A stretch of 64,000 bases of DNA from Longimicrobiales bacterium (GTDB lineage Bacteria > Gemmatimonadota > Gemmatimonadetes > Longimicrobiales > Gaopeijiaceae), in assembly GCA_965242735.1 (NCBI GenBank), contig OZ251497.1, forward strand, positions 1,140,409-1,204,408. The letters run 5' to 3'. The notes beneath the pieces are model-generated. The model saw nothing but the letters and a program-made list of their open reading frames with translations, searched no databases and had not been told where the DNA came from. The position numbers and the translations under genes were made by a program. This document shows positions 1 through 64,000 of the stretch, one piece after another. Within the stretch, counting starts at the first letter, position 1; the number at the start of each line of letters is the position of its first letter.

Positions 1-531
1 GTGCCGGAAGGCGGCATCGACAATCCGACGGGCCACATGCGCTATCCGGGCACGATCAGCCTGCGCGAAGAGACCTACCGGGCCGTGCTGGAGGACGTGG
101 CCGGCAGCCTGCGCGCGCACGGCTTCACGAACATCGTGCTCATCGGCGACAGCGGGGGCAACCAAGCCGGAATGGCGGCCGTGGCCGAGACGCTCAACGC
201 CCGCTGGGGCGGGACCGCGCGCGCCCACTACGTGCCCGAGTTCTACCGCTACCGGGAGGTGCACGAGTGGATGAACGCCGAGCTCGGCATCCACGAGACC
301 ATGAACGAGGGCATTCACGACGACTTCGTCATCACGGCGATCATGATGACCGAGAATCCCGAGACGGTGCGCCACGCCCAGCGCGTGAAGGCGGGCAAGG
401 CGTCGATCAACGGCGTCAGCATCGCCGACGAGGCGGCGACCGTCGAGACGGGCAGGAAGCTGCTTCAGTACCGCGTGGACCGCACGGTGGAGGCGATCCG
501 CAAACGACTCTCCGAGGAGGAAGAAAGATGA
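1..531 (+). CDS. creatininase-family amidohydrolase, C-terminal part (5' end outside window)
   Basis: The ORF is open from the window edge. The translated sequence (..NIVLIGDSGGNQ..IHDDFVITAIMM..) resembles the creatinine amidohydrolase family. Stop TGA 529-531 overlaps the next ATG (ATGA). Confidence 0.6.
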   Translation: MPEGGIDNPTGHMRYPGTISLREETYRAVLEDVAGSLRAHGFTNIVLIGDSGGNQAGMAAVAETLNARWGGTARAHYVPEFYRYREVHEWMNAELGIHETMNEGIHDDFVITAIMMTENPETVRHAQRVKAGKASINGVSIADEAATVETGRKLLQYRVDRTVEAIRKRLSEEEER

Positions 532-1172
532 GGAAGGAAAGGGAAATGCCGAAGCGGCGCGGGCCGAGCGTGCTGGCGGCCTTGCTGGTCGCGGCGCTGG
601 TTGTCGCAGGGGCCGCGATGGGCGCGCCCCGGAGCGCGGCGGCGCAGGAGGCGGGACCTGGACTGATCGAAGTCGGCGCCGAGGCGCCGGACATCGCGTT
701 GACGGGGGCCACCCGGCACGGCGTGCTGCGCGACAGGGTCCGGCTGAGCGACTACCGGGGCGAGACGGTCGTGCTCGCGTTCTTCTTCCGAGTCCGAACA
801 CGCGGCTGAACGGTTCAAATGAGAGCGTACCGGGATCAGTACGCACAACTGTTCAACGACGGAAGAAACGTGGTCGTGCTGGGCATCTCCAACGACTCGC
901 CCGAAGAACTGGCCTCCTGGCTCAAGGACGAGGACTTCCCGTTCGTGTTCGGCAGCGACGCCGAGAACGACGGCGCTTCCTACGCGGCCTTCGGCGGCGG
1001 CCTGCGGGACAACAACATGGTCGACAGCCGGGCCGTGATCGTGGTCGGACCCGACGGACGGGTCGCCAAGGTGATTCCCCGCTTCAACCAAGTGGACCCG
1101 GCCGCCTACGAAGAGCTGGCCGAGGCCGTGGACGCCGTGACGCCCGAACCCGAAGAGGGCGGCGCGCCTTGA
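528..1172 (+). CDS. exported peroxiredoxin (AhpC/TSA, BCP-like) with in-frame TGA 807-809 at the peroxidatic Cys position; probable selenoprotein (alternative: nonsense pseudogene)
   Basis: Same-frame ORFs 528-806 and 810-1172 are separated only by TGA. The joined product has a signal peptide (..LAALLVAALVVAGAAMG..) and a complete Prx fold. The TGA falls in ..VVLAFFFRVRTRG[TGA]TVQMRAYRDQY.., i.e. the T-x-G-C-T motif column. A hairpin follows 16 nt downstream. Confidence 0.6.
825..844 (+). promoter_or_regulatory. SECIS-like hairpin (6-bp perfect stem GCGTAC/GTACGC, 8-nt loop CGGGATCA)
   Basis: Read directly from the sequence. It begins 16 nt 3' of the in-frame TGA, the spacing expected for bacterial SECIS elements. 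Confidence 0.45.
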
Positions 1173-1182
1173 GGGCGGGGTC

Positions 1183-1719
1183 CTAGCTCCCGGCCAGCAG
1201 CGCTTCGACCGCGCCCAGGAGGTCTTGCTCCGGGCCGACCCCGGTGAAGGCGACCGCCCCGTCCGAGTCGAGCAGGACGACGACGGACGTGGAAAGGGCG
1301 CTGTAGGCCCGGACGGCTTCGCCGGCGGCGTCGTAGACGAAGGGGAAGGCCGGCTCGTGCGCGTCCACGTGGCGTCGCACCCGCCTCCTCGACTGTCCCA
1401 CGGCCACCGCCACCGCCACGACGGCCAGGCGGTCGGAGAACCGCTCGTGAATCTCGTCCATCTGGGGCTCCAGCGCTTCGCAGTTCTCGCACCAGGACGC
1501 CCAGAACTCCAGCAGCGCCGCCCGCTCGCCGATCACAGCGGAAAGGGACAGGGCATTGCCGTCGAGGTCCTCGACCTGCGCGTCCGGGGGCGCCGAGCCC
1601 AGCGGCGGGCCCACGCCCGCGCTGTCCTGCGCGGCCAGCGGCGCGGTCCGGGCCGGAGAGAGCGCGGCCGCCGTGCAGACGGCCAGGAACGCGAGAACGA
1701 CTTGGCGGCGCGAACTCAT
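1183..1719 (-). CDS. TlpA/ResA-like periplasmic thiol:disulfide oxidoreductase (thioredoxin fold, WCENC)
   Basis: 178-aa ORF with a signal peptide and the motif ..LLEFWASWCENCEAL.. typical of the TlpA family. It lies downstream of ccdA on the same strand. Confidence 0.85.
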   Translation of the reverse strand: MSSRRQVVLAFLAVCTAAALSPARTAPLAAQDSAGVGPPLGSAPPDAQVEDLDGNALSLSAVIGERAALLEFWASWCENCEALEPQMDEIHERFSDRLAVVAVAVAVGQSRRRVRRHVDAHEPAFPFVYDAAGEAVRAYSALSTSVVVLLDSDGAVAFTGVGPEQDLLGAVEALLAGS

Positions 1720-1834
1720 CGGCGTGCTACAGGCTCGAGCTCATGGGCGCGCTACGGGCGTGAGTCATGGCGCGCTACGGGCGAGTCATCGGCGTGCTAC
1801 AGGCTCGAGTTCATGAGCGCGCTACGGGCGTGAG
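1716..1834. repeat. about 24-bp tandem repeat x5 that starts on the tlpA-like start codon
   Basis: Units are TCATCGGCGTGCTACAGGCTCGAG / CTCATGGGCGCGCTACGGGCGTGAG / TCATGGCGCGCTACGGGCGAG / TCATCGGCGTGCTACAGGCTCGAG / TTCATGAGCGCGCTACGGGCGTGAG. On the minus strand each unit carries an ATGA. Confidence 0.85.
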
Positions 1835-2107
1835 CCCGGTGGGGTTGCCGGACCACGGACCTTCGCTTCCCACGGCGAGGAGCCATGCACCCAACACGAC
1901 TCGGCGCGGACAGACCTTCGCATGGCGGCACGACGCAACATGATCGACGAACATAACCGTCACGCCGCCGGAAACGCGCGAGCGGCGTCCAAGAAGCGCG
2001 AGCGGCGTCCAGCGAGGCACGGCCAGCATCAGCTCGCGGGAGTGACCGCCTTCGGTCGGTCGTGCCGAGGCCGCATGGCCGGACGGTGCGGCGGCAGGTC
2101 CGGCCCC

Positions 2108-2830
2108 TCACAGGCTGAAGCCGGCCTTGACGAAGTAGTACTCGGCGACGCCCAGCATGACGACGCCGGCGGCGCGCTTGGCGACGGTCGTCCACCGGCC
2201 GGACTTGGGGAGCCGGGCGAGGGCGCCGGACGAGAGGCCCACGGCCGCCAGGAGCGCGGTCATTCCCAGCGAGAACGCGAAGAGGTAGGCGAAGCCGAGG
2301 AAGCCGGCTTGCGTGGCGGCGACCCAGGCCAGGACGGTGGCGAACGCGGGGGCGCCGCACGGGGCGGCCACGACGCCGGAGGTGGCGCCCAGGACGAAGA
2401 CGGCGCCGTACGAGCCGCCTTCGCGGCCGCCCGCCCAGCGCAGGAGGCGTTGCGGCACGCGGACGGGGACGACGTCGAGCATGGCCAAGGCGAAGAGGAC
2501 CAGCAGGTTGCCGATGGCCAGAAGAGCCCACGGGCTGGCGCTCACGGCGCCGAAGAGCGAGCCGGTCAGGCCGGCGACTAGGCCGAGGACGGCGTAGAGG
2601 AGGGCGAGGCCGACGACGTAGGCCGCGGTCAGGCCGACGGTGCGGCGCCACGGCTGTGCTTCCTTGGCGGTCCCCGAAATCACGGACGCCGTGATGGGGA
2701 TCATGGGGTAGACGCAGGGGGTGAAGCTGGTCAGCACGCCGAAGCCGAACAGGACGGCGAGGGCCAGCAGGGGACTCGCGGCCAGCGTGTCGGAGAGACC
2801 GGCGGCCTCGGCTTGGAAGGCGGTGGTCAC
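2108..2830 (-). CDS. ccdA: cytochrome c biogenesis / thiol-disulfide electron transporter CcdA (DsbD transmembrane domain family)
   Basis: 240-aa polytopic membrane ORF with the conserved ..SFTPCVYPMIP.. and ..APCGAPAF.. Cys motifs. Confidence 0.85.
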   Translation of the reverse strand: MTTAFQAEAAGLSDTLAASPLLALAVLFGFGVLTSFTPCVYPMIPITASVISGTAKEAQPWRRTVGLTAAYVVGLALLYAVLGLVAGLTGSLFGAVSASPWALLAIGNLLVLFALAMLDVVPVRVPQRLLRWAGGREGGSYGAVFVLGATSGVVAAPCGAPAFATVLAWVAATQAGFLGFAYLFAFSLGMTALLAAVGLSSGALARLPKSGRWTTVAKRAAGVVMLGVAEYYFVKAGFSL

Positions 2831-2839
2831 GGGCGAGGC

Positions 2840-4531
2840 TCAACCGCGGGGGAATCGCAGCGACGGGTTGGCCAAGGCCTCCCGGGCTGTCTGCCTTACC
2901 CAGCCGACAAGGACCGGCTCCGCGATTCCCCGGGCGCGCACCGCGCCCTCGCTGCGCGCCAACTCCTCGACGAAAGCGCCGACGACCGGATCGTCGAGCA
3001 AGACGCCGATCGCAATCGCCGACCGCAGCACCTGGACCTTCGCGCGCTCGGAAGACGACTCCGCCAAGAACGGCCGCTCCAGAGCCCGAATCGTGCAATC
3101 GATGATCGTCGCGCGTACGTCGTCGTTGATCGCCGACGCATCCAGGTCGGCGACGAAGTGGGCCAGCGTCTCGAGCGCGACGCCGTACTGCGCGTCGCCG
3201 ATCTCCGACGGCGCCAGCGTCAGCGTGCGCAGCACGCCGCGAAGGGCCGGTTCGCCCAGCTCCAGCAACGCGTCGATTGACTCCATCCGCCACGAGCCGG
3301 GGAGCATGAATTCCGGTTCGGGGCCGTCCCACGCCGGGTCGTACCGCTGGGCGATCCCATAGACCTCGTCCGCGTTGCTCCGTGGGAAGAGCGCCAGCGC
3401 CCGCACCGCCACCGTGTCGCCCGCCCAGGCGATGAAGGCCACGTCCGTCAGCAATTCCGCCAGCTGGTACTCGTCGTCCAAGACCCTCTCCTCCGGCGCG
3501 CGCCGGGCCTCGCGCACGACTGCGTCGACCAACGCCTCGCGCAAGGCAGAGCTCCCCGCCGCTGCGCGGCTCCGGTCGAACTCGGGCAATCCAGGAGCAA
3601 TGCGGCGATAGGCCTCGAGCGCCTCCATCACGCGCCAGCCGTCCTCGCTCCGGAAGTCCTGTTCCGGGGCCGTGTCGCCGGGCCGCCATGGACGAGCGCC
3701 GGCCAAGCCTCCGCCGGCGCTTTGACGCACCCTCGCGATCCACCTTGGGTTCGTGATGCCGCGGGCGCGGACAGCGTCGGCGCTGGCCGCCAGCTCCGCG
3801 ATCGTCGCCCGGACTCCCTCGTCGTCGAGCAGCATCCCCAGCTGCACTGCGGAGACCAGCGTGGCGACCGGGGTCATCGGCGCCGACGGAGATCTGTCCG
3901 CGGGGAACGGCCTCTCCAACGCCGAGACCACGTGACCTCGCACCGCCGCCCGGGTCTCACGGTCCAAGGCTTCCGGCCCGCGTTCGGCGACGAAGTACGC
4001 CAGCGCCCGGAGCGCAGGGCCCCGCGCCTCTTCGCGAAGCTCTTCCGACGCCAGCGCAGCCACGACCCCCAGCAAGGCCGGCTTGCCGAGCCCAAGCAGA
4101 GCCTCGTACACGCCCCGCCCGCCCAGCGGAAACAGCCTGCCGGTCCTCGGGAAGCGCACAAGGGCGGGAATTGCGATCGTGTCGCCTGCCCGGGCGATTT
4201 CCTCGACCGCCGCCACAAGCTCTTCCCGGCCCCACCACCCTAGCTGTCTCTCTCGCGGGGCCCGTTGCATCTCTTGAATCACGGCCTCCGCCAGCGCCCG
4301 GCGGAGGTCCGGGCTCCGTTGCTCCAAGGGAATGAGGAGGTACGCATCCAGAGCCGCACGGGTCCTGCGGTGGTCGCCGCTCCGAAAATCCTTCGCCAGA
4401 GCCGCTTGCGACGCCTCTTCCTGCGCCGCCGCCCCCGCGCTCGCCGCCAGCAGGACCGCGCAGACGATCCAGGCCCGCCCTCGGGCCGGACGCCGTCGCC
4501 CCGCCGTCGCTCCGCCGCGGAAGAGGAACAT
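2840..4531 (-). CDS. secreted helical-repeat protein of unknown function (two about 250-aa duplicated modules)
   Basis: 563-aa ORF with a signal peptide (..AVLLAASAGAAAQ). There is an internal duplication, with motifs GDT(I/V)A(I/V)..L..FP, LLDD and AVRARGI recurring. No family recognised. Confidence 0.7.
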   Translation of the reverse strand: MFLFRGGATAGRRRPARGRAWIVCAVLLAASAGAAAQEEASQAALAKDFRSGDHRRTRAALDAYLLIPLEQRSPDLRRALAEAVIQEMQRAPRERQLGWWGREELVAAVEEIARAGDTIAIPALVRFPRTGRLFPLGGRGVYEALLGLGKPALLGVVAALASEELREEARGPALRALAYFVAERGPEALDRETRAAVRGHVVSALERPFPADRSPSAPMTPVATLVSAVQLGMLLDDEGVRATIAELAASADAVRARGITNPRWIARVRQSAGGGLAGARPWRPGDTAPEQDFRSEDGWRVMEALEAYRRIAPGLPEFDRSRAAAGSSALREALVDAVVREARRAPEERVLDDEYQLAELLTDVAFIAWAGDTVAVRALALFPRSNADEVYGIAQRYDPAWDGPEPEFMLPGSWRMESIDALLELGEPALRGVLRTLTLAPSEIGDAQYGVALETLAHFVADLDASAINDDVRATIIDCTIRALERPFLAESSSERAKVQVLRSAIAIGVLLDDPVVGAFVEELARSEGAVRARGIAEPVLVGWVRQTAREALANPSLRFPRG

Positions 4532-4543
4532 GGACGGCGGGCC

Positions 4544-6097
4544 CTACTCGCGAGCCCGCGGCCAGGGCGGACGCGGATCTTCGAGCTGTTCCTGCGCCTC
4601 GCTCCGAATCCAGGCGATCCACCGCGGATTGGTCACGCCCCGGAGGCGCACGGCGGCGTCCGTGGACGCAAGCGCCTCGATCGAAGTCCGTGCCTCCGGG
4701 TCGCCCAGCAACAGCCCCAGCCGGATTGCGGAGACCATCGCCCACACCGGCGTGAACTCCAGCGACCAGCCCGGCCCGTGCGGGTTGAGCGTGCGGACTG
4801 CGTGGTCGACCATTTCTCGGTACGACTCGCCGTCGAACGTGTCGGCGCCGAGATGGTCGACCAAGTACGCGAGCGCGTCGAGGGCGCGACGGTAGACGTC
4901 TTCGCGGGCGTCGGGCGACGAGAGCGCCCCGAACGCCCAGCGGAGCGTCGGCTCCGCCATTTCCAGCAGAGCCTCGTACGCGTCCCAGCCTCCGGTGGAC
5001 CGCACCAGCGCAGGAATCGCCACGGGGTCGCCCGCGCGACCGATCTCCAAGACCTCGTCCTCCAGCACAATCGACTGGAAGCCGCGCAGGGCCTTCGCCT
5101 TCGGGGGACGGTCCATCTCGGCGAGAACGGCGTCCACCAACGCTCGGCGCAGAGCTGGCGAGCGCATCTCCACGGGAATCCGGCGAAGCGTCGTGCCCGC
5201 GTCGACCATGCGCTCCCTGTCGCCGCTCGCCAAGTCCCGTTCCAAGTCCGCGTGGGGCCGCGGGTCGGCCAGCCCCTCGCGGGCAACCCGGCGGACCTCG
5301 TCGACCCTGCTGTCCCCGACGCGGGCGCGGACATCGTCGGCGGCCAGCTCCTCGATGCCGATGCGGGCGCGGACGGCGTCGGCGTCGGCGGCCAGCTCCT
5401 CGATCGCGGCTCGCGCTTCCGGGTCGTCGAGCAGCACGCCCGCCTTCACGGCCGAAACGAGCGCTTGGCCGCCGTCCCATGGATCGCCGCCGCCGGGTGG
5501 GAAGAGCGCGAGCGGGTCCGCCAACGTCCGAACCACGCGGTCGCGCAACGCCGAATAGGTCTCTTCGCTGAAGTCGCCGACCGGCCAGCAGGCGGCGAAG
5601 TAGGCCAGGGCTTCCAGGGCATACAGAGTTGTCCGGCTGTCCAGCTCGTTGGACGCCAGCGCGTCCAGCACCTCGCGAAGCGCCGGTTCTCCCAAGATCA
5701 GCAATGTCTGGTAGGCTCTTTGCAGACCAGGCCAGGTATCGCGGGTGTGCGGGAAGAGCGCCAGCGCCGGGGCGACGACTGCGTCGCCCTCGCGTCCGAT
5801 TTCGGCGGCCGCGAGGACCAACCTCTCGATATCGCGTTCGCCGCGCCCGCCGCTGGCGGCTCCGCCCTTCATTGCATGGACGAGCGCGTCCGCCACGGCC
5901 TTGCGCAGGTCGCGGCCCTGCTCCGCGACCGGAATGCCCAGGACCGCTGCCGCGGCGTCGGACACGCGTTCGCCGTGCCCGCTCTGGAGCGCCCGCACCA
6001 AGTGCGCCTGCAGTTCGTCGTCCTGGGCCTGCGCGCCCGCCGCCATGGCCAGCCAGCCTGCGAAAGCGCAAGCCCGCCAGCTCGGTCGGCAGTTCAA
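4544..6097 (-). CDS. paralog of 2840-4531 (secreted helical-repeat protein, unknown function)
   Basis: It has the same two-module layout and motifs (GDAVVAPALALFP, GDPVAIPALV, LLDDPEA, AVRLRGVTNPRWIA). The start is uncertain: TTG 6097 gives the signal peptide ..CAFAGWLAMAAGAQAQ, and ATG 6046 is the alternative. The rest of ORF 4544-7312 is an Arg-rich artefact. Confidence 0.65.
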   Translation of the reverse strand: MNCRPSWRACAFAGWLAMAAGAQAQDDELQAHLVRALQSGHGERVSDAAAAVLGIPVAEQGRDLRKAVADALVHAMKGGAASGGRGERDIERLVLAAAEIGREGDAVVAPALALFPHTRDTWPGLQRAYQTLLILGEPALREVLDALASNELDSRTTLYALEALAYFAACWPVGDFSEETYSALRDRVVRTLADPLALFPPGGGDPWDGGQALVSAVKAGVLLDDPEARAAIEELAADADAVRARIGIEELAADDVRARVGDSRVDEVRRVAREGLADPRPHADLERDLASGDRERMVDAGTTLRRIPVEMRSPALRRALVDAVLAEMDRPPKAKALRGFQSIVLEDEVLEIGRAGDPVAIPALVRSTGGWDAYEALLEMAEPTLRWAFGALSSPDAREDVYRRALDALAYLVDHLGADTFDGESYREMVDHAVRTLNPHGPGWSLEFTPVWAMVSAIRLGLLLGDPEARTSIEALASTDAAVRLRGVTNPRWIAWIRSEAQEQLEDPRPPWPRARE

Positions 6098-6240
6098 ACC
6101 GCGTCTCCGCTGCCGCCCGTCTTGCGGCCTCCCCGGCTTACATGTGCCTTCGTGGCGCGTCTCGCCCGTCCCGCTCTTCGAGGAGCGCGGCGGCGTCGGC
6201 GCGGACGCATGGCGGACTACCGGAGCGTGGCCAAACCGAG

Positions 6241-7473
6241 CTACTTGCCGCCGCGCGGCTTGGCTTTGCGGCCGGTGCTGCCGCCGCGGGCTGGAGGCGA
6301 CTGGCTCGTGCGGCCCCCTGCGCCCCCGACGGTCGAACCGGTCGTGCCTGGACGGGGACGGTAGGACGGCGCGTCGGAGCCGGGGTCGCGGGCGCCGCGG
6401 CGGTAGCCCTCGCCGGCCACGACGCGGCCGCGCTCGCTGCGCGGACGGACGTCGACCTGGACGGGCACGTAGCCGTAGCCTCCGCTCCACCGGCCGCCGT
6501 AGTAGTAGGCGCCGGGGCCGTAGCCGTAGCGGGAGCCCCAGAAGGGCGAATAGCCGTAGTATCCGCTGTAGCCCCAATAGAACGGATCGTATCCGAAGTG
6601 ACCGAACCGTCCGCTGGCATGGGCGCTCCGTTCCCACGCGGCGCCGTCCGGCGCGTCGGCGGGCGCCCCGTCGTTCAGGGAGAAGTGTTCCGGGAAGGAG
6701 ACGGCGACCACGACGTCGATCACGTCGTCCTCGACGCCTTCGGCCTCCAGGCGCAGCAGGTCGCCGGCGTCCAGGCCGCGGAACTCCTGGCCGACTTCGG
6801 CCACCCAGGCCGCGACGGCCTTGGCGTGCACGTTGCGGCTCGCGTCCACGACGTCGGCGACTGCGATCGAGTTCCGGGTGCGCGCGTTGGGCGCCCCGGC
6901 GCCGAAGATGGGAGTTCTGGGCGCGCGAGCGCCGCCCGCCTCCTCCAGCACGCGGTCGTCGGCGCGGCGGTACCAACGCGACCATGCCATGGTCGTGCCG
7001 TTGACTTCCGTCGCTCGCACGTCGAGCCAGCGCCCCCGCTCGGGGCTGGAGATGATGCCCGTGGTGCGCCGCCCGGCCTCGCCGTCGCACGCCATGTCCG
7101 ACACCGTGTAGATCCGCTTCTGGTCGTCCGAGAACCAAGCCGCTTCGTCGCCGCGGCAGTCCTCTTGCTCCACGGCGTGGGGCTGTCCGTCCGTCCGGAA
7201 GGGCTCGCGATAGGCGATCTCGCCGTCCAGGACGGTGATCATCTCCATGCCCTCGCGGCCTTCGACGAAGCACAGGACCCCGTCCGTCGCCGCGTCCTGG
7301 GGCTCCCAGCATCCCAAGTAGGGCGCCCAGCCCTGGCTATTGCCGAGCGGCTGCGCGTGCGCGGCCTCCGCGCTTCCCACCGCCAGCGCCGCCGACCCTG
7401 CCAGCGCCGCCCATCCTGCCAGCGCGGCCAGCGCCGCCAGTCCTCGCATCCGGGTCCGTCGATTGCCGTTCAT
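6241..7473 (-). CDS. secreted protein of unknown function with Gly/Tyr/aromatic-rich C-terminal region and basic tail
   Basis: The start ATG 7473 is preceded by AAAGGA. The signal peptide is ..GLAALAALAGWAALAGSAALAVGSAEA. There are four Cys in the N-domain. The C-terminus reads ..FGYDPFYWGYSGYYGYSPFWGSRYGYGPGAYYYGGRWSGGYGY.. No family recognised. Confidence 0.6.
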   Translation of the reverse strand: MNGNRRTRMRGLAALAALAGWAALAGSAALAVGSAEAAHAQPLGNSQGWAPYLGCWEPQDAATDGVLCFVEGREGMEMITVLDGEIAYREPFRTDGQPHAVEQEDCRGDEAAWFSDDQKRIYTVSDMACDGEAGRRTTGIISSPERGRWLDVRATEVNGTTMAWSRWYRRADDRVLEEAGGARAPRTPIFGAGAPNARTRNSIAVADVVDASRNVHAKAVAAWVAEVGQEFRGLDAGDLLRLEAEGVEDDVIDVVVAVSFPEHFSLNDGAPADAPDGAAWERSAHASGRFGHFGYDPFYWGYSGYYGYSPFWGSRYGYGPGAYYYGGRWSGGYGYVPVQVDVRPRSERGRVVAGEGYRRGARDPGSDAPSYRPRPGTTGSTVGGAGGRTSQSPPARGGSTGRKAKPRGGK

Positions 7474-7523
7474 TGACTCGGTCCTTTCGTTGTCGAATTG
7501 CATGTTTGATCTCCCCTTCAAAG

Positions 7524-8387
7524 CTAGAACCGCACCGCGATGCCGGCGCTGGCCTGGAAGCCCGCCAAGTCCAGGTCCGCGAACCCCGTGAAGTCCGGCT
7601 CCACCGATCCGCTCGCGAAGGCGTACCGGGACTCGGCGGTCAGCATGACGTTGCGATGGATGCCCACTTCGACGCCGGCGCGCACATGGACCGTGGGCGC
7701 CGTGCCGCTCGCGCGAAAGTCGTCGCGGAAGATGTCGAGGTCCTCGGCGTCCACGAACTCGCCGTACTGCTGGAACCGGTACCGGACGACCCCGCCGGAC
7801 ACGCCCGCGTAGGCGTTCCACCGCCGCGGGATGTAGGCGAACCGGCCGACGCCTCTGCCCCGGGGCCAGAGAAACGCCTTGACGCCGACGGTCAAGGGAT
7901 GGATGGCGAACTCGGTCGTCTGGGCGATCGGAAGATCGTCCTCTCCCACGTAGTTCCGGAACTCCGAGATCGCCGTGGTCACGGACCGGCCCGCCATGAA
8001 CGTCGCGTCGAAGCGCTCGGTGACGCGAATGCCCAGGTCGGCTTCCAGCAGCAGGCCGCCGAAGTCGCCCGTCTCGACCGTCAGTCGCTCCCGCGTGAAG
8101 TCCCACAGGCTCTCCTGCAAGCCGTCGGCGCCGCCCGCGCGGGGCAAGTTCCAGCCGACCCGCACGGCCAAGCTCACCTTGGGGGTGCGCAACAGGAAGT
8201 CCTGCGCGTCCTGGGCCGCGGCCTGCGAGGCCGGCACGACGGCTCCGGCCAAGCCGCACGCCGCCGCCAGCAAGGCCGCCGAACCGAACCGCACGCCGCC
8301 AGCCGTCGTGCGCCGCCGAACCGAATCGCGCACTGCCGCAACAAGGCCGCTCCTGCATGCCGGCCCGTCATTCCGATGATGGTACAT
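7524..8387 (-). CDS. outer-membrane beta-barrel protein (unassigned family)
   Basis: 288 aa from ATG 8387 with the signal peptide ..AALLAAACGLAGAVVPASQAAAQ. It shows an alternating beta-strand pattern and ends ..SAGIAVRF (terminal Phe). Confidence 0.6.
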   Translation of the reverse strand: MYHHRNDGPACRSGLVAAVRDSVRRRTTAGGVRFGSAALLAAACGLAGAVVPASQAAAQDAQDFLLRTPKVSLAVRVGWNLPRAGGADGLQESLWDFTRERLTVETGDFGGLLLEADLGIRVTERFDATFMAGRSVTTAISEFRNYVGEDDLPIAQTTEFAIHPLTVGVKAFLWPRGRGVGRFAYIPRRWNAYAGVSGGVVRYRFQQYGEFVDAEDLDIFRDDFRASGTAPTVHVRAGVEVGIHRNVMLTAESRYAFASGSVEPDFTGFADLDLAGFQASAGIAVRF

Positions 8388-8664
8388 GGCTGATGCCCTC
8401 CGATTTCGTGTTCCCGCTTGCTTGCCCGGCCTGCCCGCGCGTCGGGCTTGGCCGGACCAAGCGCAACCAGCCCCCCTTCGCAGCAAGACTCGTGCCACGC
8501 CAAGACGCCTTGTCCCGGCTAGGCTCTTTCGGCCGAACTGTCCCTCCAGCGCTACAGCGACTGTCCCGCTGGAGAGACGCTCCGACGGCTTGGCCCGTCC
8601 AAGCGCGACATCGCGCGCGCGCCGCATCTGCCTCCATCCCGCTGGAGGGACGCGCTCCGGCGGC

Positions 8665-9540
8665 TCAACCGTCGCTTCTCAACGTCCGGTTCAGATAGGC
8701 CTTGAGCCGGCGCCACGCGTCGAGGGCGGGCGCGGTGCGCACCTCCGGGTTGCCGTCCACCCAGAGCCAGAAGCCGTGGTTGACGTCGTCGTAGACGTGG
8801 ATGTCGTTCTCGACGCCCGCGGACCGAAGCGCGGCCTCGAAATCGGCCACCTGCTCCGGCGACGGGCCCTCGTCCAGTCCGGCGAACGTGCCATAGACCT
8901 CGTGATCGAGGGCCGCCAGGGCTTCGGGATCGGTCACCAGCCGTCCGTAGAAGATGGCCGTGGCTTCGTGGTTGTCGCCGTCCAATCCGTACGAGAGCGC
9001 GACGCCGCCGCCGAAGCACCATCCCATGACGCCCACGCGGCCGGTCACGTCCTGGCGGCGCCGGAGGTAGGCCAGCGCGGCGTCGAGGTTGGCCACCATG
9101 GCTTCCGCGTCGGCCTGCGCCTGTTGGACCAGCGCCATGTTCTCGTCCGGAGTTTCGCCGGTCTGGCCCTTGAAGAGATCGACGGCCAGGGTGACGTACC
9201 CCTCCGCCGCCAAGTCGTCCGCCAGCCGGCGCACCCGGTTCTTGAGGCCGTCCCATTCGTGCACGACGATCAGCGCGGGGAAGGGACCGTCGCCCTCCGG
9301 TTCGGCGACGTAGCCGAGCGTGAGCGTGTCTCCGGAGACGTAGCGGGCGCCGGTGCCCTGGAGGGCGTCGTCGTTCTCGCCGAGGACGGCCGGGGGCAGC
9401 TCGTCGTCCGCCGTGGGGCTGAAGGCGACCCTAGGCAATTCGGCGGGCGGCTGGGCGCTGGGCGGGCCGTCGCCGGACTGGGAGTCGCCGCAACCCAGGG
9501 CGACGAGGAAGGCGAGGACGGCGGGGCGGGCTGGGCGCAT
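8665..9540 (-). CDS. dienelactone hydrolase family lipoprotein
   Basis: There is a lipobox-like ..LVALGCG. DLH-family blocks are ..ALIVVHEWDG.., ..GVMGWCFGG.. (nucleophile Cys) and ..DVNHGF.. The start is ATG 9540. Confidence 0.8.
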   Translation of the reverse strand: MRPARPAVLAFLVALGCGDSQSGDGPPSAQPPAELPRVAFSPTADDELPPAVLGENDDALQGTGARYVSGDTLTLGYVAEPEGDGPFPALIVVHEWDGLKNRVRRLADDLAAEGYVTLAVDLFKGQTGETPDENMALVQQAQADAEAMVANLDAALAYLRRRQDVTGRVGVMGWCFGGGVALSYGLDGDNHEATAIFYGRLVTDPEALAALDHEVYGTFAGLDEGPSPEQVADFEAALRSAGVENDIHVYDDVNHGFWLWVDGNPEVRTAPALDAWRRLKAYLNRTLRSDG

Positions 9541-9671
9541 GGCGTGCAGGACCTCCGTTGGCGATTGGCTGAGCGTTGTTCGATCCGCCGGCGCAGGGCT
9601 CGGTTGGAGCGGGCGGCGGGCGTCTTGCTGGTGCGAGGAAAGCTCGGCCCGCGCGTCGTCGCGTGTCAACG

Positions 9672-9688
9672 CCGGGACGCCGGCCGTT
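9672..9688. repeat. 17-bp target-site duplication, left copy (CCGGGACGCCGGCCGTT)
   Basis: An identical 17-mer directly abuts both IS ends. Confidence 0.8.
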
Positions 9689-9788
9689 TGTCGCGCCAAT
9701 TTAGAAATGTCCGCCCTTACCCAAGTAGAAATGTCCTCTTTCGGACGACGTTCGGCGGGAGTTCGAACGCGAACCGGGAGAGGAGCGA

Positions 9789-11135
9789 ATGGAGTTGAGC
9801 CTGAAGGAGCGAGACCGCATGGCGGTGATGCGGCAGGTGAGCGAGGGCGTGCTGGCGTCGGCGACGGCGGCGGCGCGGCTGGGCGTGACGCGGCGGCACA
9901 TGCGGCGTCTGATGCGGCGTTTCGAGCGCGAGGGCGACGGCGCGGCGGTGCACGGGCTGCGGGGCCGCCGGTCGAACCGGGCTCACGCGCCCGAGGTGCG
10001 CGAGCGGGTGCTGGCGCTGGCGGCGGAGCCGCGCTACGCGGACTTCGGGCCGACGCTGCTGGCCGAGCACGCGCGGGGCCAGCTCGGCGTGCGCGTGAGC
10101 GCGGAGACGGTGCGGGCCTGGCTGGCGCAGGCGGGGCGGTGGAGCCGCAAGCGCAAGCGGGCGAGGCACCGGAGCCGGCGTCCTCGGCGCGCGGCGCTGG
10201 GCGAGCTGGTGCAGTGGGACAGCTCGGTCCATGCGTGGCTCGAGGACCGGGGCCCGGGCGATCTCGTGCTCGTGGCGCTGCACGACGACGCGACGGGCCG
10301 GATGCTGCACGGGCAGTTCGTCGCGCGCGACACGGGCGCGGCGAACCGTCGCGCGATCATCGCGTGCATGAAGCGCCACGGCCGCCCGCTGGCGGTCTAC
10401 GCCGACCACGCCGCGCACTTCGGCCAGCGCGCGAGGGACGGCAAGCGCACGAGGTCGGTCATTGCGCGCGGCCTCGAGAAGCTGGGCGTCGAGCTGATCC
10501 TGGCGGGCTCTCCGCAGGCGAAGGGGCGGGTCGAGCGCACGTTCGGGACGGCGCAGGACCGGCTGGTCAAGGAGATGCGCGTGGCGGGGGTCGCGACGCT
10601 CGAGGCGGCGAACCGGTTCCTCGAAGAGCGGTGGATTCCGTTCTGGAACGCGCGCTTCGCGGTCGCGGCGGCCGAGCCGGGCGACGCGCATCGTCCGCTG
10701 CCGCCGGAGGTCGACCTCGAAGCGTTGTTCACCGAGACGGAGACGCGCACCGTCGCGCGCGACTACACGGTGCGCTGGAAGAACGAGTTCTGGCAGATTC
10801 CGGAAGCGGAGGCTCGGGCGGCGGGCGTGCGGCCCCGGCAGCGGGTCGTCGTCGAGCGGCGTCTGTCGGGCGAGCTGCGCTTCCGGCGCGGCGCGCGGTA
10901 CTTCGCGGCCGAGCCGCTCGGCGCCGCGCGTCCTGCGCCTCCGGTCGCGCCTCCGGCTCCGCCTCGTCCGCGTCCGAAGCCTCCGAAGCCGGGACCGAAC
11001 CATCCGTGGCGCAAGCAGATGCGCGACGAGGTCGAGCGGGCCAACGCCCGGCGCGAGCGGCGCTTGGCTCGGCTCGCCGCGTCCGACACGGCCGGCGACC
11101 CCGGCCATCCCGCCTCGTCCGGAGCCGCGCGGTGA
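9789..11135 (+). CDS. ISNCY-family transposase (HTH + rve/DDE integrase core)
   Basis: 448-aa ORF. The N-terminus ..ERDRMAVMRQVSEGVLASATAAARLGVTRRHMRRLMRRFEREG..VHGLRGRRSN.. and the core ..WDSS..ALHDDATG.. are typical of ISNCY transposases. Confidence 0.85.
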   Translation: MELSLKERDRMAVMRQVSEGVLASATAAARLGVTRRHMRRLMRRFEREGDGAAVHGLRGRRSNRAHAPEVRERVLALAAEPRYADFGPTLLAEHARGQLGVRVSAETVRAWLAQAGRWSRKRKRARHRSRRPRRAALGELVQWDSSVHAWLEDRGPGDLVLVALHDDATGRMLHGQFVARDTGAANRRAIIACMKRHGRPLAVYADHAAHFGQRARDGKRTRSVIARGLEKLGVELILAGSPQAKGRVERTFGTAQDRLVKEMRVAGVATLEAANRFLEERWIPFWNARFAVAAAEPGDAHRPLPPEVDLEALFTETETRTVARDYTVRWKNEFWQIPEAEARAAGVRPRQRVVVERRLSGELRFRRGARYFAAEPLGAARPAPPVAPPAPPRPRPKPPKPGPNHPWRKQMRDEVERANARRERRLARLAASDTAGDPGHPASSGAAR

Positions 11136-11151
11136 CCGGCCCCGCCCCGCA

Positions 11152-11187
11152 GGTCCTTCGGTCCCTCCGCGGAGGGACCGAAGGACC
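11152..11187 (+). terminator. 36-nt perfect palindrome (GGTCCTTCGGTCCCTCCGCGGAGGGACCGAAGGACC) 3' of the transposase gene, inside the IS
   Basis: Read directly. It begins 17 nt after the transposase stop. There is no U-tract, so the terminator function is only a guess. Confidence 0.3.
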
Positions 11188-11257
11188 CCTTGACCACACC
11201 CACGACCGGACATTTCTATCTTGGCCTACCCCCGGACATTTCTACTTTGGTACGACA

Positions 11258-11274
11258 CCGGGACGCCGGCCGTT
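11258..11274. repeat. 17-bp target-site duplication, right copy
   Basis: Identical to 9672-9688. Confidence 0.8.
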
Positions 11275-11545
11275 GCGGCGCGGCGTTCGGAGGTCCGTGC
11301 GCAGGCCGCCGGTCCGTTCGGCGTTCTGCCGCGCTCCAGACGGCGTCCAGAGCGCCGGCCCGGCGGGCTTCTGCCCCCGGCCCGTGAAGCCGGGTTCGCG
11401 GGCGGACCAGCGAAGATCTCCGGCGCCTCGCTTGACATGGCCTGCCACGGAAGGCAACACTTGCCGCGAGAAGATGCACGGCGACGGCTCGGCGCATGGA
11501 CTTGCCGGGGCGGCGGCCAACGACCCGGGACAAGGACGGAGAGCG

Positions 11546-14047
11546 ATGATCGGCAAGACCACCACGAAGCAGACGAGAGCAAGGCGGCGCGCGGGCTGGA
11601 CGGCCGTGCTGGCGGGGACGGCGCTGGCGTCGGCGATGTCGCCTTCGGCGGGCGACGCGCAGCAGTACGGCGGGGCGCTCGCCGTCAGCGGGGGGCACGT
11701 CTTCGTGGGAGAGGCGAGCGGCACGTTGCCCGGCATCGTATACGTCTACGCGGTCAAGGACGGGCGGTGGACGGAGGCCGCGCGGCTCATGGCGTCGCCC
11801 GAGGTCGCGCCGCCGGACGGGTTCGGGCGGGCGTTGGCGTCGGACGACGGAATGGTCGTCGTGGGCGCGCCGAATTTGGGGCGCGGGACGGACGAAGGTT
11901 CGCCGGCCGAGGACGGCGAGCATGGCGCGGCGATGATCTTCGAGATGCGCGACGGCGCGTGGAGCGAAACGGGCCGCCTGACGTTGGCGGAAGCGCGGCC
12001 GGAATGGGAATTCGGCACGGCGGTGGCGGTGGCCGGCGGTCTGGCGCTGGTCTCGGCGCCGGGCGAGAACGAGGGCGCAGGGGCCGTCTACGCGTTCGTG
12101 CGGGGAGGCGGCGGGCAGTGGAGCTTGGGCGGCCGCCTGGAGCGTCCGGCCGCAGGCGAACCGCGCGAAGGCGCCGGCGAAGAGGGACGCCCGTCTCCGG
12201 CCGGCGACGAAGGCTCGGACGACGCGGACGAAGCCGTCGGCGAGCTGGGGTTCGGGACGGTCGTGGCGCTGCACGGCTCGACGGCGCTGGTCGCGACGCG
12301 GGGCGGAAGGGGTTCGGACGCCTCGGTGTACGCGTTCTCGGTGGATCCCGGCGCCGGCGAGATGGCCTTCGAAGCGCGACTCGAGGCGCCGGGCCGGCTG
12401 CTCGGGGAGGCGTCCCGCTTTGGCGCGGCGCTGGCGACCGACGGGCGCCGGGCTCTCGTGGGCGCGCCGGGCGCGGGCATGGCGCTGGAGTACCGTCGCG
12501 ACGCGGAAGCCGGAACGTGGGGGCCGGGGTTGCGGGTCATGGAGATGGCGCTCCCGGTCACGGGGTTCGGCGCCTCGATCGCGCTGGCGGAGTCGGAGGC
12601 CTGGATTGGCGCGCCGACCAGCCGCGGGGGCGTGGGAGCCGTCTTCCGGATGGCCAAGGACGACAGCGGCGAGTGGGTTTCGTTGCGCCGGGTCGCCGGC
12701 CCGTCTTCGTTGGAAGGGAGGACTTCGTTCGGAAGCCGTGTGGCCGTGGAGGGCGACGTTCGCGTGGTCGCGGCCGGCGGGGTCGACTTCCGCGCCGGCG
12801 GCGTCGTTGCGTCCGCGGGGACCGGAGCCGGGGAGCTTCTCGTCGGCGACCACCGGGGTCCGCCCGCCATTCTCGGGCTGGCCGAGGAGCTGCCTTGCGA
12901 GGAGAACCTCGTGGGGCATTTCCCGTGCAACAACGTCAGCGTGCTGTCCTTCCTGCCCATCAAGGACATGGGCGGGGCGCGGGGCGCGCGGCTCAACGAC
13001 ATCTGGGGATGGACCGATCCGGAGTCGGGCCGGGAGATTGCCATCGTGGGCCGCACCGACGGCACGGCGTTCGTCGACGTGACCGATCCGTACAATCCCG
13101 CCATGCTCGGCAATCTGCCGAAGACGCCCGGGTCGCGCTCCAGCGTGTGGCGCGACATGAAGGTGTACCGGGATCACGCTTACGTGGTCGCCGACGGCGC
13201 GGGCGCGCACGGCGTCCAAGTCTTCGACCTTCGGCGGCTGCGCGAGGAAGCCGGCCCGGACGCGGTGTTCGAGCCCGACTTCACCTACGACGGCATCCAC
13301 AGCGCCCACAACATCGTGGTCAACGAGCAGACGGGATTCGGCTACGTCGTGGGGAGCAGCGGAGGCGGGACCACGTGCGGCGGCGGCCTGCACATGCTCG
13401 CGTTGGAGGATCCGGCGCGCCCGGAGTTTGCGGGGTGCTTCTTCGACGAGACGACCGGACGGCGGCGCACCGGCTACTCGCACGACGCGCAGTGCGTCGT
13501 CTACCACGGCCCCGACGAGGAGCACCGGGGCAAGGAGATCTGCATCGGCTCCAACGAGACGGCGCTCAGCGTCGCCGACGTGACGGACAAGAGCGCGCCG
13601 AAGGCGATTTCCATGATGGCCTACCCCAACGTGGCCTACGCGCACCAAGGCTGGCTGACGGACGACCACCAGTTTTTCTACATGAACGACGAGGGCGACG
13701 AGCCGCAGGGCTTGGTGGAGGGCACGCGCACGCTGGTGTGGGACTTGGTGGACCTCGACGAGCCCGTGCTGGCCGCCGAGTACGTGGCCGACACGCCCGA
13801 CACGGACCACAACTTGTACATCCTGGGCGACCTGATGTACCAGTCGAACTACGGGGCTGGACTGCGGATTCTGGACATCTCCGACCGCACCGATCCGGTC
13901 GAGATCGCGTACTTCGACAACAGTCCGTACGGCGGCGCGTCGTGGAGCAACTACCCCTACTTCCCGAGCGGCGTGGTCGTGATGACCAGCACGGGCGACG
14001 GTTTGTTCGTCGTGCGCAACACGGCCAGGAGGAACCTGATTCCTTGA
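11546..14047 (+). CDS. choice-of-anchor B family protein (LVIVD-repeat beta-propeller) with N-terminal FG-GAP-like repeats
   Basis: ATG 11546 follows AGGACGGAG. There is a signal peptide. The C-half blocks ..PCNNVSVLSFLP..NDIWGWTDPESGREIAIVG..GTAFVDVTDPYNP..WRDMKVY..HGVQVFDL.. match the choice-of-anchor B signature. Confidence 0.8.
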   Translation: MIGKTTTKQTRARRRAGWTAVLAGTALASAMSPSAGDAQQYGGALAVSGGHVFVGEASGTLPGIVYVYAVKDGRWTEAARLMASPEVAPPDGFGRALASDDGMVVVGAPNLGRGTDEGSPAEDGEHGAAMIFEMRDGAWSETGRLTLAEARPEWEFGTAVAVAGGLALVSAPGENEGAGAVYAFVRGGGGQWSLGGRLERPAAGEPREGAGEEGRPSPAGDEGSDDADEAVGELGFGTVVALHGSTALVATRGGRGSDASVYAFSVDPGAGEMAFEARLEAPGRLLGEASRFGAALATDGRRALVGAPGAGMALEYRRDAEAGTWGPGLRVMEMALPVTGFGASIALAESEAWIGAPTSRGGVGAVFRMAKDDSGEWVSLRRVAGPSSLEGRTSFGSRVAVEGDVRVVAAGGVDFRAGGVVASAGTGAGELLVGDHRGPPAILGLAEELPCEENLVGHFPCNNVSVLSFLPIKDMGGARGARLNDIWGWTDPESGREIAIVGRTDGTAFVDVTDPYNPAMLGNLPKTPGSRSSVWRDMKVYRDHAYVVADGAGAHGVQVFDLRRLREEAGPDAVFEPDFTYDGIHSAHNIVVNEQTGFGYVVGSSGGGTTCGGGLHMLALEDPARPEFAGCFFDETTGRRRTGYSHDAQCVVYHGPDEEHRGKEICIGSNETALSVADVTDKSAPKAISMMAYPNVAYAHQGWLTDDHQFFYMNDEGDEPQGLVEGTRTLVWDLVDLDEPVLAAEYVADTPDTDHNLYILGDLMYQSNYGAGLRILDISDRTDPVEIAYFDNSPYGGASWSNYPYFPSGVVVMTSTGDGLFVVRNTARRNLIP

Positions 14048-14140
14048 CGGCCTCGCGCCTGCGCGAAGCGGCCGGCCTGGGCGCGCGGGCGTGGACCGAG
14101 GCGGCGGGCTCGCCGGCGACCGCCGTGGCGGCGTGACCCG

Positions 14141-15904
14141 ATGAGCGCGGACGCGTGGATCACGCTGGGGGTCGTGACCGTCGCGGTCGCGGTGCTGGTG
14201 CGCGACTTGGTGCCGCCCGCGGCGACGTTCCTGGCCGCCGTCGTGGTGCTGCTGGTCGCGGATGTCGTCACGCCCCAGCAGGCGTTTTCGGGCTTCTCGA
14301 ACCCGGCGCCGGTGACGGTGGCGGCCCTGTACGTGCTGGCCCGGGCCGTCGAGCGGAGCGGCGCGCTTCAGCCGCTGGTGCACGCCACGCTGGGGAGCGG
14401 CGGGAGCCTGCGGTGGGCCTTGGCGCGGCTGACGGCTCCCGTGGCGGCGGCCTCCGCGTTCTTCAACAACACGCCCATCATCGCGATGCTGACGCCCCAG
14501 ATCGAGGAGTGGGCGGAGAAGCGAGGGAGTTCGGCGTCCCGGTTCCTCATGCCCGTGTCGTTCGCGGCGATCCTGGGCGGCATGACGACGCTGATCGGCA
14601 CGTCCACCAACCTCGTCGTGTCCGGGTTGCTCGAGGCCGAGGGACACGAGCCCTTCACCATGTTCGAGCTGACCCCGATCGCCCTGCCCGTGGCGGCCGC
14701 GGGGCTGCTCCTGACCATCGCGCTGTCGCCCAAACTGCTGCCGGACCGGCGTTCTCCGCGGATGGACGTGCGGGAAGGCACGCGCAACTTCACGGTGCGG
14801 ATGCGGGTGGTCGAGGGCGGCAAGCTGGACGGCAAGACGGTGGAGGAGGGCGGATTCGCCGAACCGGGCGTGCCGTCCGTGGTCGAAGTCGAGCGCGACG
14901 GGGAGTGGCTGGCCGCGGTGTCTTCGGCGACCATGCTTCGCGGCGAGGACTTGGTGACGTTCGCCGGGCGGCGCATGGAGGACGTGCTGCAGCTGCACGA
15001 ACGTCCGGGGCTCGTGTCGGCCCAGGAGGCGCATTTTCCGAAGGAGTCGGGGAGCCCGGACCACGAATTCTTCGAGGCGGTGGTCGCGCAGGGGTCGCCG
15101 CTCGTGGGCCGGACGCTCGCGGACACGCGGTTCTCGTCCTACTACCAGGCGGTCGTCCTGGCGATTCACCGCGCCGGCGAGATGGTGCGCGGCAGGCTGG
15201 CGTACACGCCGCTGAGGCCGGGCGACACGCTGCTGATGATCGCCGACTCCGGATTCGGGGACCGGTGGCGCGACCGGGCGGACTTCGTGCTGGCGGCCCG
15301 CATGGACGCGCCGTCGCCGCGGGCGAGCCGACGGGCCGGGCTCGTGCTGGCGGTCGCGGGCGCGATCGTCGTGGGGGCGGGGCTGGGCGTCCTGCCGATC
15401 CTGCACCTGTCGCTGATCGGGGCGCTGGCCGTGGTGGGCATGGGCGTGCTGCGTCCCGGCGAAGCCAAGGACGCGATCGACTTCGACGTGATCGTGGTGA
15501 TCGGCGCGGCGTTCGGGCTCGCCGCCGCGGTCGAGGGCTCCGGGCTCGGGCAAGCCGTGGCCGACGTCGTGGCGGGCACGCTCGGCGGCTTCGGTCCGCA
15601 GGGCGCGCTGGCGGGCATCGTGCTGGCGACGGTGGCGCTGAGCTCCGTGATCACGAACAACGCCGCGGCCGCCTTGGTCTTGCCGATTGCGCTCTCGACG
15701 GCCACGGACTTCGGCATCGACCCGCGCACCGCCGCGGTGGCCGTCGCGCTCTCGGCCTCCGCGTCCTTCATGACGCCCGTCAGCTACCAGACCAACCTGA
15801 TGGTCTACGGCCCCGGCGGATACCGCTTCGGCGACTATCTGCGCTTGGGGACGCCGCTGGTCCTGGCGGTGCTGGCGGTGATCCTCGCGACGATGCCGTC
15901 CTGA
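14141..15904 (+). CDS. SLC13/DASS-family anion permease with two central TrkA-C (RCK_C) domains
   Basis: 587-aa polytopic ORF with blocks ..FFNNTPIIAML.. and ..SVITNNAAAALVLPIA.. and a cytoplasmic double RCK_C insert. Confidence 0.8.
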   Translation: MSADAWITLGVVTVAVAVLVRDLVPPAATFLAAVVVLLVADVVTPQQAFSGFSNPAPVTVAALYVLARAVERSGALQPLVHATLGSGGSLRWALARLTAPVAAASAFFNNTPIIAMLTPQIEEWAEKRGSSASRFLMPVSFAAILGGMTTLIGTSTNLVVSGLLEAEGHEPFTMFELTPIALPVAAAGLLLTIALSPKLLPDRRSPRMDVREGTRNFTVRMRVVEGGKLDGKTVEEGGFAEPGVPSVVEVERDGEWLAAVSSATMLRGEDLVTFAGRRMEDVLQLHERPGLVSAQEAHFPKESGSPDHEFFEAVVAQGSPLVGRTLADTRFSSYYQAVVLAIHRAGEMVRGRLAYTPLRPGDTLLMIADSGFGDRWRDRADFVLAARMDAPSPRASRRAGLVLAVAGAIVVGAGLGVLPILHLSLIGALAVVGMGVLRPGEAKDAIDFDVIVVIGAAFGLAAAVEGSGLGQAVADVVAGTLGGFGPQGALAGIVLATVALSSVITNNAAAALVLPIALSTATDFGIDPRTAAVAVALSASASFMTPVSYQTNLMVYGPGGYRFGDYLRLGTPLVLAVLAVILATMPS

Positions 15905-15998
15905 GGGCGCGCGACCCGGCGCAACTGCCCTGGCGCGACTTGCGCGCGCCGACCCGTTGGCGTCCTGCCGCCGGGCCGGCGCCGCGCCGCTTCGCCGC

Positions 15999-18644
15999 CT
16001 ATCCGATCCAGTAGCTCATCTTCACCATGAACACGTCTTGGCTGGGCTCGTCGAAGAGCGTGCCCACGTCGCCCAAGGAGAATTCCCCGGTCTGGGCGTA
16101 GTGGTCCCGTCCCTGCGACCATGCCACGAAGACGGCCGAGCCGGGCTGGTATTCCCAGCGCAGCACGACGTTGGACCGGAACTGCTTGACGCTGAAGTCG
16201 GGATTGCGGAACGACTCGGCCGTGCCGTCTCCGTCGACGTCGGCCTCGATCTGCCCGTCGCGGACCGCCAGCGTCTCCACCCGCTCGTAGCGGTCCGCAT
16301 AGGCCTCGGCCCGCGGGTCGGCGATCCGCTTGAATTCCGCGTACTCGCCCGCCGACATGAACGGCTGGGCATAGACCTGGAGCGACAGCGTCGGCGAGAA
16401 CGTCCAGGAAGCCCGCGTCGTCGCCCCGGCGGTCGCCTGCTTCAGCTCGCCGAAGAGATACAGCGGCGCGTCGCCCCCGAAGCGCCTCACCCACTGGAGG
16501 TCCTCGTTCCTGACGTTGAGGAACGGCCCGGCCGAGACGGTCATGCTCGACGACGGGCGCCAGTGCAGGTTGAGGTTGGCGCCCCATCCCCAGGAGCCGC
16601 TCTCGGGCCGCGCGGACCAGTTGGCCCCGACGTTGACGCGAAGCGGCTTGCGCGAGTCCGACCGGAAGCCGCCCCACCCGTTCCAGGCCGGATCGCGCAG
16701 GAACATCGGACCCCCGCGCAGCGTCGTGTTGCTCAGCCCTTCGGTGTTGTGGTTCACGCCCAGGTAGCCGCCCCAGAAGTTGCTGAGCGTGAAGCTGCTG
16801 TTGACGTTGCCGCCCGTCGAGTACCGCTCGCCGCCGAAGCTGTGCGAAGTCCACGCGTTGACGTTCACGTTCCAGCGCTGGAAGCGTTCGCTGGGCTTGT
16901 AGCGGTTGTAGCCCAGCCAAACCCACGGACTGGCGAAGTCGGCCTCGCGCATGAACCCGGCGTCGTTGGCCTCGAACCCGGGCGACCGGGCCATGAACCC
17001 GGCGGCGTAGCGCCAGTATCCTCCGGCGATCTTGCCGAAGGTCGCCGATCCGGCCCAGCCGCCGAGTTCGGTGCGTTCCGGGTCGAATTCGGTGTGCTCG
17101 GCGTCCGGCCGCTGGTAGTACCGCGCGGGGGCGCGCTGGGTCCTCGCGAGGGCCTGCTCGGAGCCGCGCACGGTCGTGCCGATGAAGTATCCCTCGACGA
17201 CGAAGCGGTCGTCGCCGAAGCGGTGCCGTCCGTCCACGCCGGCCGCGTACGCGCCGTCGTGCAGCCCCAGCGCGGCGGCTTCGGTCCCGTCGCGCACCGT
17301 CCAGGTGGAGATCGCGCCGAGCGAGCTCCTGCCGCCGCGAAAGTCCTTGCTGATCCGGCCGACGCCGTAGTGGGCCTGCGGCTCCACGACCTGGGGCTCG
17401 AGCCTGCGGCCGTCGGCGGCGCGGTGGGCCTCCTCCTGGGTCGTCAGCGCGTGCAGGAGTCCCACGGACCAGCCGGCCTGCGTCTTGCCCGACAGCTTCA
17501 GCGCGCCGGCGATGCGCGTGCGGTCCGGGGCGTCCGCGTAGAGCCCGGACGCCACCCTTCCGCGAGGCGCCCGCCCGATGCGGCGCGAATAGAAGAGGTT
17601 CTCGCCGCCGTCGTCGTCGCCCGGGGAGAAGCCGAACGAGAAGATGTTGGCGCCCTCGACGAAGAACGGCCGCCGCTCCGAGAAGAAGGACTCGAACGCG
17701 GTCAGGTTCACTTCCGCCGGATCGGCTTCCACCTGCCCGAAGTCCGGGTTGATGGTCAGGTCGAGCGTGAGGTCCGTCGTCAGCCCGTACTTCACGTCGC
17801 CGCCCAGCGCGTAGGAGAAGTCGCGAGGATCGTGGAAGGGATCCTCGGCGGCGCCCGGCAGGCTTTCCAGGCGAGCGAGCGAGTAGGGCAGGACTTCCAG
17901 ACGCCTCGGCGGCGACAGGTCGCGCAGCCCCTCCAGGTGGCCGAAGCGCGACACGATGGCTCCGTCTCCCCGGGAAATCGGCGCCCACAGGCTGTGCTCG
18001 AGATGGCGCGCGACGACCCTGCGGAAGTTGATCCCCCAGGTCTGCCGGGCCGCGCCGTTGAACCGCAGCTGGGAGTAGGGAATGCGAAACTCGGCCGTCC
18101 ATCCCTGGTCGTCGATGGTCGTCGCGACGTCCCAGACGGCGTCCCACGACGTGTCTTCGCTGGTGTCGTCGAAGTAGTAGACGTCGACCTTCACGCCCGA
18201 CGGGTTCACGCCGAAGCCGAACGCCGTGCGGCGGTCGTGGTAGCTGTCGACCACCACGTCCACCCAGTCGGAATGCGGACGCTCGTCGCGCCGCGCCAAG
18301 CGCGACACGATCGAGTCGGGCGCCTCGTCGAAGGCGCGAATGCCCACGTAGATCGCGTCCGTTCCGTACAGCACGCGGGCTTCCGTTCTCTGCGAGGCCG
18401 GTTCTCCCTCGTTGGGCTGGAACACCACGAAGTCGCGCGCCGCCATGGCCGACGCCCAGACCGGTTCGTCCAGCACGCCGTCGACGGCCGGCGCGGCGTC
18501 CGCCAGCCGCAGCGCCTCCAGGCTGCGCACGGGACGGCCTGCGCCCGCGTCGGCCGCTCCCTCTCCGCCCGCGCTCTCCTGGGCGGCCAGCCCTCCGAGC
18601 GCGCCCCACGCCCACAGCGCCGCCGCCAGAACGGCCGCGCGCAT
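15999..18644 (-). CDS. DUF5916 / CBM9-like domain envelope protein
   Basis: Start ATG 18644 with the signal peptide MRAAVLAAALWAWGALGGLAAQ. The N-terminal block ..DGVLDEPVW..F.QPNEGEPASQRTEARVLYG.DAIYVG.. and the large beta-rich C-region are typical of this family. Paralog of 32793-35081. Confidence 0.75.
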   Translation of the reverse strand: MRAAVLAAALWAWGALGGLAAQESAGGEGAADAGAGRPVRSLEALRLADAAPAVDGVLDEPVWASAMAARDFVVFQPNEGEPASQRTEARVLYGTDAIYVGIRAFDEAPDSIVSRLARRDERPHSDWVDVVVDSYHDRRTAFGFGVNPSGVKVDVYYFDDTSEDTSWDAVWDVATTIDDQGWTAEFRIPYSQLRFNGAARQTWGINFRRVVARHLEHSLWAPISRGDGAIVSRFGHLEGLRDLSPPRRLEVLPYSLARLESLPGAAEDPFHDPRDFSYALGGDVKYGLTTDLTLDLTINPDFGQVEADPAEVNLTAFESFFSERRPFFVEGANIFSFGFSPGDDDGGENLFYSRRIGRAPRGRVASGLYADAPDRTRIAGALKLSGKTQAGWSVGLLHALTTQEEAHRAADGRRLEPQVVEPQAHYGVGRISKDFRGGRSSLGAISTWTVRDGTEAAALGLHDGAYAAGVDGRHRFGDDRFVVEGYFIGTTVRGSEQALARTQRAPARYYQRPDAEHTEFDPERTELGGWAGSATFGKIAGGYWRYAAGFMARSPGFEANDAGFMREADFASPWVWLGYNRYKPSERFQRWNVNVNAWTSHSFGGERYSTGGNVNSSFTLSNFWGGYLGVNHNTEGLSNTTLRGGPMFLRDPAWNGWGGFRSDSRKPLRVNVGANWSARPESGSWGWGANLNLHWRPSSSMTVSAGPFLNVRNEDLQWVRRFGGDAPLYLFGELKQATAGATTRASWTFSPTLSLQVYAQPFMSAGEYAEFKRIADPRAEAYADRYERVETLAVRDGQIEADVDGDGTAESFRNPDFSVKQFRSNVVLRWEYQPGSAVFVAWSQGRDHYAQTGEFSLGDVGTLFDEPSQDVFMVKMSYWIG

Positions 18645-18845
18645 CCCGGTCCGCCCGCGTGCCGAGTCCTGCCTGTCCGCCGCGGTCCGCCTGTCCGCCG
18701 AGTCCTGCCTGTCCGCCGCGGTCCGCCCGCCTGCCGAGTCCCGCTCGCCTGCCAAGTTCCGCCGCCCCGCCGAGTCCTGCCCGCCCGCCAGGTTCCGGCT
18801 GTCCGCCAAGTCCCGCTGGCTTGCCGAGTCCCGCGCTCTTGCCCG
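18643..18845. repeat. 18-nt-period degenerate tandem array (about 11 units) immediately 5' of the DUF5916 start codon
   Basis: The core GCC(G/A)AGT(C/T)C(C/T)GC starts at 18661, 18697, 18733, 18751, 18769, 18805 and 18823, with the variant GCCAGGTTCCGG at 18787. All are in the same 18-nt phase. Confidence 0.85.
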
Positions 18846-18980
18846 TCCTCCCATTCCCCGCCTCCCCATGTGCGCCGGCCCCTCGCCGGGGGCCGCACCG
18901 TCCCCGTTGCGTACCGCTTACCTTGAACGAGAAAACGCCCCGTGCAGTTTCGACCGCCCATCCGAGAAGGCCGCGCGCCG

Positions 18981-19970
18981 ATGAGAGCGCTACCGCCGCC
19001 TTCCGTCGCGCCGCGCTTTCTCATGGCGCACGGACAAGGCAACGACTACCTGGTGTTCGACGAGGGCGCCGGGCCGGTACTGGACGCCGCGCTGGTGCGG
19101 CGGATCTGCCGCCGCCGGCGCGGGGTCGGAGCCGACGGGGTCGTGGTGGCGCTCGCTGCGCGGCCCGGGCGGCCGCCGACGCTGCGCATGTTCAATCCGG
19201 ACGGCAGCGAGTTCGAGCGCAGCGGCAACGGGTTGCGGATCGCGGGCGTGCACCTGCGCTTGGCGGGGCGGGCGGGGGAAGGCGCCTTCGCCGTGGAGAC
19301 GGCCGCGGGCCGGGCGGAACTTGTGGTGCGCGGACCGGACGGCGGAGGCGCGTGGGACGTGCGCGCGGACATGGGGCCGGTGTCGTTCCCGGACGGCCCG
19401 CCGTTCGTGGCGCCGGGGGCCGTGGGCGCGGACGGGAAGGCGGCGCTGGCCTTGCCGCCCGGCGCCGGGCGGGAGAGCGTGGCGGCGGCGCCGGTGTCCG
19501 TGGGCAACCCGCACGCCGTGCTGTTCGCGGACTCGTGGGACGACGCCGACGTCGAGCGGCTGGGGCCGCTGGTGTCGGCCCATGGGGCGTTTCCGGAAGG
19601 GGCCAACGTGCAGTTTGCGGTCGTGGCGGGGCCCGGAGAGGCGAGGATCCGGATCTGGGAGAGGGGCGTGGGGCGGACCGCGTCGTCGGGCACGTCCGCA
19701 TGCGCCGTGGTCGCCGCGGCGGTGCGCGAGGGGCTGATGGCGGCGGGACCGTGCCGCGTGGAAATGGAGGGCGGGCTGATGGAGGTGGACTGGCGCCCGG
19801 GCGGGACGGTCCGGCTGCGGGGGCCCGTCGAGGTGGTTTGCACGGGCGAGCTGGAGGTCCAGGCCATGGCCTCGCGCGCCCGGCCCATGCGCGCCCGCGA
19901 GTCCGCAGAGGCCGGCGGCTCGGGGCTGGACTCGGCGCCGCGCGGGGCGCGGCGGGACGGGGCCGACTAG
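18981..19970 (+). CDS. dapF: diaminopimelate epimerase
   Basis: ..FLMAHGQGNDYLVFD.., ..NPDGSEFERSGNG.., ..VSVGNPHAVLF.. and ..ERGVGRTASSGTSACA.. are the DapF signature blocks with both catalytic Cys regions. Confidence 0.85.
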   Translation: MRALPPPSVAPRFLMAHGQGNDYLVFDEGAGPVLDAALVRRICRRRRGVGADGVVVALAARPGRPPTLRMFNPDGSEFERSGNGLRIAGVHLRLAGRAGEGAFAVETAAGRAELVVRGPDGGGAWDVRADMGPVSFPDGPPFVAPGAVGADGKAALALPPGAGRESVAAAPVSVGNPHAVLFADSWDDADVERLGPLVSAHGAFPEGANVQFAVVAGPGEARIRIWERGVGRTASSGTSACAVVAAAVREGLMAAGPCRVEMEGGLMEVDWRPGGTVRLRGPVEVVCTGELEVQAMASRARPMRARESAEAGGSGLDSAPRGARRDGAD

Positions 19971-21037
19971 GTTCGGACGCGCGCGGCCAGCGCCAGCGCC
20001 GCCGCGAAGAAGACGACGTTGGGGCTCCAGGCCGCCCACCAGGGCGAGAGCGCCCCCGCCTTGCCCGCCGCCGCCGTGAGGTTGAGCAGCAGGTAGTAGA
20101 CCATCGTCGTGCACAAGGACAGGCTGATGCCGAACGCCGCCCCGCTCTTGCGCGACGTCGTCGCCAGCGGGATGCCCAGGAGCACCACCACGAAGGTGGC
20201 GGCGGCCAAGGCGCGCTTCTGTTCGCGCCTGACGAGGAGCTCCCTCGCGTCGCCGCCGGAGCGAATCACGGCTTCCGCCCGCCGCCCCAGCTGGGCGTAC
20301 GTCATCTCGTCGTCCTCGGGCGGGTCCTCGAGCATCTCGTCCGGTTCGACCGACAGCCCGGGGCGGCGGTAGCGGCTGAACCGGTACGTGTCCTCGCTTC
20401 CGTCCGGCGCGATCACGCGAAGGTGTCCTTCGTTGAACGTCCATCCCGGACCGGAGGCGTCGTGCGTCGCTTGGGCGGCCCAGACGTGGCGCAGCGATCC
20501 GTCCCGGTCGCGGCTCTCCAGCGTCACGCCGTCCAACAGGCCCAGGTTCGCGCTGAGCCGCTCCGCCGTCAGCCTCTCGCCGTGCTCGGTCTCGAACACG
20601 AAGTTGGTCCGCCATTCGCGGCGCACATCGCGTTCCTTGTGGAGCTCGGCCGTCCTCCGATTGGCGGCGGGCGAGATTTCGCCCAGCCAGAACGCCGCCC
20701 CCGTCAGCGCGAGCCCCAGCGCCCAGAGCGGGGCGAAGAGCCGATGGAACGAGATACCTCCTCCTTTTGCGGCAAGGACTTCGCGGTGTACCGTCATGGC
20801 GTTGACCGTGAACACGGAAGCCACCAGTCCGGCGATCGGGAAGCCGATCGCCATGTTCTTCGGGTAGGTGTAGACGTACCCCAGGAACATGTCGAGCGTG
20901 GACACGCCGCGGTCGAGAAGGTCGTCGAGGTCTTCCGACAAGCTGGCCACGCTGAGCAGGACCGGAACGCAGAGGATGAAGCAGACGAAGATCGCGAGGA
21001 ACGTGCGGCCGACCAGCCTGTCCAGCACCCAGGTCAC
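19967..21037 (-). CDS. LptF/LptG-family (YjgP/YjgQ) LPS export permease
   Basis: The GTG start 21037 overlaps the upstream stop (GTGA). It has six TM segments with a periplasmic insert, and family-typical ..KSGAAFGISLSL...YY. Confidence 0.75.
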   Translation of the reverse strand: MTWVLDRLVGRTFLAIFVCFILCVPVLLSVASLSEDLDDLLDRGVSTLDMFLGYVYTYPKNMAIGFPIAGLVASVFTVNAMTVHREVLAAKGGGISFHRLFAPLWALGLALTGAAFWLGEISPAANRRTAELHKERDVRREWRTNFVFETEHGERLTAERLSANLGLLDGVTLESRDRDGSLRHVWAAQATHDASGPGWTFNEGHLRVIAPDGSEDTYRFSRYRRPGLSVEPDEMLEDPPEDDEMTYAQLGRRAEAVIRSGGDARELLVRREQKRALAAATFVVVLLGIPLATTSRKSGAAFGISLSLCTTMVYYLLLNLTAAAGKAGALSPWWAAWSPNVVFFAAALALAARVRT

Positions 21038-22455
21038 GAGGCGGAGCGCGGCCTTCGCGCGAGCAGGGCCGCGATCCGGACGGCGCTGTCGCGCAGATGA
21101 GCCAGCGTGCCCGTGCGGCCGGCGTCCACCCAGCGGCCGACGCGCGTGACCATGAAGACGCCCAGGGCGCCGAAGAGGACGTTTGTCGTCCACATGGCCC
21201 AGAAGGGACTGGCCAAGCCGCGATCCGCGAAGTCCTCGCCGTTTTGCAGGCCCACCTGGTACACGGCGAAGACCGCGGTCGAGACGAGGATGACCATCCC
21301 CACGCCGCCCAGCGGATAACGAATGCCCAGCGGCGCTCCGATCAGCACGAACACGACGCACACCGTCGCGAGGACCAGCTTCTTGTGCATTTCGGCCCCG
21401 TAGCTGCGGATTCTCCCTTGCAAGAAGTCGGCCGAGGCCTTGCGGGACTGGGCCGTCTCGACCGACGTGCGCGTCAGCCCGTCGAAGCCGCCCATGAGCC
21501 GCACGGCGCCGTCCCGCTCGCGGGCCTCCGCTTGCGCACGCAGCGAGTCCGCCGCCGGTCCGACGCCCAGCGCCTGCTCGACGGCGGCCCGGGAGCTCTC
21601 TGCCTCCTCGGCTCGAAGAACGGCGAGGCGCTCCCTCGACTCCGCCATGCCCTGCCTCAGCTGCGCGCCCGACATTTCCCTGTCGCTGCGCCGGGCGCCC
21701 TCCGTCTCCTGCAAGACGTTGCCGACGTTGCGAAGCACGTAGAGCCGGTCGCGAAACTCCGTGCGCTGCAACGTCTCCGGCTCGCGCTTCTCGACCTCGT
21801 ACGCCTCGCCTTCCTGCAGCCGCAGATGCAAGTCCGTGAACTGCGCGTTGAGCTGCATCTCGCCCCGCTGCGCGTAGATGGTGCCGCGCGCGGCCGGGCG
21901 GCTCATGTCGTGGATGACGATGCCTTCGAGCCGGTTGGAGACCGGATCGATGGAGTCGGCGCGCAGGAAGTAGGAGCCGCGGGCGTCGGCGGGCGAGATC
22001 TCGTTGAACACCTTGGGCCGCAGGTGGAACGTCGGGCTCTTCTGGTAGATGGAGATGAGCACGCCCTGCAGGCGGTGGTTGGCTTCCGGGAGGATGACGT
22101 CGTTGAACGTGTAGGTCGTGGCGGCCGCGACCATGCCGCACGCGACGGCCGGCAGCAGCATGGCGCGAGGCCTCACGCCGTTGGCCGCCATGGCGACGAT
22201 CTCCCCCGACGCGGCCAAGTCGCTGTAGGTGTAGAGGACGGCCACGAGCATGGCCATCGGGAGCGTGAGGGCGATCGTGTGCGGCAGCATGAGCAGCACC
22301 GCTTCGGCGATGACCTCGGCGGGCAGTCCCTTGCCGACGAATTCCTCCAAGCGGCGCGCCAGGACCTCAATGAACAGGAGCCCGGTCAGCAGCACGAGCG
22401 CAAAGAAGAATGGTCCGAGCAGCGACCGGATCAGGTGGCGGGTCAAGATGGTCAT
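21034..22455 (-). CDS. LptF/LptG-family (YjgP/YjgQ) LPS export permease with enlarged periplasmic/coiled insert
   Basis: The N-terminus MTILTRHLIRSLLGPFFFALVLLTGLLF.. is typical of the family. It is translationally coupled to the next permease gene. Confidence 0.8.
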   Translation of the reverse strand: MTILTRHLIRSLLGPFFFALVLLTGLLFIEVLARRLEEFVGKGLPAEVIAEAVLLMLPHTIALTLPMAMLVAVLYTYSDLAASGEIVAMAANGVRPRAMLLPAVACGMVAAATTYTFNDVILPEANHRLQGVLISIYQKSPTFHLRPKVFNEISPADARGSYFLRADSIDPVSNRLEGIVIHDMSRPAARGTIYAQRGEMQLNAQFTDLHLRLQEGEAYEVEKREPETLQRTEFRDRLYVLRNVGNVLQETEGARRSDREMSGAQLRQGMAESRERLAVLRAEEAESSRAAVEQALGVGPAADSLRAQAEARERDGAVRLMGGFDGLTRTSVETAQSRKASADFLQGRIRSYGAEMHKKLVLATVCVVFVLIGAPLGIRYPLGGVGMVILVSTAVFAVYQVGLQNGEDFADRGLASPFWAMWTTNVLFGALGVFMVTRVGRWVDAGRTGTLAHLRDSAVRIAALLARRPRSAS

Positions 22456-22512
22456 GCGCCCCTCCGGTCCCGGCCGCTAGTCGCCGGGGCTGTTTGCCAA
22501 GTGCGGCCCGGC

Positions 22513-25500
22513 ATGAAGGTAACCGATTGGCGAGGCGGCATGAGGCGCGGCGGGAGGGTGGACGAAGGTCTGGGCGTCCAGCGTCGGCCTGATGCGGGTG
22601 CGGGGCGCGGTGGGACGAGCAGGCCGTTGTCGCCGGTCCGGTTGGCCGCGGGGTTGGCGGTGGTCTTGGGGGCCGGGGCCGAGGGCGCGGAGGGGGCGTC
22701 CGCCGAGGCAGGACGCGTGCCTCCGGCGGTGGCGGAGGAACGGACGGCCGACGCGGGCGGCGCGTCGGCGGGAGCGGTGGGGGAACGGAAGGCAGTCGCC
22801 GTAGCGGCCGTCGCGCGGCCGGCGGTCCGGGCGGCTGGCGGGCTGGGCGCCGCGGCCGCGCCGAGGACGCCTGCGGCGCAGGTCCCCCGGCTTGCGCGCG
22901 ACACGCTCCTGTGGGTCATTCCGCAGCTGCGCGATCCGGACGCCTGGTTGCTGGGGCCGCGTCCTCCGCCCGCGCCCGTGGCGCGCTTGGGGCTTGCCGC
23001 GATTCCGGCGGCGCGGCTGCCGGGAGCGCCGGTCTCCGCGCCTCGGCCCCTCTTCGGGACGGCGCGGCCGGTCTTGCCGTCTCTCGACTGGTCCGGCGAC
23101 CCTCTCTTCAGGTTGGGCGCTTGGGGCCGGACGATCGGGTTCGGAGACGTGCCGCGCCCCCGGGCCGCGGGCCGCGCCCCCGCCGGTCCGGCGGCCGACC
23201 GCCTCGTCAACGACTACGCCGACCTCGGATTCGCCGTGCGGGGAAGCGGCGATCTGGGCGGCGAGTGGGTGCGCTTCCGCCCCTGCGACGAGACCGTGCA
23301 GGCGACGTGCGAAGTGCCGGCGTGGCCTCGGGTGCTCTCCGACATCCGCTTTGCCGCCACGGCCGACGGGACCGTGGCCGGCCGCGTGCGCGTGGACGTG
23401 GACTACGACCAGACCCGCGAATACGCCGGCGCGAACCGCGTCAACATCCACTACCGCGGACGGCCAGGCGAGTTCCTCCAGAGGCTCGACGTGGGCGACA
23501 TCGGCTTCGACCTGCCCGCCTCGCGCTTCCTCAGGGAAGGCGTGCCGGCCGGGAACTTCGGCTTTCGGGCGGTCGCGAACGCGGGGCCGCTCGACATGCA
23601 GGCCGTGTGGGCCCAGCAGAACGGCGAAGTCACGTCGCGCCGGTTCCAGCTGGAGAGCGCGGGCCGATCCCACTCCCGCAGCGACACGCTCGCCCTCGAC
23701 GACGCCGACTACGCCGCCGGCCAGTTCTTCTTCCTCTTCGATCCGGTCGCGTTCGCCGAGTACCCTCACGTGGATGTGCTCTCGTTGCCGTCGTCGAGCG
23801 GACGAATCGCGAACGCGCCCGCCGCCGGGCATCCCGTCCAGCTCTATCGATCGGCGATCGATCTCTACGCGCAGCAGCAGGTGGAGGGCGCCATCCAGGC
23901 GGAAGCCGTGGCGGGGCTCGGCGCGGACACGGTGCGCGAATCCGCTTGGTTCCGGTATCTGCAACCGGGCCAGGACTACGTGGTGCACCCCAGCGGGCTC
24001 TGGGTCGCGTTGCGCTCTCCGCTGGGACCCAGCGAGATGCTGGCCGTCAGCTACGTCACCGCCGCGGGCGACACGGTCGGCGCCTACGACCCCGAACGCG
24101 TCTACCGGGCGGGCGGACTGCCTCGCCTTCGCTTGCTCCGGGCCTCCCAGGCGCAGCACCAGCCGGGGCGGCCGACGTGGCGCACCGAAATGCACCAGGT
24201 GTATCGCGTGTCGTCTTCCGGCGACGTGGCGCCGGGGTCGCTCGACTTGGTGATCTCGGCAGGCTCGCAGAGCGCGGGCCGCACGTTCGCCCGGCGTCCC
24301 AACGGCGACGACGTCACGTACCTGCGCCTTCTCGGCATGGACGAGGACGCGCCCGCGGACCGTCTCGACGAGTCCCAGGTCTACCGGCCCGCTCGCGACT
24401 CGTTCGACGATCTGCCCCCCGTGCGCGGCACGTACGTCGTCTTCCCCTCGCTCGAGCCCTTCGCCGACCCCGGGCCCGTGGCCAGCCTCTCGATGGGCGC
24501 GGACGAAGCGAGGGCCATGCTGGGCCCCAACCGCAACACGCGCATCTACGGCGCCCTTGATCCCTTCGAGCGCCGAAACGGCGGCGTCTTCCGGCTGTCC
24601 TTCGCGTACGAAGTCCGGGGCGCGGGACTGGTCTCGTCCTTCGACTTGGAGGCCGTGGGCATCCGCCCCGGGACCGAGACGGTCACGTTGGGCGATCAAG
24701 TCCTCGAGCGCGGCGCGGACTATTCGATCGACTACGACCTCGGCCAGCTCGAGCTGACCGACCCTGGAGGGTTGCTGGCGGCCAATCCCGACCGGCAGCT
24801 CGAGGTCTCTTGGGAACAGCGCAGCTTCTTTCAGGTCGCCCCCACGTCGGTCCTGGGCGGCAGCGCCAAGTACGACTTGGGCGCCTACGGAGCCATCAGC
24901 GCGTTCGGCCTCTACCAGACGGAAGGCGAGCTCGTGCGGCGGCCGCAGCTCGGCGTCGAGGCCCGGTCCGTCGGACTCGGCGGCGCCGTCGGATCGGTCG
25001 ACCTGGACGCGCCGCAGATCGCTCGCGCCCTGGCCGCCGTCGGAGGCTTGCGCGACGGCGAGCGCGCGTCGGTGAGGCTCTCGGGCGAGGCGCTCGTCTC
25101 CCTCCCCAATCCCAACACCCAGGGGGCCGCCTACCTGGACGACTACGACGGCACGGAGGCGCGGCGGCTCTCCGTGCGAAGCCACGACTGGCGGTTGGGG
25201 AGCCGTCCCGCGTTTCGAGACGGCGCCGAGCACGTGCTTCCGGCCGACCTGTCGCAGGCCAGCGTCGCCGCGCTCTCCTGGCAGCACCAGTGGATCGTGG
25301 AGGACGCGGCGGGCGACAGCCTCGGGGTCTTCGGCGGCTTCCATCCCGCCACCGACATCGACCAGCAGATACGGATCACGGGCAGCGCGGCGCGCGACCA
25401 GGGGCTGCACATCCGCTTCGACCCGGGCCGGGGCGACCGCGAAGGGCCGCAGGCGTGGTCGGCGATCACCACCGTGCTGAGCGTGGCCGGCGCCGACCTC

Positions 25501-28500
25501 ACCAAGAGCGACTTGATCGAGTTCTACGTTCGCGACGGCGAGCATCTGAACTTGGTGCTGGACGTCGGCGTGGTGAGCGAGGACGCGTTCTTCGTGGACG
25601 CCGACGGAATGCTGGGAGGCGTGAAGACGGGCACCGGCGTTCCCTGGGGCGAGGGGCGCCTGGACCAGGAAGCCGATCCGCGCCGAGGGGAGGTGTGGGG
25701 CGACGTGGCGGACGCCCGGGGCGTGTGGGACGAGCAGTGCCTCCAGGAGCGCGGCCGGGTCTACCGGCTGGGCGACTCGGACGCGAACTGCACGCGCGGA
25801 AACGGCCGCCCCGATTCCGAGGACCTGGACGAGGACGGCGTGCTCGACACGACCGAGCGCTACCGTCGCTTCGTGATTCCGCTGGACGGATCCTCGCGAT
25901 TTCTGGCGCGCGACCGCGGCGAGACCGGCACGCGCTTTCGTCTCTACCGGATTCCGTTGCGGGACCCGGCGGCGCTCGACGTGGGCGGGCCGGTCGGCGA
26001 GGCCGAGCTGCGGGCGGTTCGCCACGTCCGGTTGGCCGTGACGGGCGCGCGCCGGGATTCCTTCGTGCTGGCGCGCTTCGGCATCGTGGGCTCGACATGG
26101 ATCAAGCGCGCCCAGTCCGGCGTGCTGGAGGGACTGGGAGGCGACCGGACCTCGGCGAGGGGCCGCGTCGAAGTGGGGCCCGTCTCGGCGCTGACCGCGG
26201 GCGACGCCTACGTCTCGCCGCCGGGCGTCGTGGAGCAGCTCGACGACCCGACGGCCACGTTCGGGGGCCAGGGCGTGGAGTTCAACGAGCGGTCTCTCTC
26301 CGTCGCCTTCGAGGACCTGCAGCCGGGCGACCGGGCCGAGGTGTACAACCGCTTCCCGCAGCGTCCTCGCGACTTCCTGCCGTACCGCGAGGCCCGGCTC
26401 TGGGTCGTGGCGCCGCGCGGGGACGGCTTCGGTCTCTCGTCGCCGAGCTGGTTCTTCCTGAAGGTGGGCACGGACGCCGAGAACTTCTACTTGTACCGCA
26501 CGCGCTTGGAGCCCTCGGCGGCGCAGGGGCGCGTGCGCGAGGAGGACTGGCTGCCGGAGGTCGTCGTCGACTTCGACGAGTGGCTCGATCTGCGGCGCGT
26601 CGCCGAAGACCGGCTGGTGCGCGACCCGCGCGCGGCGGGAGCGGATCCGCTGGTCGTGTGGTCGCCCGACTCGGCCTACGCGGTCGTGATGCGGGACCGG
26701 GGCCGGGCGCCCAACTTGGCCGCGGTGCGCGAGATGAGCGTGGGCGTGCTGAACGAGACCGGCAGGCCGATCTCGGGCGAGGTCTGGGTGGACGAGCTGC
26801 GCCTGCACGGCGGACTTCGGGAGGCCGGCCTGGCGACGGCGTTCGACGCCGTCCTGGAAGGGGGCGCCTTTCTGCAGTCGCGGGCGTCGCTGCGCACCCA
26901 GGGAGGGTTCTTTCGGCAGCTTCGCGAGGCGCCCTCGTTTCGGGACGAGCGCGGCCTGGACCTGCGCGCATCGCTTCAGCTGGGCCGCTTGGCGCCCGAC
27001 GCCTGGGCGCTGGAGGCGCCGCTGACGGTGACCTACGAGCGCGACCGGCAGGCGCCCGTCTTCCTGGAGCGCAGCGACGTGCGCGCCGACCGCCTGGAGG
27101 GGCTCCGTCGTCCGGGGTTCGGCAGAGTGCGGGCCGACGTGTCCCTTCGCCGCAACGCCAACCCGAGCGACGGCTTCTGGCGGGCGGTGGCCGACGGCCT
27201 CGACCTGCGCGCCGGCGTGGTGCGTTCTTCGTTCCGCACCGCCACCGCCGAGAGCGACAGCGAGGGGGTCGACGGATTCCTGGGCTATTCGGCGACGCCC
27301 GGCCGCAGGGACTTCCCGGTGTTTCCTGGGAGGGCGGGCGACTTCCTGAAGGCCGTGCTCCCTCGCTTCCTGGAAGACCGAATCGCGGGAGCGCGGCTCC
27401 GGTGGACCCCCGAGCAGCTGTCGTTCGAGGGCGAACTGGCCCGCCAGGACGTCGGCACGCGCCGCTTCCAGCATGTGATTCGCACGCCCGAGGACTCCCT
27501 TGCCACGGTCGTCGCCGCGCCGAGAAAGACGTTCGTCGGAACGGCGCGGATCGCCCTGCGCCCGTTCGAGTCCTTCTCGGCCGAAGCCGACCTGACCAGC
27601 GGCCGCGATCTGCTGGACCCGGCGCAGCTGGTCGCGGGCGAGGAGGCCCGAGAGCTGCTTGCCGGCGAGCGGACCCGCCTGGCCAGCATCGACTTCGGAT
27701 GGGAGGTCGACCGGCGCCTGCGCACCCGCTTGGCGTTCTTGCCCCGGTTGTCGAACTGGGCGCGCACCAGCGTCCAAGCGACGACGCTCTATCTGTCGGA
27801 GCGCAACTCCGACCTGATCGGAAGGCCCGGAGGACCCAACGCGCCCCTGCGGCTCTTGCGCAACGCGGGCGGGCGGCGAGACCTCTCGGCAGCGCTTTCG
27901 ATCGAGCCGGCGCGGCTGGCGGCCGAACGCGCGGAGGCGGGCTCGGCGGCGCGGCGCGTGCTGGGCGCCGTCCAACCGCTGTCCATCACGTACGCGAACG
28001 GCTACAGCTCGCGCTTCAACCGGGACGCGGTCGATCCCGGCGCCGCGTACGAGCTGGGATGGGGACGCCGCGAGGACTTCCTGAGGATTGGGCCCGACTC
28101 CGCCTCCGTCTTCAGCCACCGGCGGCGGCTGAGCCTTCGAGGCGGGACGGCGCTGATCGGATCGCTGTCCGTCGGACTGGGCTACGACCGCTCGCTGCAC
28201 GAGACGCTCGACGCGCGCTCCGACCGCGACGTGGCGCGCCGCGTCTGGCCGGACGTGGAGGTCGTCGCCGCCGATCTTCCGCGACCCGGGTTCTTGGCGG
28301 CCTTCTTGCGCCGCGCTTCGGCCTCCGGCGGCTACCGGAGGGAAACGCGGACGCGGACGTTCGGGGCGGACAGTCGGCAGGACCGGTTCCGCGAAGACCG
28401 GGAGGTGCCCGTGACCCTGACGCTGCGGTTCGCGGGCGGCCTATCGGTGGCGTACCGCGGCCGGACAAACCGGGGCGAGAGCGCCGATCCGACGGGGGAC

Positions 28501-28857
28501 ACGCGGCGCCGGAGCAGCACGCATTCCGTCGCCGCCTCCGCGCCTCTGCGTTCGCCGCTGAGGATGTTCCGCGCGCAGGGCGCGCCGATGACGCTGACCC
28601 TGAACCTGGGCTACGCGGACGAGACGGAATGCCGTGTGGCCTCGGCGGGCAGGCCGTGCGTGCCGTTCGTCGACCAGCTCGACCGCACCGCTTCGTTCTC
28701 GGTCGACTCCTCGGTCCGCGACTTCCAGCTGGGCGTTCGGCTTCGCTTCATCGACCGCCGGTCCTTCGTCGGACAACGAGCTGGAACCACCCGCTTTCGG
28801 CTCGACGTCCACGGGCGCTTCGCGCTGACGCCCGCGATGCTGCGGGGCAGGACCTGA
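22513..28857 (+). CDS. sprA: cell-surface protein SprA-like (type IX secretion translocon family)
   Basis: About 2114 aa with beta-rich blocks resembling SprA (..GNFGFRAVANAGPLDMQAVWAQQNGEVTSRRFQ..). The start is uncertain: ATG 22513 is the first in frame, and the rest of ORF 21097-28857 upstream is antisense to lptF. Confidence 0.65.
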   Translation: MKVTDWRGGMRRGGRVDEGLGVQRRPDAGAGRGGTSRPLSPVRLAAGLAVVLGAGAEGAEGASAEAGRVPPAVAEERTADAGGASAGAVGERKAVAVAAVARPAVRAAGGLGAAAAPRTPAAQVPRLARDTLLWVIPQLRDPDAWLLGPRPPPAPVARLGLAAIPAARLPGAPVSAPRPLFGTARPVLPSLDWSGDPLFRLGAWGRTIGFGDVPRPRAAGRAPAGPAADRLVNDYADLGFAVRGSGDLGGEWVRFRPCDETVQATCEVPAWPRVLSDIRFAATADGTVAGRVRVDVDYDQTREYAGANRVNIHYRGRPGEFLQRLDVGDIGFDLPASRFLREGVPAGNFGFRAVANAGPLDMQAVWAQQNGEVTSRRFQLESAGRSHSRSDTLALDDADYAAGQFFFLFDPVAFAEYPHVDVLSLPSSSGRIANAPAAGHPVQLYRSAIDLYAQQQVEGAIQAEAVAGLGADTVRESAWFRYLQPGQDYVVHPSGLWVALRSPLGPSEMLAVSYVTAAGDTVGAYDPERVYRAGGLPRLRLLRASQAQHQPGRPTWRTEMHQVYRVSSSGDVAPGSLDLVISAGSQSAGRTFARRPNGDDVTYLRLLGMDEDAPADRLDESQVYRPARDSFDDLPPVRGTYVVFPSLEPFADPGPVASLSMGADEARAMLGPNRNTRIYGALDPFERRNGGVFRLSFAYEVRGAGLVSSFDLEAVGIRPGTETVTLGDQVLERGADYSIDYDLGQLELTDPGGLLAANPDRQLEVSWEQRSFFQVAPTSVLGGSAKYDLGAYGAISAFGLYQTEGELVRRPQLGVEARSVGLGGAVGSVDLDAPQIARALAAVGGLRDGERASVRLSGEALVSLPNPNTQGAAYLDDYDGTEARRLSVRSHDWRLGSRPAFRDGAEHVLPADLSQASVAALSWQHQWIVEDAAGDSLGVFGGFHPATDIDQQIRITGSAARDQGLHIRFDPGRGDREGPQAWSAITTVLSVAGADLTKSDLIEFYVRDGEHLNLVLDVGVVSEDAFFVDADGMLGGVKTGTGVPWGEGRLDQEADPRRGEVWGDVADARGVWDEQCLQERGRVYRLGDSDANCTRGNGRPDSEDLDEDGVLDTTERYRRFVIPLDGSSRFLARDRGETGTRFRLYRIPLRDPAALDVGGPVGEAELRAVRHVRLAVTGARRDSFVLARFGIVGSTWIKRAQSGVLEGLGGDRTSARGRVEVGPVSALTAGDAYVSPPGVVEQLDDPTATFGGQGVEFNERSLSVAFEDLQPGDRAEVYNRFPQRPRDFLPYREARLWVVAPRGDGFGLSSPSWFFLKVGTDAENFYLYRTRLEPSAAQGRVREEDWLPEVVVDFDEWLDLRRVAEDRLVRDPRAAGADPLVVWSPDSAYAVVMRDRGRAPNLAAVREMSVGVLNETGRPISGEVWVDELRLHGGLREAGLATAFDAVLEGGAFLQSRASLRTQGGFFRQLREAPSFRDERGLDLRASLQLGRLAPDAWALEAPLTVTYERDRQAPVFLERSDVRADRLEGLRRPGFGRVRADVSLRRNANPSDGFWRAVADGLDLRAGVVRSSFRTATAESDSEGVDGFLGYSATPGRRDFPVFPGRAGDFLKAVLPRFLEDRIAGARLRWTPEQLSFEGELARQDVGTRRFQHVIRTPEDSLATVVAAPRKTFVGTARIALRPFESFSAEADLTSGRDLLDPAQLVAGEEARELLAGERTRLASIDFGWEVDRRLRTRLAFLPRLSNWARTSVQATTLYLSERNSDLIGRPGGPNAPLRLLRNAGGRRDLSAALSIEPARLAAERAEAGSAARRVLGAVQPLSITYANGYSSRFNRDAVDPGAAYELGWGRREDFLRIGPDSASVFSHRRRLSLRGGTALIGSLSVGLGYDRSLHETLDARSDRDVARRVWPDVEVVAADLPRPGFLAAFLRRASASGGYRRETRTRTFGADSRQDRFREDREVPVTLTLRFAGGLSVAYRGRTNRGESADPTGDTRRRSSTHSVAASAPLRSPLRMFRAQGAPMTLTLNLGYADETECRVASAGRPCVPFVDQLDRTASFSVDSSVRDFQLGVRLRFIDRRSFVGQRAGTTRFRLDVHGRFALTPAMLRGRT

Positions 28858-29024
28858 CGCTCGGGCGGACGGACGGCCCATTCCGCCATCCCTTTGTCCC
28901 GCCTGCCGCGCTATGGTGTTCTTGTCGGCGCGGAGCACAGCCCGCACGAGAGAGACGACGCCGGGGCGCCAGTCTCCAGGGGGTGTTGCCGTCGGCGCGG
29001 AGCGGCCTGCACGAGAGGGAGCCC

Positions 29025-29813
29025 ATGGGCGAGAGAGAACGCAAGAGCATGTTGACGGCGGCGGCGTTGCTGTGCGGAGCGGCGCTGGTGCGCTTTGTGG
29101 TCGCGGACGGCGGACCGCCGCCGACGCCGCTGGAGGGTCGTCCGTCCATTGCGGACAGTCTCCTCGTAGCGGGCGACTCGGTTGCGAAGGAGAAGGAGCG
29201 GAGAAGCCGTCCCTTGGAGCCGGGCGAACGCATCGACCCCAACGTGGCCGGCGAGGAGGACCTGGATCGGTTGCCGGGCGTGGGGCCCGCGACCGCGGCG
29301 CGCATCGTGGAGGCGCGCAAGGACGGCGGTCCGTTCGCGAGCGTGGACGACTTGCAACGCGTGCGTGGCATCGGGGCTGCTACGGTGGAAAGAATGCGGC
29401 CGTTTCTTCAGGTGAGCGCCGGGGGGATGCGGCCGGGGGCGCGCGGCGCCGGTGCGGGCGATCGAAGCGCGGCACGCGGTGCTGGGCCAGGCGCGACCGC
29501 GGCGCCGACGGGCGGGCGAGGGAGCTTGGCGGCCAGTCCATCCGTCGACGGTTCGCGTGGCGCGACCACGGCGGCGGCGGACGGCCGACGAGCGGTCTCG
29601 CCCGACGAGCCCGCGCGCGTCGTGGACGTGAACCGAGCCGGCGAGGACGAATTGGTGGCGTTGCCGGGGATCGGCCCGGTGACGGCCCGGCGCATCGTCG
29701 AGTCTCGGCAGACGGAAGGGCCCTTTGGGCGCCCCGAGGACCTGATGCGCGTGCAGGGCATCGGCCCCAAGACGTTCGCGCGCATCGCGGCGCTGGTGAC
29801 GGTGCGGCAGTGA
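29025..29813 (+). CDS. comEA: ComEA-family DNA-binding protein with two helix-hairpin-helix modules
   Basis: It has a TM anchor and then two copies of ..N.AGE(E)(D/E)L..LPG(V/I)GP.TA.RIVE.R...GPF....DL.RV.GIG.... Confidence 0.8.
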   Translation: MGERERKSMLTAAALLCGAALVRFVVADGGPPPTPLEGRPSIADSLLVAGDSVAKEKERRSRPLEPGERIDPNVAGEEDLDRLPGVGPATAARIVEARKDGGPFASVDDLQRVRGIGAATVERMRPFLQVSAGGMRPGARGAGAGDRSAARGAGPGATAAPTGGRGSLAASPSVDGSRGATTAAADGRRAVSPDEPARVVDVNRAGEDELVALPGIGPVTARRIVESRQTEGPFGRPEDLMRVQGIGPKTFARIAALVTVRQ

Positions 29814-30979
29814 CGGACGCGGGCGCGGCGGCGAACGGGGGCTACCCCAGCCGGGAGAACGGCCGCGCGGCCGACGGGGTCGGAGGCGGTGGGCTGGCGT
29901 CGCTGCTCCGCGAGATGGTCGCCCGGGACGCGTCCGACCTGCATCTGGGGGCGGGTCACCCGCCCAAGGTGCGCGTGCACGGCGCGCTGGTGGATGCCGG
30001 CGGCGGCCGGGTCCTGTCGCCCGCCGACACGGCGCGGCTGGCGCGCGAGGCCCTCGGCCGAACGGCCGCGGCAAGCCTGGACGTGGGCTCGGAAGTCGAC
30101 CTGATGCTCGCGTTCGACGAGCTGGGACGATTCCGGGTCAGCGGCTTCCGTCAGTCCGAGTCCGCCGCCCTGGCGATTCGCCGCATCCCGTCGCGCGTGC
30201 CGCGCCTGGGCGACCTGGGGCTGCCCCCGGCGGTGGGCCGGCTCGCGGACCGCCCGCGCGGTCTCGTCCTGGTGACCGGTCCGGCGGGGGCGGGCAAGTC
30301 CACCACCCTGGCGGCGATGGTCGACAAGATCAACCGCGAGCGACGCCTGCACGTCGTCACGATCGAGGATCCCGTCGAGTTCGTCCACGCGCCCCGCCTC
30401 TCGTTGATCAGCCAGCGCCAAGTGGGCCGGGACACCAAGGACTTCGCGTCGGCGATGAGGTCCGCGCTGCGCCAAGACCCGGACGTGATTCTCGTCGGCG
30501 AGATGCGGGACCCGGAGACCGTCCAGGCGGCGCTCGACTTCGCGGAGACCGGCCACCTGGTGCTGGCGACGCTCCATACGGGATCGGCGGCCGAGTCCGT
30601 CAACCGCATCGTCGACTCGTTCGCCGGCGTCCGGCAAGCCCAAGTGCGCGCGCAGTTGTCCTTGGCGCTCCAGGGCGTGACGTCGCAGGCGCTGGTGCGC
30701 GGCCATGGATCGAAGGGCCGCGTCGTCGCGGCCGAAGTGATGGTGTGCACGCCGGCCGTGCGGGCCGTCATCCGAGACCAAAAAGTTCACCAGCTGCCCT
30801 CGCTGATTCAGGCGGGCCGCAGGCACGGCATGCGGACCATGAACGACGCCCTCGCGGAGCTCTACTTGAACGGGCGCGTGCCGCTGGCGGAGGCGCTGAA
30901 GCACAGCTCGGACCCCCAGGCGCTCCTGCGGGCCGTGGGCGAGCCGTCGCCGGAGAGGCTCGCATCGGCCGCCGGATGA
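29810..30979 (+). CDS. pilT: type IV pilus twitching-motility ATPase PilT
   Basis: GTG 29810 overlaps the comEA stop (GTGA). The motifs are Walker A ..VTGPAGAGKSTT.., ..VTIEDPVEF.., ..DPDVILVGEMRD.. and ..GHLVLATLHT... Confidence 0.9.
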   Translation: MTDAGAAANGGYPSRENGRAADGVGGGGLASLLREMVARDASDLHLGAGHPPKVRVHGALVDAGGGRVLSPADTARLAREALGRTAAASLDVGSEVDLMLAFDELGRFRVSGFRQSESAALAIRRIPSRVPRLGDLGLPPAVGRLADRPRGLVLVTGPAGAGKSTTLAAMVDKINRERRLHVVTIEDPVEFVHAPRLSLISQRQVGRDTKDFASAMRSALRQDPDVILVGEMRDPETVQAALDFAETGHLVLATLHTGSAAESVNRIVDSFAGVRQAQVRAQLSLALQGVTSQALVRGHGSKGRVVAAEVMVCTPAVRAVIRDQKVHQLPSLIQAGRRHGMRTMNDALAELYLNGRVPLAEALKHSSDPQALLRAVGEPSPERLASAAG

Positions 30980-31085
30980 GCATGCTCCGCCACGATTCCG
31001 TCCCCGGCGGCGGGCTGGTCCTCCGCCTGCTCTTTCTGGCTCGCCGGGAACGTTTCGGCGCCCGCCGGACTGCCGCGCGCGCGCC

Positions 31086-32192
31086 TTGCCCGGCCGCCGG
31101 ATGAGCGCGCCGAGGTCCTGGGGCCCGGCCTCCCGTCTCGCCGCCGCCCTTCGTCGCGGCGTGCCGGTACGCGAACTCGCGCTGTTCACCAGGATGTTCG
31201 CCACCATGGTGCGCGCCGGGTTGCCGCTCGTGCGGTGCCTGGAACTCTTGGGCGCTCAAGCCTCCAGCGAACGCCTTCGCTTGGCGCTGGGCGACGTGTT
31301 GCGGCGCGTCGAATCGGGGGACGCGCTGGCCGAGGCGATGCGGCGCCATCCTCGCGTCTTCTCGGCCATGTACGCCAACATGGTCGCGGCGGGCGAGGCG
31401 GCCGGCGCGCTCGACGTCGTGCTGGGCCGTCTGGCCGACTACCAGGAGCGCAGCGCCGCGGTGGCGCGCAAGATGCGCGGCGCTCTCGCCTATCCGCTGG
31501 CGATCGTCGCCGTCGCCCTGCCCGCGATCGGCGTGATGCTCGTCTTCGTCGTTCCCGCGTTCGAAGAGATGTTCGCGTCTTCCGGCGTGCCGCTGCCTCT
31601 GCCCACGCGGGCCGTGATCGAGGGGTCGCACGCGGTGCAGCGCTGGTGGTGGGTCGCGGCGCTTGCCGTCTCGGCCCTCGGCGCCGCAGTCGCCCATGCG
31701 CGGCGAACCGCGGCCGGACGCTTGGCGCTGGACCGCGCGTTGCTGCGGACGCCGTGGGTGGGCGGACTGCTTCGCAAGGCCGCGGTGTCGCGCTTCTCGC
31801 ACTCTCTGGCCACGCTCCTGGCGTCGGGCGTGCCGATCCTGGACGGACTGGAGATCACGGCCAGGACGTGCGGAAACCGAGTGGTCGAGGACGCCGTCAT
31901 GCGGTCGCGCGCCTCGATCGCGGCCGGGGACACGATTGCCGGCCCGTTGCGCCAGTCGGGCGTGTTTCCTCCGCTGGTCTTGCAGATGGTGGACGCCGGC
32001 GAGAGAACCGGCGCGTTGGACGAGATGCTGGCTCGCGCGGCCGACTTCTACGACCAGGAGACGGCGGCGGCGGCCGATGCCATGATGGCCGCGGCCGAGC
32101 CCGCCATGATCGTGGTCTTGGGCATCGGCATCGGCGCCGTCGTGGTGTCGATGTACCTGCCGATCTTCGACATGATCGGCGCGGTGGGTTGA
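31086..32192 (+). CDS. pilC: type II secretion system F family / PilC-like platform protein
   Basis: It has two GspF repeats (..F.RMFATMVRAGLPLV..L and ..FSHSLATLLASGVPIL..L) and three TM segments. Confidence 0.8.
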   Translation: MPGRRMSAPRSWGPASRLAAALRRGVPVRELALFTRMFATMVRAGLPLVRCLELLGAQASSERLRLALGDVLRRVESGDALAEAMRRHPRVFSAMYANMVAAGEAAGALDVVLGRLADYQERSAAVARKMRGALAYPLAIVAVALPAIGVMLVFVVPAFEEMFASSGVPLPLPTRAVIEGSHAVQRWWWVAALAVSALGAAVAHARRTAAGRLALDRALLRTPWVGGLLRKAAVSRFSHSLATLLASGVPILDGLEITARTCGNRVVEDAVMRSRASIAAGDTIAGPLRQSGVFPPLVLQMVDAGERTGALDEMLARAADFYDQETAAAADAMMAAAEPAMIVVLGIGIGAVVVSMYLPIFDMIGAVG

Positions 32193-32346
32193 GCCGGGGC
32201 GGGCGCTTGGCCGCCGACCGGGACGAGCAGGCCGTCCAGCCGCTCCGGCGTGGCGCCGCCGGGTTGAGCCGACGGTGCGCCCTGGCCGCTGGTCGGGACC
32301 CTCTATGGTTTTGCGCCGGGGCGCTCCGGCGGCGATATTCGCAACC

Positions 32347-32625
32347 ATGTCCAGAGCCTTCGTCAAAGAGGATCGCGAGGAGCGCCGGCGAGAGTACCCG
32401 TTGCCCGATCCCGACTCCCCGGACTTCGACGAGGCGCGCGCGTGGGCATTGATCACCGGGGCGGACGAAGGCGACACGCGCGGCGCCGAGCACGCGACGG
32501 GCTGCCAATGGGGCGAGCCGCTGCTGGTTCCCCACGTCAAGGCCATCTTGCGGCGCGCCGAGAGGCAGGACGTCGCTCGCGTGGTCCAGCTGTGCCGTCG
32601 ATTCCTGCGGGCCGCGGGGACCTGA
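32347..32625 (+). CDS. small hypothetical protein
   Basis: 92 aa starting at ATG 32347 (MSRAFVKEDREE..). Third-position GC is high. No family recognised. Confidence 0.4.
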   Translation: MSRAFVKEDREERRREYPLPDPDSPDFDEARAWALITGADEGDTRGAEHATGCQWGEPLLVPHVKAILRRAERQDVARVVQLCRRFLRAAGT

Positions 32626-32792
32626 CGGCGATGGTCGGGCCGCGGTCGGCCGCCGCTGCGCCGGGACGTGCCGACCGCTCCCGCGCCGGGACGCGTCGGC
32701 TCGCTGATTCGGCTTCCGGCCCGCGTTCGGCGTGCCTCGAGACGCGGATCGTTGCTCCCCCGGACTCCGTTGGGGGGAGCGCCGACGGGACC

Positions 32793-35081
32793 GTGCCCGC
32801 GTCAGCCCGGGCCCGCCCGCGGGCATGGCGGACCGCGGTGCTGGCCCTCGCCGGTGTCCTTGCGTCGGCGCCGGCGGCGGCGGTCGCCCAGGACGGCGGC
32901 CCCGGCTCGCCCCGCGGCGTGTCCGCCTTGCGCCTGTCCGGCGGCGACCGCGTCGAGCTGGACGGCGAGATCGCCGAAGCCGTGTGGCAACGGGCCGTCC
33001 CCGTCGACGACTTCGTGCAGCAGGAGCCCGTCGAGGGAGCGTCCCCTTCCGAGCGTACGGAGATTCGCGTCGCGTTCGACGAGGACGACTTGTACATCGC
33101 GGCCATGTTCTACGACGATCCCGACGGCATTCTCGCCTACCAGCGCCAGCGCGACGCCGGGCTGGGCACGGACGACCGCTTCATGTGGATCCTCGACACG
33201 TTCCTGGACGGGCGCACGGGCTACTTCTTCGAGATCAATCCGGCCGGCCTCATGGGCGACGGCATCATCTCGGGGGGCGGCGGCGGGGGAGGCGGCGTCG
33301 GCAAGGCATGGGACGGAATCTGGGAAGCCCGAACCGCCCGCACGCCCGACGGCTGGTCCGCCGAGATCCGCATTCCGTTCAGGACCCTCAACTTCAATCC
33401 GGAACTGGACGCCTGGGGCATCAACTTCCAGCGCACCATCCGACGCAAGAACGAAGAGTTGCTGTGGCGCGGACACCGGCGCAACGAGGGGCTCTGGCGA
33501 CCGGTCTACGCCGGACGCCTGACGGGTTTGCAGGGCATGTCGCAGGGACTGGGACTGGAGGCGCGTCCTTCGGCCGTGGCCAGCTGGAGGAACGTGCCGG
33601 GCGGCGCCGACCCGACCACCTTTCCCAGGGACCTGAGCCTGGACGTCAGTTACAGCCTCACGTCGAGCCTTCGCCTCTCGGCCAGCGTCAACACCGACTT
33701 CGCCGAGGTGGAGAGCGACCAGCGCCGCGTCAATCTCACGCGCTTCCCCCAACGCTTCCCGGAGCGGCGAGCGTTCTTTCTGGAAGGGTCTGGCGTCTTC
33801 AGCTTTGCGCCGCGCAGCGGACCGACCCCTTTCTTCTCGCGCCGGATCGGACTGCGCGACGGCGAGCAGATCCCCATTCAGTACGGCACTAGGCTGACCG
33901 GCCAGGTCGGCCGCTTCGAACTGGGCTTCTACCGAGTCGGCACGGGATCGCACGCCTACGGAGGCACGGCGCCCGAAGACGTCACGCATCTGCCCAGGGA
34001 GTCCTTCACGGTGCTTCGCGCGAAGCGTTCGATTTGGGAGCAGTCGTCGGTCGGCGTCGTCTATACGCGGCGCGCCGCGTCGCCCGTGGCTGGAGCAGCA
34101 GCTGTAGCGACGGGCCACACGGCGGGCGCCGACTTGCAGCTGAACACCCGGCGCTTCTTCGGCGACAACCGCTTCGAGATGGAGGCTTTTCTCGTCTGGA
34201 ATTCCAATCCCGACCCTTCCGTCCAGCGTTCCTTCGGCGACCTGTCGGCCCGGGGCTTTCGATTCAACTTCCCCAACGACATCTGGTCCGCGCACCTGTC
34301 CTACCGCGAATTCGGCGACGACTACAATCCCACGCTGGGGTTCGTTCGGCGCAACGGGTTTCGCAGGGTCGAGCCTCGCGTGGGTTGGGCGCCCAGGCCG
34401 TCGGGCATCGACTGGATCCGGCAGTTCGACTTCGCCGTGCAGTTCCGCAACTTGACGCAGCTCGGCACCGGAGCGCTGGAAGAGCGGGAGTGGCAGTTCG
34501 ACGTCTTCGGCGTGGACTTCGAGAGCGGCGACAACATCGAAGTGCAGGCTACGAGGACGACAGAGCTTCTTGACTACGGATTCGAGGTCAGCGACGGCGT
34601 CGGCATCCTGGCGGGCGAGTACACCAACTGGGAATGGGAATTCGAAGGCCGAACCGCCGGCCGGCGCCGCGTCTCCGTCTCGGGGACCGTCGCCGCCGGC
34701 GGCTTTTGGGACGGCACGAGGACGCGCTTGAACGCCGGCCTGACCTATCGCCCCAATCCCGGCGTCAGCGTCTCGCTCGACTTCGAGCACAACGACGTCG
34801 GGCTCCCTCGGGGCGATTTCACGGCGGACGTGTACGAAGCCGAAGCCGAGTGGAACCCGAGCCCATGGATCAGCCTCGTCAATCAGTTGCAGTACGACAA
34901 CGACAGCGGAATCCTAGGACTGTTCGCCCGTCTTCGTTGGATCCTTCGTCCCGGCAACGACGTGTTCCTCGTCTACACGCATAATTGGCGCAACATGAGC
35001 GAACGCCTGCTCAGAGACGCCCGCCTCGCCACGATCTCGAAGGGCGCCGCCGTCAAGGTCAACTACACCTACAGGTTCTGA
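32793..35081 (+). CDS. DUF5916 / CBM9-like domain envelope protein (second paralog)
   Basis: It has the same blocks as 15999-18644 (..DGEIAEAVW..FVQQEPVEGASPSERTEIRVAFDEDDLYIA..). GTG 32793 gives a normal signal peptide (..AVLALAGVLASAPAAAVAQ). ATG 32631 is the in-frame alternative. Confidence 0.75.
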   Translation: MPASARARPRAWRTAVLALAGVLASAPAAAVAQDGGPGSPRGVSALRLSGGDRVELDGEIAEAVWQRAVPVDDFVQQEPVEGASPSERTEIRVAFDEDDLYIAAMFYDDPDGILAYQRQRDAGLGTDDRFMWILDTFLDGRTGYFFEINPAGLMGDGIISGGGGGGGGVGKAWDGIWEARTARTPDGWSAEIRIPFRTLNFNPELDAWGINFQRTIRRKNEELLWRGHRRNEGLWRPVYAGRLTGLQGMSQGLGLEARPSAVASWRNVPGGADPTTFPRDLSLDVSYSLTSSLRLSASVNTDFAEVESDQRRVNLTRFPQRFPERRAFFLEGSGVFSFAPRSGPTPFFSRRIGLRDGEQIPIQYGTRLTGQVGRFELGFYRVGTGSHAYGGTAPEDVTHLPRESFTVLRAKRSIWEQSSVGVVYTRRAASPVAGAAAVATGHTAGADLQLNTRRFFGDNRFEMEAFLVWNSNPDPSVQRSFGDLSARGFRFNFPNDIWSAHLSYREFGDDYNPTLGFVRRNGFRRVEPRVGWAPRPSGIDWIRQFDFAVQFRNLTQLGTGALEEREWQFDVFGVDFESGDNIEVQATRTTELLDYGFEVSDGVGILAGEYTNWEWEFEGRTAGRRRVSVSGTVAAGGFWDGTRTRLNAGLTYRPNPGVSVSLDFEHNDVGLPRGDFTADVYEAEAEWNPSPWISLVNQLQYDNDSGILGLFARLRWILRPGNDVFLVYTHNWRNMSERLLRDARLATISKGAAVKVNYTYRF

Positions 35082-35172
35082 TGCCGCAAGCCGATTGCCG
35101 GGCCGAAGGCGCTCGCGCAGCAAGGTCAACCACGCCTGCCGGTTCGGATGTCGCACAGGTTCTGATGTCGCG
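35053..35172. repeat. degenerate duplication of the last 8 codons + stop of the DUF5916 gene
   Basis: TCAAGGTCAACTACACCTACAGGTTCTGATGCCGCA (35053-35088) matches GCAAGGTCAACCACGCCTGCCGGTTCGGATGTCGCA (35120-35155). A third partial copy CAGGTTCTGATGTCGCG lies at 35156-35172. Confidence 0.7.
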
Positions 35173-35205
35173 GCCGCGCCGCGCCCAGCCCGCTTCGGCC
35201 CGCCT

Positions 35206-36531
35206 CTACCTTCCGAGCAGTCCCGTCACCAGTTCCGGCCACAGCACGATGGCGAGCAGGCCGATCAGCTGGATGACGATGAACGGGACGACGGCGCGGT
35301 AGAGGTCGGTCGTCTTGACGGACGGCGGCGCGACGCCGCGCAAGTAGAACAGGGCGAATCCGAAGGGCGGCGTGAGGAAGGACGTCTGGAGGTTCATGCC
35401 GATCATGACGCCGAACCAGACGAGGTCTATGCCCAGCAGCGAGGCGGCGGGCGCCAGCAGGGGGATGATGATGAAGGCGATCTCGAAGAAGTCCAGGAAG
35501 AAGCCCAGCACGAAGATGGTCAGGTTGGCGACGATCAGGAGTCCGATCTGCCCGCCGGGAAGGTTGGTCAGCAGGTTCTCGATCCAGATGTCGCCGTAGA
35601 GGCCGCGAAAGACCAAGGCGAAGGCCGTGGAGCCGATGAGAAGGAACATGACCATGGTCGTCAGCTTGGTCGTGTCCCGGCAGGCGTCTCTCAGGACGCT
35701 CATGCTCATTCGCTTTCGGGCGGCGGCCAGCAGCATCGCCCCGACGGCCCCGACGGCGCCCGCTTCGGTGGGCGTGGCGACGCCGGCGAAGATGGACCCC
35801 AGGACGACGAGAATCAGCAAGAGCGGCGGCATGAGAACGACCGCGACCTGGCGCAGCAGCGTCCGAAACGCGACGTCGGTCATCTCGGGAGGCAGGGCAG
35901 GCGCCGCCGAGGGCTTGACGATCGCGACGCCCGCCACGTAGAGCGCGTACATGCTCGCCAGCATGAGGCCCGGGACCAAGCCTCCGACGAACAAGTCGCC
36001 CACGGAAATGCCCATCTGGTCCGCGAGCACCACGAGCACGATGCTGGGCGGAATGATCTGCCCCAGCGTTCCCGACGCGAGGATGACGCCCGAGGACAGG
36101 TGCTTCGAGTAGTTGTAGCGCAGCATGACGGGAAGCGAGATGCTCCCCATCGCGACCACCGAAGCGCCCACGACCCCCGTGGCCGCCGCCAGCATCGCCC
36201 CGACGAACACCACGGCCAGGGCCAAGCCGCCGGCGTGGCGCCCGAACAGCGAACCGATCGTGGTCAGCAGATCCTCCGCCAGCTTGGCCTTTTCCAGCAC
36301 CAGCCCCATGAAGATGAAGAAGGGGACGGCCAGGAGGACGTAGTTGGACATGATGCCGAACACGCGCTCGGGCATCGCGTACAGAAGGTTCCAGTCGAAG
36401 TATCCCAACTCCACGCCGACGAAGGCGAAGATCAGCGACGCCCCGCCCAAGGCGAAGGCGACCGGATAGCCGGTGAAGATGATCAGGAACACCGCCGCGA
36501 ACATCAGTGGCGCGAGAACGTTTCCTTCCAT
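35206..36531 (-). CDS. dctM: TRAP transporter large permease subunit
   Basis: 442-aa polytopic ORF with typical DctM blocks. ATG 36531 overlaps the dctQ stop (ATGA). Confidence 0.85.
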   Translation of the reverse strand: MEGNVLAPLMFAAVFLIIFTGYPVAFALGGASLIFAFVGVELGYFDWNLLYAMPERVFGIMSNYVLLAVPFFIFMGLVLEKAKLAEDLLTTIGSLFGRHAGGLALAVVFVGAMLAAATGVVGASVVAMGSISLPVMLRYNYSKHLSSGVILASGTLGQIIPPSIVLVVLADQMGISVGDLFVGGLVPGLMLASMYALYVAGVAIVKPSAAPALPPEMTDVAFRTLLRQVAVVLMPPLLLILVVLGSIFAGVATPTEAGAVGAVGAMLLAAARKRMSMSVLRDACRDTTKLTTMVMFLLIGSTAFALVFRGLYGDIWIENLLTNLPGGQIGLLIVANLTIFVLGFFLDFFEIAFIIIPLLAPAASLLGIDLVWFGVMIGMNLQTSFLTPPFGFALFYLRGVAPPSVKTTDLYRAVVPFIVIQLIGLLAIVLWPELVTGLLGR

Positions 36532-37283
36532 CAGAGGCCCCCCGGCCCGTCGCCCTCGTCCTCCCGCCCCTTCTCCAGCAGCGTCCGCCCGTCCTTCGCC
36601 AACTGGGCCAGTCCCTGGACGGCCAGCAGCGCGAAGCAGACGAGGATGACCGCCTTGAGCGGATAGCGGGGCAGCCCCCCCGGATCCGGCGACACTTCCC
36701 GGATCGTCCAGGAGTTGTGCACCGACGGCCACGACACCCACAGCAGAAAGACGCAGAAGGGCAGCAGCATGAACACCGCGCCCGCCGTGTCGATCCAGGC
36801 CCGCGCCCGCCGGCCCAGCCGCCCGTAGAGCACGTCCACGCGCACATGGGCGTTCTCCTTGAGCGCGTAGCCGGCGCCGAGCAGGAAGACGAGGGAGAAC
36901 AAGTACCACTGAAGCTCCAAGTAGAGGTTGGAGCTGAGACTGGTGCCTGTGAAGCGGCCCAAGTAGCGCACCAAGGCGTTGTAGGCGCCGATCAGCGCCA
37001 TGGCCAGGACGAACCAGGACACGAACCGGCCCAAGGCGCCCGTCAGGCGGTCGGTCGCGCGGACGAGCGCGGGAAGCGGCGGCGTGCGGCCCGCCCCCGA
37101 GGGAGAGCCTCCCGGAGACCCGTCCGGACCGGCCCGATCGTCGGCCGCGAGCGCGCCTTGGCCCGGCTCCGAGGCTCCAGCGGCGGCGTCTCGGGCAGGC
37201 GAGGGTCGGTGGCGTCGGTGGCGGGACTCGTTCAAGCGGCGTGTCCTGGGTTGGATGGCGTCCCGTCCGTCTCCCGGGCGCAA
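36531..37283 (-). CDS. dctQ: TRAP transporter small permease subunit
   Basis: It has four TM segments and ..NAHVRVDVLYGR.. typical of DctQ. The N-terminal about 80 aa are Arg/Pro/Gly-rich, so the true start is probably internal. Confidence 0.7.
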   Translation of the reverse strand: MRPGDGRDAIQPRTRRLNESRHRRHRPSPARDAAAGASEPGQGALAADDRAGPDGSPGGSPSGAGRTPPLPALVRATDRLTGALGRFVSWFVLAMALIGAYNALVRYLGRFTGTSLSSNLYLELQWYLFSLVFLLGAGYALKENAHVRVDVLYGRLGRRARAWIDTAGAVFMLLPFCVFLLWVSWPSVHNSWTIREVSPDPGGLPRYPLKAVILVCFALLAVQGLAQLAKDGRTLLEKGREDEGDGPGGL

Positions 37284-37326
37284 CGCGTGCGGCCTGCCTC
37301 CGTCGCGGGCGCAACGCGGCAGACTA

Positions 37327-38970
37327 TCACGCCAACGGCGTCTCGGGCAAGCGGGCGGGGTGGGGCGGCTGAGATGGCCGCAGGAGGCTGCGCCCGGTCA
37401 TCTCGGGCGGCTGGGGGACGTCCATGAGATCGAGCACGGTGGGAGCGACATCGGCCAGAGCGCCGTCGCGCAGCTGAAGGCCGGCGCCTTCCGTCTTGCC
37501 CCGGTGCACCGCGAGGAACAAGCGCACGGGGCCGGTCGTGTGGGCCGTGAAGGGCTGTCCGCGCTCGTCCAGCATGCGCTCCGCGTTCCCGTGGTCGGCG
37601 GTGACCAGCGCCGTTCCGCCGACGGCGGCGACGCGCTCCAGAACCCGCCCGACGCATGCGTCCACCGCTTCGACCGCCTGCGCCGCGGGGGCCAGCTTCC
37701 CCGTGTGTCCCACCATGTCGGCGTTGGCGTAGTTGACGAGCACGAAGTCGTGCCGCCGCTCGTCCAGCCGCCGTAGCAGCGCGTCCGTGAGCTCCGGCGC
37801 GCACATTTCGGGCTTCAGGTCGTAGGTATCCACGGCGGGCGAAGGCGTCATCTCGCGCTCCTCGCCGGGGAACGGCGTCTCTTCGCCCCCGTTGAAGAAG
37901 TAGGTGACGTGGGCGTACTTCTCGGTCTCGGCCATGCGCAGCTGCGTCCGCCCGGCCCGCGCGAGCGCCTCGCCCAGCACGTTGGTCAGCCGCAACGGCG
38001 GAAACAGCACGGGCCAGGGGAAGTCGTCCCGGTAGCGGGTCATGGCGACCACGTTGCGGCACGGGGGGCGCACGCGGCGAAAGAAGGGGAATTCCGCGTC
38101 GGCCAGCGCCGCCGCCAGCTGCCGCATCCGGTCCGCGCGGAAGTTGCAGAAGAGCAGGCCGTCTTCGGGGAGCACGCCGAGGGGTTCCCGATCCCTCCCG
38201 CCGCCGGAGACGACGACCGGCGGGAGGAACTCGTCGCTGGTTTCCTCGTAGCACTCCTCGACGTAGCGCGACGCCGAGGCGACCCTCGGCGCGAAGCCCG
38301 CGACGACGGCGCGGTAGGCGCGCTTGGTCCTGCGCCAGCGGCGGTCCCGGTCCATCGCCCAGTGCCTGCCCGCGACGCTGGCCACGCGACCGTCCCGCAT
38401 GGCGGCCGCCCATCGTTCGATCCGCCGAACCCAGCCCAGGCCGGAGGTGGGCGGCGCGTCCCTTCCGTCCGTGATGCAGTGGACGCGCGCGGGCAGCCCG
38501 GCCCCGTCCGCCCAGTCCAGCAGGGCGCGCACGTGCCTGGCGCGGCTGTGGACGCCGCCGTCCGAGCAGAGCCCCACGAGGTGGAGACGGCTCCCGGCGC
38601 GACGCAGTTCGCTCGCCAGCGACTCGAGCACGGGCAGGCTCGCCAAGCTGTCGTCCTCGACGGCTTGGTCGATGCGCGTCAGGTCCTGCGCGACCACGCG
38701 GCCCGCGCCGAGGTTGAGGTGGCCCACTTCGGAGTTGCCCATTTGGCCCTCCGGCAGCCCGACGGCCTTTCCGGACGTGCGCAGAAGGCTCCACGGACAC
38801 CGCTCCAGCATCCGTTGGCGCACGGGCGTGCGGGCCCGCGCGACGGCGTTGCCCTGCCTCTCGGCCTCGGCGGGATCGGTCGCGCCCACGCCCCATCCGT
38901 CGCACACGATCAGGACGACCGGTCCTCCGGCCTGCCGCCGCCGGGTGGCGCCCAGCTGCTTTTGGAGCAT
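37327..38970 (-). CDS. gpmI: 2,3-bisphosphoglycerate-independent phosphoglycerate mutase
   Basis: Start ATG 38970. The blocks ..VVLIVCDGWG.., ..MGNSEVGHLNLGAGR.., ..LCSDGGVHS.., ..ITDGRD.. and ..NYANADMVGHTG..TADHGNAE.. are present. Confidence 0.9.
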   Translation of the reverse strand: MLQKQLGATRRRQAGGPVVLIVCDGWGVGATDPAEAERQGNAVARARTPVRQRMLERCPWSLLRTSGKAVGLPEGQMGNSEVGHLNLGAGRVVAQDLTRIDQAVEDDSLASLPVLESLASELRRAGSRLHLVGLCSDGGVHSRARHVRALLDWADGAGLPARVHCITDGRDAPPTSGLGWVRRIERWAAAMRDGRVASVAGRHWAMDRDRRWRRTKRAYRAVVAGFAPRVASASRYVEECYEETSDEFLPPVVVSGGGRDREPLGVLPEDGLLFCNFRADRMRQLAAALADAEFPFFRRVRPPCRNVVAMTRYRDDFPWPVLFPPLRLTNVLGEALARAGRTQLRMAETEKYAHVTYFFNGGEETPFPGEEREMTPSPAVDTYDLKPEMCAPELTDALLRRLDERRHDFVLVNYANADMVGHTGKLAPAAQAVEAVDACVGRVLERVAAVGGTALVTADHGNAERMLDERGQPFTAHTTGPVRLFLAVHRGKTEGAGLQLRDGALADVAPTVLDLMDVPQPPEMTGRSLLRPSQPPHPARLPETPLA

Positions 38971-39145
38971 CTTTCCTTGGGCGAGGGTCTGCCGTTCGGC
39001 GACGGGAAGGCGTGCGCGCGAGCGGCCGCTGGCGATCAATCTATCCCCCGGACGGGAGCGCCGCCGCTTGGCGAAGGAAAAGCAGGAGGGGCGCGCGGCC
39101 GTGCGGCCCGAGACCGGCGCGCCCGAGCAGCCTTGGTGCCTGACG

Positions 39146-40399
39146 GTGGACGGCGAAGGGCGCTGGACGGGCGGCCACGAGCCTCTGGGCGCGCATGGCG
39201 CCGGCCGCAGCGTTGCGTGGACGAGCGCCGCGCCGGAATCGGACCTGCACCAGCTGCGGGCCTGGAGAAGCGCCGTGGGGCCCGCATGGCTACTGGAGGG
39301 CGCGGGCACGGCGGACCCCCGTCTGCCGGTGGTGGCGGCAACGTGGAACGCGCGCACCGGCGGCGGTGCGCTTCGCGCGTTCTGGCGAGGGTTGCTGGCA
39401 GAGCGCGGCGGCGCAGGAACGCCTGTGGTCGCGCTGTTGCAGGAGGTCTTTTCCTCGGGAGATCACGTGCCGCGGGGCGCGGACGGCTCTGCGGGCGCCG
39501 GGCGGGTGGGCGGCATGTTCGCGCGGGCGGGCGGGGAAGCCCAGGCCGACGCCGACACCGCGAGAAGATCGTCTTTCCGGGAGGCGGCTGGCGCGGCGGG
39601 GCCCCGTTCCGGCGCGGGCGGATCGTCCCGCCGCTGGGCGTGGGCGGAGCGCATCGCCGACTCGCCCCCTGGAGAGGCCCGGACCGACGTGGTGGCCTTC
39701 GCCAAGGAAGAAGGACTGTCGCTCGTCTACGTGCCTTCCATGCGCAACGGCGCCGGGAGCGTGGAAGGAGGTGCGGCCGGAGACGCGGCGTCCGTTCGCG
39801 AGGACCGCGGCAACGCCGTCCTGGCCAACGTGCCGCTCGCGTCCCCCTTGGCCGTCGAGTTGCCCTTCGAGCGCCAGCGCCGGGTAGCGGTCGCGGCCGA
39901 AGCGCGCCTGGGCGGCGAGCGCGTCGCGTTCTGTTCCGTGCACTTGGACAACCGGGCGCCCTGGCGCCGGGCGTGGCGCAGCCTGGGCCAAGCGCGCGGG
40001 CGGCAGATGGCCGGACTGTTGCGGGCTCTGGCGACGCTGGGACTGATTCCATCTCGCCTGGAAGACGGCCCGCGGCCCTTCGGCGCCCAGCCCTTCGGCG
40101 CGCCGTGGGGGGATGCCCAGCCTCCCGCCGCCTTCGTCCTGGGAGGCGACCTGAACACATGGACGCGCGGCGCGCGCGAGGACGCCTACAAGCGGGCGCG
40201 CCGGCGTTTCCCCGAGCCGGCGGCGCCGGATCCCCGCCCCACGCATCACTTCGAGATCGGCGGCGTGCTCCGCCGCTCGGACCACCTCCTTTTCGCCTTG
40301 CCGCCCGGCTGGCGCGGCGACTGCCGCCGCTTGGACGACACCTTCGGCTCGGACCACTACCCGCTCGTCGGCGTCCTTCGCTTTGCTACACGGCGGTAG
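39146..40399 (+). CDS. endonuclease/exonuclease/phosphatase (EEP) family protein
   Basis: It has ..VAATWNARTGGG.. at the N-terminus and ..GGDLNTW.. and ..GSDHYPLV.. at the C-terminus. There is no in-frame ATG, so GTG 39146 is a guess. Confidence 0.6.
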   Translation: MDGEGRWTGGHEPLGAHGAGRSVAWTSAAPESDLHQLRAWRSAVGPAWLLEGAGTADPRLPVVAATWNARTGGGALRAFWRGLLAERGGAGTPVVALLQEVFSSGDHVPRGADGSAGAGRVGGMFARAGGEAQADADTARRSSFREAAGAAGPRSGAGGSSRRWAWAERIADSPPGEARTDVVAFAKEEGLSLVYVPSMRNGAGSVEGGAAGDAASVREDRGNAVLANVPLASPLAVELPFERQRRVAVAAEARLGGERVAFCSVHLDNRAPWRRAWRSLGQARGRQMAGLLRALATLGLIPSRLEDGPRPFGAQPFGAPWGDAQPPAAFVLGGDLNTWTRGAREDAYKRARRRFPEPAAPDPRPTHHFEIGGVLRRSDHLLFALPPGWRGDCRRLDDTFGSDHYPLVGVLRFATRR

Positions 40400-40536
40400 G
40401 CTTGTCTCGATCCCGGCGCCGTCCGTTGCGGAGCCGGGTTTGCAACGGCGCCGCCTCTGCTATGCTATATTCTCGCGTCCGTTGGTCAGCTCGCCTGAAC
40501 ATGGATGGTCAGATCGCATGAATCACGCGTCCTCCG

Positions 40537-40547
40537 CCCCCCCCCCC
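40537..40547 (+). repeat. C11 homopolymer tract in the adhesin leader
   Basis: Counted directly: 4 C at 40537-40540 plus 7 C at 40541-40547. It lies 93 nt 5' of ATG 40640. Confidence 0.95.
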
Positions 40548-40639
40548 TTTGCTCGAGGGCTCCGGCCAGTGTCGGTCGTGGCCGCGCGCGGCTCAAGCCA
40601 AAGCGCGGGCGTACGGTCGCTGATTGCGCGCCGACTCCG

Positions 40640-43600
40640 ATGACGTGCGGTGTTGCGGTGGCTCGGGTCGCCGGACTCGCAGCCGTCGTCCTGGCGAGCC
40701 TCGGCGGGTTCGGCAGCGGCCTCGCGGCCCAGACCCCGACGGTGACCGGCCTGTCGGTGAATTCGCCGTCGACATCCAACTTCAAGGAACTAACCCACCA
40801 CGACCAGTTCTGGCTCACCGAGGTGATCCGAGTCAAGGTGGCGTTCAGCGATTCGGTGGACGTGACCGGCACGCCGCACGTGGTGCTGGGGATCGGATCG
40901 TGCACGGACTGCTTTGCGGAATACGCTTCGGGGACGGGGACGGACACGCTGTTGTTCGCTTACGAGGTCCTGCGCGGCGACACGGACTCCACTGGGATCA
41001 GCATCGCGGCGGACGCGTTGAAGCTGAACAGCGGCACGATCAACGCGTCCGGCAGCGGGGCGGCGGCAAGCTTGAACTTGGGGACGCACGCGTTCACGGA
41101 CGACGCAGCCCGAAAGGTCCAGACGATCGACAACAACAACGCCACTGGAGCAAACACCGGCGTTGTCAACATTCTTCAGAACGACCCGGCGAGCGGCGAC
41201 ACCTACAAGCTCGGCGAGACGATCTGGATCACGTTGGTGTTCAGCCGGAACGTCAGCGGGCAAGGACAGGACTGGAGGCAGCACTTTAAGGTTCTGATAA
41301 GAATCGGCGACAAGGTCCGGCGGATGGACTACGACAGCGGAGCGAGCACGACTCAATGGGTTTTCCGTTACGCCGTGCAGGCGAACGACCTGGACGCCGA
41401 CGGGTACACCATCGAGGGGCGGGCCTTTATCGGCGGAGTGATCAGTCACTTTACGTCCCGCAACATGGGCCGTCAGGCGATCGTGAACGACGGGGATCGC
41501 AAGGTGGACGGGAGCCAGGGCGTGCCGGGGATAACGAGCGTGACGTTGGGCGCGCCGGCGGGGGGCGACACGCACTTTGCGGGCGACGCGGTCGAGGCGA
41601 CGGTGAAGTTCACGCAGCCGGTGGCTGTGGACACGACGGGCGGCAAGCCGCAGCTGGGTTTGCAGATTGGAGCGAACACGCGCCAGGCGCCGTACGTGTC
41701 GGGCACGGGCACGACGGACTTGGTGTTCCGGTACGTGGTGGTGGCGGCGGATTCTGACACGGACGGGTTGAGCACTTTCGGCACCGCTTTGGGCTTGAAC
41801 GGCGGGACGATCACGGACACGGTTTCGGCGTCGCCTACGAACGTTGTGAGGGCGTTGGGCGATGCGGCGTTGGGCGCGCAGAGCGGCCACAGGGTGGACG
41901 GTTCGGCGGCGATGGGCGTGGTGGGCTTGGCGCTGGCGAGCCGTCCGGCGAGCGGGGACACGTACGGGTTGAGCGAGGCGATCGAGGCGCGGGTGACGTT
42001 CAACCGATCGGTGACGGTGACGGGCACGCCGCAGCTGGACTTGCTGTTTGGGACGGACACGGTTCAGGCGGACTACGTGTCGGGCGGCGGCGGGACGGCG
42101 TTGACGTTCCGGCACGTGGTGGCGTCGGGCGACGTGGACGCGGACGGGTTGAGCGTGGACACGCTGAAGCTGAACAGCGGGACGATCGTGGACGCGCGGT
42201 CGGGCGGCGCGGCGGCGGGCCGGGCGCTGGGCGCGCACGTCGCGATCACGGACGACGGGAACCACAAGGTGGACGGTTCGGTGGAGGTCGCGCCGGCGGT
42301 GACGGGCGTGTCGTTCGCGAGCGCGCCGGCGGCCGGGGGCGTGTACGAGTTGGGCGAGCGGATCGAGGTCGAGGTGACGTTCGACAAGCTGGTGGACGTG
42401 ACGACGACGGACGGCACGCCGTCGCTGGCGCTGGAGATCGGGACGGCGACGCGGCAGGCGGGCTACGCATCGGGGACGGGCACGTCGGCGCTGACGTTCT
42501 CGTACGAGGTGGCGGCGGGCGACGAGGACGCGGACGGGGCGAGCGTGACGGTGCTGGCGCTGAACGGCGGGGCGATCGCGATCTCGGGCGGGACGGCGGC
42601 GGCGGAGTTGGCGCTGGGCAGCCACGCGATCGTGAACGACGGGGCACATGTGGTGGACGCGGGGACGTACGTGACGGGGCTGGCGTTGAGCGATCCGGTG
42701 GTGGGCGACACGTACGAGCTGCGCGACACGATCAAGGTCGTGCTGACGTTCAGCAAGGCGGTGGACGTGACAGGCACGCCGCAGCTGGGGCTGACGGTCA
42801 CGAGCGCGCGGACGGCGCCGTACGCGTCGGGCACGGGCACGACGGAGCTGACGTTCCAGTACGTGGTGCAGTCGGTCGACTTGGACAACGACGGGTTGAG
42901 CATCGGCGCGAGCGCGCTGGGGTTGAACGGCGGGACGATCACGACGTCGGGCACGGGCTCGAACGCGGGGCTGAGCTTGGCGGGCCACACGGTGACGAAC
43001 AGCGCGGGGCACAAGGTGTACGGCAACTTGTACGCGCCGGCGGTGAGCGGGTTGTCGATGTCGAGCGTTCCGGCGGCGGCCGAGACGTACGCGGCGACGG
43101 ACACGATCGAGGCGGAGGTGACGTTCAACCGTCGGGTGAACGTGGTGACGACGGGCGGGACGCCGCAGCTGGCGCTGGGGATCGGGGCGAACACGCGTCA
43201 GGCGGCGTACGCGAGCGGGACGGGCACGAACGTGCTGAAGTTCCGGTACGTGGTGGTGGCTGCGGACGCGGACCCGGACGGGATCGAGGTGGCGGCGGGC
43301 GCGTTGACGCTGAATTCGGGCGCGATCAACGACGTGCGCCGCACGGTGCCGCTGGCGGCGTCGCTGGGGCTGGGGACGCATGCGTTGTCGGCGCAGGCGG
43401 GCCACAAGGTGGACGGCACGATTGCGCCGGCGTCGGTGAGCGGGGCGGCGATCACGAGCCGTCCGGCGAGCGGGGACACGTACGGGTTGGGCGAGCGGAT
43501 CGCGGTCGAGGTGACGTTCGACCGTGCGGTGGCGGTGACGGGTTCGCCGCAGCTGGAGGTCGAGATAACGGGCGTGTTGCGCCCGGCGAGGTACGCGAGC

Positions 43601-46600
43601 GGTTCGGGCACGACGGCGCTGGCGTTTCACTACTGGGTTCGGGGCGCGGGCTCGGGCGGCGCCGGACCGGGCGGCGTGGACCAGACGACGGCCGGGGTCT
43701 CGGTGAGCGCGGGCGCGTTGTCGCTCAACGGCGGGACGATCAAGAACGTGGCGAACCCGGAGCGCGACTTCAGCGCGGCGCTGGGCTTGGGGAGCCATGC
43801 GCTGACGAACGATCCGAGCCACAAGGTGGACGGCAGCGTCGAGGCGGCGCCGGTGGTGACGGGCGTCGAGGTGGCGAGCCGGCCGACGGGCCCGACGGGC
43901 TACGGGTCGGGGGCCGGGATCGTGCTGCGGGTGTCGTTCAGCCGGGCGGTGACGGTGACGGGCGCGCCGCGCTTGGCGGTGGTGATCGGCATTGCGCGCC
44001 GCCGGGCGGCGTACGTGTCGGGCAGCGGGACGGACGTGTTGGAGTTCCGGTACCGCGTGGTGCCGTCGGACGCGGACCGCAACGGGTTCAGCGTGCCGGC
44101 GAACGCGTTGGAGCTGGCGGGCGGCGCGATCGGGCTTTCGGGCGGTTCGGAGGACGCGGAGCTGAGCTTGGGGAGCCACGCGCTGGCCGACGTGACGGGC
44201 CACGCGGTGGACGGCGGGACGGGCGCGGACGATCCGAGGTTCGAGCGCAGAGAGTACGTGTTCGAGCTGGCGGAGAACGTTGCCGGACCGGTCGAGCTGG
44301 GCGAGGTGAGCGCGGCGGACCCGTACGACAGCGACGTGAGCTATTCGCTGGGCGACGGCGCTCGCGGCTTCGAGGTGAACGAGTGGGGCGGCGAACTGCG
44401 GTACGTGGGGAGCGGCTTGGACGCGGAGTCGGAGCCGAAGCGGGTGATGAAGGTGTTGGCGACGGCGGAGGACGGTCGCGAGGGCGAGGCGCTGGTGATC
44501 GTGCACGTGTTGGACGAGAACGAGGCCCCGGCGTTCGCCGAGGACCGGCTGGCGTTCCGGCTGCCCGAGAACGTGGCCGGCCCGCTGGCGCTGGGCGTGG
44601 CGGAGGCGTCGGACCCGGACGAAGGCGACGCGCTGTCCTACGCTCTGGCGTCCGGGGACGCGGGGTTGTTCGAGGTGGACGCTGCGAGCGGCGAGGTGCG
44701 CTACGTGGGCGACGGCGAGGACTACGACGGTTCGGGACCGAAGTCGTGGGCGCTCGAGGTGGTGGCGACGGACAGGGCGGGCTTGAGCGCCGTGGCGGCG
44801 GTGGTCGTGTCGCTGGGCGACGAGAACGAGGCGCCGGCGTTCGCCGACTCGACGTACGCGTTCGAGCTGCCCGAGAACGCGGCGGGCCCGGTCGTCGTGG
44901 GGACGGTTCGCGCGATCGACCCGGACGCGAGCGACCGGCTGGTCTACGAGCTGGCGTCGGGCGGCGCGGGGCTGTTCGAGGTGGACGCCGCGAGCGGCGC
45001 GGTGCGCTACGTGGGTCCGGGCGAGGACGCGGAGACGGACGAGGGGCCGAAGTCGTGGGCGCTGGTGGTGCGGGCGACGGACGGCGGCGGGCTGAGCGCC
45101 GAGGCGTCCGTGTCGGTGTCGCTGCTGGACGTCAACGAGGCGCCGGCGTTCGAGGCCGAGCGCTATGAATGGGAATTCGACGAGAACGTTGCGGGTCCTT
45201 TGGCGCTGGGCGTCGTCCGGGCGAGCGACCCGGACCGGGCGGACACGACGCTGGCGTACAGCTTGTCGGGCGAGGGCGCGGCGTTGTTCGAGGCGGACGC
45301 TGCGAGCGGCGCGGTGCGCTACGTCGGCTCGGGCGAGGACTACGAGGCGGGCCCGACGTCGTGGACGTTCGAGGTCGTGGCGACGGACGGCGAGGGCTTG
45401 CAGGGCCGCGTGCCCGCCGAGGTGACGTTGCTGAACGTGAACGAGGCGCCGGCGTTCGCCGATTCGGCGTACGCGTTCGAGCTGGCCGAGAACCAGGCGG
45501 GTCCGGTCGAGCTGGGCCGCGTCGAGGCGTCGGACGAGGACGCGGACGACGAGCTGACGTACAGCTTGTCGGGCGGCGGCGGCCGGTTCGAGGTGGACGC
45601 TGCGAGCGGCGCGGTGCGCTACGTGGGTTCGGGCGAGGACTACGAGGCGGGCCCGCGGTCGTACGAGCTGGCGTTGCGCGTGACGGACGCGGGCGGCCTG
45701 TCGGGCGAGGCGCGCGGCGTGGTGGCGCTGCTGGACGTCAACGAGGGACCGGAGGCGGTGGGCGCGATGGCGCCGAAGACGCTCGAGGCCTACGGCGCTG
45801 CGGCCGAGGAGGACCTCGGACAGTACTTCCGCGATCCGGACGGCGACGCGTTGAGCTACGCGGCCGAGTCGTCGGCGCCGAGCGTCGCGGCCGTGTCGGT
45901 CGCGGCGGGCCGGCTGTCGATCGCGCCGCAGGCGATCGGCGTCGCGACGGTGACGGTGACGGCGCGGGACCCGGACGGGCTCGAGGGGACGCAGACGGTG
46001 GCGGTGACGGTCGAGGCGTCGCGTTCGGAGCGGGCGCGGGCGCTCGAGGCGGCGCTGACGGCGTTCGGACGCTCGGTGGGCACGGAGGCGGTCGACGCGA
46101 TCGGCGGGCGCCTGGGCGTCGAGTCGTCGAGCGTGCTGGGCCGTTCGCACGTCCAGCTGGGCAGCCGCTCGGTGGGGTGCGGCGCGCTCGGCGGCGAAGC
46201 GGCGTCGTCGTGCGGCTGGGCGCAGCTGGCGCGCGGCGCGTCGAGCCTGCTGGGCGTGCAGCTGAACGGTCCCGCCGCGATGGCCGGCCCAGCCGGCGGC
46301 TCGGGCGGCGGGAGCGTGTCGCTGGACGCCGTGTCGCTGCTGTTCGGCGACGGCTCCAGCGGCGCGCAGGACGGCTTGGCGAGCGGATTCGGCGGCGGCG
46401 GCGCGTACAACGGCCAGCAGGCGCCGCCGGAGCCGGGCGGCGGCGAGCAGCGCGGCGGCCTGAAGTTCGACCCGTTGTCGGGCGGCGATCTGCGGTCGCG
46501 CAGCTCGTTCCGGCTGTCGTTCGGCGACGACGGCGCCGACGCGGGCGCGAGAGACGCGGGCGCGCCGCAGTCGGCCGTCGGCACGGGCTGGACGGTGTGG

Positions 46601-47755
46601 GGCCAGGCGAACGCGGGCGCGTTCGAGAGCTCGCCCGACGACGGCCTGACGGTCGAGGGCCGCACGCGCTCCGTCTACGCCGGGCTCGACTACGGATTCG
46701 GCTCGGGCCTGCTGGTCGGGCTGGCCGCGTCGCGCAACACGCTGGCGTCCGACTTCGACAGCGAGATCAACGGCGCCGGCGCCGTCGACGCGCGCCTGAC
46801 GAACCTGTACCCCTACGCGCACTGGTCGCCGCGCGAGGGACTCGGGCTGTGGGGACTCGTCGGCGCGGGCCGCGGCAGCGCCGACCTGGCCGAGACGGCG
46901 GGCGGACGCTTCAGGACGGACCTGACGATGCGCATGCTCGCGCTCGGCGGACGCCAGGAGCTGATCGGCGCGCTCGCGCTGAAGGCCGACGCGTTCACCG
47001 TGCGCATCACGTCGGAAGACGGCGCCGGACTGGCCGGCGTGACGGCCGTGGCGCACCGCGCGCGTCTGGCGCCCGAGCTGGCCGGACAGTGGACCATGGG
47101 CGGCGGCATGGCCGTGCGCGCGCGCTTCGAGCTGGGCGCGCGCTACGACCGCGGCGACGCCGAGACGGGCCTCGGCGCCGAGGCGGGCGCCGAATTCGGG
47201 TTCGCGCATCTGGGCAGCGGCTTGAGCATCGACGCGCGCGGCCGGACGCTGCTGGCGCACCAGAAGGACCAGTTCCGCGAGTGGGGCGCCAGCTTCGCCC
47301 TGCGGCTCCAGCCCGGCGGCGAGGAGGGCGGCCTGTCGTTCTCGCTCGAACCGTCGTGGGGCGAGGCGGCCAGCGGGACGGCCGCGCTGTGGCAGGCGCA
47401 GGCCGGCCTGGGCGGCTTGGGCGGCCAGGAGCGGGGCGTCGGCACGGCCGCGGCGCTCGCCGGCGCGCCCGGCTGGACGCCGGACCGGCTGGCGATGGAA
47501 CTGGGCTGGGGCTTCGTCCTGCCGGGCGGCGCGCAGATCGCGCCGTTCGGACGCTGGAGCCGAGAAGGCGCCGCAGGCTACCGCCTCAACGCCGGCACCC
47601 GGTGGACCGCCCTGGCCGCGCCCGGCGAACACCAAGCCGAAGGGAGCCCGCGCCGCGTGCAGCTGACGGTCGACCTCTTCGGCGAGCAGGCGGCCGTCGA
47701 CGCCCAGCCCGCCCAACGCCGCATCGGACTGCTCGGCAGAATCGCCTTCCGGTAG
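40640..47755 (+). CDS. giant autotransporter (type Va) adhesin: about 9 novel 105-115-aa repeats + 5 cadherin-like repeats + Ig-like domain + C-terminal beta-barrel
   Basis: The signal peptide is MTCGVAVARVAGLAAVVLASLGGFGSGLAAQ. Repeat structure and barrel are as listed in the next three features. An in-frame ATG at 40505 is an alternative start. Confidence 0.85.
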   Translation: MTCGVAVARVAGLAAVVLASLGGFGSGLAAQTPTVTGLSVNSPSTSNFKELTHHDQFWLTEVIRVKVAFSDSVDVTGTPHVVLGIGSCTDCFAEYASGTGTDTLLFAYEVLRGDTDSTGISIAADALKLNSGTINASGSGAAASLNLGTHAFTDDAARKVQTIDNNNATGANTGVVNILQNDPASGDTYKLGETIWITLVFSRNVSGQGQDWRQHFKVLIRIGDKVRRMDYDSGASTTQWVFRYAVQANDLDADGYTIEGRAFIGGVISHFTSRNMGRQAIVNDGDRKVDGSQGVPGITSVTLGAPAGGDTHFAGDAVEATVKFTQPVAVDTTGGKPQLGLQIGANTRQAPYVSGTGTTDLVFRYVVVAADSDTDGLSTFGTALGLNGGTITDTVSASPTNVVRALGDAALGAQSGHRVDGSAAMGVVGLALASRPASGDTYGLSEAIEARVTFNRSVTVTGTPQLDLLFGTDTVQADYVSGGGGTALTFRHVVASGDVDADGLSVDTLKLNSGTIVDARSGGAAAGRALGAHVAITDDGNHKVDGSVEVAPAVTGVSFASAPAAGGVYELGERIEVEVTFDKLVDVTTTDGTPSLALEIGTATRQAGYASGTGTSALTFSYEVAAGDEDADGASVTVLALNGGAIAISGGTAAAELALGSHAIVNDGAHVVDAGTYVTGLALSDPVVGDTYELRDTIKVVLTFSKAVDVTGTPQLGLTVTSARTAPYASGTGTTELTFQYVVQSVDLDNDGLSIGASALGLNGGTITTSGTGSNAGLSLAGHTVTNSAGHKVYGNLYAPAVSGLSMSSVPAAAETYAATDTIEAEVTFNRRVNVVTTGGTPQLALGIGANTRQAAYASGTGTNVLKFRYVVVAADADPDGIEVAAGALTLNSGAINDVRRTVPLAASLGLGTHALSAQAGHKVDGTIAPASVSGAAITSRPASGDTYGLGERIAVEVTFDRAVAVTGSPQLEVEITGVLRPARYASGSGTTALAFHYWVRGAGSGGAGPGGVDQTTAGVSVSAGALSLNGGTIKNVANPERDFSAALGLGSHALTNDPSHKVDGSVEAAPVVTGVEVASRPTGPTGYGSGAGIVLRVSFSRAVTVTGAPRLAVVIGIARRRAAYVSGSGTDVLEFRYRVVPSDADRNGFSVPANALELAGGAIGLSGGSEDAELSLGSHALADVTGHAVDGGTGADDPRFERREYVFELAENVAGPVELGEVSAADPYDSDVSYSLGDGARGFEVNEWGGELRYVGSGLDAESEPKRVMKVLATAEDGREGEALVIVHVLDENEAPAFAEDRLAFRLPENVAGPLALGVAEASDPDEGDALSYALASGDAGLFEVDAASGEVRYVGDGEDYDGSGPKSWALEVVATDRAGLSAVAAVVVSLGDENEAPAFADSTYAFELPENAAGPVVVGTVRAIDPDASDRLVYELASGGAGLFEVDAASGAVRYVGPGEDAETDEGPKSWALVVRATDGGGLSAEASVSVSLLDVNEAPAFEAERYEWEFDENVAGPLALGVVRASDPDRADTTLAYSLSGEGAALFEADAASGAVRYVGSGEDYEAGPTSWTFEVVATDGEGLQGRVPAEVTLLNVNEAPAFADSAYAFELAENQAGPVELGRVEASDEDADDELTYSLSGGGGRFEVDAASGAVRYVGSGEDYEAGPRSYELALRVTDAGGLSGEARGVVALLDVNEGPEAVGAMAPKTLEAYGAAAEEDLGQYFRDPDGDALSYAAESSAPSVAAVSVAAGRLSIAPQAIGVATVTVTARDPDGLEGTQTVAVTVEASRSERARALEAALTAFGRSVGTEAVDAIGGRLGVESSSVLGRSHVQLGSRSVGCGALGGEAASSCGWAQLARGASSLLGVQLNGPAAMAGPAGGSGGGSVSLDAVSLLFGDGSSGAQDGLASGFGGGGAYNGQQAPPEPGGGEQRGGLKFDPLSGGDLRSRSSFRLSFGDDGADAGARDAGAPQSAVGTGWTVWGQANAGAFESSPDDGLTVEGRTRSVYAGLDYGFGSGLLVGLAASRNTLASDFDSEINGAGAVDARLTNLYPYAHWSPREGLGLWGLVGAGRGSADLAETAGGRFRTDLTMRMLALGGRQELIGALALKADAFTVRITSEDGAGLAGVTAVAHRARLAPELAGQWTMGGGMAVRARFELGARYDRGDAETGLGAEAGAEFGFAHLGSGLSIDARGRTLLAHQKDQFREWGASFALRLQPGGEEGGLSFSLEPSWGEAASGTAALWQAQAGLGGLGGQERGVGTAAALAGAPGWTPDRLAMELGWGFVLPGGAQIAPFGRWSREGAAGYRLNAGTRWTALAAPGEHQAEGSPRRVQLTVDLFGEQAAVDAQPAQRRIGLLGRIAFR
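40733..44230 (+). repeat. about 9 tandem coding repeats (105-115 aa each), unassigned domain family
   Basis: The consensus is S.P..GDTY.LGE.I.V.VTF...V.VTG.PQL.L.IG...R.A.Y.SGTGT..L.F.Y.V...D.D.DG.S.....L.LNGGTI.......A.L.LG.HA.....HKVDG. Confidence 0.8.
44237..45750 (+). repeat. 5 cadherin-like coding repeats (about 100 aa each)
   Basis: The consensus is Y.FEL.EN.AGP..LG.V.A.DPD..D.L.Y.L.....LFEVDAASG.VRYVG.GEDYE.GP.S..L.V.ATD..GLS......V.L.DVNEAP.F. Confidence 0.8.
46585..47752 (+). other. autotransporter beta-barrel translocator domain (coding sub-region)
   Basis: ..GWTVWGQANAGAFES..VYAGLDYGF..GLAASR..YPYAHW..LWGLVGAGRG.. through ..LGRIAFR. It shows the alternating-strand pattern and an aromatic residue close to the C-terminus. 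Confidence 0.7.
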
Positions 47756-47920
47756 CCCGTCCTAGCGTTCGGCCGCTTCCGCGCAAGCGCGTCCGCCCCG
47801 GCGTCACGCCGCCAAGGCGGCCGCCGCCGCGGAGGCCGGCCGAACGCTTGGACCCCGCCGCCCAACGGCGCCGGCTCAGCTTGGCAGGTACGCTGAGCGG
47901 TTCGACCCCGGGGACCCCGG

Positions 47921-47961
47921 CCGCGTCCGCCTTCCTTCGGCCCGCGTCCGCCTTCCTTCGG
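47921..47961. repeat. 20-bp direct tandem duplication (CCGCGTCCGCCTTCCTTCGG x2, 1-nt spacer)
   Basis: Read directly from the sequence. Confidence 0.9.
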
Positions 47962-48075
47962 CGTGCCCCGAGGATGCGCGGATCACCGCCCCGGAGCGCA
48001 TCAAGTTGACTTGGATCCCCCCCCGCGGATCGACCTACGCGCTCCCATGTCGACCGCAGCCGGTCCCATGCAGCC

Positions 48076-49149
48076 ATGGAGGCGTCCCGCCCCGTGTGCG
48101 ACTTTCCCCGGACCGAGCTGCGGGGGAGCCGTCGGCCGCCGGCGCGCTCCCCCCGGCGGAGCCCCGGGGAGCGGCCCTTGCGCAAAGAGGCGAAGCACGG
48201 CGAGACGGACCGCGTCTACAAGCGGTTCTACGCGGACCCGGCCGTCGTCGAGGAGATCGTGCGCGACTTCGTCGGGGGCGCGTGGACGCGCGAGCTGGAT
48301 TTCGGCACGCTCGAGCGGCTGCCGACCGAGATGGTCGACCCCGTGCTGCCGGTCGTGCGGCACGCCGACATGATGTGGCGGGTGCGGTTCCGGGACCGGC
48401 CGCTGCACGTCGTCCTGCTGTTCGAGTTCCAGTCGGGACCGGACCCGAACATGGCGGTGCGGATCGCCGTCGAGACGGGCGTGTTCTACCGCGAGCTGGC
48501 CGAGCTGCGCAAGCGGGATCCCAGCGTGGGCGAGCATGTGGTCGTGCCAGTGGTGGTGAAGAGCTTCGAGGGCACGTGGACGGCGGCGCGGGGCATGGCC
48601 GAATGGCTGGGCGAGGGCGTGCCCGAGGAGCTGGTTCCATATGCGGCCGGCCGGCGCTACGCGTTGCTGGACGAGTCTGCGGAGGCGAAGAAGGCCGGGG
48701 CTGCCAGCGGCGGCTCCGGCGGCGTGGTGCGTGCGGGCATGGTGTTGCGCCACGAGCGCGACGTGACGCGGCTGGCGGCGGCGGTGCGGGATCTGGACGT
48801 GCAGTTGGACGCGTCGTCGGTCGCGCGCGGCGCGCTCGTGGAGTGGCTTCGGAGCCAGATGATAAATTCGGGTGCGACGGAGGCGGAGGTCGCGCACCTG
48901 GACACCCTACGGGAGGCGGGCGAGATGTACGTGAATCAATTCCAGGAAACGTTCCGCGACGGCTTGGCGCAGGGCCTCCAGAAGGCCCACGTCGACATGG
49001 CGCGGTGGAAGTTCGGCGAGGAGACGGCGCAGCGGCTGGCCGAGCTGCTCGAAGCGGCGGGAGACGCGGAGCGCGTCTCTCGAATCGGGCGGTTGCTCGT
49101 CGAGTGCGAGACGGGCGAAGAGCTGATCGCGAAGGCCGCGCGGGCCTGA
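48076..49149 (+). CDS. Rpn-family recombination-promoting nuclease / putative transposase (YhgA-like, PD-(D/E)xK)
   Basis: It has ..DRVYKRFYADPAVVEEIVRDF.., ..ERLPTEMV....RHADMMWRV.., ..VVLLFEFQS.. and a helical C-terminal domain. The N-terminal 35 aa are Arg-rich, and TTG 48178 is an alternative start. Confidence 0.7.
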   Translation: MEASRPVCDFPRTELRGSRRPPARSPRRSPGERPLRKEAKHGETDRVYKRFYADPAVVEEIVRDFVGGAWTRELDFGTLERLPTEMVDPVLPVVRHADMMWRVRFRDRPLHVVLLFEFQSGPDPNMAVRIAVETGVFYRELAELRKRDPSVGEHVVVPVVVKSFEGTWTAARGMAEWLGEGVPEELVPYAAGRRYALLDESAEAKKAGAASGGSGGVVRAGMVLRHERDVTRLAAAVRDLDVQLDASSVARGALVEWLRSQMINSGATEAEVAHLDTLREAGEMYVNQFQETFRDGLAQGLQKAHVDMARWKFGEETAQRLAELLEAAGDAERVSRIGRLLVECETGEELIAKAARA

Positions 49150-49201
49150 CGGAAGACCCGCGCAGCCTTGCGGACTTCGAAGCGGCGCCAGCCTCCGCCC
49201 G

Positions 49202-50695
49202 TCACCCCCGACTTCGGTCGAACGCGATCTGGCGCCCGCAGGGCTCCCGGCTCACCTCTCCGTCCTTGAACACCGTTCTGCCGCCCACCCACGTCCGCAC
49301 CGGCCAGCCGGAGAGCTGCGCGCGGTGCCACGGCGTCCAACCGCATTTCGTCCGCTGGTTCGCATTCCGCACCTCGCGCCGCAACGACAGATCGACCAGC
49401 GTCAAGTCGGCGTCGAACCCTTCTTCGATCCGGCCCTTGCGGGCGATGCTCCAGACACGGGCGGGCGCGCCGGACGTCCACCGCGCCACCTGCTCCAGCG
49501 TGCAGCGCCCCTGATTGACCTGGTCCAGCAGGAGGGGCAGGGCCACTTCGACCGCGGGCACGCCGGACGGCGAGTCGGGGTAGGGCGTCCGCTTTTCTTC
49601 CAGAGTGTGGGGCGCATGGTCGGTGGCGATCATGTCGATCGCGCCTTCCTTGAGGGCGTTCCACAGGGCCGCGCGGTCGGACGCCGTCTTCAACGCCGGG
49701 TTCATTTGTGCCCGCGTGCCGAGGCGGGCATAGTCGGAGACGTCGAGGAAGATGTGATGCGGACAGGCTTCGGACGTGACCAAGGGGCCGGCCTCGGCCA
49801 CGAGGGCGGCTTCGTCCGCCGTGGAGACGTGCAGCACATGGAGCCGGCGCCCGTGCCGCCGGGCCAAGCCGATCGCCTGCCGGGTCGCCCGCACGGCGGC
49901 CGTCCGGTCTCTGATCCGGGAGTGGTCGCTGATCGACAGCAGCGCCTTCTCGCTCGACCTCTGCCTGCCGGACGGCGCGGGCGCGAAGTCGTGGGCGCTC
50001 GAGGTGGTCGCGACGGTCCGTGCGGAGCCCGAGGGCGCGCCGTCCGGTCCGTCCGTCCCTGTCCGGCCGCTTGGCTTCGGAGCTCGGGCCCGCCTCTCCT
50101 CGCACAGCCGCGCCCGGTTGGCGCGCACCGTCGCCTCGTCCTCGCAGTGCGCGGCGATGGGCAACGCCGTCTCGGCGAACAGGCGCTCCAGCAGCTCCGG
50201 GTCGTCCAGCAGCATGTTCCCCGTGCTCGACCCTAGGAAGACCTTGATGCCCGGCGTGCGCGAGGCGAAGGCCGGGTCGCGCGACGCCTTCGCGAGTTCC
50301 GCCAAGTTGTCGCGGGTGGCGCCGACGTAGAACCCGTAGTTGACCACGCACTTGCGGGCCGCCAGCGCCAGCTTGGCCTCCAGCGCTTCGGCCGTGACCG
50401 TCTGCGGCACGGTGTTCGGCATGTCCAGGAACGACGTGACTCCCCCGGCCGCGCACGCCCGGCTTCCGGTGGCCAAGTCCTCCTTGTGCGTCAGCCCCGG
50501 GTCCCGAAAATGCACGTGAGCGTCGATGACGCCGGGCAGCAAGTGGAGCCCCGACGCGTTGATCGTCTCGTCGGCCCGCAGCGTGGGCGCCGCGTCCAGC
50601 GCCGCGATCCGCCCGTCCTCCAAGAGCACGGAAATGCGCGCGATCCCGCCGGGCAGCACCACGTCCGCGTTTCGGATCAGCGTGCGGTGCGCCAT
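49202..50695 (-). CDS. pyrC: dihydroorotase (cyclic amidohydrolase superfamily) carrying an about 45-aa low-complexity in-frame insertion
   Basis: The blocks are ..LPGVIDAHVHFRDPG..KED..TGS.A.AAGGVTSF.DMPNT.P.., ..GIKVFLGSSTGNMLL.., ..IAAHCEDE.., ..LHVLHVSTA.., ..CPHH.. and ..IATDHAPH... Confidence 0.75.
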   Translation of the reverse strand: MAHRTLIRNADVVLPGGIARISVLLEDGRIAALDAAPTLRADETINASGLHLLPGVIDAHVHFRDPGLTHKEDLATGSRACAAGGVTSFLDMPNTVPQTVTAEALEAKLALAARKCVVNYGFYVGATRDNLAELAKASRDPAFASRTPGIKVFLGSSTGNMLLDDPELLERLFAETALPIAAHCEDEATVRANRARLCEERRARAPKPSGRTGTDGPDGAPSGSARTVATTSSAHDFAPAPSGRQRSSEKALLSISDHSRIRDRTAAVRATRQAIGLARRHGRRLHVLHVSTADEAALVAEAGPLVTSEACPHHIFLDVSDYARLGTRAQMNPALKTASDRAALWNALKEGAIDMIATDHAPHTLEEKRTPYPDSPSGVPAVEVALPLLLDQVNQGRCTLEQVARWTSGAPARVWSIARKGRIEEGFDADLTLVDLSLRREVRNANQRTKCGWTPWHRAQLSGWPVRTWVGGRTVFKDGEVSREPCGRQIAFDRSRG

Positions 50696-50753
50696 CCCGC
50701 GGCCTCGCGGCGTCGCCGGTCGCCCGTCTTCGCCCGCCAAGTGAATTCGCCCG

Positions 50754-51344
50754 CTACGTGAAGTAGGGGTTCTCTCCGCTCATGTGGTCGGTCACGTCGT
50801 GGATGGCCGTGACTTCCGGGACGGCCTGCGAGACCATCCTCTCCACGCCTTGGCGCAGCGTCATGCGCGACATGGCGCATCCCTGGCACCCGCCCGCCAT
50901 CTCGATGTAGACCTCGTTTCCCTGGACGTCCACGAGATTGATCGCGCCTCCGTGCGCGGCGACGGCCGGATTCACCTCCGTGTCGAGCACCTGCCGCACC
51001 CGGTCCGCGATCTCGCCGCTCGGCGCCGCCGCGGCCACCGCCGCCTTCACGGCATCCGGGTCGGGCGTGACCTGGAACCCGCTCTCCTGCAACGTCTCGA
51101 CGAAGTCGACCGACGCGCCGTCCAGACGCTTGACGCTGGCCTCGTCCACCAGCACCGTGAAGTCGCCCGCCGGGACCTCCACGTCCGACTCCCGCCGGCT
51201 CGCCGACTCGACCAACGTCAGTTCGTAGGCGGGCGCGAACGGACTTCCGCCGACCGCGATCCGCAACGCCTGGGGTCCGTCTTCCTCCTGGTCCATGAAG
51301 GACAAGACCATGTCGCGGGCCTTGTCCGTGAAGTTGAGCTTCAT
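50754..51344 (-). CDS. nfuA: NfuA-type Fe-S cluster carrier (degenerate IscA/HesB-like N-domain + NifU C-domain)
   Basis: 196 aa. The C-domain ..VNPAVAAHGGAINLVDV.GNEVYIEMAGGCQGCAMS..TL..GVE.. is the Nfu/NifU_C CxxC signature. Confidence 0.8.
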   Translation of the reverse strand: MKLNFTDKARDMVLSFMDQEEDGPQALRIAVGGSPFAPAYELTLVESASRRESDVEVPAGDFTVLVDEASVKRLDGASVDFVETLQESGFQVTPDPDAVKAAVAAAAPSGEIADRVRQVLDTEVNPAVAAHGGAINLVDVQGNEVYIEMAGGCQGCAMSRMTLRQGVERMVSQAVPEVTAIHDVTDHMSGENPYFT

Positions 51345-51389
51345 GTTTCGCGTCTCTCCGCGTGCGGGTCCACCGGTCCGCGATCTGCT

Positions 51390-51452
51390 CTCGTCGCGAC
51401 GAGTTCGGCCAGTCTCGCATCTGTCGCCGTCGCGACGAGTTCGGCCAGCCTC
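51390..51452. promoter_or_regulatory. two 25-nt direct repeats (36-nt period), each containing a GC palindrome, 46-108 nt upstream of nfuA
   Basis: CGTCGCGACGAGTTCGGCCAG(T/C)CTC is found at 51392-51416 and 51428-51452. The 14-bp perfect palindrome CTCGTCGCGACGAG is at 51390-51403 and the 10-bp CGTCGCGACG at 51428-51437. The function is unknown. It could equally be a terminator for the convergently ending... no, co-directional upstream receptor gene. Confidence 0.35.
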
Positions 51453-51456
51453 AAAT

Positions 51457-54390
51457 CTACTCCCATCTCCACAAGTAGTTCATCCGAACATAGAAGAAGG
51501 CGCCGTTGAAGCCGTAGGGAGTGTACTCGCTGTAGGGGTTGCCCACCAGCCCGGCGGTGGGGTTCAGGTCCGGAAACTGGTTCAGCACGTTCTGTCCGCC
51601 CAGCGCGAAGCTGGTGGACTCGCTCAAGGAATAGGCCGCTTCCAAGTCCACGGTGGGGTCGCCGTCGTAGAAGCGGACGTCTTCGGAGTCGTACCAGCCG
51701 CCGTAGTAGTTGAGACGGGCCAGGAAGCGCCAGGGTTCGGGGGCGTGGCTGGCCGACAGGCTCCAGCGCGTGCGCGGCAGGGCTTCCTGAAGCTCGCGGA
51801 TGCGCCGGGCGTCGATGACGGCGTCGCTCCACTTGGTCACCTTCGTGTCGGTGTGGTTGAAGAGAAGCGTGAAGACCGTCGCGCCGCCCAACGCCGCCGG
51901 TTCGTAGGTGGCCACCACGTCCACGCCCTGGGTCCGCGTGTCGAAGTCGTTGGTGAAGAAGCGGAAGTCCCGCACGTTGGCGGCGCTGGCGATCCCTTCC
52001 GCGAGAAGCTGCTCCACTTCGGGCGGGTCGAGCCGGAAGTCCTGCGTCAGCGATATCCGCTGGGTCACGGCGATCCGGAAGTAGTCCGCGGTCAGGTTCA
52101 GCGAGCCCAGTTCCAGCACGGCGCCGAGCGCGATGTTGAGGGATTCTTCCGGCTGCAGTTGCTTGCCGCCGCGCAGCCGGGCGACGGCCGAGGTGGACGC
52201 GATCGTGGCCTTGTTGACCGGAGCGTTGATCTCCCGGTCGAACTCGGTGGTCACGTTGAACGCGTTCTGCTGGCCCGGCGTCGGCGCCCGAAAGCCGGTG
52301 CTGACGCTGCCGCGCACGCCGACCGCGCTCGTCAGGCTGTAGCGGCCGGCCAGCTTGCCGTTCACCGTGACGCCGAAGTCGGAGAAGTCCTCGAAGCGCA
52401 GCGCGCCGCCGAGCGTCCAGCGGTCGTCGTCCGGGTCCCGCATCTCCGCGTCGCCGTAGAAGGCGTAGTTGGAACGGGACCAGTCGCCGACCGACAAGGG
52501 CCCGAAGCCGGGGAAGCCGTCCGAAGCCGCCCGAAAGCCCTGGGCCGCCAGCGGGCCGAACTCCCACGACTCTCGCTGGCCTCCGATGATCTCGAACCGT
52601 TCGTCGCGCCACTCGCCGCCGCCGGCCAAGTTGACCAAGTCGTTGATCCGGTAGGACAGGTCGGCGTGAACGTTGAGCTCCTGCTGCTGGTAGGAGCCGA
52701 GGTCGAAGGAGAGCGGCGTGTCGGGTCCGAGCGACGCGTTCGTCGTCTGGTCGATGAAGAAGTCGAGGCGATTGCTGCCGAAGCTGGCGCTGGCGTCCCA
52801 GTGCAGGCCGAACCCCGTTTCGCCCTTCAGTCCCGCGGCCACGGAGCCGTCCAGCAGGTCGGCGCCGAACTGGGGCGTGTATCCGCCCGGCAGGATTTCC
52901 TGGAACGAGAAGCAGTTGGGGTCCTCCTTCACCTTGGCGAACGCGACGGGGTCCGGCACGCCGCCGACGATGCGCACCTCGGGACAGGCCGCGGATCCGT
53001 CGAGAACGCCGTCGCGCGCGTCCAGCATGTCGGCAATGAGCAACGTCCGCCCTTGGTCGTTGCTGTATATGGCCTGCCGCTCGTTCGGGTTCCGGAAGTA
53101 GAAGCCGCCGACCACGGTCCGGGCGGCGTAGTTGCCGTGGCCGTAGAGCTGGACCGCGTCGCCCAGGAAAGCGCCGAAGTTGCCCCACAGCTTCACGTTG
53201 TCGGCAATGTCGGGCGAGCCCCACACCTGGGCCGGCGTCGCCACGGCGCTGTTGCCGGCCATGACGAGCCGCCGCGCGTCGTCGCGCTGCACGCTCCGGC
53301 TGGTGGGTCCGGCGTTGCCGTATTCGGCGCTGAAGTTGGCGAAGCCCGTCTCTCCCAGCGGCAGGCCCACGTTGCCCGCGACCGTGTAGCTCTGGCCGTC
53401 TCCGGCGACGGGGTAGCTGCCCATGCGGGCCTCGAAGCTGCCGCCGGAGCGATCGTCGCGCAGCTGGAAGTTCATCACGCCGGCGATCGCGTCGGAGCCG
53501 TACTGCGCCGACGCCCCGTCCCGCAGGATCTCGACTTGGCGGAGCGCGATGGCGGGCACCACGGCGATGTCCGGCCCCTGTGCGCCGTCGGCGACCCCGT
53601 TGCCGAACCACGCGATGGCGGCGGCCCGGTGGCGCCGCTTCCCGTTGACCAGCACCAGCGTGTGGTCCGGCGCCAAGTTGCGCAGGTTGGCCGGGCGCGA
53701 GATGGTGGCGGCGTCGGCGATCGGCTGGATGTTGACGTTGTACGACGGCGCGATGTTGCGCAGCAGGCTGCTGAGGTCGGTGTCTCCCTGATTCACGAAG
53801 TCGGCCGAGGCGATGGCGTCCACGGGCACCGGCGAGGCCGTGACCGCCCGCGGCCGGGCCCGGCTGCCCACCGTGACCAGCCCCTCGAGCGCGATCGCCG
53901 CTTGGGAGAGTTCCACGTCCAGGCGCGTCGTCTCGCCGTCGGCCACGACGACTTCCCGGAGCTGGGTCCCGTAGCCGACGAACGAAACGGCGACGTCGTG
54001 GGTCCCCGCCGGAATGCCGGAGATGCGGTAGAGACCCTGCGGGCCCGCTGCGCCGCCGAGGCCCAGATCGACGAGCGACACTTGCGCTCCCGCCAGAGCG
54101 GCGCCCGTGCCCGCGGCCCGCACGCGTCCTTCCAGCGTGCCTTGCGCGGCAAGGCCGCGGGGCCCGCCGACGAGCGCCAAGACGACCAGGACCGAGACGG
54201 CGGCCAAGCCCGCTCCCGATTTCGGGGCTCGCGCGAGGCGCCCGCTCGCGGAGGGCGTGCGGGCGCGGCAACCGGCCCAATTCCGCGCTGGGACGACCCG
54301 CCTATCTCGTCTCGTCGCGGCCTCTGGACTCGCGCCGGCATGTTGGCGGTCATGGGTGACCGTCAAGACCGGTCCCTGCTCTCGTCTCAT
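51457..54390 (-). CDS. TonB-dependent receptor with N-terminal carboxypeptidase-regulatory-like domain
   Basis: It has ..LEGRVRAAGTGAALAGAQVSLVDLG...G.YRISGIPAG.H.V..S.VGY.., a plug (..NLRNLAPDHTLVLVNGKR.. and ..ILRDGASAQYGSDAIAGVMNF..), and a barrel ending ..FFYVRMNYLWRWE. The start is uncertain: ATG 54390 or TTG 54207, the latter immediately before the signal peptide. Confidence 0.85.
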   Translation of the reverse strand: MRREQGPVLTVTHDRQHAGASPEAATRRDRRVVPARNWAGCRARTPSASGRLARAPKSGAGLAAVSVLVVLALVGGPRGLAAQGTLEGRVRAAGTGAALAGAQVSLVDLGLGGAAGPQGLYRISGIPAGTHDVAVSFVGYGTQLREVVVADGETTRLDVELSQAAIALEGLVTVGSRARPRAVTASPVPVDAIASADFVNQGDTDLSSLLRNIAPSYNVNIQPIADAATISRPANLRNLAPDHTLVLVNGKRRHRAAAIAWFGNGVADGAQGPDIAVVPAIALRQVEILRDGASAQYGSDAIAGVMNFQLRDDRSGGSFEARMGSYPVAGDGQSYTVAGNVGLPLGETGFANFSAEYGNAGPTSRSVQRDDARRLVMAGNSAVATPAQVWGSPDIADNVKLWGNFGAFLGDAVQLYGHGNYAARTVVGGFYFRNPNERQAIYSNDQGRTLLIADMLDARDGVLDGSAACPEVRIVGGVPDPVAFAKVKEDPNCFSFQEILPGGYTPQFGADLLDGSVAAGLKGETGFGLHWDASASFGSNRLDFFIDQTTNASLGPDTPLSFDLGSYQQQELNVHADLSYRINDLVNLAGGGEWRDERFEIIGGQRESWEFGPLAAQGFRAASDGFPGFGPLSVGDWSRSNYAFYGDAEMRDPDDDRWTLGGALRFEDFSDFGVTVNGKLAGRYSLTSAVGVRGSVSTGFRAPTPGQQNAFNVTTEFDREINAPVNKATIASTSAVARLRGGKQLQPEESLNIALGAVLELGSLNLTADYFRIAVTQRISLTQDFRLDPPEVEQLLAEGIASAANVRDFRFFTNDFDTRTQGVDVVATYEPAALGGATVFTLLFNHTDTKVTKWSDAVIDARRIRELQEALPRTRWSLSASHAPEPWRFLARLNYYGGWYDSEDVRFYDGDPTVDLEAAYSLSESTSFALGGQNVLNQFPDLNPTAGLVGNPYSEYTPYGFNGAFFYVRMNYLWRWE

Positions 54391-54558
54391 TATGCCTCCA
54401 GGCTTGCTGCGACATGTTTGGCGGTCATCGGCGACCGTCAAGCGGGTCCCTGCTCTTGGCTCATCGTGCCTCCAGGCTTGCTGCGACGTGTTTGGCGGTC
54501 ATGCATGACCGTCAAACCGGTCGCTGTTCTCGTCCGCCGCCTCCAGACTCGCCGCGAC
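54300..54558. repeat. 74/75-bp tandem repeat, about 3.5 copies, in the receptor gene leader
   Basis: The landmark GGCGGTCAT is found at 54345, 54420 and 54494. Each unit has a GGTCA-N4-TGACC-type inverted repeat (54348-54361, 54423-54436). The third is the perfect 14-bp palindrome GGTCATGCATGACC at 54497-54510. Confidence 0.85.
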
Positions 54559-54673
54559 CGCCTTCGGCGCCGGACCGGGCGGTGCCGGCGCGCGCTCCGA
54601 ACGCAGGGCAAGGGTCGGACGCGCGATGCGCATTAAAGTAAAACGATGTCGGGCGCGTCTTCGGCGCGACCGG

Positions 54674-57148
54674 CTACAAGTAGGCGTCGACGCGCATGTA
54701 GAACTGCCATCCGGAGTCGGTCCGCAGGCCGCCGCCCAGGTCGGCGGGGAAGCCCTTGGCCACGTCGAAGCGGACGCCGCCGGGGAGGACGACCCCCGCG
54801 CCCGCCGATCGGTACTGCGTGCCCGACGCCGAGAGCCAATCGCCGAACAGAGACATGCGGCCCAGCCAGACTCGGCGCTGGACGTCCGCCCGACCTCGCC
54901 ACACGACGGCGGCGTGGCGACGGGCCACCACGTGGCCGCGCAGAACGTCTCCGGAGCGGTCCAGGAGCCATGGATCGACCCGGCGTCCGCCGCCCCACGT
55001 GCGCGCGCCGCCGCCCTCGAGTCCCAAGGACCATCCGCCGCCGCGTCCCACCACCAATGCGACGGCGCCCGCCGCGCGGACCGTCCGCTCGTCGCCCAAG
55101 GCTCCTTGCAGCGAGACCTCCCCGCCGCCTTGGAGACCCCGCTGCTTCGCGCCTCCCCACCAAGGCGCCCAGGTCGCCTCCGCCCCGGCCCTGCCTTTGC
55201 GCATGTCGGGACCGAGTTCGGAGTGTCGTTCGGCGAACAGTCGCAAGGCCAACGACTCGCGGTTCCTGCGGGCGGACGACAGCCGGAGCGTGATGCCGTC
55301 CACCGCATTCCACTCGCGTTCGGGTTCGGCGCCGGCTGCCGAGTCCTCCGCAACGAGCCCGACGGGGCGCTGATCGCGGAACACGGACACGCGCAGCTTC
55401 CAGTCCGGAAACTCGCGCTCGACGGCCAGCGCCCCCTGCGGCTCGCGCAGCACGGTCCCCATTCGCACCGACGCGACGGCGCGGCCTGCGCGAAAGCGCC
55501 GCCAAAGGCGCGTGCCGACCGTGAACCCTTCTTGGCGGTTGTACCCGAGCAGCCGGAGCGTCAGGAGCGGGGGCTCGAAGAGCCAACGGCCGGACTCGCT
55601 CGCAACGCCGACGTCGGCGTCCGTCTCCAAAGCGGCCAGCTCGGAGGCCATTCTTCCGGCCTCGCCGCCGCCCGCCAGCGACACGTCGTCCCAGATGCCG
55701 TCGCCGAAGGGCTCCGCGGAGGCCGCGGTCGAATCCGGAGGCCAAACGATCCATTTCTGCGACGGATCGGCGCGCCCGGCCTCGTCGACTTGGTCTCCGG
55801 GCCGCGTCCAGCGCCGGGCCACTTGGGCAGCCGTTTCCGCGCCGCTCCCCGCCTCGCGAATCTCCTCGATCTCGAAGACGACTTGGCTCGACACCCGGCC
55901 GGAAAACGAGAAGTCCTGGAGGTCCTCGTTCGCGACCAACTCGTCCACGGGCGAGGCGAACCCCAGCCACGTGATGGAGCGCGGCAGCCAGTGCCGAGAA
56001 TCCCACAGCGCGTAGTCGGCCACCACCGACGCGACGCCGATCTCCATCTTGGGCAGGGCGGAGCTGAAGGCCGCGTTGACCAGCCTTCGCCAGACGCTCG
56101 GCCCGTCTCCGGCCGAATCGGACGCCGCGGCCGCCCGCGCTTCCTCGTCGCCGGGGGCCGTGCTGCCCAAGTCCACGAAGACTCCGGGGCCCCGTCCTCC
56201 TTCGCAGGCCAGGCACCACACCAGCTCCTCGTCGATCCGCTTCGCGGGGCGAAACGCGATCCGCACGAGGCCGAAGGACTCGGCGTCGATCCACATGACG
56301 GCGGCGAGAACCCCGACTTCGCGAGTTCTCGGCAAGGCGGCGACCGACACGGCCCGCACGGCCTCTCCACCGGGCAAGACGACCGACACCGTGTCGCCGG
56401 ACCGGTAGCGATACAGGCGCTCGGCGCCGGGGTCGAGGGGCGATGCGAACTGCTTCTTGCGAGGATCGCCGTGCCGTGGGTCGTAGGCGTCCGGCAACAT
56501 GGCCACGGCGTAGTCGAGCGGATTTCGCCAAGGATCGAGACCGCGGTTCTCGGCATTCAGGATGCCGTTCTCGCAGCCGTGCTGTCCTGCGAGAGCAGAA
56601 TGCAGCGCCCAATGCTTGTCCAAGCGCACGACGCGGGCGTCGTCGCGCGACCACCTGTAGCGAAGTGACTGGCGGCACTCCTGCAGCATGTGGGTCGAGC
56701 GGCGCCCGACCAACTGCCATTGCTGTCTCTCGTGCACGCGAGCGGTGTAGGACGCGAGCGCGAGCCGAGCGGAGTCCTGGGCCGCGCGCGCGCCTTCGAC
56801 GAGCGTCTGGGCCGCCGGGTCCAGGAAGGCGCTGGGCAAGTCGTCCGGCCCGGTTTGCTCGGGCGGCTGGGCTTGCGCGGCGCCGGCGGTTCCGAGGGAG
56901 GCCAAGCCGAGCAGGGCCAGTGCCGCTCCGGCCAGCCGCCCGAGTCGTTGAGGGTGCCCAGACCGAGCCAGCCCCAAGCCGTGCGGGTCGCCCAGCCCGG
57001 GCCAGCTGCCCAAGCTGCGCGGTCGTCCGCTCCGAGCCAGTTGCCCAAGCCGAGCCGGCCGCCCAAGTCGGGCCAGCTCGCCCTCGTCGCGCCAAGCCGG
57101 GCCAGTTGCCGAAGAACGGCCCCTTGTTCTTGTCGGACGAGTCGCCAT
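54674..57148 (-). CDS. large outer-membrane/secreted protein of unknown function (possible Omp85-like beta-barrel C-terminus)
   Basis: The 849-aa ORF has a signal-like ..GRLAGAALALLGLASLGTAGAAQAQ. The C-terminus ..GVVLPGGVRFDVAKGF......GWQFYMRVDAYL is barrel-like. Start is ATG 57148 or GTG 57223, and both lie upstream of an Arg/Leu/Gly hexapeptide-repeat leader. Confidence 0.6.
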   Translation of the reverse strand: MATRPTRTRGRSSATGPAWRDEGELARLGRPARLGQLARSGRPRSLGSWPGLGDPHGLGLARSGHPQRLGRLAGAALALLGLASLGTAGAAQAQPPEQTGPDDLPSAFLDPAAQTLVEGARAAQDSARLALASYTARVHERQQWQLVGRRSTHMLQECRQSLRYRWSRDDARVVRLDKHWALHSALAGQHGCENGILNAENRGLDPWRNPLDYAVAMLPDAYDPRHGDPRKKQFASPLDPGAERLYRYRSGDTVSVVLPGGEAVRAVSVAALPRTREVGVLAAVMWIDAESFGLVRIAFRPAKRIDEELVWCLACEGGRGPGVFVDLGSTAPGDEEARAAAASDSAGDGPSVWRRLVNAAFSSALPKMEIGVASVVADYALWDSRHWLPRSITWLGFASPVDELVANEDLQDFSFSGRVSSQVVFEIEEIREAGSGAETAAQVARRWTRPGDQVDEAGRADPSQKWIVWPPDSTAASAEPFGDGIWDDVSLAGGGEAGRMASELAALETDADVGVASESGRWLFEPPLLTLRLLGYNRQEGFTVGTRLWRRFRAGRAVASVRMGTVLREPQGALAVEREFPDWKLRVSVFRDQRPVGLVAEDSAAGAEPEREWNAVDGITLRLSSARRNRESLALRLFAERHSELGPDMRKGRAGAEATWAPWWGGAKQRGLQGGGEVSLQGALGDERTVRAAGAVALVVGRGGGWSLGLEGGGARTWGGGRRVDPWLLDRSGDVLRGHVVARRHAAVVWRGRADVQRRVWLGRMSLFGDWLSASGTQYRSAGAGVVLPGGVRFDVAKGFPADLGGGLRTDSGWQFYMRVDAYL
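56950..57115. repeat. about 18-nt-period degenerate array encoding (x-x-x-x-L-G)n just 5' of the signal-peptide coding region
   Basis: The translated leader is ..ELARLGRPARLGQLARSGRPRSLGSWPGLGDPHGLGLARSGHPQRLGRLAG.., with Gly at every 6th residue for six turns. In the DNA, GCC(C)AAG cores recur at 17-36-nt spacing. Confidence 0.7.
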
Positions 57149-57246
57149 GCGGCAATTTCGACGGAACGCGAACGGCGCCGCAACCGAGCGGACGCCCTTC
57201 CCGCGCCGCGCCCTTGTGCCCACGCGTCCTCCACCGGAGAGCCCTC

Positions 57247-58224
57247 GTGAACCCAGACGCTTCGCCGAACCGTTCCGCGCCCGGTCCCATCGCGATCACG
57301 GGCGCCAACAGGGGACTCGGGCTGGCCGCGGCCCGTTGGGTGGCCGAGCGCGGGCACGCCGTGGCTCTGCTCTGCCGAAGCGAGGAGCGGGGCAGGGCGG
57401 CGGCGGCCTCGTTGCCCCGTCCGGCCGGGCCGAGCGCGCACTGCGTGGTCGAAATCGACTTGGCTTCGCTGGCGTCCGTGCGACGGGCGGCCGAGCGCGT
57501 GACGGCCTTGGGGACCTTGGGTGGACTGGTCAACAACGCGGCCGTCATCCCGCAGGACCGCGCGGAGAGTCGCGACGGCTTCGAACTCCAGCTCGCGGTC
57601 ACGCACCTGGGCCACTTCCTGCTGACGGCGCTGCTGACGGACTCACTCCGCCGGGGCGTGACCGAGCGGGCCGGTCCGGGCGGGCGCGTGCGCGTCGCCA
57701 CGGTCTCTTCCGGCGCGCACCACGGCCCCGCGTTCGACTTCGACGACATCGATTTCCGGCGCCGGTCCTATCGCCCCTTGGTCTCCTACCAGCAGAGCAA
57801 GCTGGCCAACGTCCTGTTCACGCTGGCCTTGGCGCGGCGCGTGGCGGGCACCGGACTGGAAGCGGTCGCGCTCAGCCCGGGCGTCTGGGACACGGCGCTC
57901 TTCCACGACTACGCCAAGGGCGCGTCCTTTGGCGGCCTGCCCCACGCGTCTCCGATCGACGAGCGGGCGGGCCGCATCGTGGGCAGCTTGGTGGCGGGCC
58001 GCGCGGACGAGGACCTGAACGGGGCGTACATGAGCGAGCTGGAGCGCGCGTCGCCGTCGGAGGCCGCCTTGGGCGAGGAAGCCCAGGAGCGGCTGTGGGC
58101 GTGGAGCGAGCGGGCCGCCGGGCTTTCTTCGAACGCGGGGCCAGCGGCCGAGCGTGCAGGACTGGCCGGGCTTCAGGGCGACGGCGCCGGCCCGCGCGCC
58201 GCACCGCCCGGAGGGAACGTCTGA
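57247..58224 (+). CDS. SDR-family oxidoreductase (retinol-dehydrogenase-like)
   Basis: GTG 57247. The motifs are ..ITGANRGLGLA.. (TGxxxGxG), ..LVNNAAV.. and ..SSGAH....Y..SKLAN.. (YxxxK). Confidence 0.8.
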   Translation: MNPDASPNRSAPGPIAITGANRGLGLAAARWVAERGHAVALLCRSEERGRAAAASLPRPAGPSAHCVVEIDLASLASVRRAAERVTALGTLGGLVNNAAVIPQDRAESRDGFELQLAVTHLGHFLLTALLTDSLRRGVTERAGPGGRVRVATVSSGAHHGPAFDFDDIDFRRRSYRPLVSYQQSKLANVLFTLALARRVAGTGLEAVALSPGVWDTALFHDYAKGASFGGLPHASPIDERAGRIVGSLVAGRADEDLNGAYMSELERASPSEAALGEEAQERLWAWSERAAGLSSNAGPAAERAGLAGLQGDGAGPRAAPPGGNV

Positions 58225-58227
58225 GCC

Positions 58228-59562
58228 ATGCCGGACCGCATGGACCGCATCGTCTCGCTGTGCAAGCGGCGCGGCTTCGTCTTCCAGTCCTCCGAGATCT
58301 ACGGCGGGGCGGCGTCGGTTTGGGACTACGGCCCGCTGGGCGTCGAGCTGCGCCGAAACGTCGCCGACGCCTGGTGGTCCGCCATGGTGCACGCCCGCGA
58401 CGACGTGGAGGGACTGGACGCGGGCATCCTCATGCACCCGCGCGTCTGGGAAGCGTCCGGACACGTGGGCGGCTTTGCCGATCCGCTGGTCGAGTGCAAG
58501 GTCTGCAAGCGCCGCTGGCGGGCGGACCACTTGGCCGGGAGCGCCTGTCCCCGCAAGCCGTCGCGGGCGCCCGGAGAGCACGGCGACTGCGAGATCGACG
58601 AGCCTCGCCTCTTCAACCTCATGTTCAAGACGTTCATGGGACCCGTCGAGGAGGACGCGTCCGTGGTCTACCTGCGGCCCGAAACCGCCCAGGGCAGCTA
58701 CGTCAACTTCCTCAACGTGCAGCAGACGTCCCGGCAGCGCGTGCCCTTCGGGATCGCCCAGCTGGGCAAGGCGTTCCGCAACGAGATCACGCCGGGCAAC
58801 TTCATCTTCCGCACCCGCGAGTTCGAACAGGCCGAGATGCAGTACTTCGTCGAGCCCGGAGCGGACGACGAGTGGTTCGCGTATTGGCGCGACCAGCGGC
58901 TGGCTTGGCACTGCGACATGGGCGTCCGCCGCGAGAAGCTCCGCCTGGCCGAGCACGGGCCGGACCAGCTGGCCCACTATGCCAAGGCCGCCTTGGACAT
59001 CGAATACGAATTCCCCTTCGGCTGGCAGGAGCTCGAAGGCGTCCACAACCGCACCGACTTCGACCTCTCGCGCCACCAGGACTTCTCCGGCAAGCGGCTG
59101 CTCTACGTCGATCCGGGATCGGGCAAGCGCTTCCTGCCCTACGTCGTGGAGACGGCGATGGGCGTGGGCCGCGCCGTGCTCGTGCTGCTGGTGGACGCCT
59201 ACCGCGAAGAGGAGGTCGCCGGCGAGCCGCGCGTCGTCCTGGGCCTGCATCCCCGCGTGGCGCCCGTCAAGGCCGCCGTCTTCCCGCTGGTCAAGAAGCA
59301 CGGCATGCCCGAGACCGCCGCCGCCCTCCACGAGACCCTCCGCCGCGAGCGCATCCCCTCCTTCCACGACGTGGCCGGCTCCATCGGCCGTCGCTACCGC
59401 CGCCAGGACGAAGCGGGCACGCCCTGGTGCGTCACCGTGGACGGCGACACCGCGGAAGACCGCAGCGTCACCATCCGAGACCGCGACACCCTGGCCCAGG
59501 AACGCGTGGGGCTGGACCACGTGGTGGGGTGGATTCGAGAGCGGCTGCACGGGCTCGGATAG
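58228..59562 (+). CDS. glyQS: glycine--tRNA ligase (dimeric class II, GlyQS type)
   Basis: It begins MPDRMDRIVSLCKRRGFVFQSSEIYGG....WDYGPLG.ELRRN.. and has ..FRNEITPGNFIFRTREFEQAEMQYF.. and an anticodon-binding C-domain. Confidence 0.9.
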   Translation: MPDRMDRIVSLCKRRGFVFQSSEIYGGAASVWDYGPLGVELRRNVADAWWSAMVHARDDVEGLDAGILMHPRVWEASGHVGGFADPLVECKVCKRRWRADHLAGSACPRKPSRAPGEHGDCEIDEPRLFNLMFKTFMGPVEEDASVVYLRPETAQGSYVNFLNVQQTSRQRVPFGIAQLGKAFRNEITPGNFIFRTREFEQAEMQYFVEPGADDEWFAYWRDQRLAWHCDMGVRREKLRLAEHGPDQLAHYAKAALDIEYEFPFGWQELEGVHNRTDFDLSRHQDFSGKRLLYVDPGSGKRFLPYVVETAMGVGRAVLVLLVDAYREEEVAGEPRVVLGLHPRVAPVKAAVFPLVKKHGMPETAAALHETLRRERIPSFHDVAGSIGRRYRRQDEAGTPWCVTVDGDTAEDRSVTIRDRDTLAQERVGLDHVVGWIRERLHGLG

Positions 59563-60019
59563 ACGGGCTGACCGCCGGAGTGGTCGGCGGGCCATGGGCG
59601 GAGAAGGCCGCAAGCAGATTCGTCGAGAAAGCGTGGCGCCAGGCAATGTCGGCGCGGTCGCGCCCGGAAAGGGACGGGGGCCGAGAACGTCGATGGACAC
59701 GGGGACGATGCGCCCGTGGTCTGTTGCGAGGTGGTCCCTCCCTGGACCCCGGGTGTCGCCCGAATTCGGGGCGAACGGGCCAGTTCTGCTGTCTCGGCTG
59801 GGTCTCATCCCCCCAAGACCTTGGCCAGGGCTTCTGCCTGGTGCAAGGACGTCTGCCGGCGGTGGTGGCCATGCCGTGCGGACCGGTAGATTCATGCCCT
59901 TCGTCTCGCGGACTCCAACCTGGCAGAACAATCGGCTTGTTGGCCTGGTGGCCCCCGACACCGCCAACGATGCCCACAAGATGAACGCCCTGACTAGGAA
60001 TCTTGACATCGATAGCTAG

Positions 60020-61180
60020 ATGCGCGACCATTCCCGTCCCTACCCGTCCGCCCCACAACGATCCAGTACAGCCATGGTGTCCAGTCCGTCCCGCCCGGTC
60101 AGCCAAGTCCCGCTCTCGCAGCTCCGCCTTGATCGCGAGAATCCTCGCCTGCTTGGGCAAGCTAAAAAAGACTCCGAAGAGGCCATGATAGCCCGGTTGT
60201 ATCGTACCGCCGAGCTGGACGAGCTTCTCCAGTCCATTTCCACCAATGGCTACCTTGACATTGAACCATTGGTCGTGACAGACGCGGACGATGGCACCTT
60301 GATCGTTTTGGAGGGAAACAGGAGGCTTGCCACGCTGCGTCTGCTCTCCGACCCGACGCTTGCCGATCGCATTCGTCGTCAGGAACATGTCGAGATTCAG
60401 GTGCCCCCTGCGGATGCAGTAGTATCTGCGACTTTCAGGTTTTTGTCCGTGTATAAAGTCGCTAGCCGAAGCGAGGCTCGCACGTTCATCGGGTTCAAGC
60501 ACATTAACGGCCCGGCAAAGTGGAACGCGTACGCCAAGGCCAAGTTTGCATCTGATTGGCACAAGTCGGGAATCGGGCTTAGACAGATAGCTCGCGCGAT
60601 CGGAGATAGACACGACACGATAAAGCGTATGGTCTTTGCAATATATGTGTTGGAGCAAATCGAGTTCGAAATCAAAGATGTCGCCGCACCCAAGTTCAAT
60701 TTTTCCCATTTGTATACCGCCTTGGCGCGATCTCAGTACATGAGTTTCCTCGACATCAAAACTTCGTGGGCAAAGTATGATCCGGAGCCCAATCCGGTGC
60801 CAGCAGATCACTTAGCACAATTACGTGACGTTCTGACATGGATATATGGTTCTCGTCGCGACGGTGTTCAGCCCGTCATACGTGTGCAGAATCCCGACAT
60901 CAAGCGACTTGGTGAAGTTCTAGCTAGCGGCGAGGCTGTACACATTTTGCGCATTCAGGCCGATCTCGACTTGGCGCATGCCGCTACTGAGTCCGTGGAC
61001 ACTCGATTCACCGCTTCGCTTTTCCGAGCTCGTCACCACATTCGCGATGCGGCCAGTACACTCCGAGCCTACGATGGACGAGACGAATCGCTCGTAAATG
61101 TCGCGGAAGATATTATCGAAACAGCCAATAGCGTTCATCTTAGCATGCTCCGGAAGTGTCGGAAATCGGCATTGACATGA
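60020..61180 (+). CDS. ParB/Srx-fold N-terminal domain protein with central HTH-like segment (not a canonical partition ParB context)
   Basis: It has ..VPLSQLRLDRENPR.. and ..LIVLEGNRRLATLRLL.. (the GxRRxxA ParB-box position), then ..GLRQIARAIGDRHDTIKRMV... This is a long ORF in about 45% GC DNA. ATG 60074 is an alternative start. Confidence 0.75.
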   Translation: MRDHSRPYPSAPQRSSTAMVSSPSRPVSQVPLSQLRLDRENPRLLGQAKKDSEEAMIARLYRTAELDELLQSISTNGYLDIEPLVVTDADDGTLIVLEGNRRLATLRLLSDPTLADRIRRQEHVEIQVPPADAVVSATFRFLSVYKVASRSEARTFIGFKHINGPAKWNAYAKAKFASDWHKSGIGLRQIARAIGDRHDTIKRMVFAIYVLEQIEFEIKDVAAPKFNFSHLYTALARSQYMSFLDIKTSWAKYDPEPNPVPADHLAQLRDVLTWIYGSRRDGVQPVIRVQNPDIKRLGEVLASGEAVHILRIQADLDLAHAATESVDTRFTASLFRARHHIRDAASTLRAYDGRDESLVNVAEDIIETANSVHLSMLRKCRKSALT

Positions 61181-62238
61181 TACCGCTATACTTTCCTATC
61201 GACGAAGTCGTAGGCACGACGGTCAATTTTGACTTGGCAGCTGATTTCTTGGAACTAGCAGCCTTCTCGTCGACTACCTCAAGCGCAGCGACCTCCGTAG
61301 TCGCCAACGAGGCTTCCATTGGAGCATTTGATGATCACAGTAGTGTATCGGAAGAGATGGAGGGTGACGGCGAAAACCCCAACGTAGAGGATTTGATGCT
61401 TGGCACGGTGCACTGCCTTGTTCAACGCCGAGATCTGCTGAATGATCTGTACCCCTTTGATTTGGGTCCACAAGGCGACATTCTCAAGTATCGTAGATTG
61501 CCATGTGCAGATGAACGCCAGTCGATCGGTAGATCGGCATATATGCTTTGCTTGTTGCTTTCGAACCTTAGGTCGGTGTCTCCGATACTAGACGGATCGG
61601 CTCTTCACCCAGATGGGCGGCAGGAACAAAAACTTAGACGATTTTTTCAGTACTTCGCGACCGCGGCGGTGGCGGCCGACATAGGAGGTGATGCTTGGTC
61701 GTTTGGGTTCCCACGGCCAGATGGTTCAGGCTTTATTGATAAATTGACGGAGATTTGGACTAAGATAGGCGATGGCACAGTGCAACCGCAGCCAGGTGCA
61801 CCGAACCAGCCGAAGGACGATCAGATTGACGTCTTTGCGGCTCGGAGCCAGAAAGATGGCCTTCCAGGATTTCTTATCGTCGCTGCTCAGGTGGCCACCG
61901 GTCAGAGCTATCGGAAAAAATCGATCAAGGGTCATGTTGACGCGTTTCGGAAGCGTTGGTATTCGCATCAGCCCGTGACGGATTTTGTTGCATATATGGT
62001 TGTCCCTTTCGTGATTGACAAGGAGACGTTTATCGATACGGTCCGATTGGCCGGAAATTTGCTCCATCGAACGAGAGTGACCGTGAGGGCTGCTGAAGCG
62101 GCGAAACTTCGGCCTCATAGAAACATTGAGGGGTACGAATCTATGATTGAAGCTGCTCGATGGATTGCACGTTATCGAGATACGGTCATGGCGACAGATG
62201 GGCGACATGGCGGACGGGCGGCAGCAGATACGTCCTGA
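61177..62238 (+). CDS. hypothetical protein; C-half shows a degenerate Mrr/PD-(D/E)xK-like pattern
   Basis: ATG 61177 overlaps the upstream stop (ATGA), and GTG 61156 is an alternative. The 353-aa ORF lies in low-GC DNA. It contains ..KDDQIDVFAARSQKDGLPGFLIVAAQVATGQSYRKK.... No family recognised. Confidence 0.7.
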   Translation: MIPLYFPIDEVVGTTVNFDLAADFLELAAFSSTTSSAATSVVANEASIGAFDDHSSVSEEMEGDGENPNVEDLMLGTVHCLVQRRDLLNDLYPFDLGPQGDILKYRRLPCADERQSIGRSAYMLCLLLSNLRSVSPILDGSALHPDGRQEQKLRRFFQYFATAAVAADIGGDAWSFGFPRPDGSGFIDKLTEIWTKIGDGTVQPQPGAPNQPKDDQIDVFAARSQKDGLPGFLIVAAQVATGQSYRKKSIKGHVDAFRKRWYSHQPVTDFVAYMVVPFVIDKETFIDTVRLAGNLLHRTRVTVRAAEAAKLRPHRNIEGYESMIEAARWIARYRDTVMATDGRHGGRAAADTS

Positions 62239-62378
62239 TGTTTGGGTGAAGGCTCAACGGGGAGACGGATGGCAGCGGCGAGCGATTGCGCAAGTGGGCT
62301 CGGCGACGCATTGGGGCGGAGCATCGGCAACGCTGTTCTAGTGTTTAGTGCCAGCCAGCGATCCAGACGCGAGTGTCG

Positions 62379-63266
62379 ATGAAGTCGGCTGCGAGTTCTG
62401 GAACGGCATCGGCAGAACCGAGATGGATTAGTCCGCTTCGGTATCCGGGAGGGAAGGCAAGTTTGGTGGAGTTGTTGGGGAAAACGATACAAGCTAATGG
62501 GGTGTTCCAGAGGCCATATTATGAACCGTTCGTCGGCGGCGGAGGCGCGGCATTGGGCCTTCTTCAGAAAGGCGCGGTGTCTGCCGTGCATTTGAACGAT
62601 TACGATCCGTGTGTTTACGCTTTTTGGAAGGCGATTCTCGAGCAGTCGGCGCGGTTTGAGAAAGCGATTGGAGAAGTGCCCTTGACAATTGAAGAATGGC
62701 AAAGACAGAAATCTGTATACAAAGATGCATCGCACAGAAAGAGAAAATCATTTGCTTTAGGATTTGCAACCTTTTTCTTGAACCGTTGTAGTCGATCTGG
62801 CATTATATTTGGCTCGGCGCCGATAGGCGGGTATAGGCAAGATGGTAGATGGAAGATCGATGCACGGTTTAATCGGATAGGTTTGATTGAACGCGTATGG
62901 TGGCTGACGAAGCATCGCGACAGGATTTCTATTTCAAATGACGATGCTTTGGATTTCTTGAGGAACGGTGTTCCGCAGGGCAATGATCGAAAAATGGTAT
63001 TCGTGTATCTTGACCCACCGTACTACACGCATGGACGACGCTTGTATTTTAATTCGTATCGAGATGACGATCATCGCAAGCTGGCACGATACATGAAACG
63101 CCAGCGTACTCTCAAATGGATTATGTCTTACGACGACAGTGACTTTATTCGAGCTCTCTATGGCGACATGATCCGAAGCCATAAGGGGATGCAGTATAGT
63201 TTGCAAAAGAGGAATTGGACACGGGAATTGCTTATCGCGCCGGTATATGTCGACTTGCCAAACTGA
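62379..63266 (+). CDS. DNA adenine methyltransferase, D12 (Dam) class
   Basis: The motifs are ..LRYPGGKASL.., ..YYEPFVGGGGAAL.. (the AdoMet motif) and ..VYLDPPYY.. (the catalytic DPPY). GTG 62373 is an alternative start. Confidence 0.9.
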   Translation: MKSAASSGTASAEPRWISPLRYPGGKASLVELLGKTIQANGVFQRPYYEPFVGGGGAALGLLQKGAVSAVHLNDYDPCVYAFWKAILEQSARFEKAIGEVPLTIEEWQRQKSVYKDASHRKRKSFALGFATFFLNRCSRSGIIFGSAPIGGYRQDGRWKIDARFNRIGLIERVWWLTKHRDRISISNDDALDFLRNGVPQGNDRKMVFVYLDPPYYTHGRRLYFNSYRDDDHRKLARYMKRQRTLKWIMSYDDSDFIRALYGDMIRSHKGMQYSLQKRNWTRELLIAPVYVDLPN

Positions 63267-63595
63267 TTTGAGGGACGAGGAGTGTGAGCAATTGGCATTT
63301 TTAACATGGCGTACGAGCTGGTCAGGAAGCGGTAGGCAGTTGGATTCGCCATCGTGCGGGGAGATGTCCAGCATATGCAGCCGGGCGTGCTCGTGGGAGA
63401 TGGAAGGGGGCTGCATCGGAGCCGCCGTGACGCCGTCCGGGAGCACAGCGGTCTGCGCGGGCGGTCGGTGGGCCGGAACGGTGCCACCATCCGTCACCAT
63501 CTCGGAGGCGACGGTCCACGCCCTCCGAAGCATGGCCGTGGACATCGACACGGTGGCAATTTGGTCTGAGGCCGCGCTTCCGCCACAGGAGCCGG

Positions 63596-64000
63596 TTACG
63601 GCCGTCCGGGGCGGCTCACGTCGATCACGACAATCTTGATCTGGTTGCGCTCGTTCGTGGACAGCAGCTCTTCCAAGCCGCATGCCAGCTCACTGGGGCT
63701 GGCGGGAGGTTGCCCGTCGGACGGCGGCTTGACGGGCTCGCGGTCGTTCTGTCCGAACCACAGAACGAGGTAGATGCCGTGTTCCTTCGCGTCCGGATCG
63801 CGGACGTAGTTCTTGACCAGTTGCGCGTGCAACGCGCTCCAGAGCTGGCGGCTGCTGCTCTTCTTGATCTCTATGGGAATGGCATGGCTACCAAGCCGAA
63901 CGCGAATATCGGCCCGTCGATTTTCGGCGCAGCTGGCCTCCCGGCTGGCGTTGACCTCGTCCGGCAGTTGTTTGCGAAGATGTGACAGCAACGCGTTTCG
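63596..64000 (-). CDS. C-terminal part of a PD-(D/E)xK-like nuclease-domain protein (5' end outside window)
   Basis: The frame is open to the window edge. It contains ..ENRRADIRVRLGSHAIPIEIKKSS....LVKNY.. (a D...E-x-K pattern) followed by ..GIYLVLWFG... GC is intermediate. Confidence 0.5.
   Translation of the reverse strand, partial: RNALLSHLRKQLPDEVNASREASCAENRRADIRVRLGSHAIPIEIKKSSSRQLWSALHAQLVKNYVRDPDAKEHGIYLVLWFGQNDREPVKPPSDGQPPASPSELACGLEELLSTNERNQIKIVVIDVSRPGRP

Follow-up and report, generated by a model that had tools for sequence, protein, structure and literature searches.

A 'Prx' family of bacterial selenoproteins, carrying the AhpC-TSA domain (PF00578) and a TxxU motif, is listed in PMC13188914, PMC2398784 and PMC5029168. 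Among its members are PrxU of Eubacterium acidaminophilum and Prx selenoproteins known from ocean metagenomes. The bacterial SECIS model specifies a loop of 3-9 nt on a stem of 4-16 bp, with a G within the first two loop bases, a UGA-to-loop distance of 16-37 nt and a minimum free energy (MFE) of -7.5 or lower (PMC13188914). The supply of electrons to a periplasmic peroxiredoxin has been demonstrated in Caulobacter crescentus, where a DsbD-family transporter, TlpA and the peroxiredoxin constitute the ScsB-TlpA-PprX pathway (PMC3322552).

The locus described here lies at the beginning of a 64,000-nt stretch of DNA from a Longimicrobiales bacterium, the whole of which was analysed (the window). 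Bases 528 (or 546) to 1172 very probably constitute a single gene, which would encode an exported BCP/PrxQ-like peroxiredoxin with selenocysteine (Sec) as the peroxidatic residue. With the same high confidence we regard it as a genuine selenoprotein gene from a known selenoprotein family, whose host would possess the Sec machinery and insert selenium at this codon. With the bacterial Sec-Prx family it shares the AhpC/TSA domain, a T-x-x-U block in which the peroxidatic Cys is exchanged for a predicted Sec, a SECIS-type hairpin shortly downstream and many Cys homologues.

Reading frame and the in-frame UGA

The initial annotation had proposed that two same-frame ORFs, interrupted by TGA 807-809 alone, encode one AhpC/TSA protein. 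ORF analysis and a Pfam domain extending across the TGA both bore this out. One ORF runs up to 806 and the next occupies 819-1172 in the same frame, with TGA 807-809 as the sole stop between them. The joined coding sequence (528..1172, forward strand) comprises 214 codons followed by the stop TGA 1170-1172. A second ATG at 546 is as plausible a start as ATG 528, and the orthologues examined begin with MR[RK] straight before the hydrophobic segment. With U set to C, Pfam AhpC-TSA (PF00578) matches residues 49-181 of the joined protein (E 5.8e-21); the match crosses the in-frame UGA and covers profile positions 1-123 of 124.

The TGA is the last codon of an active-site T-R-G-U block (798..809, forward strand), in which Thr91 is encoded by 798-800 and Sec94 would be encoded by 807-809. 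In the alignments about 100 Cys homologues have their Cys at this position, the motif T/S-x-x-C-T-x-Q-M is present in 102 Cys-form database proteins, and in the alignment to solved structures U falls on Cys49 of the A. pernix BCP (2cx3), which we take to be the peroxidatic cysteine. Homologues and structure thus uphold the earlier claim that the TGA replaces the peroxidatic Cys, and they confirm the U/C column. Arg168 (1029..1031, forward strand), the active-site arginine conserved in peroxiredoxins, is invariant in 80/80 orthologues; it is also kept across two homologue alignments and matches the arginine of KRAVF in 2cx3.

TGA occupies the equivalent codon in 80/80 loci from the best genome relatives (GTDB species representatives of Gemmatimonadota/Longimicrobiales), in 74/80 metagenome loci, fetched by a Cys-form query, and likewise in the additional loci L084-L086. 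The 80-orthologue alignment shows conservation of the protein before as well as after the TGA codon. About 160 related genes retain this UGA together with the hairpin that follows it, and on that ground the apparent stop is almost certainly a selenocysteine codon, as far as comparison of sequences can tell.

TGA and TGC are a single base apart, gene callers give two ORFs at this locus, and fragments of 117-120 aa stand in the database; all of this would be expected had a nonsense mutation turned an ordinary Cys-peroxiredoxin gene into a pseudogene. Such decay is nevertheless extremely unlikely, since TGA recurs in all 80 species-level genomes and in 74 of the 80 metagenome contigs without other common lesions. 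The TGA genes have about 55-88% protein identity to the window gene on both sides of the codon, the part of the 80-orthologue alignment that follows the TGA does not show relaxed selection (dN/dS near 1), and the RNA hairpin beyond it is under strong additional selection. The initial annotation had named a pattern that would speak against its proposal, namely TGC in the nearest relatives, lack of a hairpin and further lesions; what was found is the opposite.

A second way of accounting for the TGA is an altered genetic code, in which it would be a sense codon. Nothing speaks for this besides the in-frame TGA itself, and its probability is negligible. TGA is an ordinary stop that ends 5/8 confident long ORFs of the window as well as the peroxiredoxin gene and the upstream creatininase gene, and it also terminates 21/80 of the peroxiredoxin orthologue genes. 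When the 64 kb were scanned for coding signal on both sides of in-frame TGA codons, no other credible case was detected; only gene junctions and non-coding frames were obtained.

As the initial annotation had anticipated, standard annotation splits the gene: many fragments of 117-120 aa, which start at the Met four codons past the UGA, are entered in the protein database. Gene callers thereby predict exactly the products that would be made if the locus encoded two polypeptides, a 93-residue exported peptide that stops at the TGA and a 117-residue cytoplasmic protein from ATG 819, with the hairpin serving to couple or attenuate translation. ATG 819, 9 nt past the TGA, is indeed invariant, but so, in the uninterrupted Cys homologues, is the Met of the conserved T-V-Q-M motif. 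A complete thioredoxin fold, like the Pfam domain and the BCP structures, takes both halves, and the split would land exactly on the catalytic residue. We therefore consider two separate products very unlikely, and a single Sec-containing protein remains the preferred reading.

The downstream hairpin

The TGA is followed by a SECIS-type hairpin (825..844, forward strand) with a 6-bp stem, GCGUAC/GUACGC, and an 8-nt loop, CGGGAUCA; the family consensus of the loop is CGUGAUCA. Inverted-repeat analysis agreed with the perfect hairpin that had been claimed sixteen nt past the TGA: the arms GCGTAC (825-830) and GTACGC (839-844) are 100% complementary and 8 nt apart, and with 15 nt between A809 and G825 the stem begins at the 16th base after the TGA. 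The G and U noted earlier in the loop are also present, the loop reading C-G-U/G-G-A-U-C-A.

The hairpin fits the bacterial SECIS model in its loop of 8 nt, its stem of 6 bp, its second loop base, a G followed by U/G, and its UGA-to-loop distance of 21 nt. The MFE is -7.0 kcal/mol for the bare 20 nt, slightly weaker than the -7.5 cut-off; it falls to -8.5 when 2-3 flanking bases are included and to -15.5 over 60 nt. Across the whole window Rfam gave no match at gathering thresholds, and a search of 760-900 at E<=10 yielded nothing above noise. Taken alone, the window hairpin is unremarkable (60-nt fold, z = -1.78); the stem pattern with one mismatch has 2 occurrences in the window vs 0.22 expected. 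The significance of the hairpin and the TGA comes not from the window sequence alone but from the recurrence of the identical pair in about 160 orthologues.

Among 158 UGA genes the 20-nt hairpin is identical in 154; the four variants are confined to the loop, and the stem is invariant. Codon use over 822-845 is nearly fixed: AGA in 66/66, GCG in 80/80, TAC in 80/80 and CGT in 77/80 at the first four codons, and GAT in 79/80, CAG in 80/80, TAC in 80/80 and GCA in 78/80 at the remaining four. The synonymous entropy over these eight hairpin codons is 0.034 vs 0.58 elsewhere (permutation p<=1e-5), which makes the hairpin the lowest-synonymous-entropy 8-codon stretch of the gene; Ala and Arg columns elsewhere in the gene have entropies of 0.5-2.1 bits. 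In distant Cys forms AYRDQY is written with GCC, TAT, CGC and GAC, and the hairpin is gone (-0.5 kcal/mol). On the question of its conservation in UGA orthologues, raised by the initial annotation, the hairpin is thus kept down to synonymous sites and decays in distant Cys forms. Judged by these codon comparisons, it is under selection at the RNA level.

The sole helix retained by RNAalifold is the 6-bp hairpin. In the window's own fold the stem is extended by a lower part, in which UGAACGGUU pairs with AACUGUUCA. This lower stem was dropped from the conserved element, since its outer four pairs vary little and without covariation, its inner pairs form in 42-96% of the sequences, and RNAalifold keeps the 6-bp hairpin alone. 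The pairing of the 6-bp stem itself has no covariation support in the 158 UGA genes, as the stem never varies. Two of its six pairs are able to change silently, and no wobble-preserving or compensatory synonymous change was seen in about 160 genes.

Decoding and the active site

UGA 807-809 would be read as Sec by SelB with Sec-tRNA(Sec), and the hairpin at 825-844, 15 nt past the UGA, would recruit SelB through the loop given above. The source organism presumably has the Sec-decoding trait. Using E. coli SelA, SelB and SelD as queries, tblastn found no match to selA, selB or selD, either across the 64-kb window or across about 1.4 Mb flanking the related loci L001-L080, and ARAGORN found no tRNA-Sec in the same DNA. 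In the literature searched, neither Gemmatimonadota nor Longimicrobia nor Palauibacter is reported to use Sec.

A second UGA gene was found in 17 related loci, about 9.5 kb from the peroxiredoxin gene. It encodes a Prx-like protein with the sequence FYRGHW-U-PYC, and a hairpin, CAGCUC-GUG-GAGCUG, begins 15 nt after its own UGA, at the same offset as in the peroxiredoxin gene. This Prx-like UxxC gene is absent from the 64-kb window.

The lack of Sec machinery in the window and in the related flanks (about 1.4 Mb) would fit a variant of the SelB/SECIS-type recoding, in which the residue inserted is Cys, carried by a tRNA-Sec-like tRNA, or a near-cognate read-through residue. SelB-dependent insertion of Cys at UGA was reportedly proposed for some uncultured bacteria by Mukai et al. 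in 2016, which would count for this variant. We consider it unlikely. To maintain a costly UGA and hairpin for the sake of Cys would be unexpected when a one-base change to TGC suffices, and that change has occurred (locus L083). Related genomes hold, in the UxxC gene, a second member of a classic selenoprotein family. The Sec clade has also acquired a Pro to Phe/Tyr change of its own, which suggests that the inserted residue is chemically different from Cys.

This change concerns the peroxiredoxin PxxxTxxC motif. Of the full Sec motif, PxxxTxxU with a distal Arg, the protein has Thr91, the predicted Sec94 and Arg168, and Pro is replaced by Phe87 (786..788, forward strand). The position is F in 135 and Y in 23 of the 158 Sec forms, whereas the Cys forms keep P in 101/102 database proteins and in 10/11 DNA loci. 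The association of Sec with the replacement of Pro by Phe/Tyr (158/158 Sec forms vs 1/102 Cys-form proteins) may reflect a peroxiredoxin pocket remodelled to accommodate selenium. Locus L083 is the single Cys form (TGC) inside the Sec clade, and it retains both the hairpin and Phe. Since a hairpin is expected to persist after a recent Sec-to-Cys change, L083 looks as a recent revertant should.

The mature region is without any Cys in 80/80 orthologues, and the protein would therefore have no internal resolving residue. At +5 after the peroxidatic residue, where the atypical 2-Cys type carries its resolving Cys, there is Arg99. It is conceivable, although we hold it to be rather doubtful, that the gene belongs to a lineage-wide, unreported Gemmatimonadota selenoprotein system, with a pocket rebuilt around selenium and a SECIS read sequence-specifically and not by shape.

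Gene neighbourhood and relation to known systems

The predicted N-terminal signal peptide (528..644, forward strand) consists, in the translation, of a basic n-region, an Ala/Leu/Val-rich core and a likely cleavage site at AAA/QE. On inspection, the basic n-region, the hydrophobic core and the A-x-A-Q-E pattern recur in the orthologues examined. The peptide would take the peroxiredoxin out of the cytoplasm.

Pfam searches confirmed that TlpA and CcdA genes lie beside the peroxiredoxin gene, as the initial annotation had stated, and the arrangement is conserved. The first gene, on the reverse strand (1183..1719), has Pfam matches to Redoxin, AhpC-TSA, Thioredoxin_8 and Thioredoxin; its product, a TlpA-like thioredoxin that bears a WCENC motif and is predicted to be exported, is proposed to reduce the peroxiredoxin. 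The second, also on the reverse strand (2108..2830), encodes a CcdA/DsbD-family membrane electron transporter (Pfam DsbD_TM, 4.4e-47), the proposed electron source of the TlpA-like protein. The tlpA-like gene is convergent and immediately downstream of the peroxiredoxin gene in 73/80 loci, and ccdA adjoins tlpA in 70/80; the pair is also present at L086 and L167.

Upstream lies the 3' part of a creatininase-family gene (1..531, forward strand; Pfam Creatininase 1.3e-21), which is cut by the window edge. Its coupling to the peroxiredoxin gene, as claimed earlier, stands as far as the overlap is concerned, the stop TGA 529-531 overlapping ATG 528, but the arrangement is not conserved: creatininase is upstream in 30/80 loci only. 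For this reason it was rejected as a functional partner; a link in function between it and the peroxiredoxin is improbable.

Sec94, together with Thr91 and Arg168, would reduce peroxides in the cell envelope and be converted to a selenenic acid. The oxidised Sec would most likely be reduced by the adjacent TlpA-like thioredoxin, which, to judge from the gene order, may draw its electrons from cytoplasmic thioredoxin via the adjacent CcdA.

Hundreds of Gemmatimonadota genomes and metagenome contigs hold the gene as two fragments or as a pseudogene. Recognising it restores what is predicted to be a complete envelope antioxidant enzyme, and flags the whole lineage, aerobic soil and marine members included, as probable selenocysteine users. 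The Sec forms with Phe/Tyr, the Cys forms with Pro and the one apparent recent Sec-to-Cys revertant offer a natural comparison for the benefit of selenium to a peroxiredoxin. The invariant 20-nt hairpin provides a simple probe for the gene and may be a minimal SECIS recognised by the SelB of the phylum.

In its gene context the locus resembles the Caulobacter ScsB-TlpA-PprX system, in that a peroxiredoxin predicted to be exported is encoded beside a TlpA-like thioredoxin and a DsbD-family transporter. The transporter here is of the short CcdA type and not ScsB, the peroxiredoxin is a predicted Sec enzyme without a resolving Cys, and the electron path is proposed from gene order.

Among solved structures the closest relatives are BCPs (2cx3, 2ywn and 3hjp; E 1.3e-11). 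The model of the BCP/PrxQ thiol peroxidase (NCBIfam NF006960) scores 53.9 bits here, against an equivalog cut-off of 140, and that of PrxU, the characterised Sec-peroxiredoxin of E. acidaminophilum (NCBIfam NF040737), scores 37.3 bits against a cut-off of 270. Compared with the Sec-Prx family, the protein is BCP/PrxQ-like and not AhpC/Prx1-like, has a predicted signal peptide and contains no Cys in its mature form. Phe/Tyr replaces the Pro of the family motif PxxxTxxU (PMC13188914), and, unlike the known members, the gene comes from Gemmatimonadota, a phylum for which no Sec report was found. The Prx-like thiol:disulfide oxidoreductase selenoproteins (PF00578, UxxC) belong to a common superfamily and are likewise exported, but carry Sec in a UxxC redox motif, whereas the peroxiredoxin would carry it at the T-x-x-U peroxidatic position.

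The hairpin is like the SECIS of E. coli fdhF in being a stem-loop within the coding sequence, with a G and then U/G early in a small apical loop. The fdhF loop begins 18 nt after the UGA, compared with 21 nt here, and its G and U are at +22 and +23, compared with +25 and +26, so that the geometry agrees within 3 nt. The sequence of the hairpin is unrelated to that of fdhF, and no bulged U was identified in it. The 8-nt loop comes towards the upper limit of what the consensus bacterial SECIS model allows, and the element is invariant in sequence over about 160 genes, not merely in shape.

An in-frame TGA at the peroxidatic position

The peroxiredoxin gene (528-1172, plus strand) had been described as two same-frame ORFs parted only by TGA 807-809. 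This was confirmed: both ORFs lie in plus-strand frame 3, the first running to 806 and the second spanning 819-1172, and yield a readthrough product of 214 residues with the junction ...FFFRVRTRG-[UGA]-TVQMRAYRDQYA... ATG 546 is as plausible a start as 528; orthologues start with MR[RK], directly followed by the hydrophobic segment. Once Cys is substituted for the stop, the joined ORFs encode an AhpC/TSA protein, as the initial annotation had it: Pfam AhpC-TSA matched residues 49-181 (E 5.8e-21), a match that spans the stop and takes in nearly the complete profile.

Protein searching returned two groups: full-length homologues (about 100, some 190-200 aa long) in which Cys takes the TGA position, and sixteen fragments of 117-143 aa, all starting at a Met four codons past the stop, which is the signature of orthologues split by gene callers. 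The expectation that annotation splits the gene was thus borne out by these database entries, labelled 'peroxiredoxin' or unnamed. No NCBIfam model reached its cut-off on the window gene, consistent with split annotation in public data.

A scan covering one genome per GTDB species yielded 406 relatives, of which the best 80 loci were analysed. Nearly all were labelled Gemmatimonadota, mostly Longimicrobiales MAGs, closed chromosomes included; other labels were those of L071 (archaeon) and L066 (uncultured bacterium). TGA occupied the codon in question in 80/80 of these best loci (L077 by manual inspection) and in 74/80 metagenome loci, although that scan was seeded with Cys forms. It was also found in the more divergent split forms L084 and L085 and in both tandem copies of L086, for a total of 158 TGA genes. 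The genome-derived set (n=80: 79 genome loci and the window) contained no two genes identical in DNA, and amino acids on either side of the TGA codon were strongly conserved. That the TGA is a lesion was rejected, given the same codon in 80/80 genome and 74/80 metagenome loci with conserved flanks.

Two of these contigs deserve mention. L071 (PBUX01000064.1) bears the label 'Methanobacteriota archaeon'; the TGA-peroxiredoxin found on it is the same, with a Gemmatimonadota-like tlpA-like/ccdA neighbourhood, and the contig is probably mis-binned or mislabelled. The metagenome contig L086 has a tandem TGA-peroxiredoxin pair (L086:3032 and L086:3914) with identical hairpins, followed by tlpA-like and ccdA genes.

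A reassigned genetic code was ruled out because TGA is an ordinary stop in the window: it terminates 5/8 confident long ORFs as well as the peroxiredoxin gene and the one upstream of it. Scanning the 64-kb window gave no second in-frame TGA candidate. The window also holds a very long ORF with a TGA stop at 20980-28857 (plus strand; ~2,625 codons, coding-like GC profile).

The encoded residue 94 (U) aligned with the Cys of R-T-x-G-C-T-[VI]-Q-M in the Cys homologues, so that the U/C column is real. The best solved-structure matches were BCP-type peroxiredoxins, and in 2cx3, the BCP of Aeropyrum pernix, U fell on Cys49, the peroxidatic Cys; on both alignments the stop replaces the peroxidatic Cys, as originally proposed. 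Thr91 and Arg168 were invariant. The residue at +5 from U is Arg, its counterpart in 2cx3 being Cys54, the resolving Cys. The mature region had no Cys in 80/80 orthologues, which would make the product a one-Sec, zero-Cys enzyme needing an external reductant.

Hairpin downstream of the UGA

A perfect hairpin had been noted at 825-844, and the inverted repeat GCGTAC/GTACGC is indeed present at 825-830 and 839-844, enclosing an 8-nt loop, with the stem starting at the 16th base past the TGA. The z-score of the 60-nt fold was -1.78. On its own the hairpin is weak evidence, and all that is decisive was learned by comparing related genes.

In the consensus model for bacterial SECIS elements given by a 2026 review (PMC13188914), the apical loop measures 3-9 nt (here 8 nt), the upper stem 4-16 bp (here 6 bp) and the UGA-to-loop distance 16-37 nt (here 21 nt). 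The model places G among the first two loop bases, usually followed by G or U; the loop here begins C-G-U, or C-G-G in the window. Against the model MFE of <= -7.5 kcal/mol, the 20 nt of the hairpin gave -7.0 by themselves and -8.5 when briefly extended on each side, and 60 nt gave -15.5. In E. coli fdhF the loop GGUC begins 18 nt past the UGA, and the peroxiredoxin hairpin lies within 3 nt of that geometry. Rfam, uninformative for bacterial SECIS elements, gave no family match.

The hairpin was kept in UGA orthologues, the 20-nt GCGTAC-CGTGATCA-GTACGC being identical in 154/158 TGA genes. The four variants had one loop change each, and CGG replaced CGT in the loop of the window and two close relatives; the stem was invariant across all 158. 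Codons 822-845 of the 80 genome-derived genes were almost frozen at synonymous sites: in order, AGA (66/66), GCG (80/80), TAC (80/80), CGT (77/80), GAT (79/80), CAG (80/80), TAC (80/80) and GCA (78/80). Codon entropy at the gene's other Ala/Arg columns was 0.5-2.1 bits, and CGT, GAT and GCA run contrary to its GC-rich codon preference. Normalised synonymous entropy was 0.034 for the eight hairpin codons vs 0.58 for the other 114 informative codons, and no other run of eight codons in the gene scored lower (p<=1e-5 when permuted within amino-acid classes; Mann-Whitney, 1.3e-6). Distant Cys forms encode A-Y-R-D-Q-Y via GCC, TAT, CGC/CGG and GAC, and the hairpin is gone; in two of them (L169 and L170) the region folds at -0.5 kcal/mol. 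These codon comparisons indicate that the hairpin is under RNA-level selection.

At two of the six stem pairs, 827-842 and 830-839, a silent or G-U wobble change is possible and was never seen, which points to selection for this precise stem. Since the stem never varies there is no covariation, and the pairing itself is what we infer. The longer lower helix of the window is not conserved; RNAalifold retained the 6-bp hairpin only. At the two codons just before the UGA (801-806) synonymous variation was reduced as well (CGT 63/71, GGC 77/80), perhaps because the context influences how the UGA is decoded.

Selenocysteine use in the lineage and Cys forms

Neither selA, selB and selD (tblastn, E. 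coli proteins) nor tRNA-Sec was found in the window or in a total of ~1.4 Mb of flanks from 80 related genomes, and the literature searched contained no report of Sec in Gemmatimonadota. Scanning related loci for conserved in-frame TGAs revealed a second candidate selenoprotein gene, absent from the window, in 17 loci, ~9.5 kb downstream of the peroxiredoxin (L001:19967, L003, L004, L009, L011, L012, L017, L019, L021, L028, L032, L035, L037, L038, L042, L046 and L064). It encodes an AhpC/TSA-like protein, predicted to be exported, with FYRGHW-U-PYC (TGA at U), a UxxC motif as in a known Prx-like selenoprotein family. Its hairpin, CAGCUC-GUG-GAGCUG, begins 15 nt past its own UGA, just as the peroxiredoxin hairpin does. 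Without a functional SelB system it is hard to see why one lineage should have two unrelated UGA genes that share a SECIS geometry, and the second gene lends indirect support to Sec use by the lineage. The window gene is very probably a genuine selenoprotein gene.

The review gives the peroxiredoxin Sec motif as PxxxTxxU (PMC13188914). The Pro position held Phe or Tyr in 158/158 Sec forms and Pro in 101/102 Cys-form proteins; this link may mark a single clade and not be independent evidence of co-adaptation. L083 (P0001; L083:1465) is the single Cys form placed inside the Sec clade by sequence and the only one with Phe there (FFRVRTTG-C). Its codon is TGC, a one-base difference. L083 looks like a recent Sec-to-Cys conversion, for which its intact hairpin is as expected.

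T-x-x-U Sec peroxiredoxins numbered 253 in an ocean survey (PMC2398784) and occurred in 78 organisms in a survey of >5200 genomes (PMC5029168). The family is established and abundant, and a Sec-peroxiredoxin as such would not surprise a selenoprotein specialist. Of interest here are systematic mis-annotation of the gene across a phylum, the Sec use it would imply in Gemmatimonadota, and a naturally occurring range of forms (Sec/Phe, Cys/Phe and Cys/Pro), together with an unusually rigid putative SECIS.

Gene neighbourhood and known systems

The reported position beside TlpA and CcdA proved to be conserved: convergent genes immediately downstream encode a tlpA-like protein (1183-1719, minus strand; thioredoxin motif WCENC) in 73/80 loci and ccdA (2108-2830, minus strand) in 70/80. 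The pair also adjoins the close Cys form L167 and is absent beside the more distant Cys forms L168 and L169. ATGA coupling to the creatininase-family gene (1-531, plus strand) holds as adjacency in the window, but not as a conserved feature; that gene is upstream in only 30/80 loci, so the overlap is probably incidental. A tandem array at 1707-1834 (25-nt period, 5.3 copies, 75% match, consensus GGCGCGAGTCATCGGCGCGCTACA) spans the tlpA-like gene's start codon and the stretch upstream of it.

The window gene scored 37 bits against the 270-bit cut-off of the characterised PrxU and 54 against the 140-bit cut-off of the BCP equivalog, and belongs to neither. It shows the defining sequence features of the Sec peroxiredoxin family save the motif Pro; the Sec machinery, also part of that definition, would have to lie outside the window and the flanks scanned. 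The peroxiredoxin would be exported, reduce peroxides at Sec94 and be recycled by the TlpA-like protein, with CcdA supplying electrons from cytoplasmic thioredoxin. This proposed path, drawn only from gene order and domain content, parallels Caulobacter ScsB-TlpA-PprX, a demonstrated pathway (PMC3322552).

Follow-up and report, generated by a model that had tools for sequence, protein, structure and literature searches.

The window analysed here, a stretch of 64,000 nucleotides, contains a three-gene cassette, recently acquired by horizontal transfer and widely conserved, that is probably a three-component defence module resembling restriction-modification (R-M) systems, the mechanism of which we infer. 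It had been proposed in the initial annotation that a methylase next to a putative nuclease follows the logic of R-M or defence. This proposal is upheld by the frequent presence of a methylase in related loci, by the nuclease-like model of gene 2 and by the defence context. The cassette is neither described nor named in the resources and papers searched, although it is related to PD-lambda-5 and is present in P2-like coliphages.

The cassette lies after glyQS in a low-GC block (59990–63330). Per 500 nucleotides, the GC content is 0.67–0.75 between 52000 and 59999, 0.46–0.57 between 60000 and 63499, and 0.63–0.65 beyond; it drops from about 0.70 to about 0.51 across roughly 59990–63330. It amounts to 0.53 for genes 1 and 2 and 0.48 for gene 3, compared with 0.705 for the whole window and 0.70 for the chromosome. 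The hand counts from which the sharp drop had been noticed were reproduced exactly (68.3% at 58261–58320 and 45.0% at 60661–60720). The GC content was also said to return to backbone-like values after about 63330; it does rise there, but falls short of the backbone value. In related loci (n = 76), the GC content of the block formed by genes 1 and 2 is lower than that of the flanks (median difference −0.05, minimum −0.23), and is never clearly higher. The cassette block is foreign, horizontally acquired DNA of lower GC content. No tRNA was found at the block, and no att-like repeats were found flanking it.

Upstream, nine ORFs sampled between 36.5 and 58.2 kb, together with glyQS, include no integrase, ParA, replication or phage gene, in agreement with the earlier remark that no partition, replication or phage-structural context accounts for the ParB-like gene. 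A YhgA-like transposase is encoded at 48076–49149. Downstream and outside the cassette, the 3' end of an EruA-like NACHT antiphage gene occupies positions 63596–64000 on the reverse strand and runs off the window. This fragment matches positions 1193–1318 of the 1318 of the NCBIfam profile NF058535 antiphage_EruA (7e-39). A matching metagenome scaffold, in which the product of gene 2 as called is 100% identical to that of the window, carries the full EruA gene (1424 residues) followed by an AAA_14/DUF4143 ATPase. The EruA gene, which comes next after the cassette, is itself island-like.

As the initial annotation had it, the low-GC block contains three co-directional long ORFs, all on the forward strand (60020–61180, 61156 or 61177–62238, and 62373–63266). 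They are considered to be real genes because homologues of gene 2 fall into more than 600 clusters and the synteny is conserved. The overlap of four nucleotides (ATGA, 61177–61180) reported between genes 1 and 2 is present, the stop codon TGA of gene 1 being at 61178–61180 and the ATG of gene 2 at 61177, and suggests translational coupling. The motifs quoted at that time, LDRENPR, EGNRRLATL, DDQIDVFAAR...AAQVATG, PGGK, EPFVGGGG and DPPY, were all found in the translations.

Gene 1 (60020–61180, forward strand) encodes 386 residues from the ATG at 60020. The ATG at 60071, giving 369 residues, is the likelier start because homologues are 365–367 residues long. In its N-terminal part the protein carries a ParB/Srx domain that contains both NTP-binding boxes (NPR and GNRR); next come an HTH-like segment and a C-terminal half that is helical. 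The family profile matches the N-domain of ParB/Spo0J, GERRxRA box included, weak matches to ParB_N and TIGR00180 were obtained, and in hhalign the family aligned with the ParB portion of a PD-lambda-5_A whose gene is split (98.9%, E 3e-17). These results support the fold and the HTH-like segment initially proposed. Across 30 gene 1 sequences, LDxxNPR and EGNRRLA do not vary, and the motifs for nucleotide binding of the ParB-CTPase fold, Box I (NPxxPR-like) and Box II (GxxRxxA), are conserved. The invariant residues are D21, N24, P25, R26 and E81-G82-N83-R84-R85 (A3 numbering, from ATG 60071). Going by these conserved boxes, binding of CTP is plausible. A full-length match was found with phrog_3694 (3.5e-76). 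Among the PADLOC profiles, residues 28–187 match only the N-terminal positions 5–169 of the 466 of PD-Lambda-5_A (E 3e-21); 25 PD-Lambda-5_A profiles are matched, with alignments confined to the first 190 positions or so (mostly 90–175). Residues 63–360 match positions 58–349 of the 715 of PDC-M38A (E 2e-18), the second half of which is matched by neither gene 1 nor gene 2. No mention of the PADLOC candidate PDC-M38 was found in the literature searched. A ParABS partition system was considered for gene 1 and rejected, as no cognate ParA, replication or integrase gene accompanies it among the nine sampled ORFs and glyQS upstream, or in the related loci inspected.

Gene 2 (61177–62238, forward strand) encodes a putative nuclease effector of 353 residues, modelled as a helical domain at the N-terminus and, at the C-terminus, a domain weakly similar to the PD-(D/E)xK fold of the Mrr/MspJI type. 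It matches no model in Pfam, NCBIfam or PADLOC, and a sequence-profile search against PDB chains found nothing. A match was obtained with phrog_14650 (9.6e-27), and clustering of the homologues at 50% identity gave 834 representative clusters. The AlphaFold (AF2) model has a pLDDT of 94.3 and a pTM of 0.92, and the order of its secondary structure elements fits the α-β-β-β-α-β core of PD-(D/E)xK enzymes. The top Foldseek matches in the PDB are MspJI, AspBHI, VC1899, Can2/Card1 and Bse634I, all marginal (best E about 1e-3, TM about 0.26); those in BFVD are viral Mrr-like or restriction endonucleases (E 1e-3 or weaker). R84, P93, D214, D218, Q238 and R298 are invariant and K248 is nearly so. The D...D...Q motif and R298 do not vary among 125 diverse sequences, evidence in favour of an active site that is conserved. 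The degenerate Mrr-like pattern noticed at the outset finds support in the model, the structural matches and the invariance of D214, D218 and Q238. In the motif D218...Q238-x-A240, the canonical lysine of (D/E)xK is replaced by alanine or glycine, so that nuclease activity is not assured; the nearby K248 could take the place of the missing lysine.

Gene 3 (62373–63266, forward strand) encodes a D12-class (Dam-type) N6-adenine DNA methyltransferase, presumed to be the protective modification enzyme. Translation probably starts at the ATG at 62379, since the recorded product has 295 residues. The class, recognized earlier from motifs, is confirmed by matches to Pfam MethyltransfD12 (3.9e-18) and, over the full length, to PADLOC PD-Lambda-5_B (PDLC04018; 7.1e-94, covering 19–290 of 297 residues); PADLOC MTase_II is matched at 6.9e-73. 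Motif I (FVGGGG) and motif IV (DPPY) of this SAM-dependent methyltransferase are intact. A solitary regulatory Dam was rejected, as the gene lies in a low-GC island and is linked to genes 1 and 2 in all close relatives, in differing contexts. Its score is under the cut-off of the Dam subfamily (60 versus 115 bits).

In each of the 80 genome loci compared, which come from many phyla, gene 2 is directly preceded by gene 1. In 69 of them, a DNA methylase gene stands next to the pair, usually on the same strand with ends overlapping or abutting; it is of the SPPY type (58), of the D12 type (9) or of a large N6_N4 type (2). Four loci contain methylase fragments only, and about seven have no recognizable adjacent methylase. 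The strictly conserved unit is formed by genes 1 and 2; the methylase is common but its family is swapped. Members that are 25–31% identical display the same order, with an upstream gene of about 370–400 codons, gene 2 and the methylase alongside. Only a minority of the family, with the window's own subclade among it, carries the D12 version. The two nearest relatives, at 79 and 71% identity, retain the trio with D12, each in another genomic context. The cassette is found in defence islands, such as the large one at locus L096, and in the defence hotspot of P2 phages. Whether the trio, or genes 1 and 2, are neighbours in unrelated genomes and in defence islands had been proposed as a check; its outcome is positive, given the synteny in the 80 loci, this large island and the EruA gene next door.

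In P2-like phages, a homologous trio has the portal gene Q on one side and gene A on the other, in a region known as a variable hotspot whose defence cargo includes old and tin (PMC9519451). The three-part architecture is the same in phage Wphi (gp98-gp96-mth), in vB_EcoM-12474III (gp04-gp05-gp06) and in E. coli O145:H28 prophages. On the phage side, too, gene 1 belongs to phrog_3694, and gene 2 shares phrog_14650 with gp05 and gp96, colinearly and with matching motifs. Identity to the window copy is only about 23–29% for gene 1, and gene 2 is recognizable by profile comparison only. In the phages, the methylase modifies cytosine at C5 and is encoded on the opposite strand, whereas that of the window is of the D12 class. 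The phage proteins are annotated merely as "ParB N-terminal domain-containing protein" and "hypothetical protein", and no functional study of the phage cassette was found in the literature searched.

The nearest named system is PD-lambda-5 from E. coli ECOR7, a ParB/HEPN protein with a methyltransferase, which was found by experiment to protect broadly against phages (Vassallo et al. 2022). PD-lambda-5_A shares the N-terminal ParB/Srx subfamily with gene 1 (motifs NPR, GY(L/M)D(I/F)EP(L/I)VV and EGNRR), the D12 methylase of the system belongs with gene 3 in one family, and both systems occur on mobile elements or prophages and have an R-M-like logic. However, PD-lambda-5 consists of two genes, A then B, whereas a conserved gene 2 stands between them here. 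The C-terminal HEPN half of PD-lambda-5_A is absent, and a separate, strictly conserved protein of 330–350 residues with a PD-(D/E)xK-like fold is found in its place. Moreover, the methylase of PD-lambda-5 is of the D12 class, and those of most members of the present family are not. Alternatively, the cassette might simply be a canonical PD-lambda-5 ("RM+Abi"), perhaps with its A gene split in two. This is very improbable, even though 25 A profiles are matched by gene 1 and the B profile is matched by gene 3 at 7e-94, and although split A genes exist (gp42 and gp41 of Vibrio phage ValB1MD-2 correspond to profile positions 4–238 and 250–502). The alignment of gene 1 covers only the first 190 or so profile positions, and no PADLOC profile matches the family of gene 2. 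By hhalign, the HEPN half (ValB1MD-2 gp41) has no similarity to the C-terminus of the gene 1 family (0.5%) or to the gene 2 family (0.07%). No conserved Rx4-6H motif was found in either family, an Rx6H-like string in gene 2 not being family-wide, and the model of gene 2 is of an α/β nuclease type, not the all-helical HEPN. Versions of PD-lambda-5 that are two-gene-like or have a split A look unlike this cassette. We read it instead as an evolutionary sister of PD-lambda-5, in which a DNase-fold partner would replace the fused HEPN RNase-like domain. The module was called undescribed in the initial annotation. This stands for its three genes, for gene 2, absent from PD-lambda-5, and for the lack of the HEPN half; it does not for the N-domain of gene 1 and for gene 3, which belong to PADLOC families of PD-lambda-5. 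The match to a named defence system, given beforehand as grounds for refutation, is therefore partial.

Other systems share some of these features. Operons encoding ParB, MAE_28990-HEPN and a DNA methylase, which were predicted by computation to be a conflict system (Anantharaman et al. 2013, PMC3710099), also combine a ParB-fold protein with a separate effector and a methylase. Their effector is a HEPN RNase, whereas gene 2 lacks a conserved Rx4-6H and is modelled with a restriction-endonuclease-like α/β fold. With classical type II R-M systems and Mrr/MspJI-type nucleases, the cassette has in common a methylase beside a protein whose fold and "D-x3-D ... Q-x-" motif recall Mrr/MspJI nuclease domains. 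In type II systems, R and M suffice, whereas the ParB-fold gene 1 is always beside gene 2 here; the motif lysine of the Mrr/MspJI PD-(D/E)xK nucleases is alanine or glycine in gene 2; and in the Pfam and PDB-chain profile searches, gene 2 matched none of the solved or curated families of restriction enzymes at the sequence level. GmrSD, SspE and BrxU likewise couple a nucleotide-binding domain of the ParB/Srx fold to a DNA nuclease in defence. The cassette differs from these modification-dependent enzymes, which have the NTPase domain DUF262 and the nuclease domain DUF1524, of the HNH/His-Me type, in a single chain and no cognate methylase; its proteins have no Pfam match to DUF262 or DUF1524.

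A mechanism can be proposed for the R-M-like module. The methylase would mark the host DNA. Gene 1 would be a sensor or clamp that binds DNA under the control of NTP, in the manner of the ParB-CTPase fold elsewhere, finding unmodified DNA and recruiting or licensing gene 2, which would then cut the unmodified DNA of the invader. An interaction between the products of genes 1 and 2, and nucleotide binding by the former, are presumed. Because a DNase-fold protein stands in place of HEPN, direct restriction is expected, not the "RM+Abi" suggested for PD-lambda-5. It is conceivable, and put forward tentatively, that genes 1 and 2 with their methylase constitute a distinct, widespread and uncharacterised class of R-M systems. 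In this class, a clamp or sensor of the ParB-CTPase fold would license a separate, non-canonical Mrr-like nuclease, methylase modules (N6A, N4/N6, C5) would be interchangeable, and phages, for instance of the P2 family, would spread the genes. Should this be true, restriction controlled by an NTP switch would have been built on a chromosome-segregation fold.

The cassette might serve the mobile element itself, as a self-protection or addiction module. The methylase would then protect the DNA of the element, genes 1 and 2 would be a post-segregational killer or an anti-restriction or regulatory pair, and gene 2 might be catalytically inactive, as its lack of the canonical lysine allows. The presence on P2-like phages and prophages and the low-GC signature of horizontal transfer are consistent with such a role, and phage fusions of a ParB fold and a methylase are common, with a suggested anti-defence function (PMC12704722). 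We hold this to be unlikely, since the P2-like trio occupies a hotspot of defence cargo, the bacterial copies lie among defence genes without phage genes, and the invariant residues of gene 2 speak for an active site; besides, addiction and defence are compatible in R-M systems. There is still less to recommend genes 1 and 2 as a modification-dependent, type IV-like restriction pair, comparable to GmrSD, SspE and BrxU, with an independent or orphan methylase. The best structural matches of gene 2, MspJI and AspBHI, are modification-dependent enzymes, several loci have no adjacent methylase, and the methylase family varies. Against this, a methylase or its fragments accompany the pair in most loci, usually on the same strand and overlapping or abutting, and DUF262 and DUF1524 were undetected. 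A type IV enzyme beside an active methylase would also risk self-cleavage; methylation by PD-lambda-5 is sensed by Mrr in K-12, to judge from the mrr-deletion host that its authors used (Vassallo et al. 2022).

Hardly credible is a remnant of a maintenance or packaging locus, with gene 1 as the partition ParB of a plasmid or phage, or as a ParB that belongs to a phage packaging locus with terminase and methylase. Loci of ParB, terminase and methylase have been described in phages (PMC4738411), the P2-like cassette adjoins portal and terminase genes, and the ParB_N and TIGR00180 matches, weak as they are, point the same way. Yet genes for ParA, terminase, replication or an integrase were found neither near the window copy nor in those bacterial loci that were examined one gene at a time, the invariant partner of gene 1 is a nuclease-fold protein, and the position in P2 is the variable defence hotspot described above. 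As regards the R-M-like module preferred here, swapping of methylases between clades would need specificity to co-evolve if the restriction partners are sequence-specific.

The GC content in sliding windows is 0.67–0.75 over 52–60 kb and drops to 0.46–0.57 from 60000 to about 63500. Two GC values counted by hand in the initial annotation, 68.3% and 45.0%, were reproduced exactly; the return to backbone GC that it claimed after the cassette was not, as the downstream recovery reaches only 0.63–0.65. Three co-directional long ORFs were confirmed in the trough, and the protein motifs quoted for them were all found in the translations. Gene 1, encoding a ParB-like protein, occupies 60020–61180 (+), and its likely start is the ATG at 60071, since the homologues have 365–367 residues. 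Gene 2, encoding a putative nuclease-fold protein, occupies 61156/61177–62238 (+), where the ATG at 61177 overlaps the stop codon of gene 1; the ATGA overlap (61177–61180) is thus as previously described. Gene 3, encoding a D12 adenine methylase, occupies 62373–63266 (+), with a likely start at ATG 62379, since the 295-residue product from this codon is on record. Over 61750–63000, from the 3′ part of gene 2 into gene 3, the GC skew is strongly positive (+0.17 to +0.26), which sets this segment apart from the remaining region. Upstream of the cassette lies glyQS (58228–59562), and the spacer of 457 bp up to gene 1 (59563–60019) has a backbone GC of about 0.67–0.72. A TTGACA hexamer is found at 60004–60009, directly before the first ATG of gene 1, where the consensus promoter scan called no site. 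The scan for promoter and terminator consensus gave counts at or below shuffle expectation and was therefore uninformative.

The same DNA is present on a metagenome scaffold (L001), where the public gene calls over 1080–3298, equivalent to 60020–62238 of the window, replace gene 1 by two antisense ORFs and shorten gene 2 to 280 residues. Automated gene prediction evidently goes wrong on low-GC islands of high-GC genomes, which matters in practice wherever the cassette sits in a high-GC host.

Gene 1 has only sub-threshold ParB_N matches in Pfam and NCBIfam. It is matched by 25 PADLOC profiles of PD-Lambda-5_A, with a best value of 3e-21, the matches being confined to the N-terminal ~190 profile positions, mostly 90–175. 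With the PADLOC candidate profile PDC-M38A, gene 1 covers positions 58–349 of 715. A family profile built from 30 sequences matches the ParB/Spo0J N-domains of solved structures, with the EGNRRLAA stretch aligned to the GERRxRA box of ParB. LDxxNPR and EGNRR are invariant in the family. Its members further have in common FIGFKHINGPAKW, an HTH-like segment (IGDRHDTIKRMV) and a C-terminal half that is helical and conserved. Judging from these sequence comparisons, the product of gene 1 is a predicted ParB-fold protein in which both nucleotide-binding boxes are conserved.

Gene 2 has no match in Pfam, NCBIfam or PADLOC, and the searched versions of Pfam, PHROGs v4, PADLOC v2 (2023) and NCBIfam r20 contain no named model of it. 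More than 600 homologue clusters, at ~53% identity, are nevertheless found across phyla. Clustered at 50% identity, the family recovered by an exhaustive profile search has at least 834 representatives, almost all of them stand-alone proteins of 320–360 residues. Across 125 diverse members, R84, P93, D214, D218, Q238 and R298 are invariant, and D23, E26, Y92, F94, Y122, R180, D227, A240, G242, K248 and P277 nearly so. The conserved core reads K-D-x-G-(I/F/L)-D-(V/I)-x-A ... G-Q-(V/C)-(A/G)-x-G ... K. The canonical Lys of the (E/Q)xK motif is replaced by Ala or Gly, and K248 may substitute for it.

A first AlphaFold (AF2) model of the gene 2 product, computed with 22 close homologues, had pLDDT values under 50 in the conserved core (residues 200–292) and gave no Foldseek match. 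The failure of the core was solved by remaking the model from the 125-sequence alignment (pLDDT 94.3, pTM 0.92). In this model, the conserved motif is surrounded by an alpha-beta-beta-beta-alpha-beta arrangement. The best Foldseek matches in the PDB are MspJI, AspBHI, VC1899, Can2/Card1/Cdn1 and Bse634I, and those in BFVD are proteins labelled ‘Restriction endonuclease’, ‘Mrr-like domain’ and ‘PD-(D/E)XK nuclease’; each match is weak, with E-values of 1e-3 or more and TM-scores of ~0.25. Most of the top-ranked matches, weak as each of them is, thus suggest a restriction-endonuclease-like fold for the model, and the Mrr-like pattern noticed initially is in keeping with the Mrr/MspJI-type matches among them. 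Weak matches over ~86 residues to a forkhead/winged-helix domain recur and hint at a DNA-binding N-domain. When PDB chains were searched with sequence profiles of the family, no meaningful match was obtained.

Gene 3 encodes a D12-class N6-adenine methyltransferase (Pfam, 3.9e-18). It is matched over its full length by PD-Lambda-5_B of PADLOC (7e-94), and its score is well under the cut-off of the Dam subfamily in NCBIfam.

The conservation of the neighbourhood was surveyed by scanning one genome per species, which yielded 80 loci; the genome closest to the window in this set is a Longimicrobiales MAG. These are spread over Vicinamibacterales, Binatia, Longimicrobiales, Latescibacterota, Caldilineaceae, Dehalococcoidia, Nitrospirales, Spirochaetia, alpha- and gammaproteobacteria, and Ca. 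Synechococcus spongiarum. A gene 1 homologue is found immediately 5′ of gene 2 in 80/80 loci, nearly always with an overlap of a few bases; the genes are conserved neighbours elsewhere, a check that the initial annotation had proposed. Even relatives only 25–31% identical to gene 2 are accompanied by an upstream gene of ~370–400 codons and an adjacent methylase. The methylase itself varies. In 58 of the 80 loci it is directly downstream and belongs to a family other than D12, with FDPFCGRGT ... SPPY motifs and matches to N6_N4_Mtase (Pfam) and MTase_II (PADLOC). An adjacent D12 methylase takes its place in nine loci, a large N6_N4 methylase is encoded just upstream in two, four have methylase fragments only, and about seven have none. 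The subclade of the window (67–79% identity) retains the D12 methylase across quite different genomic contexts; one of them is an extensive defence island that also encodes SLFN/AlbA_2, DUF4143 ATPases, a type III-like R-M system and a giant SEFIR/TIR protein. The GC content of the gene 1–gene 2 block is lower than that of its flanks in most genomes (median difference −0.05, down to −0.23) and never clearly above it, which is a signature of horizontal transfer.

Many of the genomes carrying the module appear, by their names, to be sponge-associated; such names include Ca. Synechococcus spongiarum, Poriferihabitaceae, Spongiisociaceae and Caldilineaceae bins. Ankyrin-repeat and Fic proteins are encoded at one neighbouring locus. 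At two loci of Gemmatimonadota type, L044 (535–5872, Gemmatimonadaceae) and L066 (6625–12061, Longimicrobiales), the gene 1–gene 2 pair is directly followed on the opposite strand by a second, divergent gene 1-like protein and then by a D12 methylase of PD-Lambda-5_B type. These look like two related modules arranged tail to tail (convergent).

Versions of the module are also carried by phages. By tblastn against phage genomes, gene 1 matched the P2-like phages vB_EcoM-12474, Wphi, L-413C, HQ103 and a P2 record. In these phages, the first gene is annotated as a ‘ParB N-terminal domain-containing protein’ and the second, which overlaps it, as a ‘hypothetical protein’; together with a C5 methylase convergent to them, they are placed between the portal gene Q and the replication gene A, an interval that is the P2 defence hotspot (Vassallo et al., Rousset et al.). 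Gene 1 and phage gp04 both fall in phrog_3694 along their entire length, and phrog_14650 is common to gene 2 and gp05/gp96. The alignment of gene 2 with gp05/gp96 is colinear (hhalign E-values of 4.5e-5 and 9e-4) and pairs the catalytic-type motifs, PKDDQVDVFAAR with PRGDGGFDIVAT and AAQVATG with LGQCGAQ. Copies of the E. coli prophage version with ≥99% identity were found in 36 complete genomes, O145:H28 outbreak strains among them, and their RefSeq annotation is generic only. The methylase neighbourhood of Citrobacter phage phiNP, an AAA ATPase with a methylase, is another system.

The closest named system is PD-lambda-5, a validated defence system that its discoverers list as ‘ParB/HEPN, methyltransferase’ and call a compacted ‘RM+Abi’ (Vassallo et al.). 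Operons of ParB, HEPN and methylase had been predicted in a 2013 HEPN survey (Anantharaman et al. 2013, PMC3710099). In Vibrio phage ValB1MD-2 (L089, 3132–5571), the A protein is naturally encoded in two pieces by the overlapping genes gp42 (ParB half) and gp41 (HEPN half), with the B methylase gp40 downstream; the phage record labels gp42 and gp41 hypothetical. The gene 1 family is homologous to gp42 (hhalign 98.9%, E 3e-17), and the methylase of the window cassette is of the same family as that of PD-lambda-5. In contrast, gp41 resembles neither the C-terminus of gene 1 nor gene 2. A HEPN domain was rejected in the former, as the family has no conserved Rx4-6H motif and hhalign gave 0.5% with the HEPN half of PD-lambda-5. 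It was also rejected in gene 2, where neither residue of the R290-x6-H297 string of the window protein is conserved in a 114-sequence family alignment and hhalign to the HEPN half was null. The ParB-type module is therefore shared with PD-lambda-5, whereas the effector is different and separately encoded. As neither the HEPN half nor the two-gene layout was found, the cassette falls outside PD-lambda-5. Nor does it qualify as a classical type II system, since a third component is obligate, as a GmrSD-type enzyme or as a partition system. Its predicted mode of action is closest to that of an R-M system, and in evolutionary terms it is a sister of PD-lambda-5. The module had initially been termed undescribed, which is only half right: no description of a trio of ParB, PD-(D/E)xK-fold and methylase was found in the literature searched, whereas a named system has families to which two of its three components belong.

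The restriction and defence logic initially put forward is supported by the methylase, by the nuclease-like partner and by locations in defence islands and a phage hotspot. The methylase motifs are intact, and gene 2, with its invariant acidic residues, is strictly co-inherited. In the proposed mechanism, the methylase would mark self DNA. The gene 1 protein would bind DNA, with nucleotide binding as a switch; the ParB switch uses CTP, whereas ATP or GTP serves other proteins of this fold (PMC12704722). In that survey, changing the arginines equivalent to those of the gene 1 GNRR box to Ala was shown to abolish NTP binding. Gene 1 would then recruit or license gene 2, which would cut unmodified DNA. 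That the cassette is an R-M-like defence module is held with good confidence. The specific division of labour, with marking by the methylase, switching by gene 1 and cleavage by gene 2, is put forward tentatively, and the explanation as a whole is regarded as somewhat probable. Doubt comes mainly from the missing motif Lys, from the marginal E-values of the structural matches and from the loci devoid of methylase.

If confirmed, the module would add to the R-M-like systems a sizeable defence family, with these ≥834 clusters in many phyla, that is common in apparent sponge-symbiont genomes and that pathogenic E. coli carry in P2-like prophages. It is missed by PADLOC v2 (2023), Pfam, PHROGs and NCBIfam, or could be mislabelled PD-lambda-5. 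The control of a nuclease by a ParB-CTPase fold was left open in a recent survey of the fold (PMC12704722); the family, which is large and mobile and lends itself to experiments in E. coli, could provide a case of such a switch.

Downstream of the cassette, the reverse strand at 63596–64000 encodes the C-terminal end of an antiphage protein of NACHT type (NCBIfam EruA, 7e-39), whose gene runs past the window. On L001, this EruA-type gene has 1424 codons (DUF8371), and the gene after it encodes an AAA_14/DUF4143 ATPase (L001 4656–10189). The GC content over its region is 0.61–0.66 versus 0.70 for the backbone, and the defence island is therefore composite. No tRNA was found as an integration signature at the cassette, and no att-like direct repeats flank it. 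Nine ORFs sampled at 36.5–58.2 kb are ordinary chromosomal genes apart from one transposase, and include those for DctQ, iPGM, a giant cadherin-domain protein, an amidohydrolase, NifU and a TonB-dependent receptor; neither integrase nor ParA nor phage genes were found among them and glyQS. The transposase, a putative YhgA-like protein (48076–49149, +; Pfam Transposase_31, 6.6e-7) about 11 kb upstream of the cassette, is the sole gene of mobile-element type in this sample. An ORF of 849 codons (54674–57223, −) has a backbone-like GC3 of 0.84 and no Pfam match at 1e-5. Two giant proteins are encoded further upstream on the forward strand. The one at 21097–28857, of 2586 residues, is SprA-like (type IX secretion), which would fit a host from the FCB group or one resembling Gemmatimonadota; the other, of 2416 residues, has cadherin and bacterial Ig domains (40505–47755).
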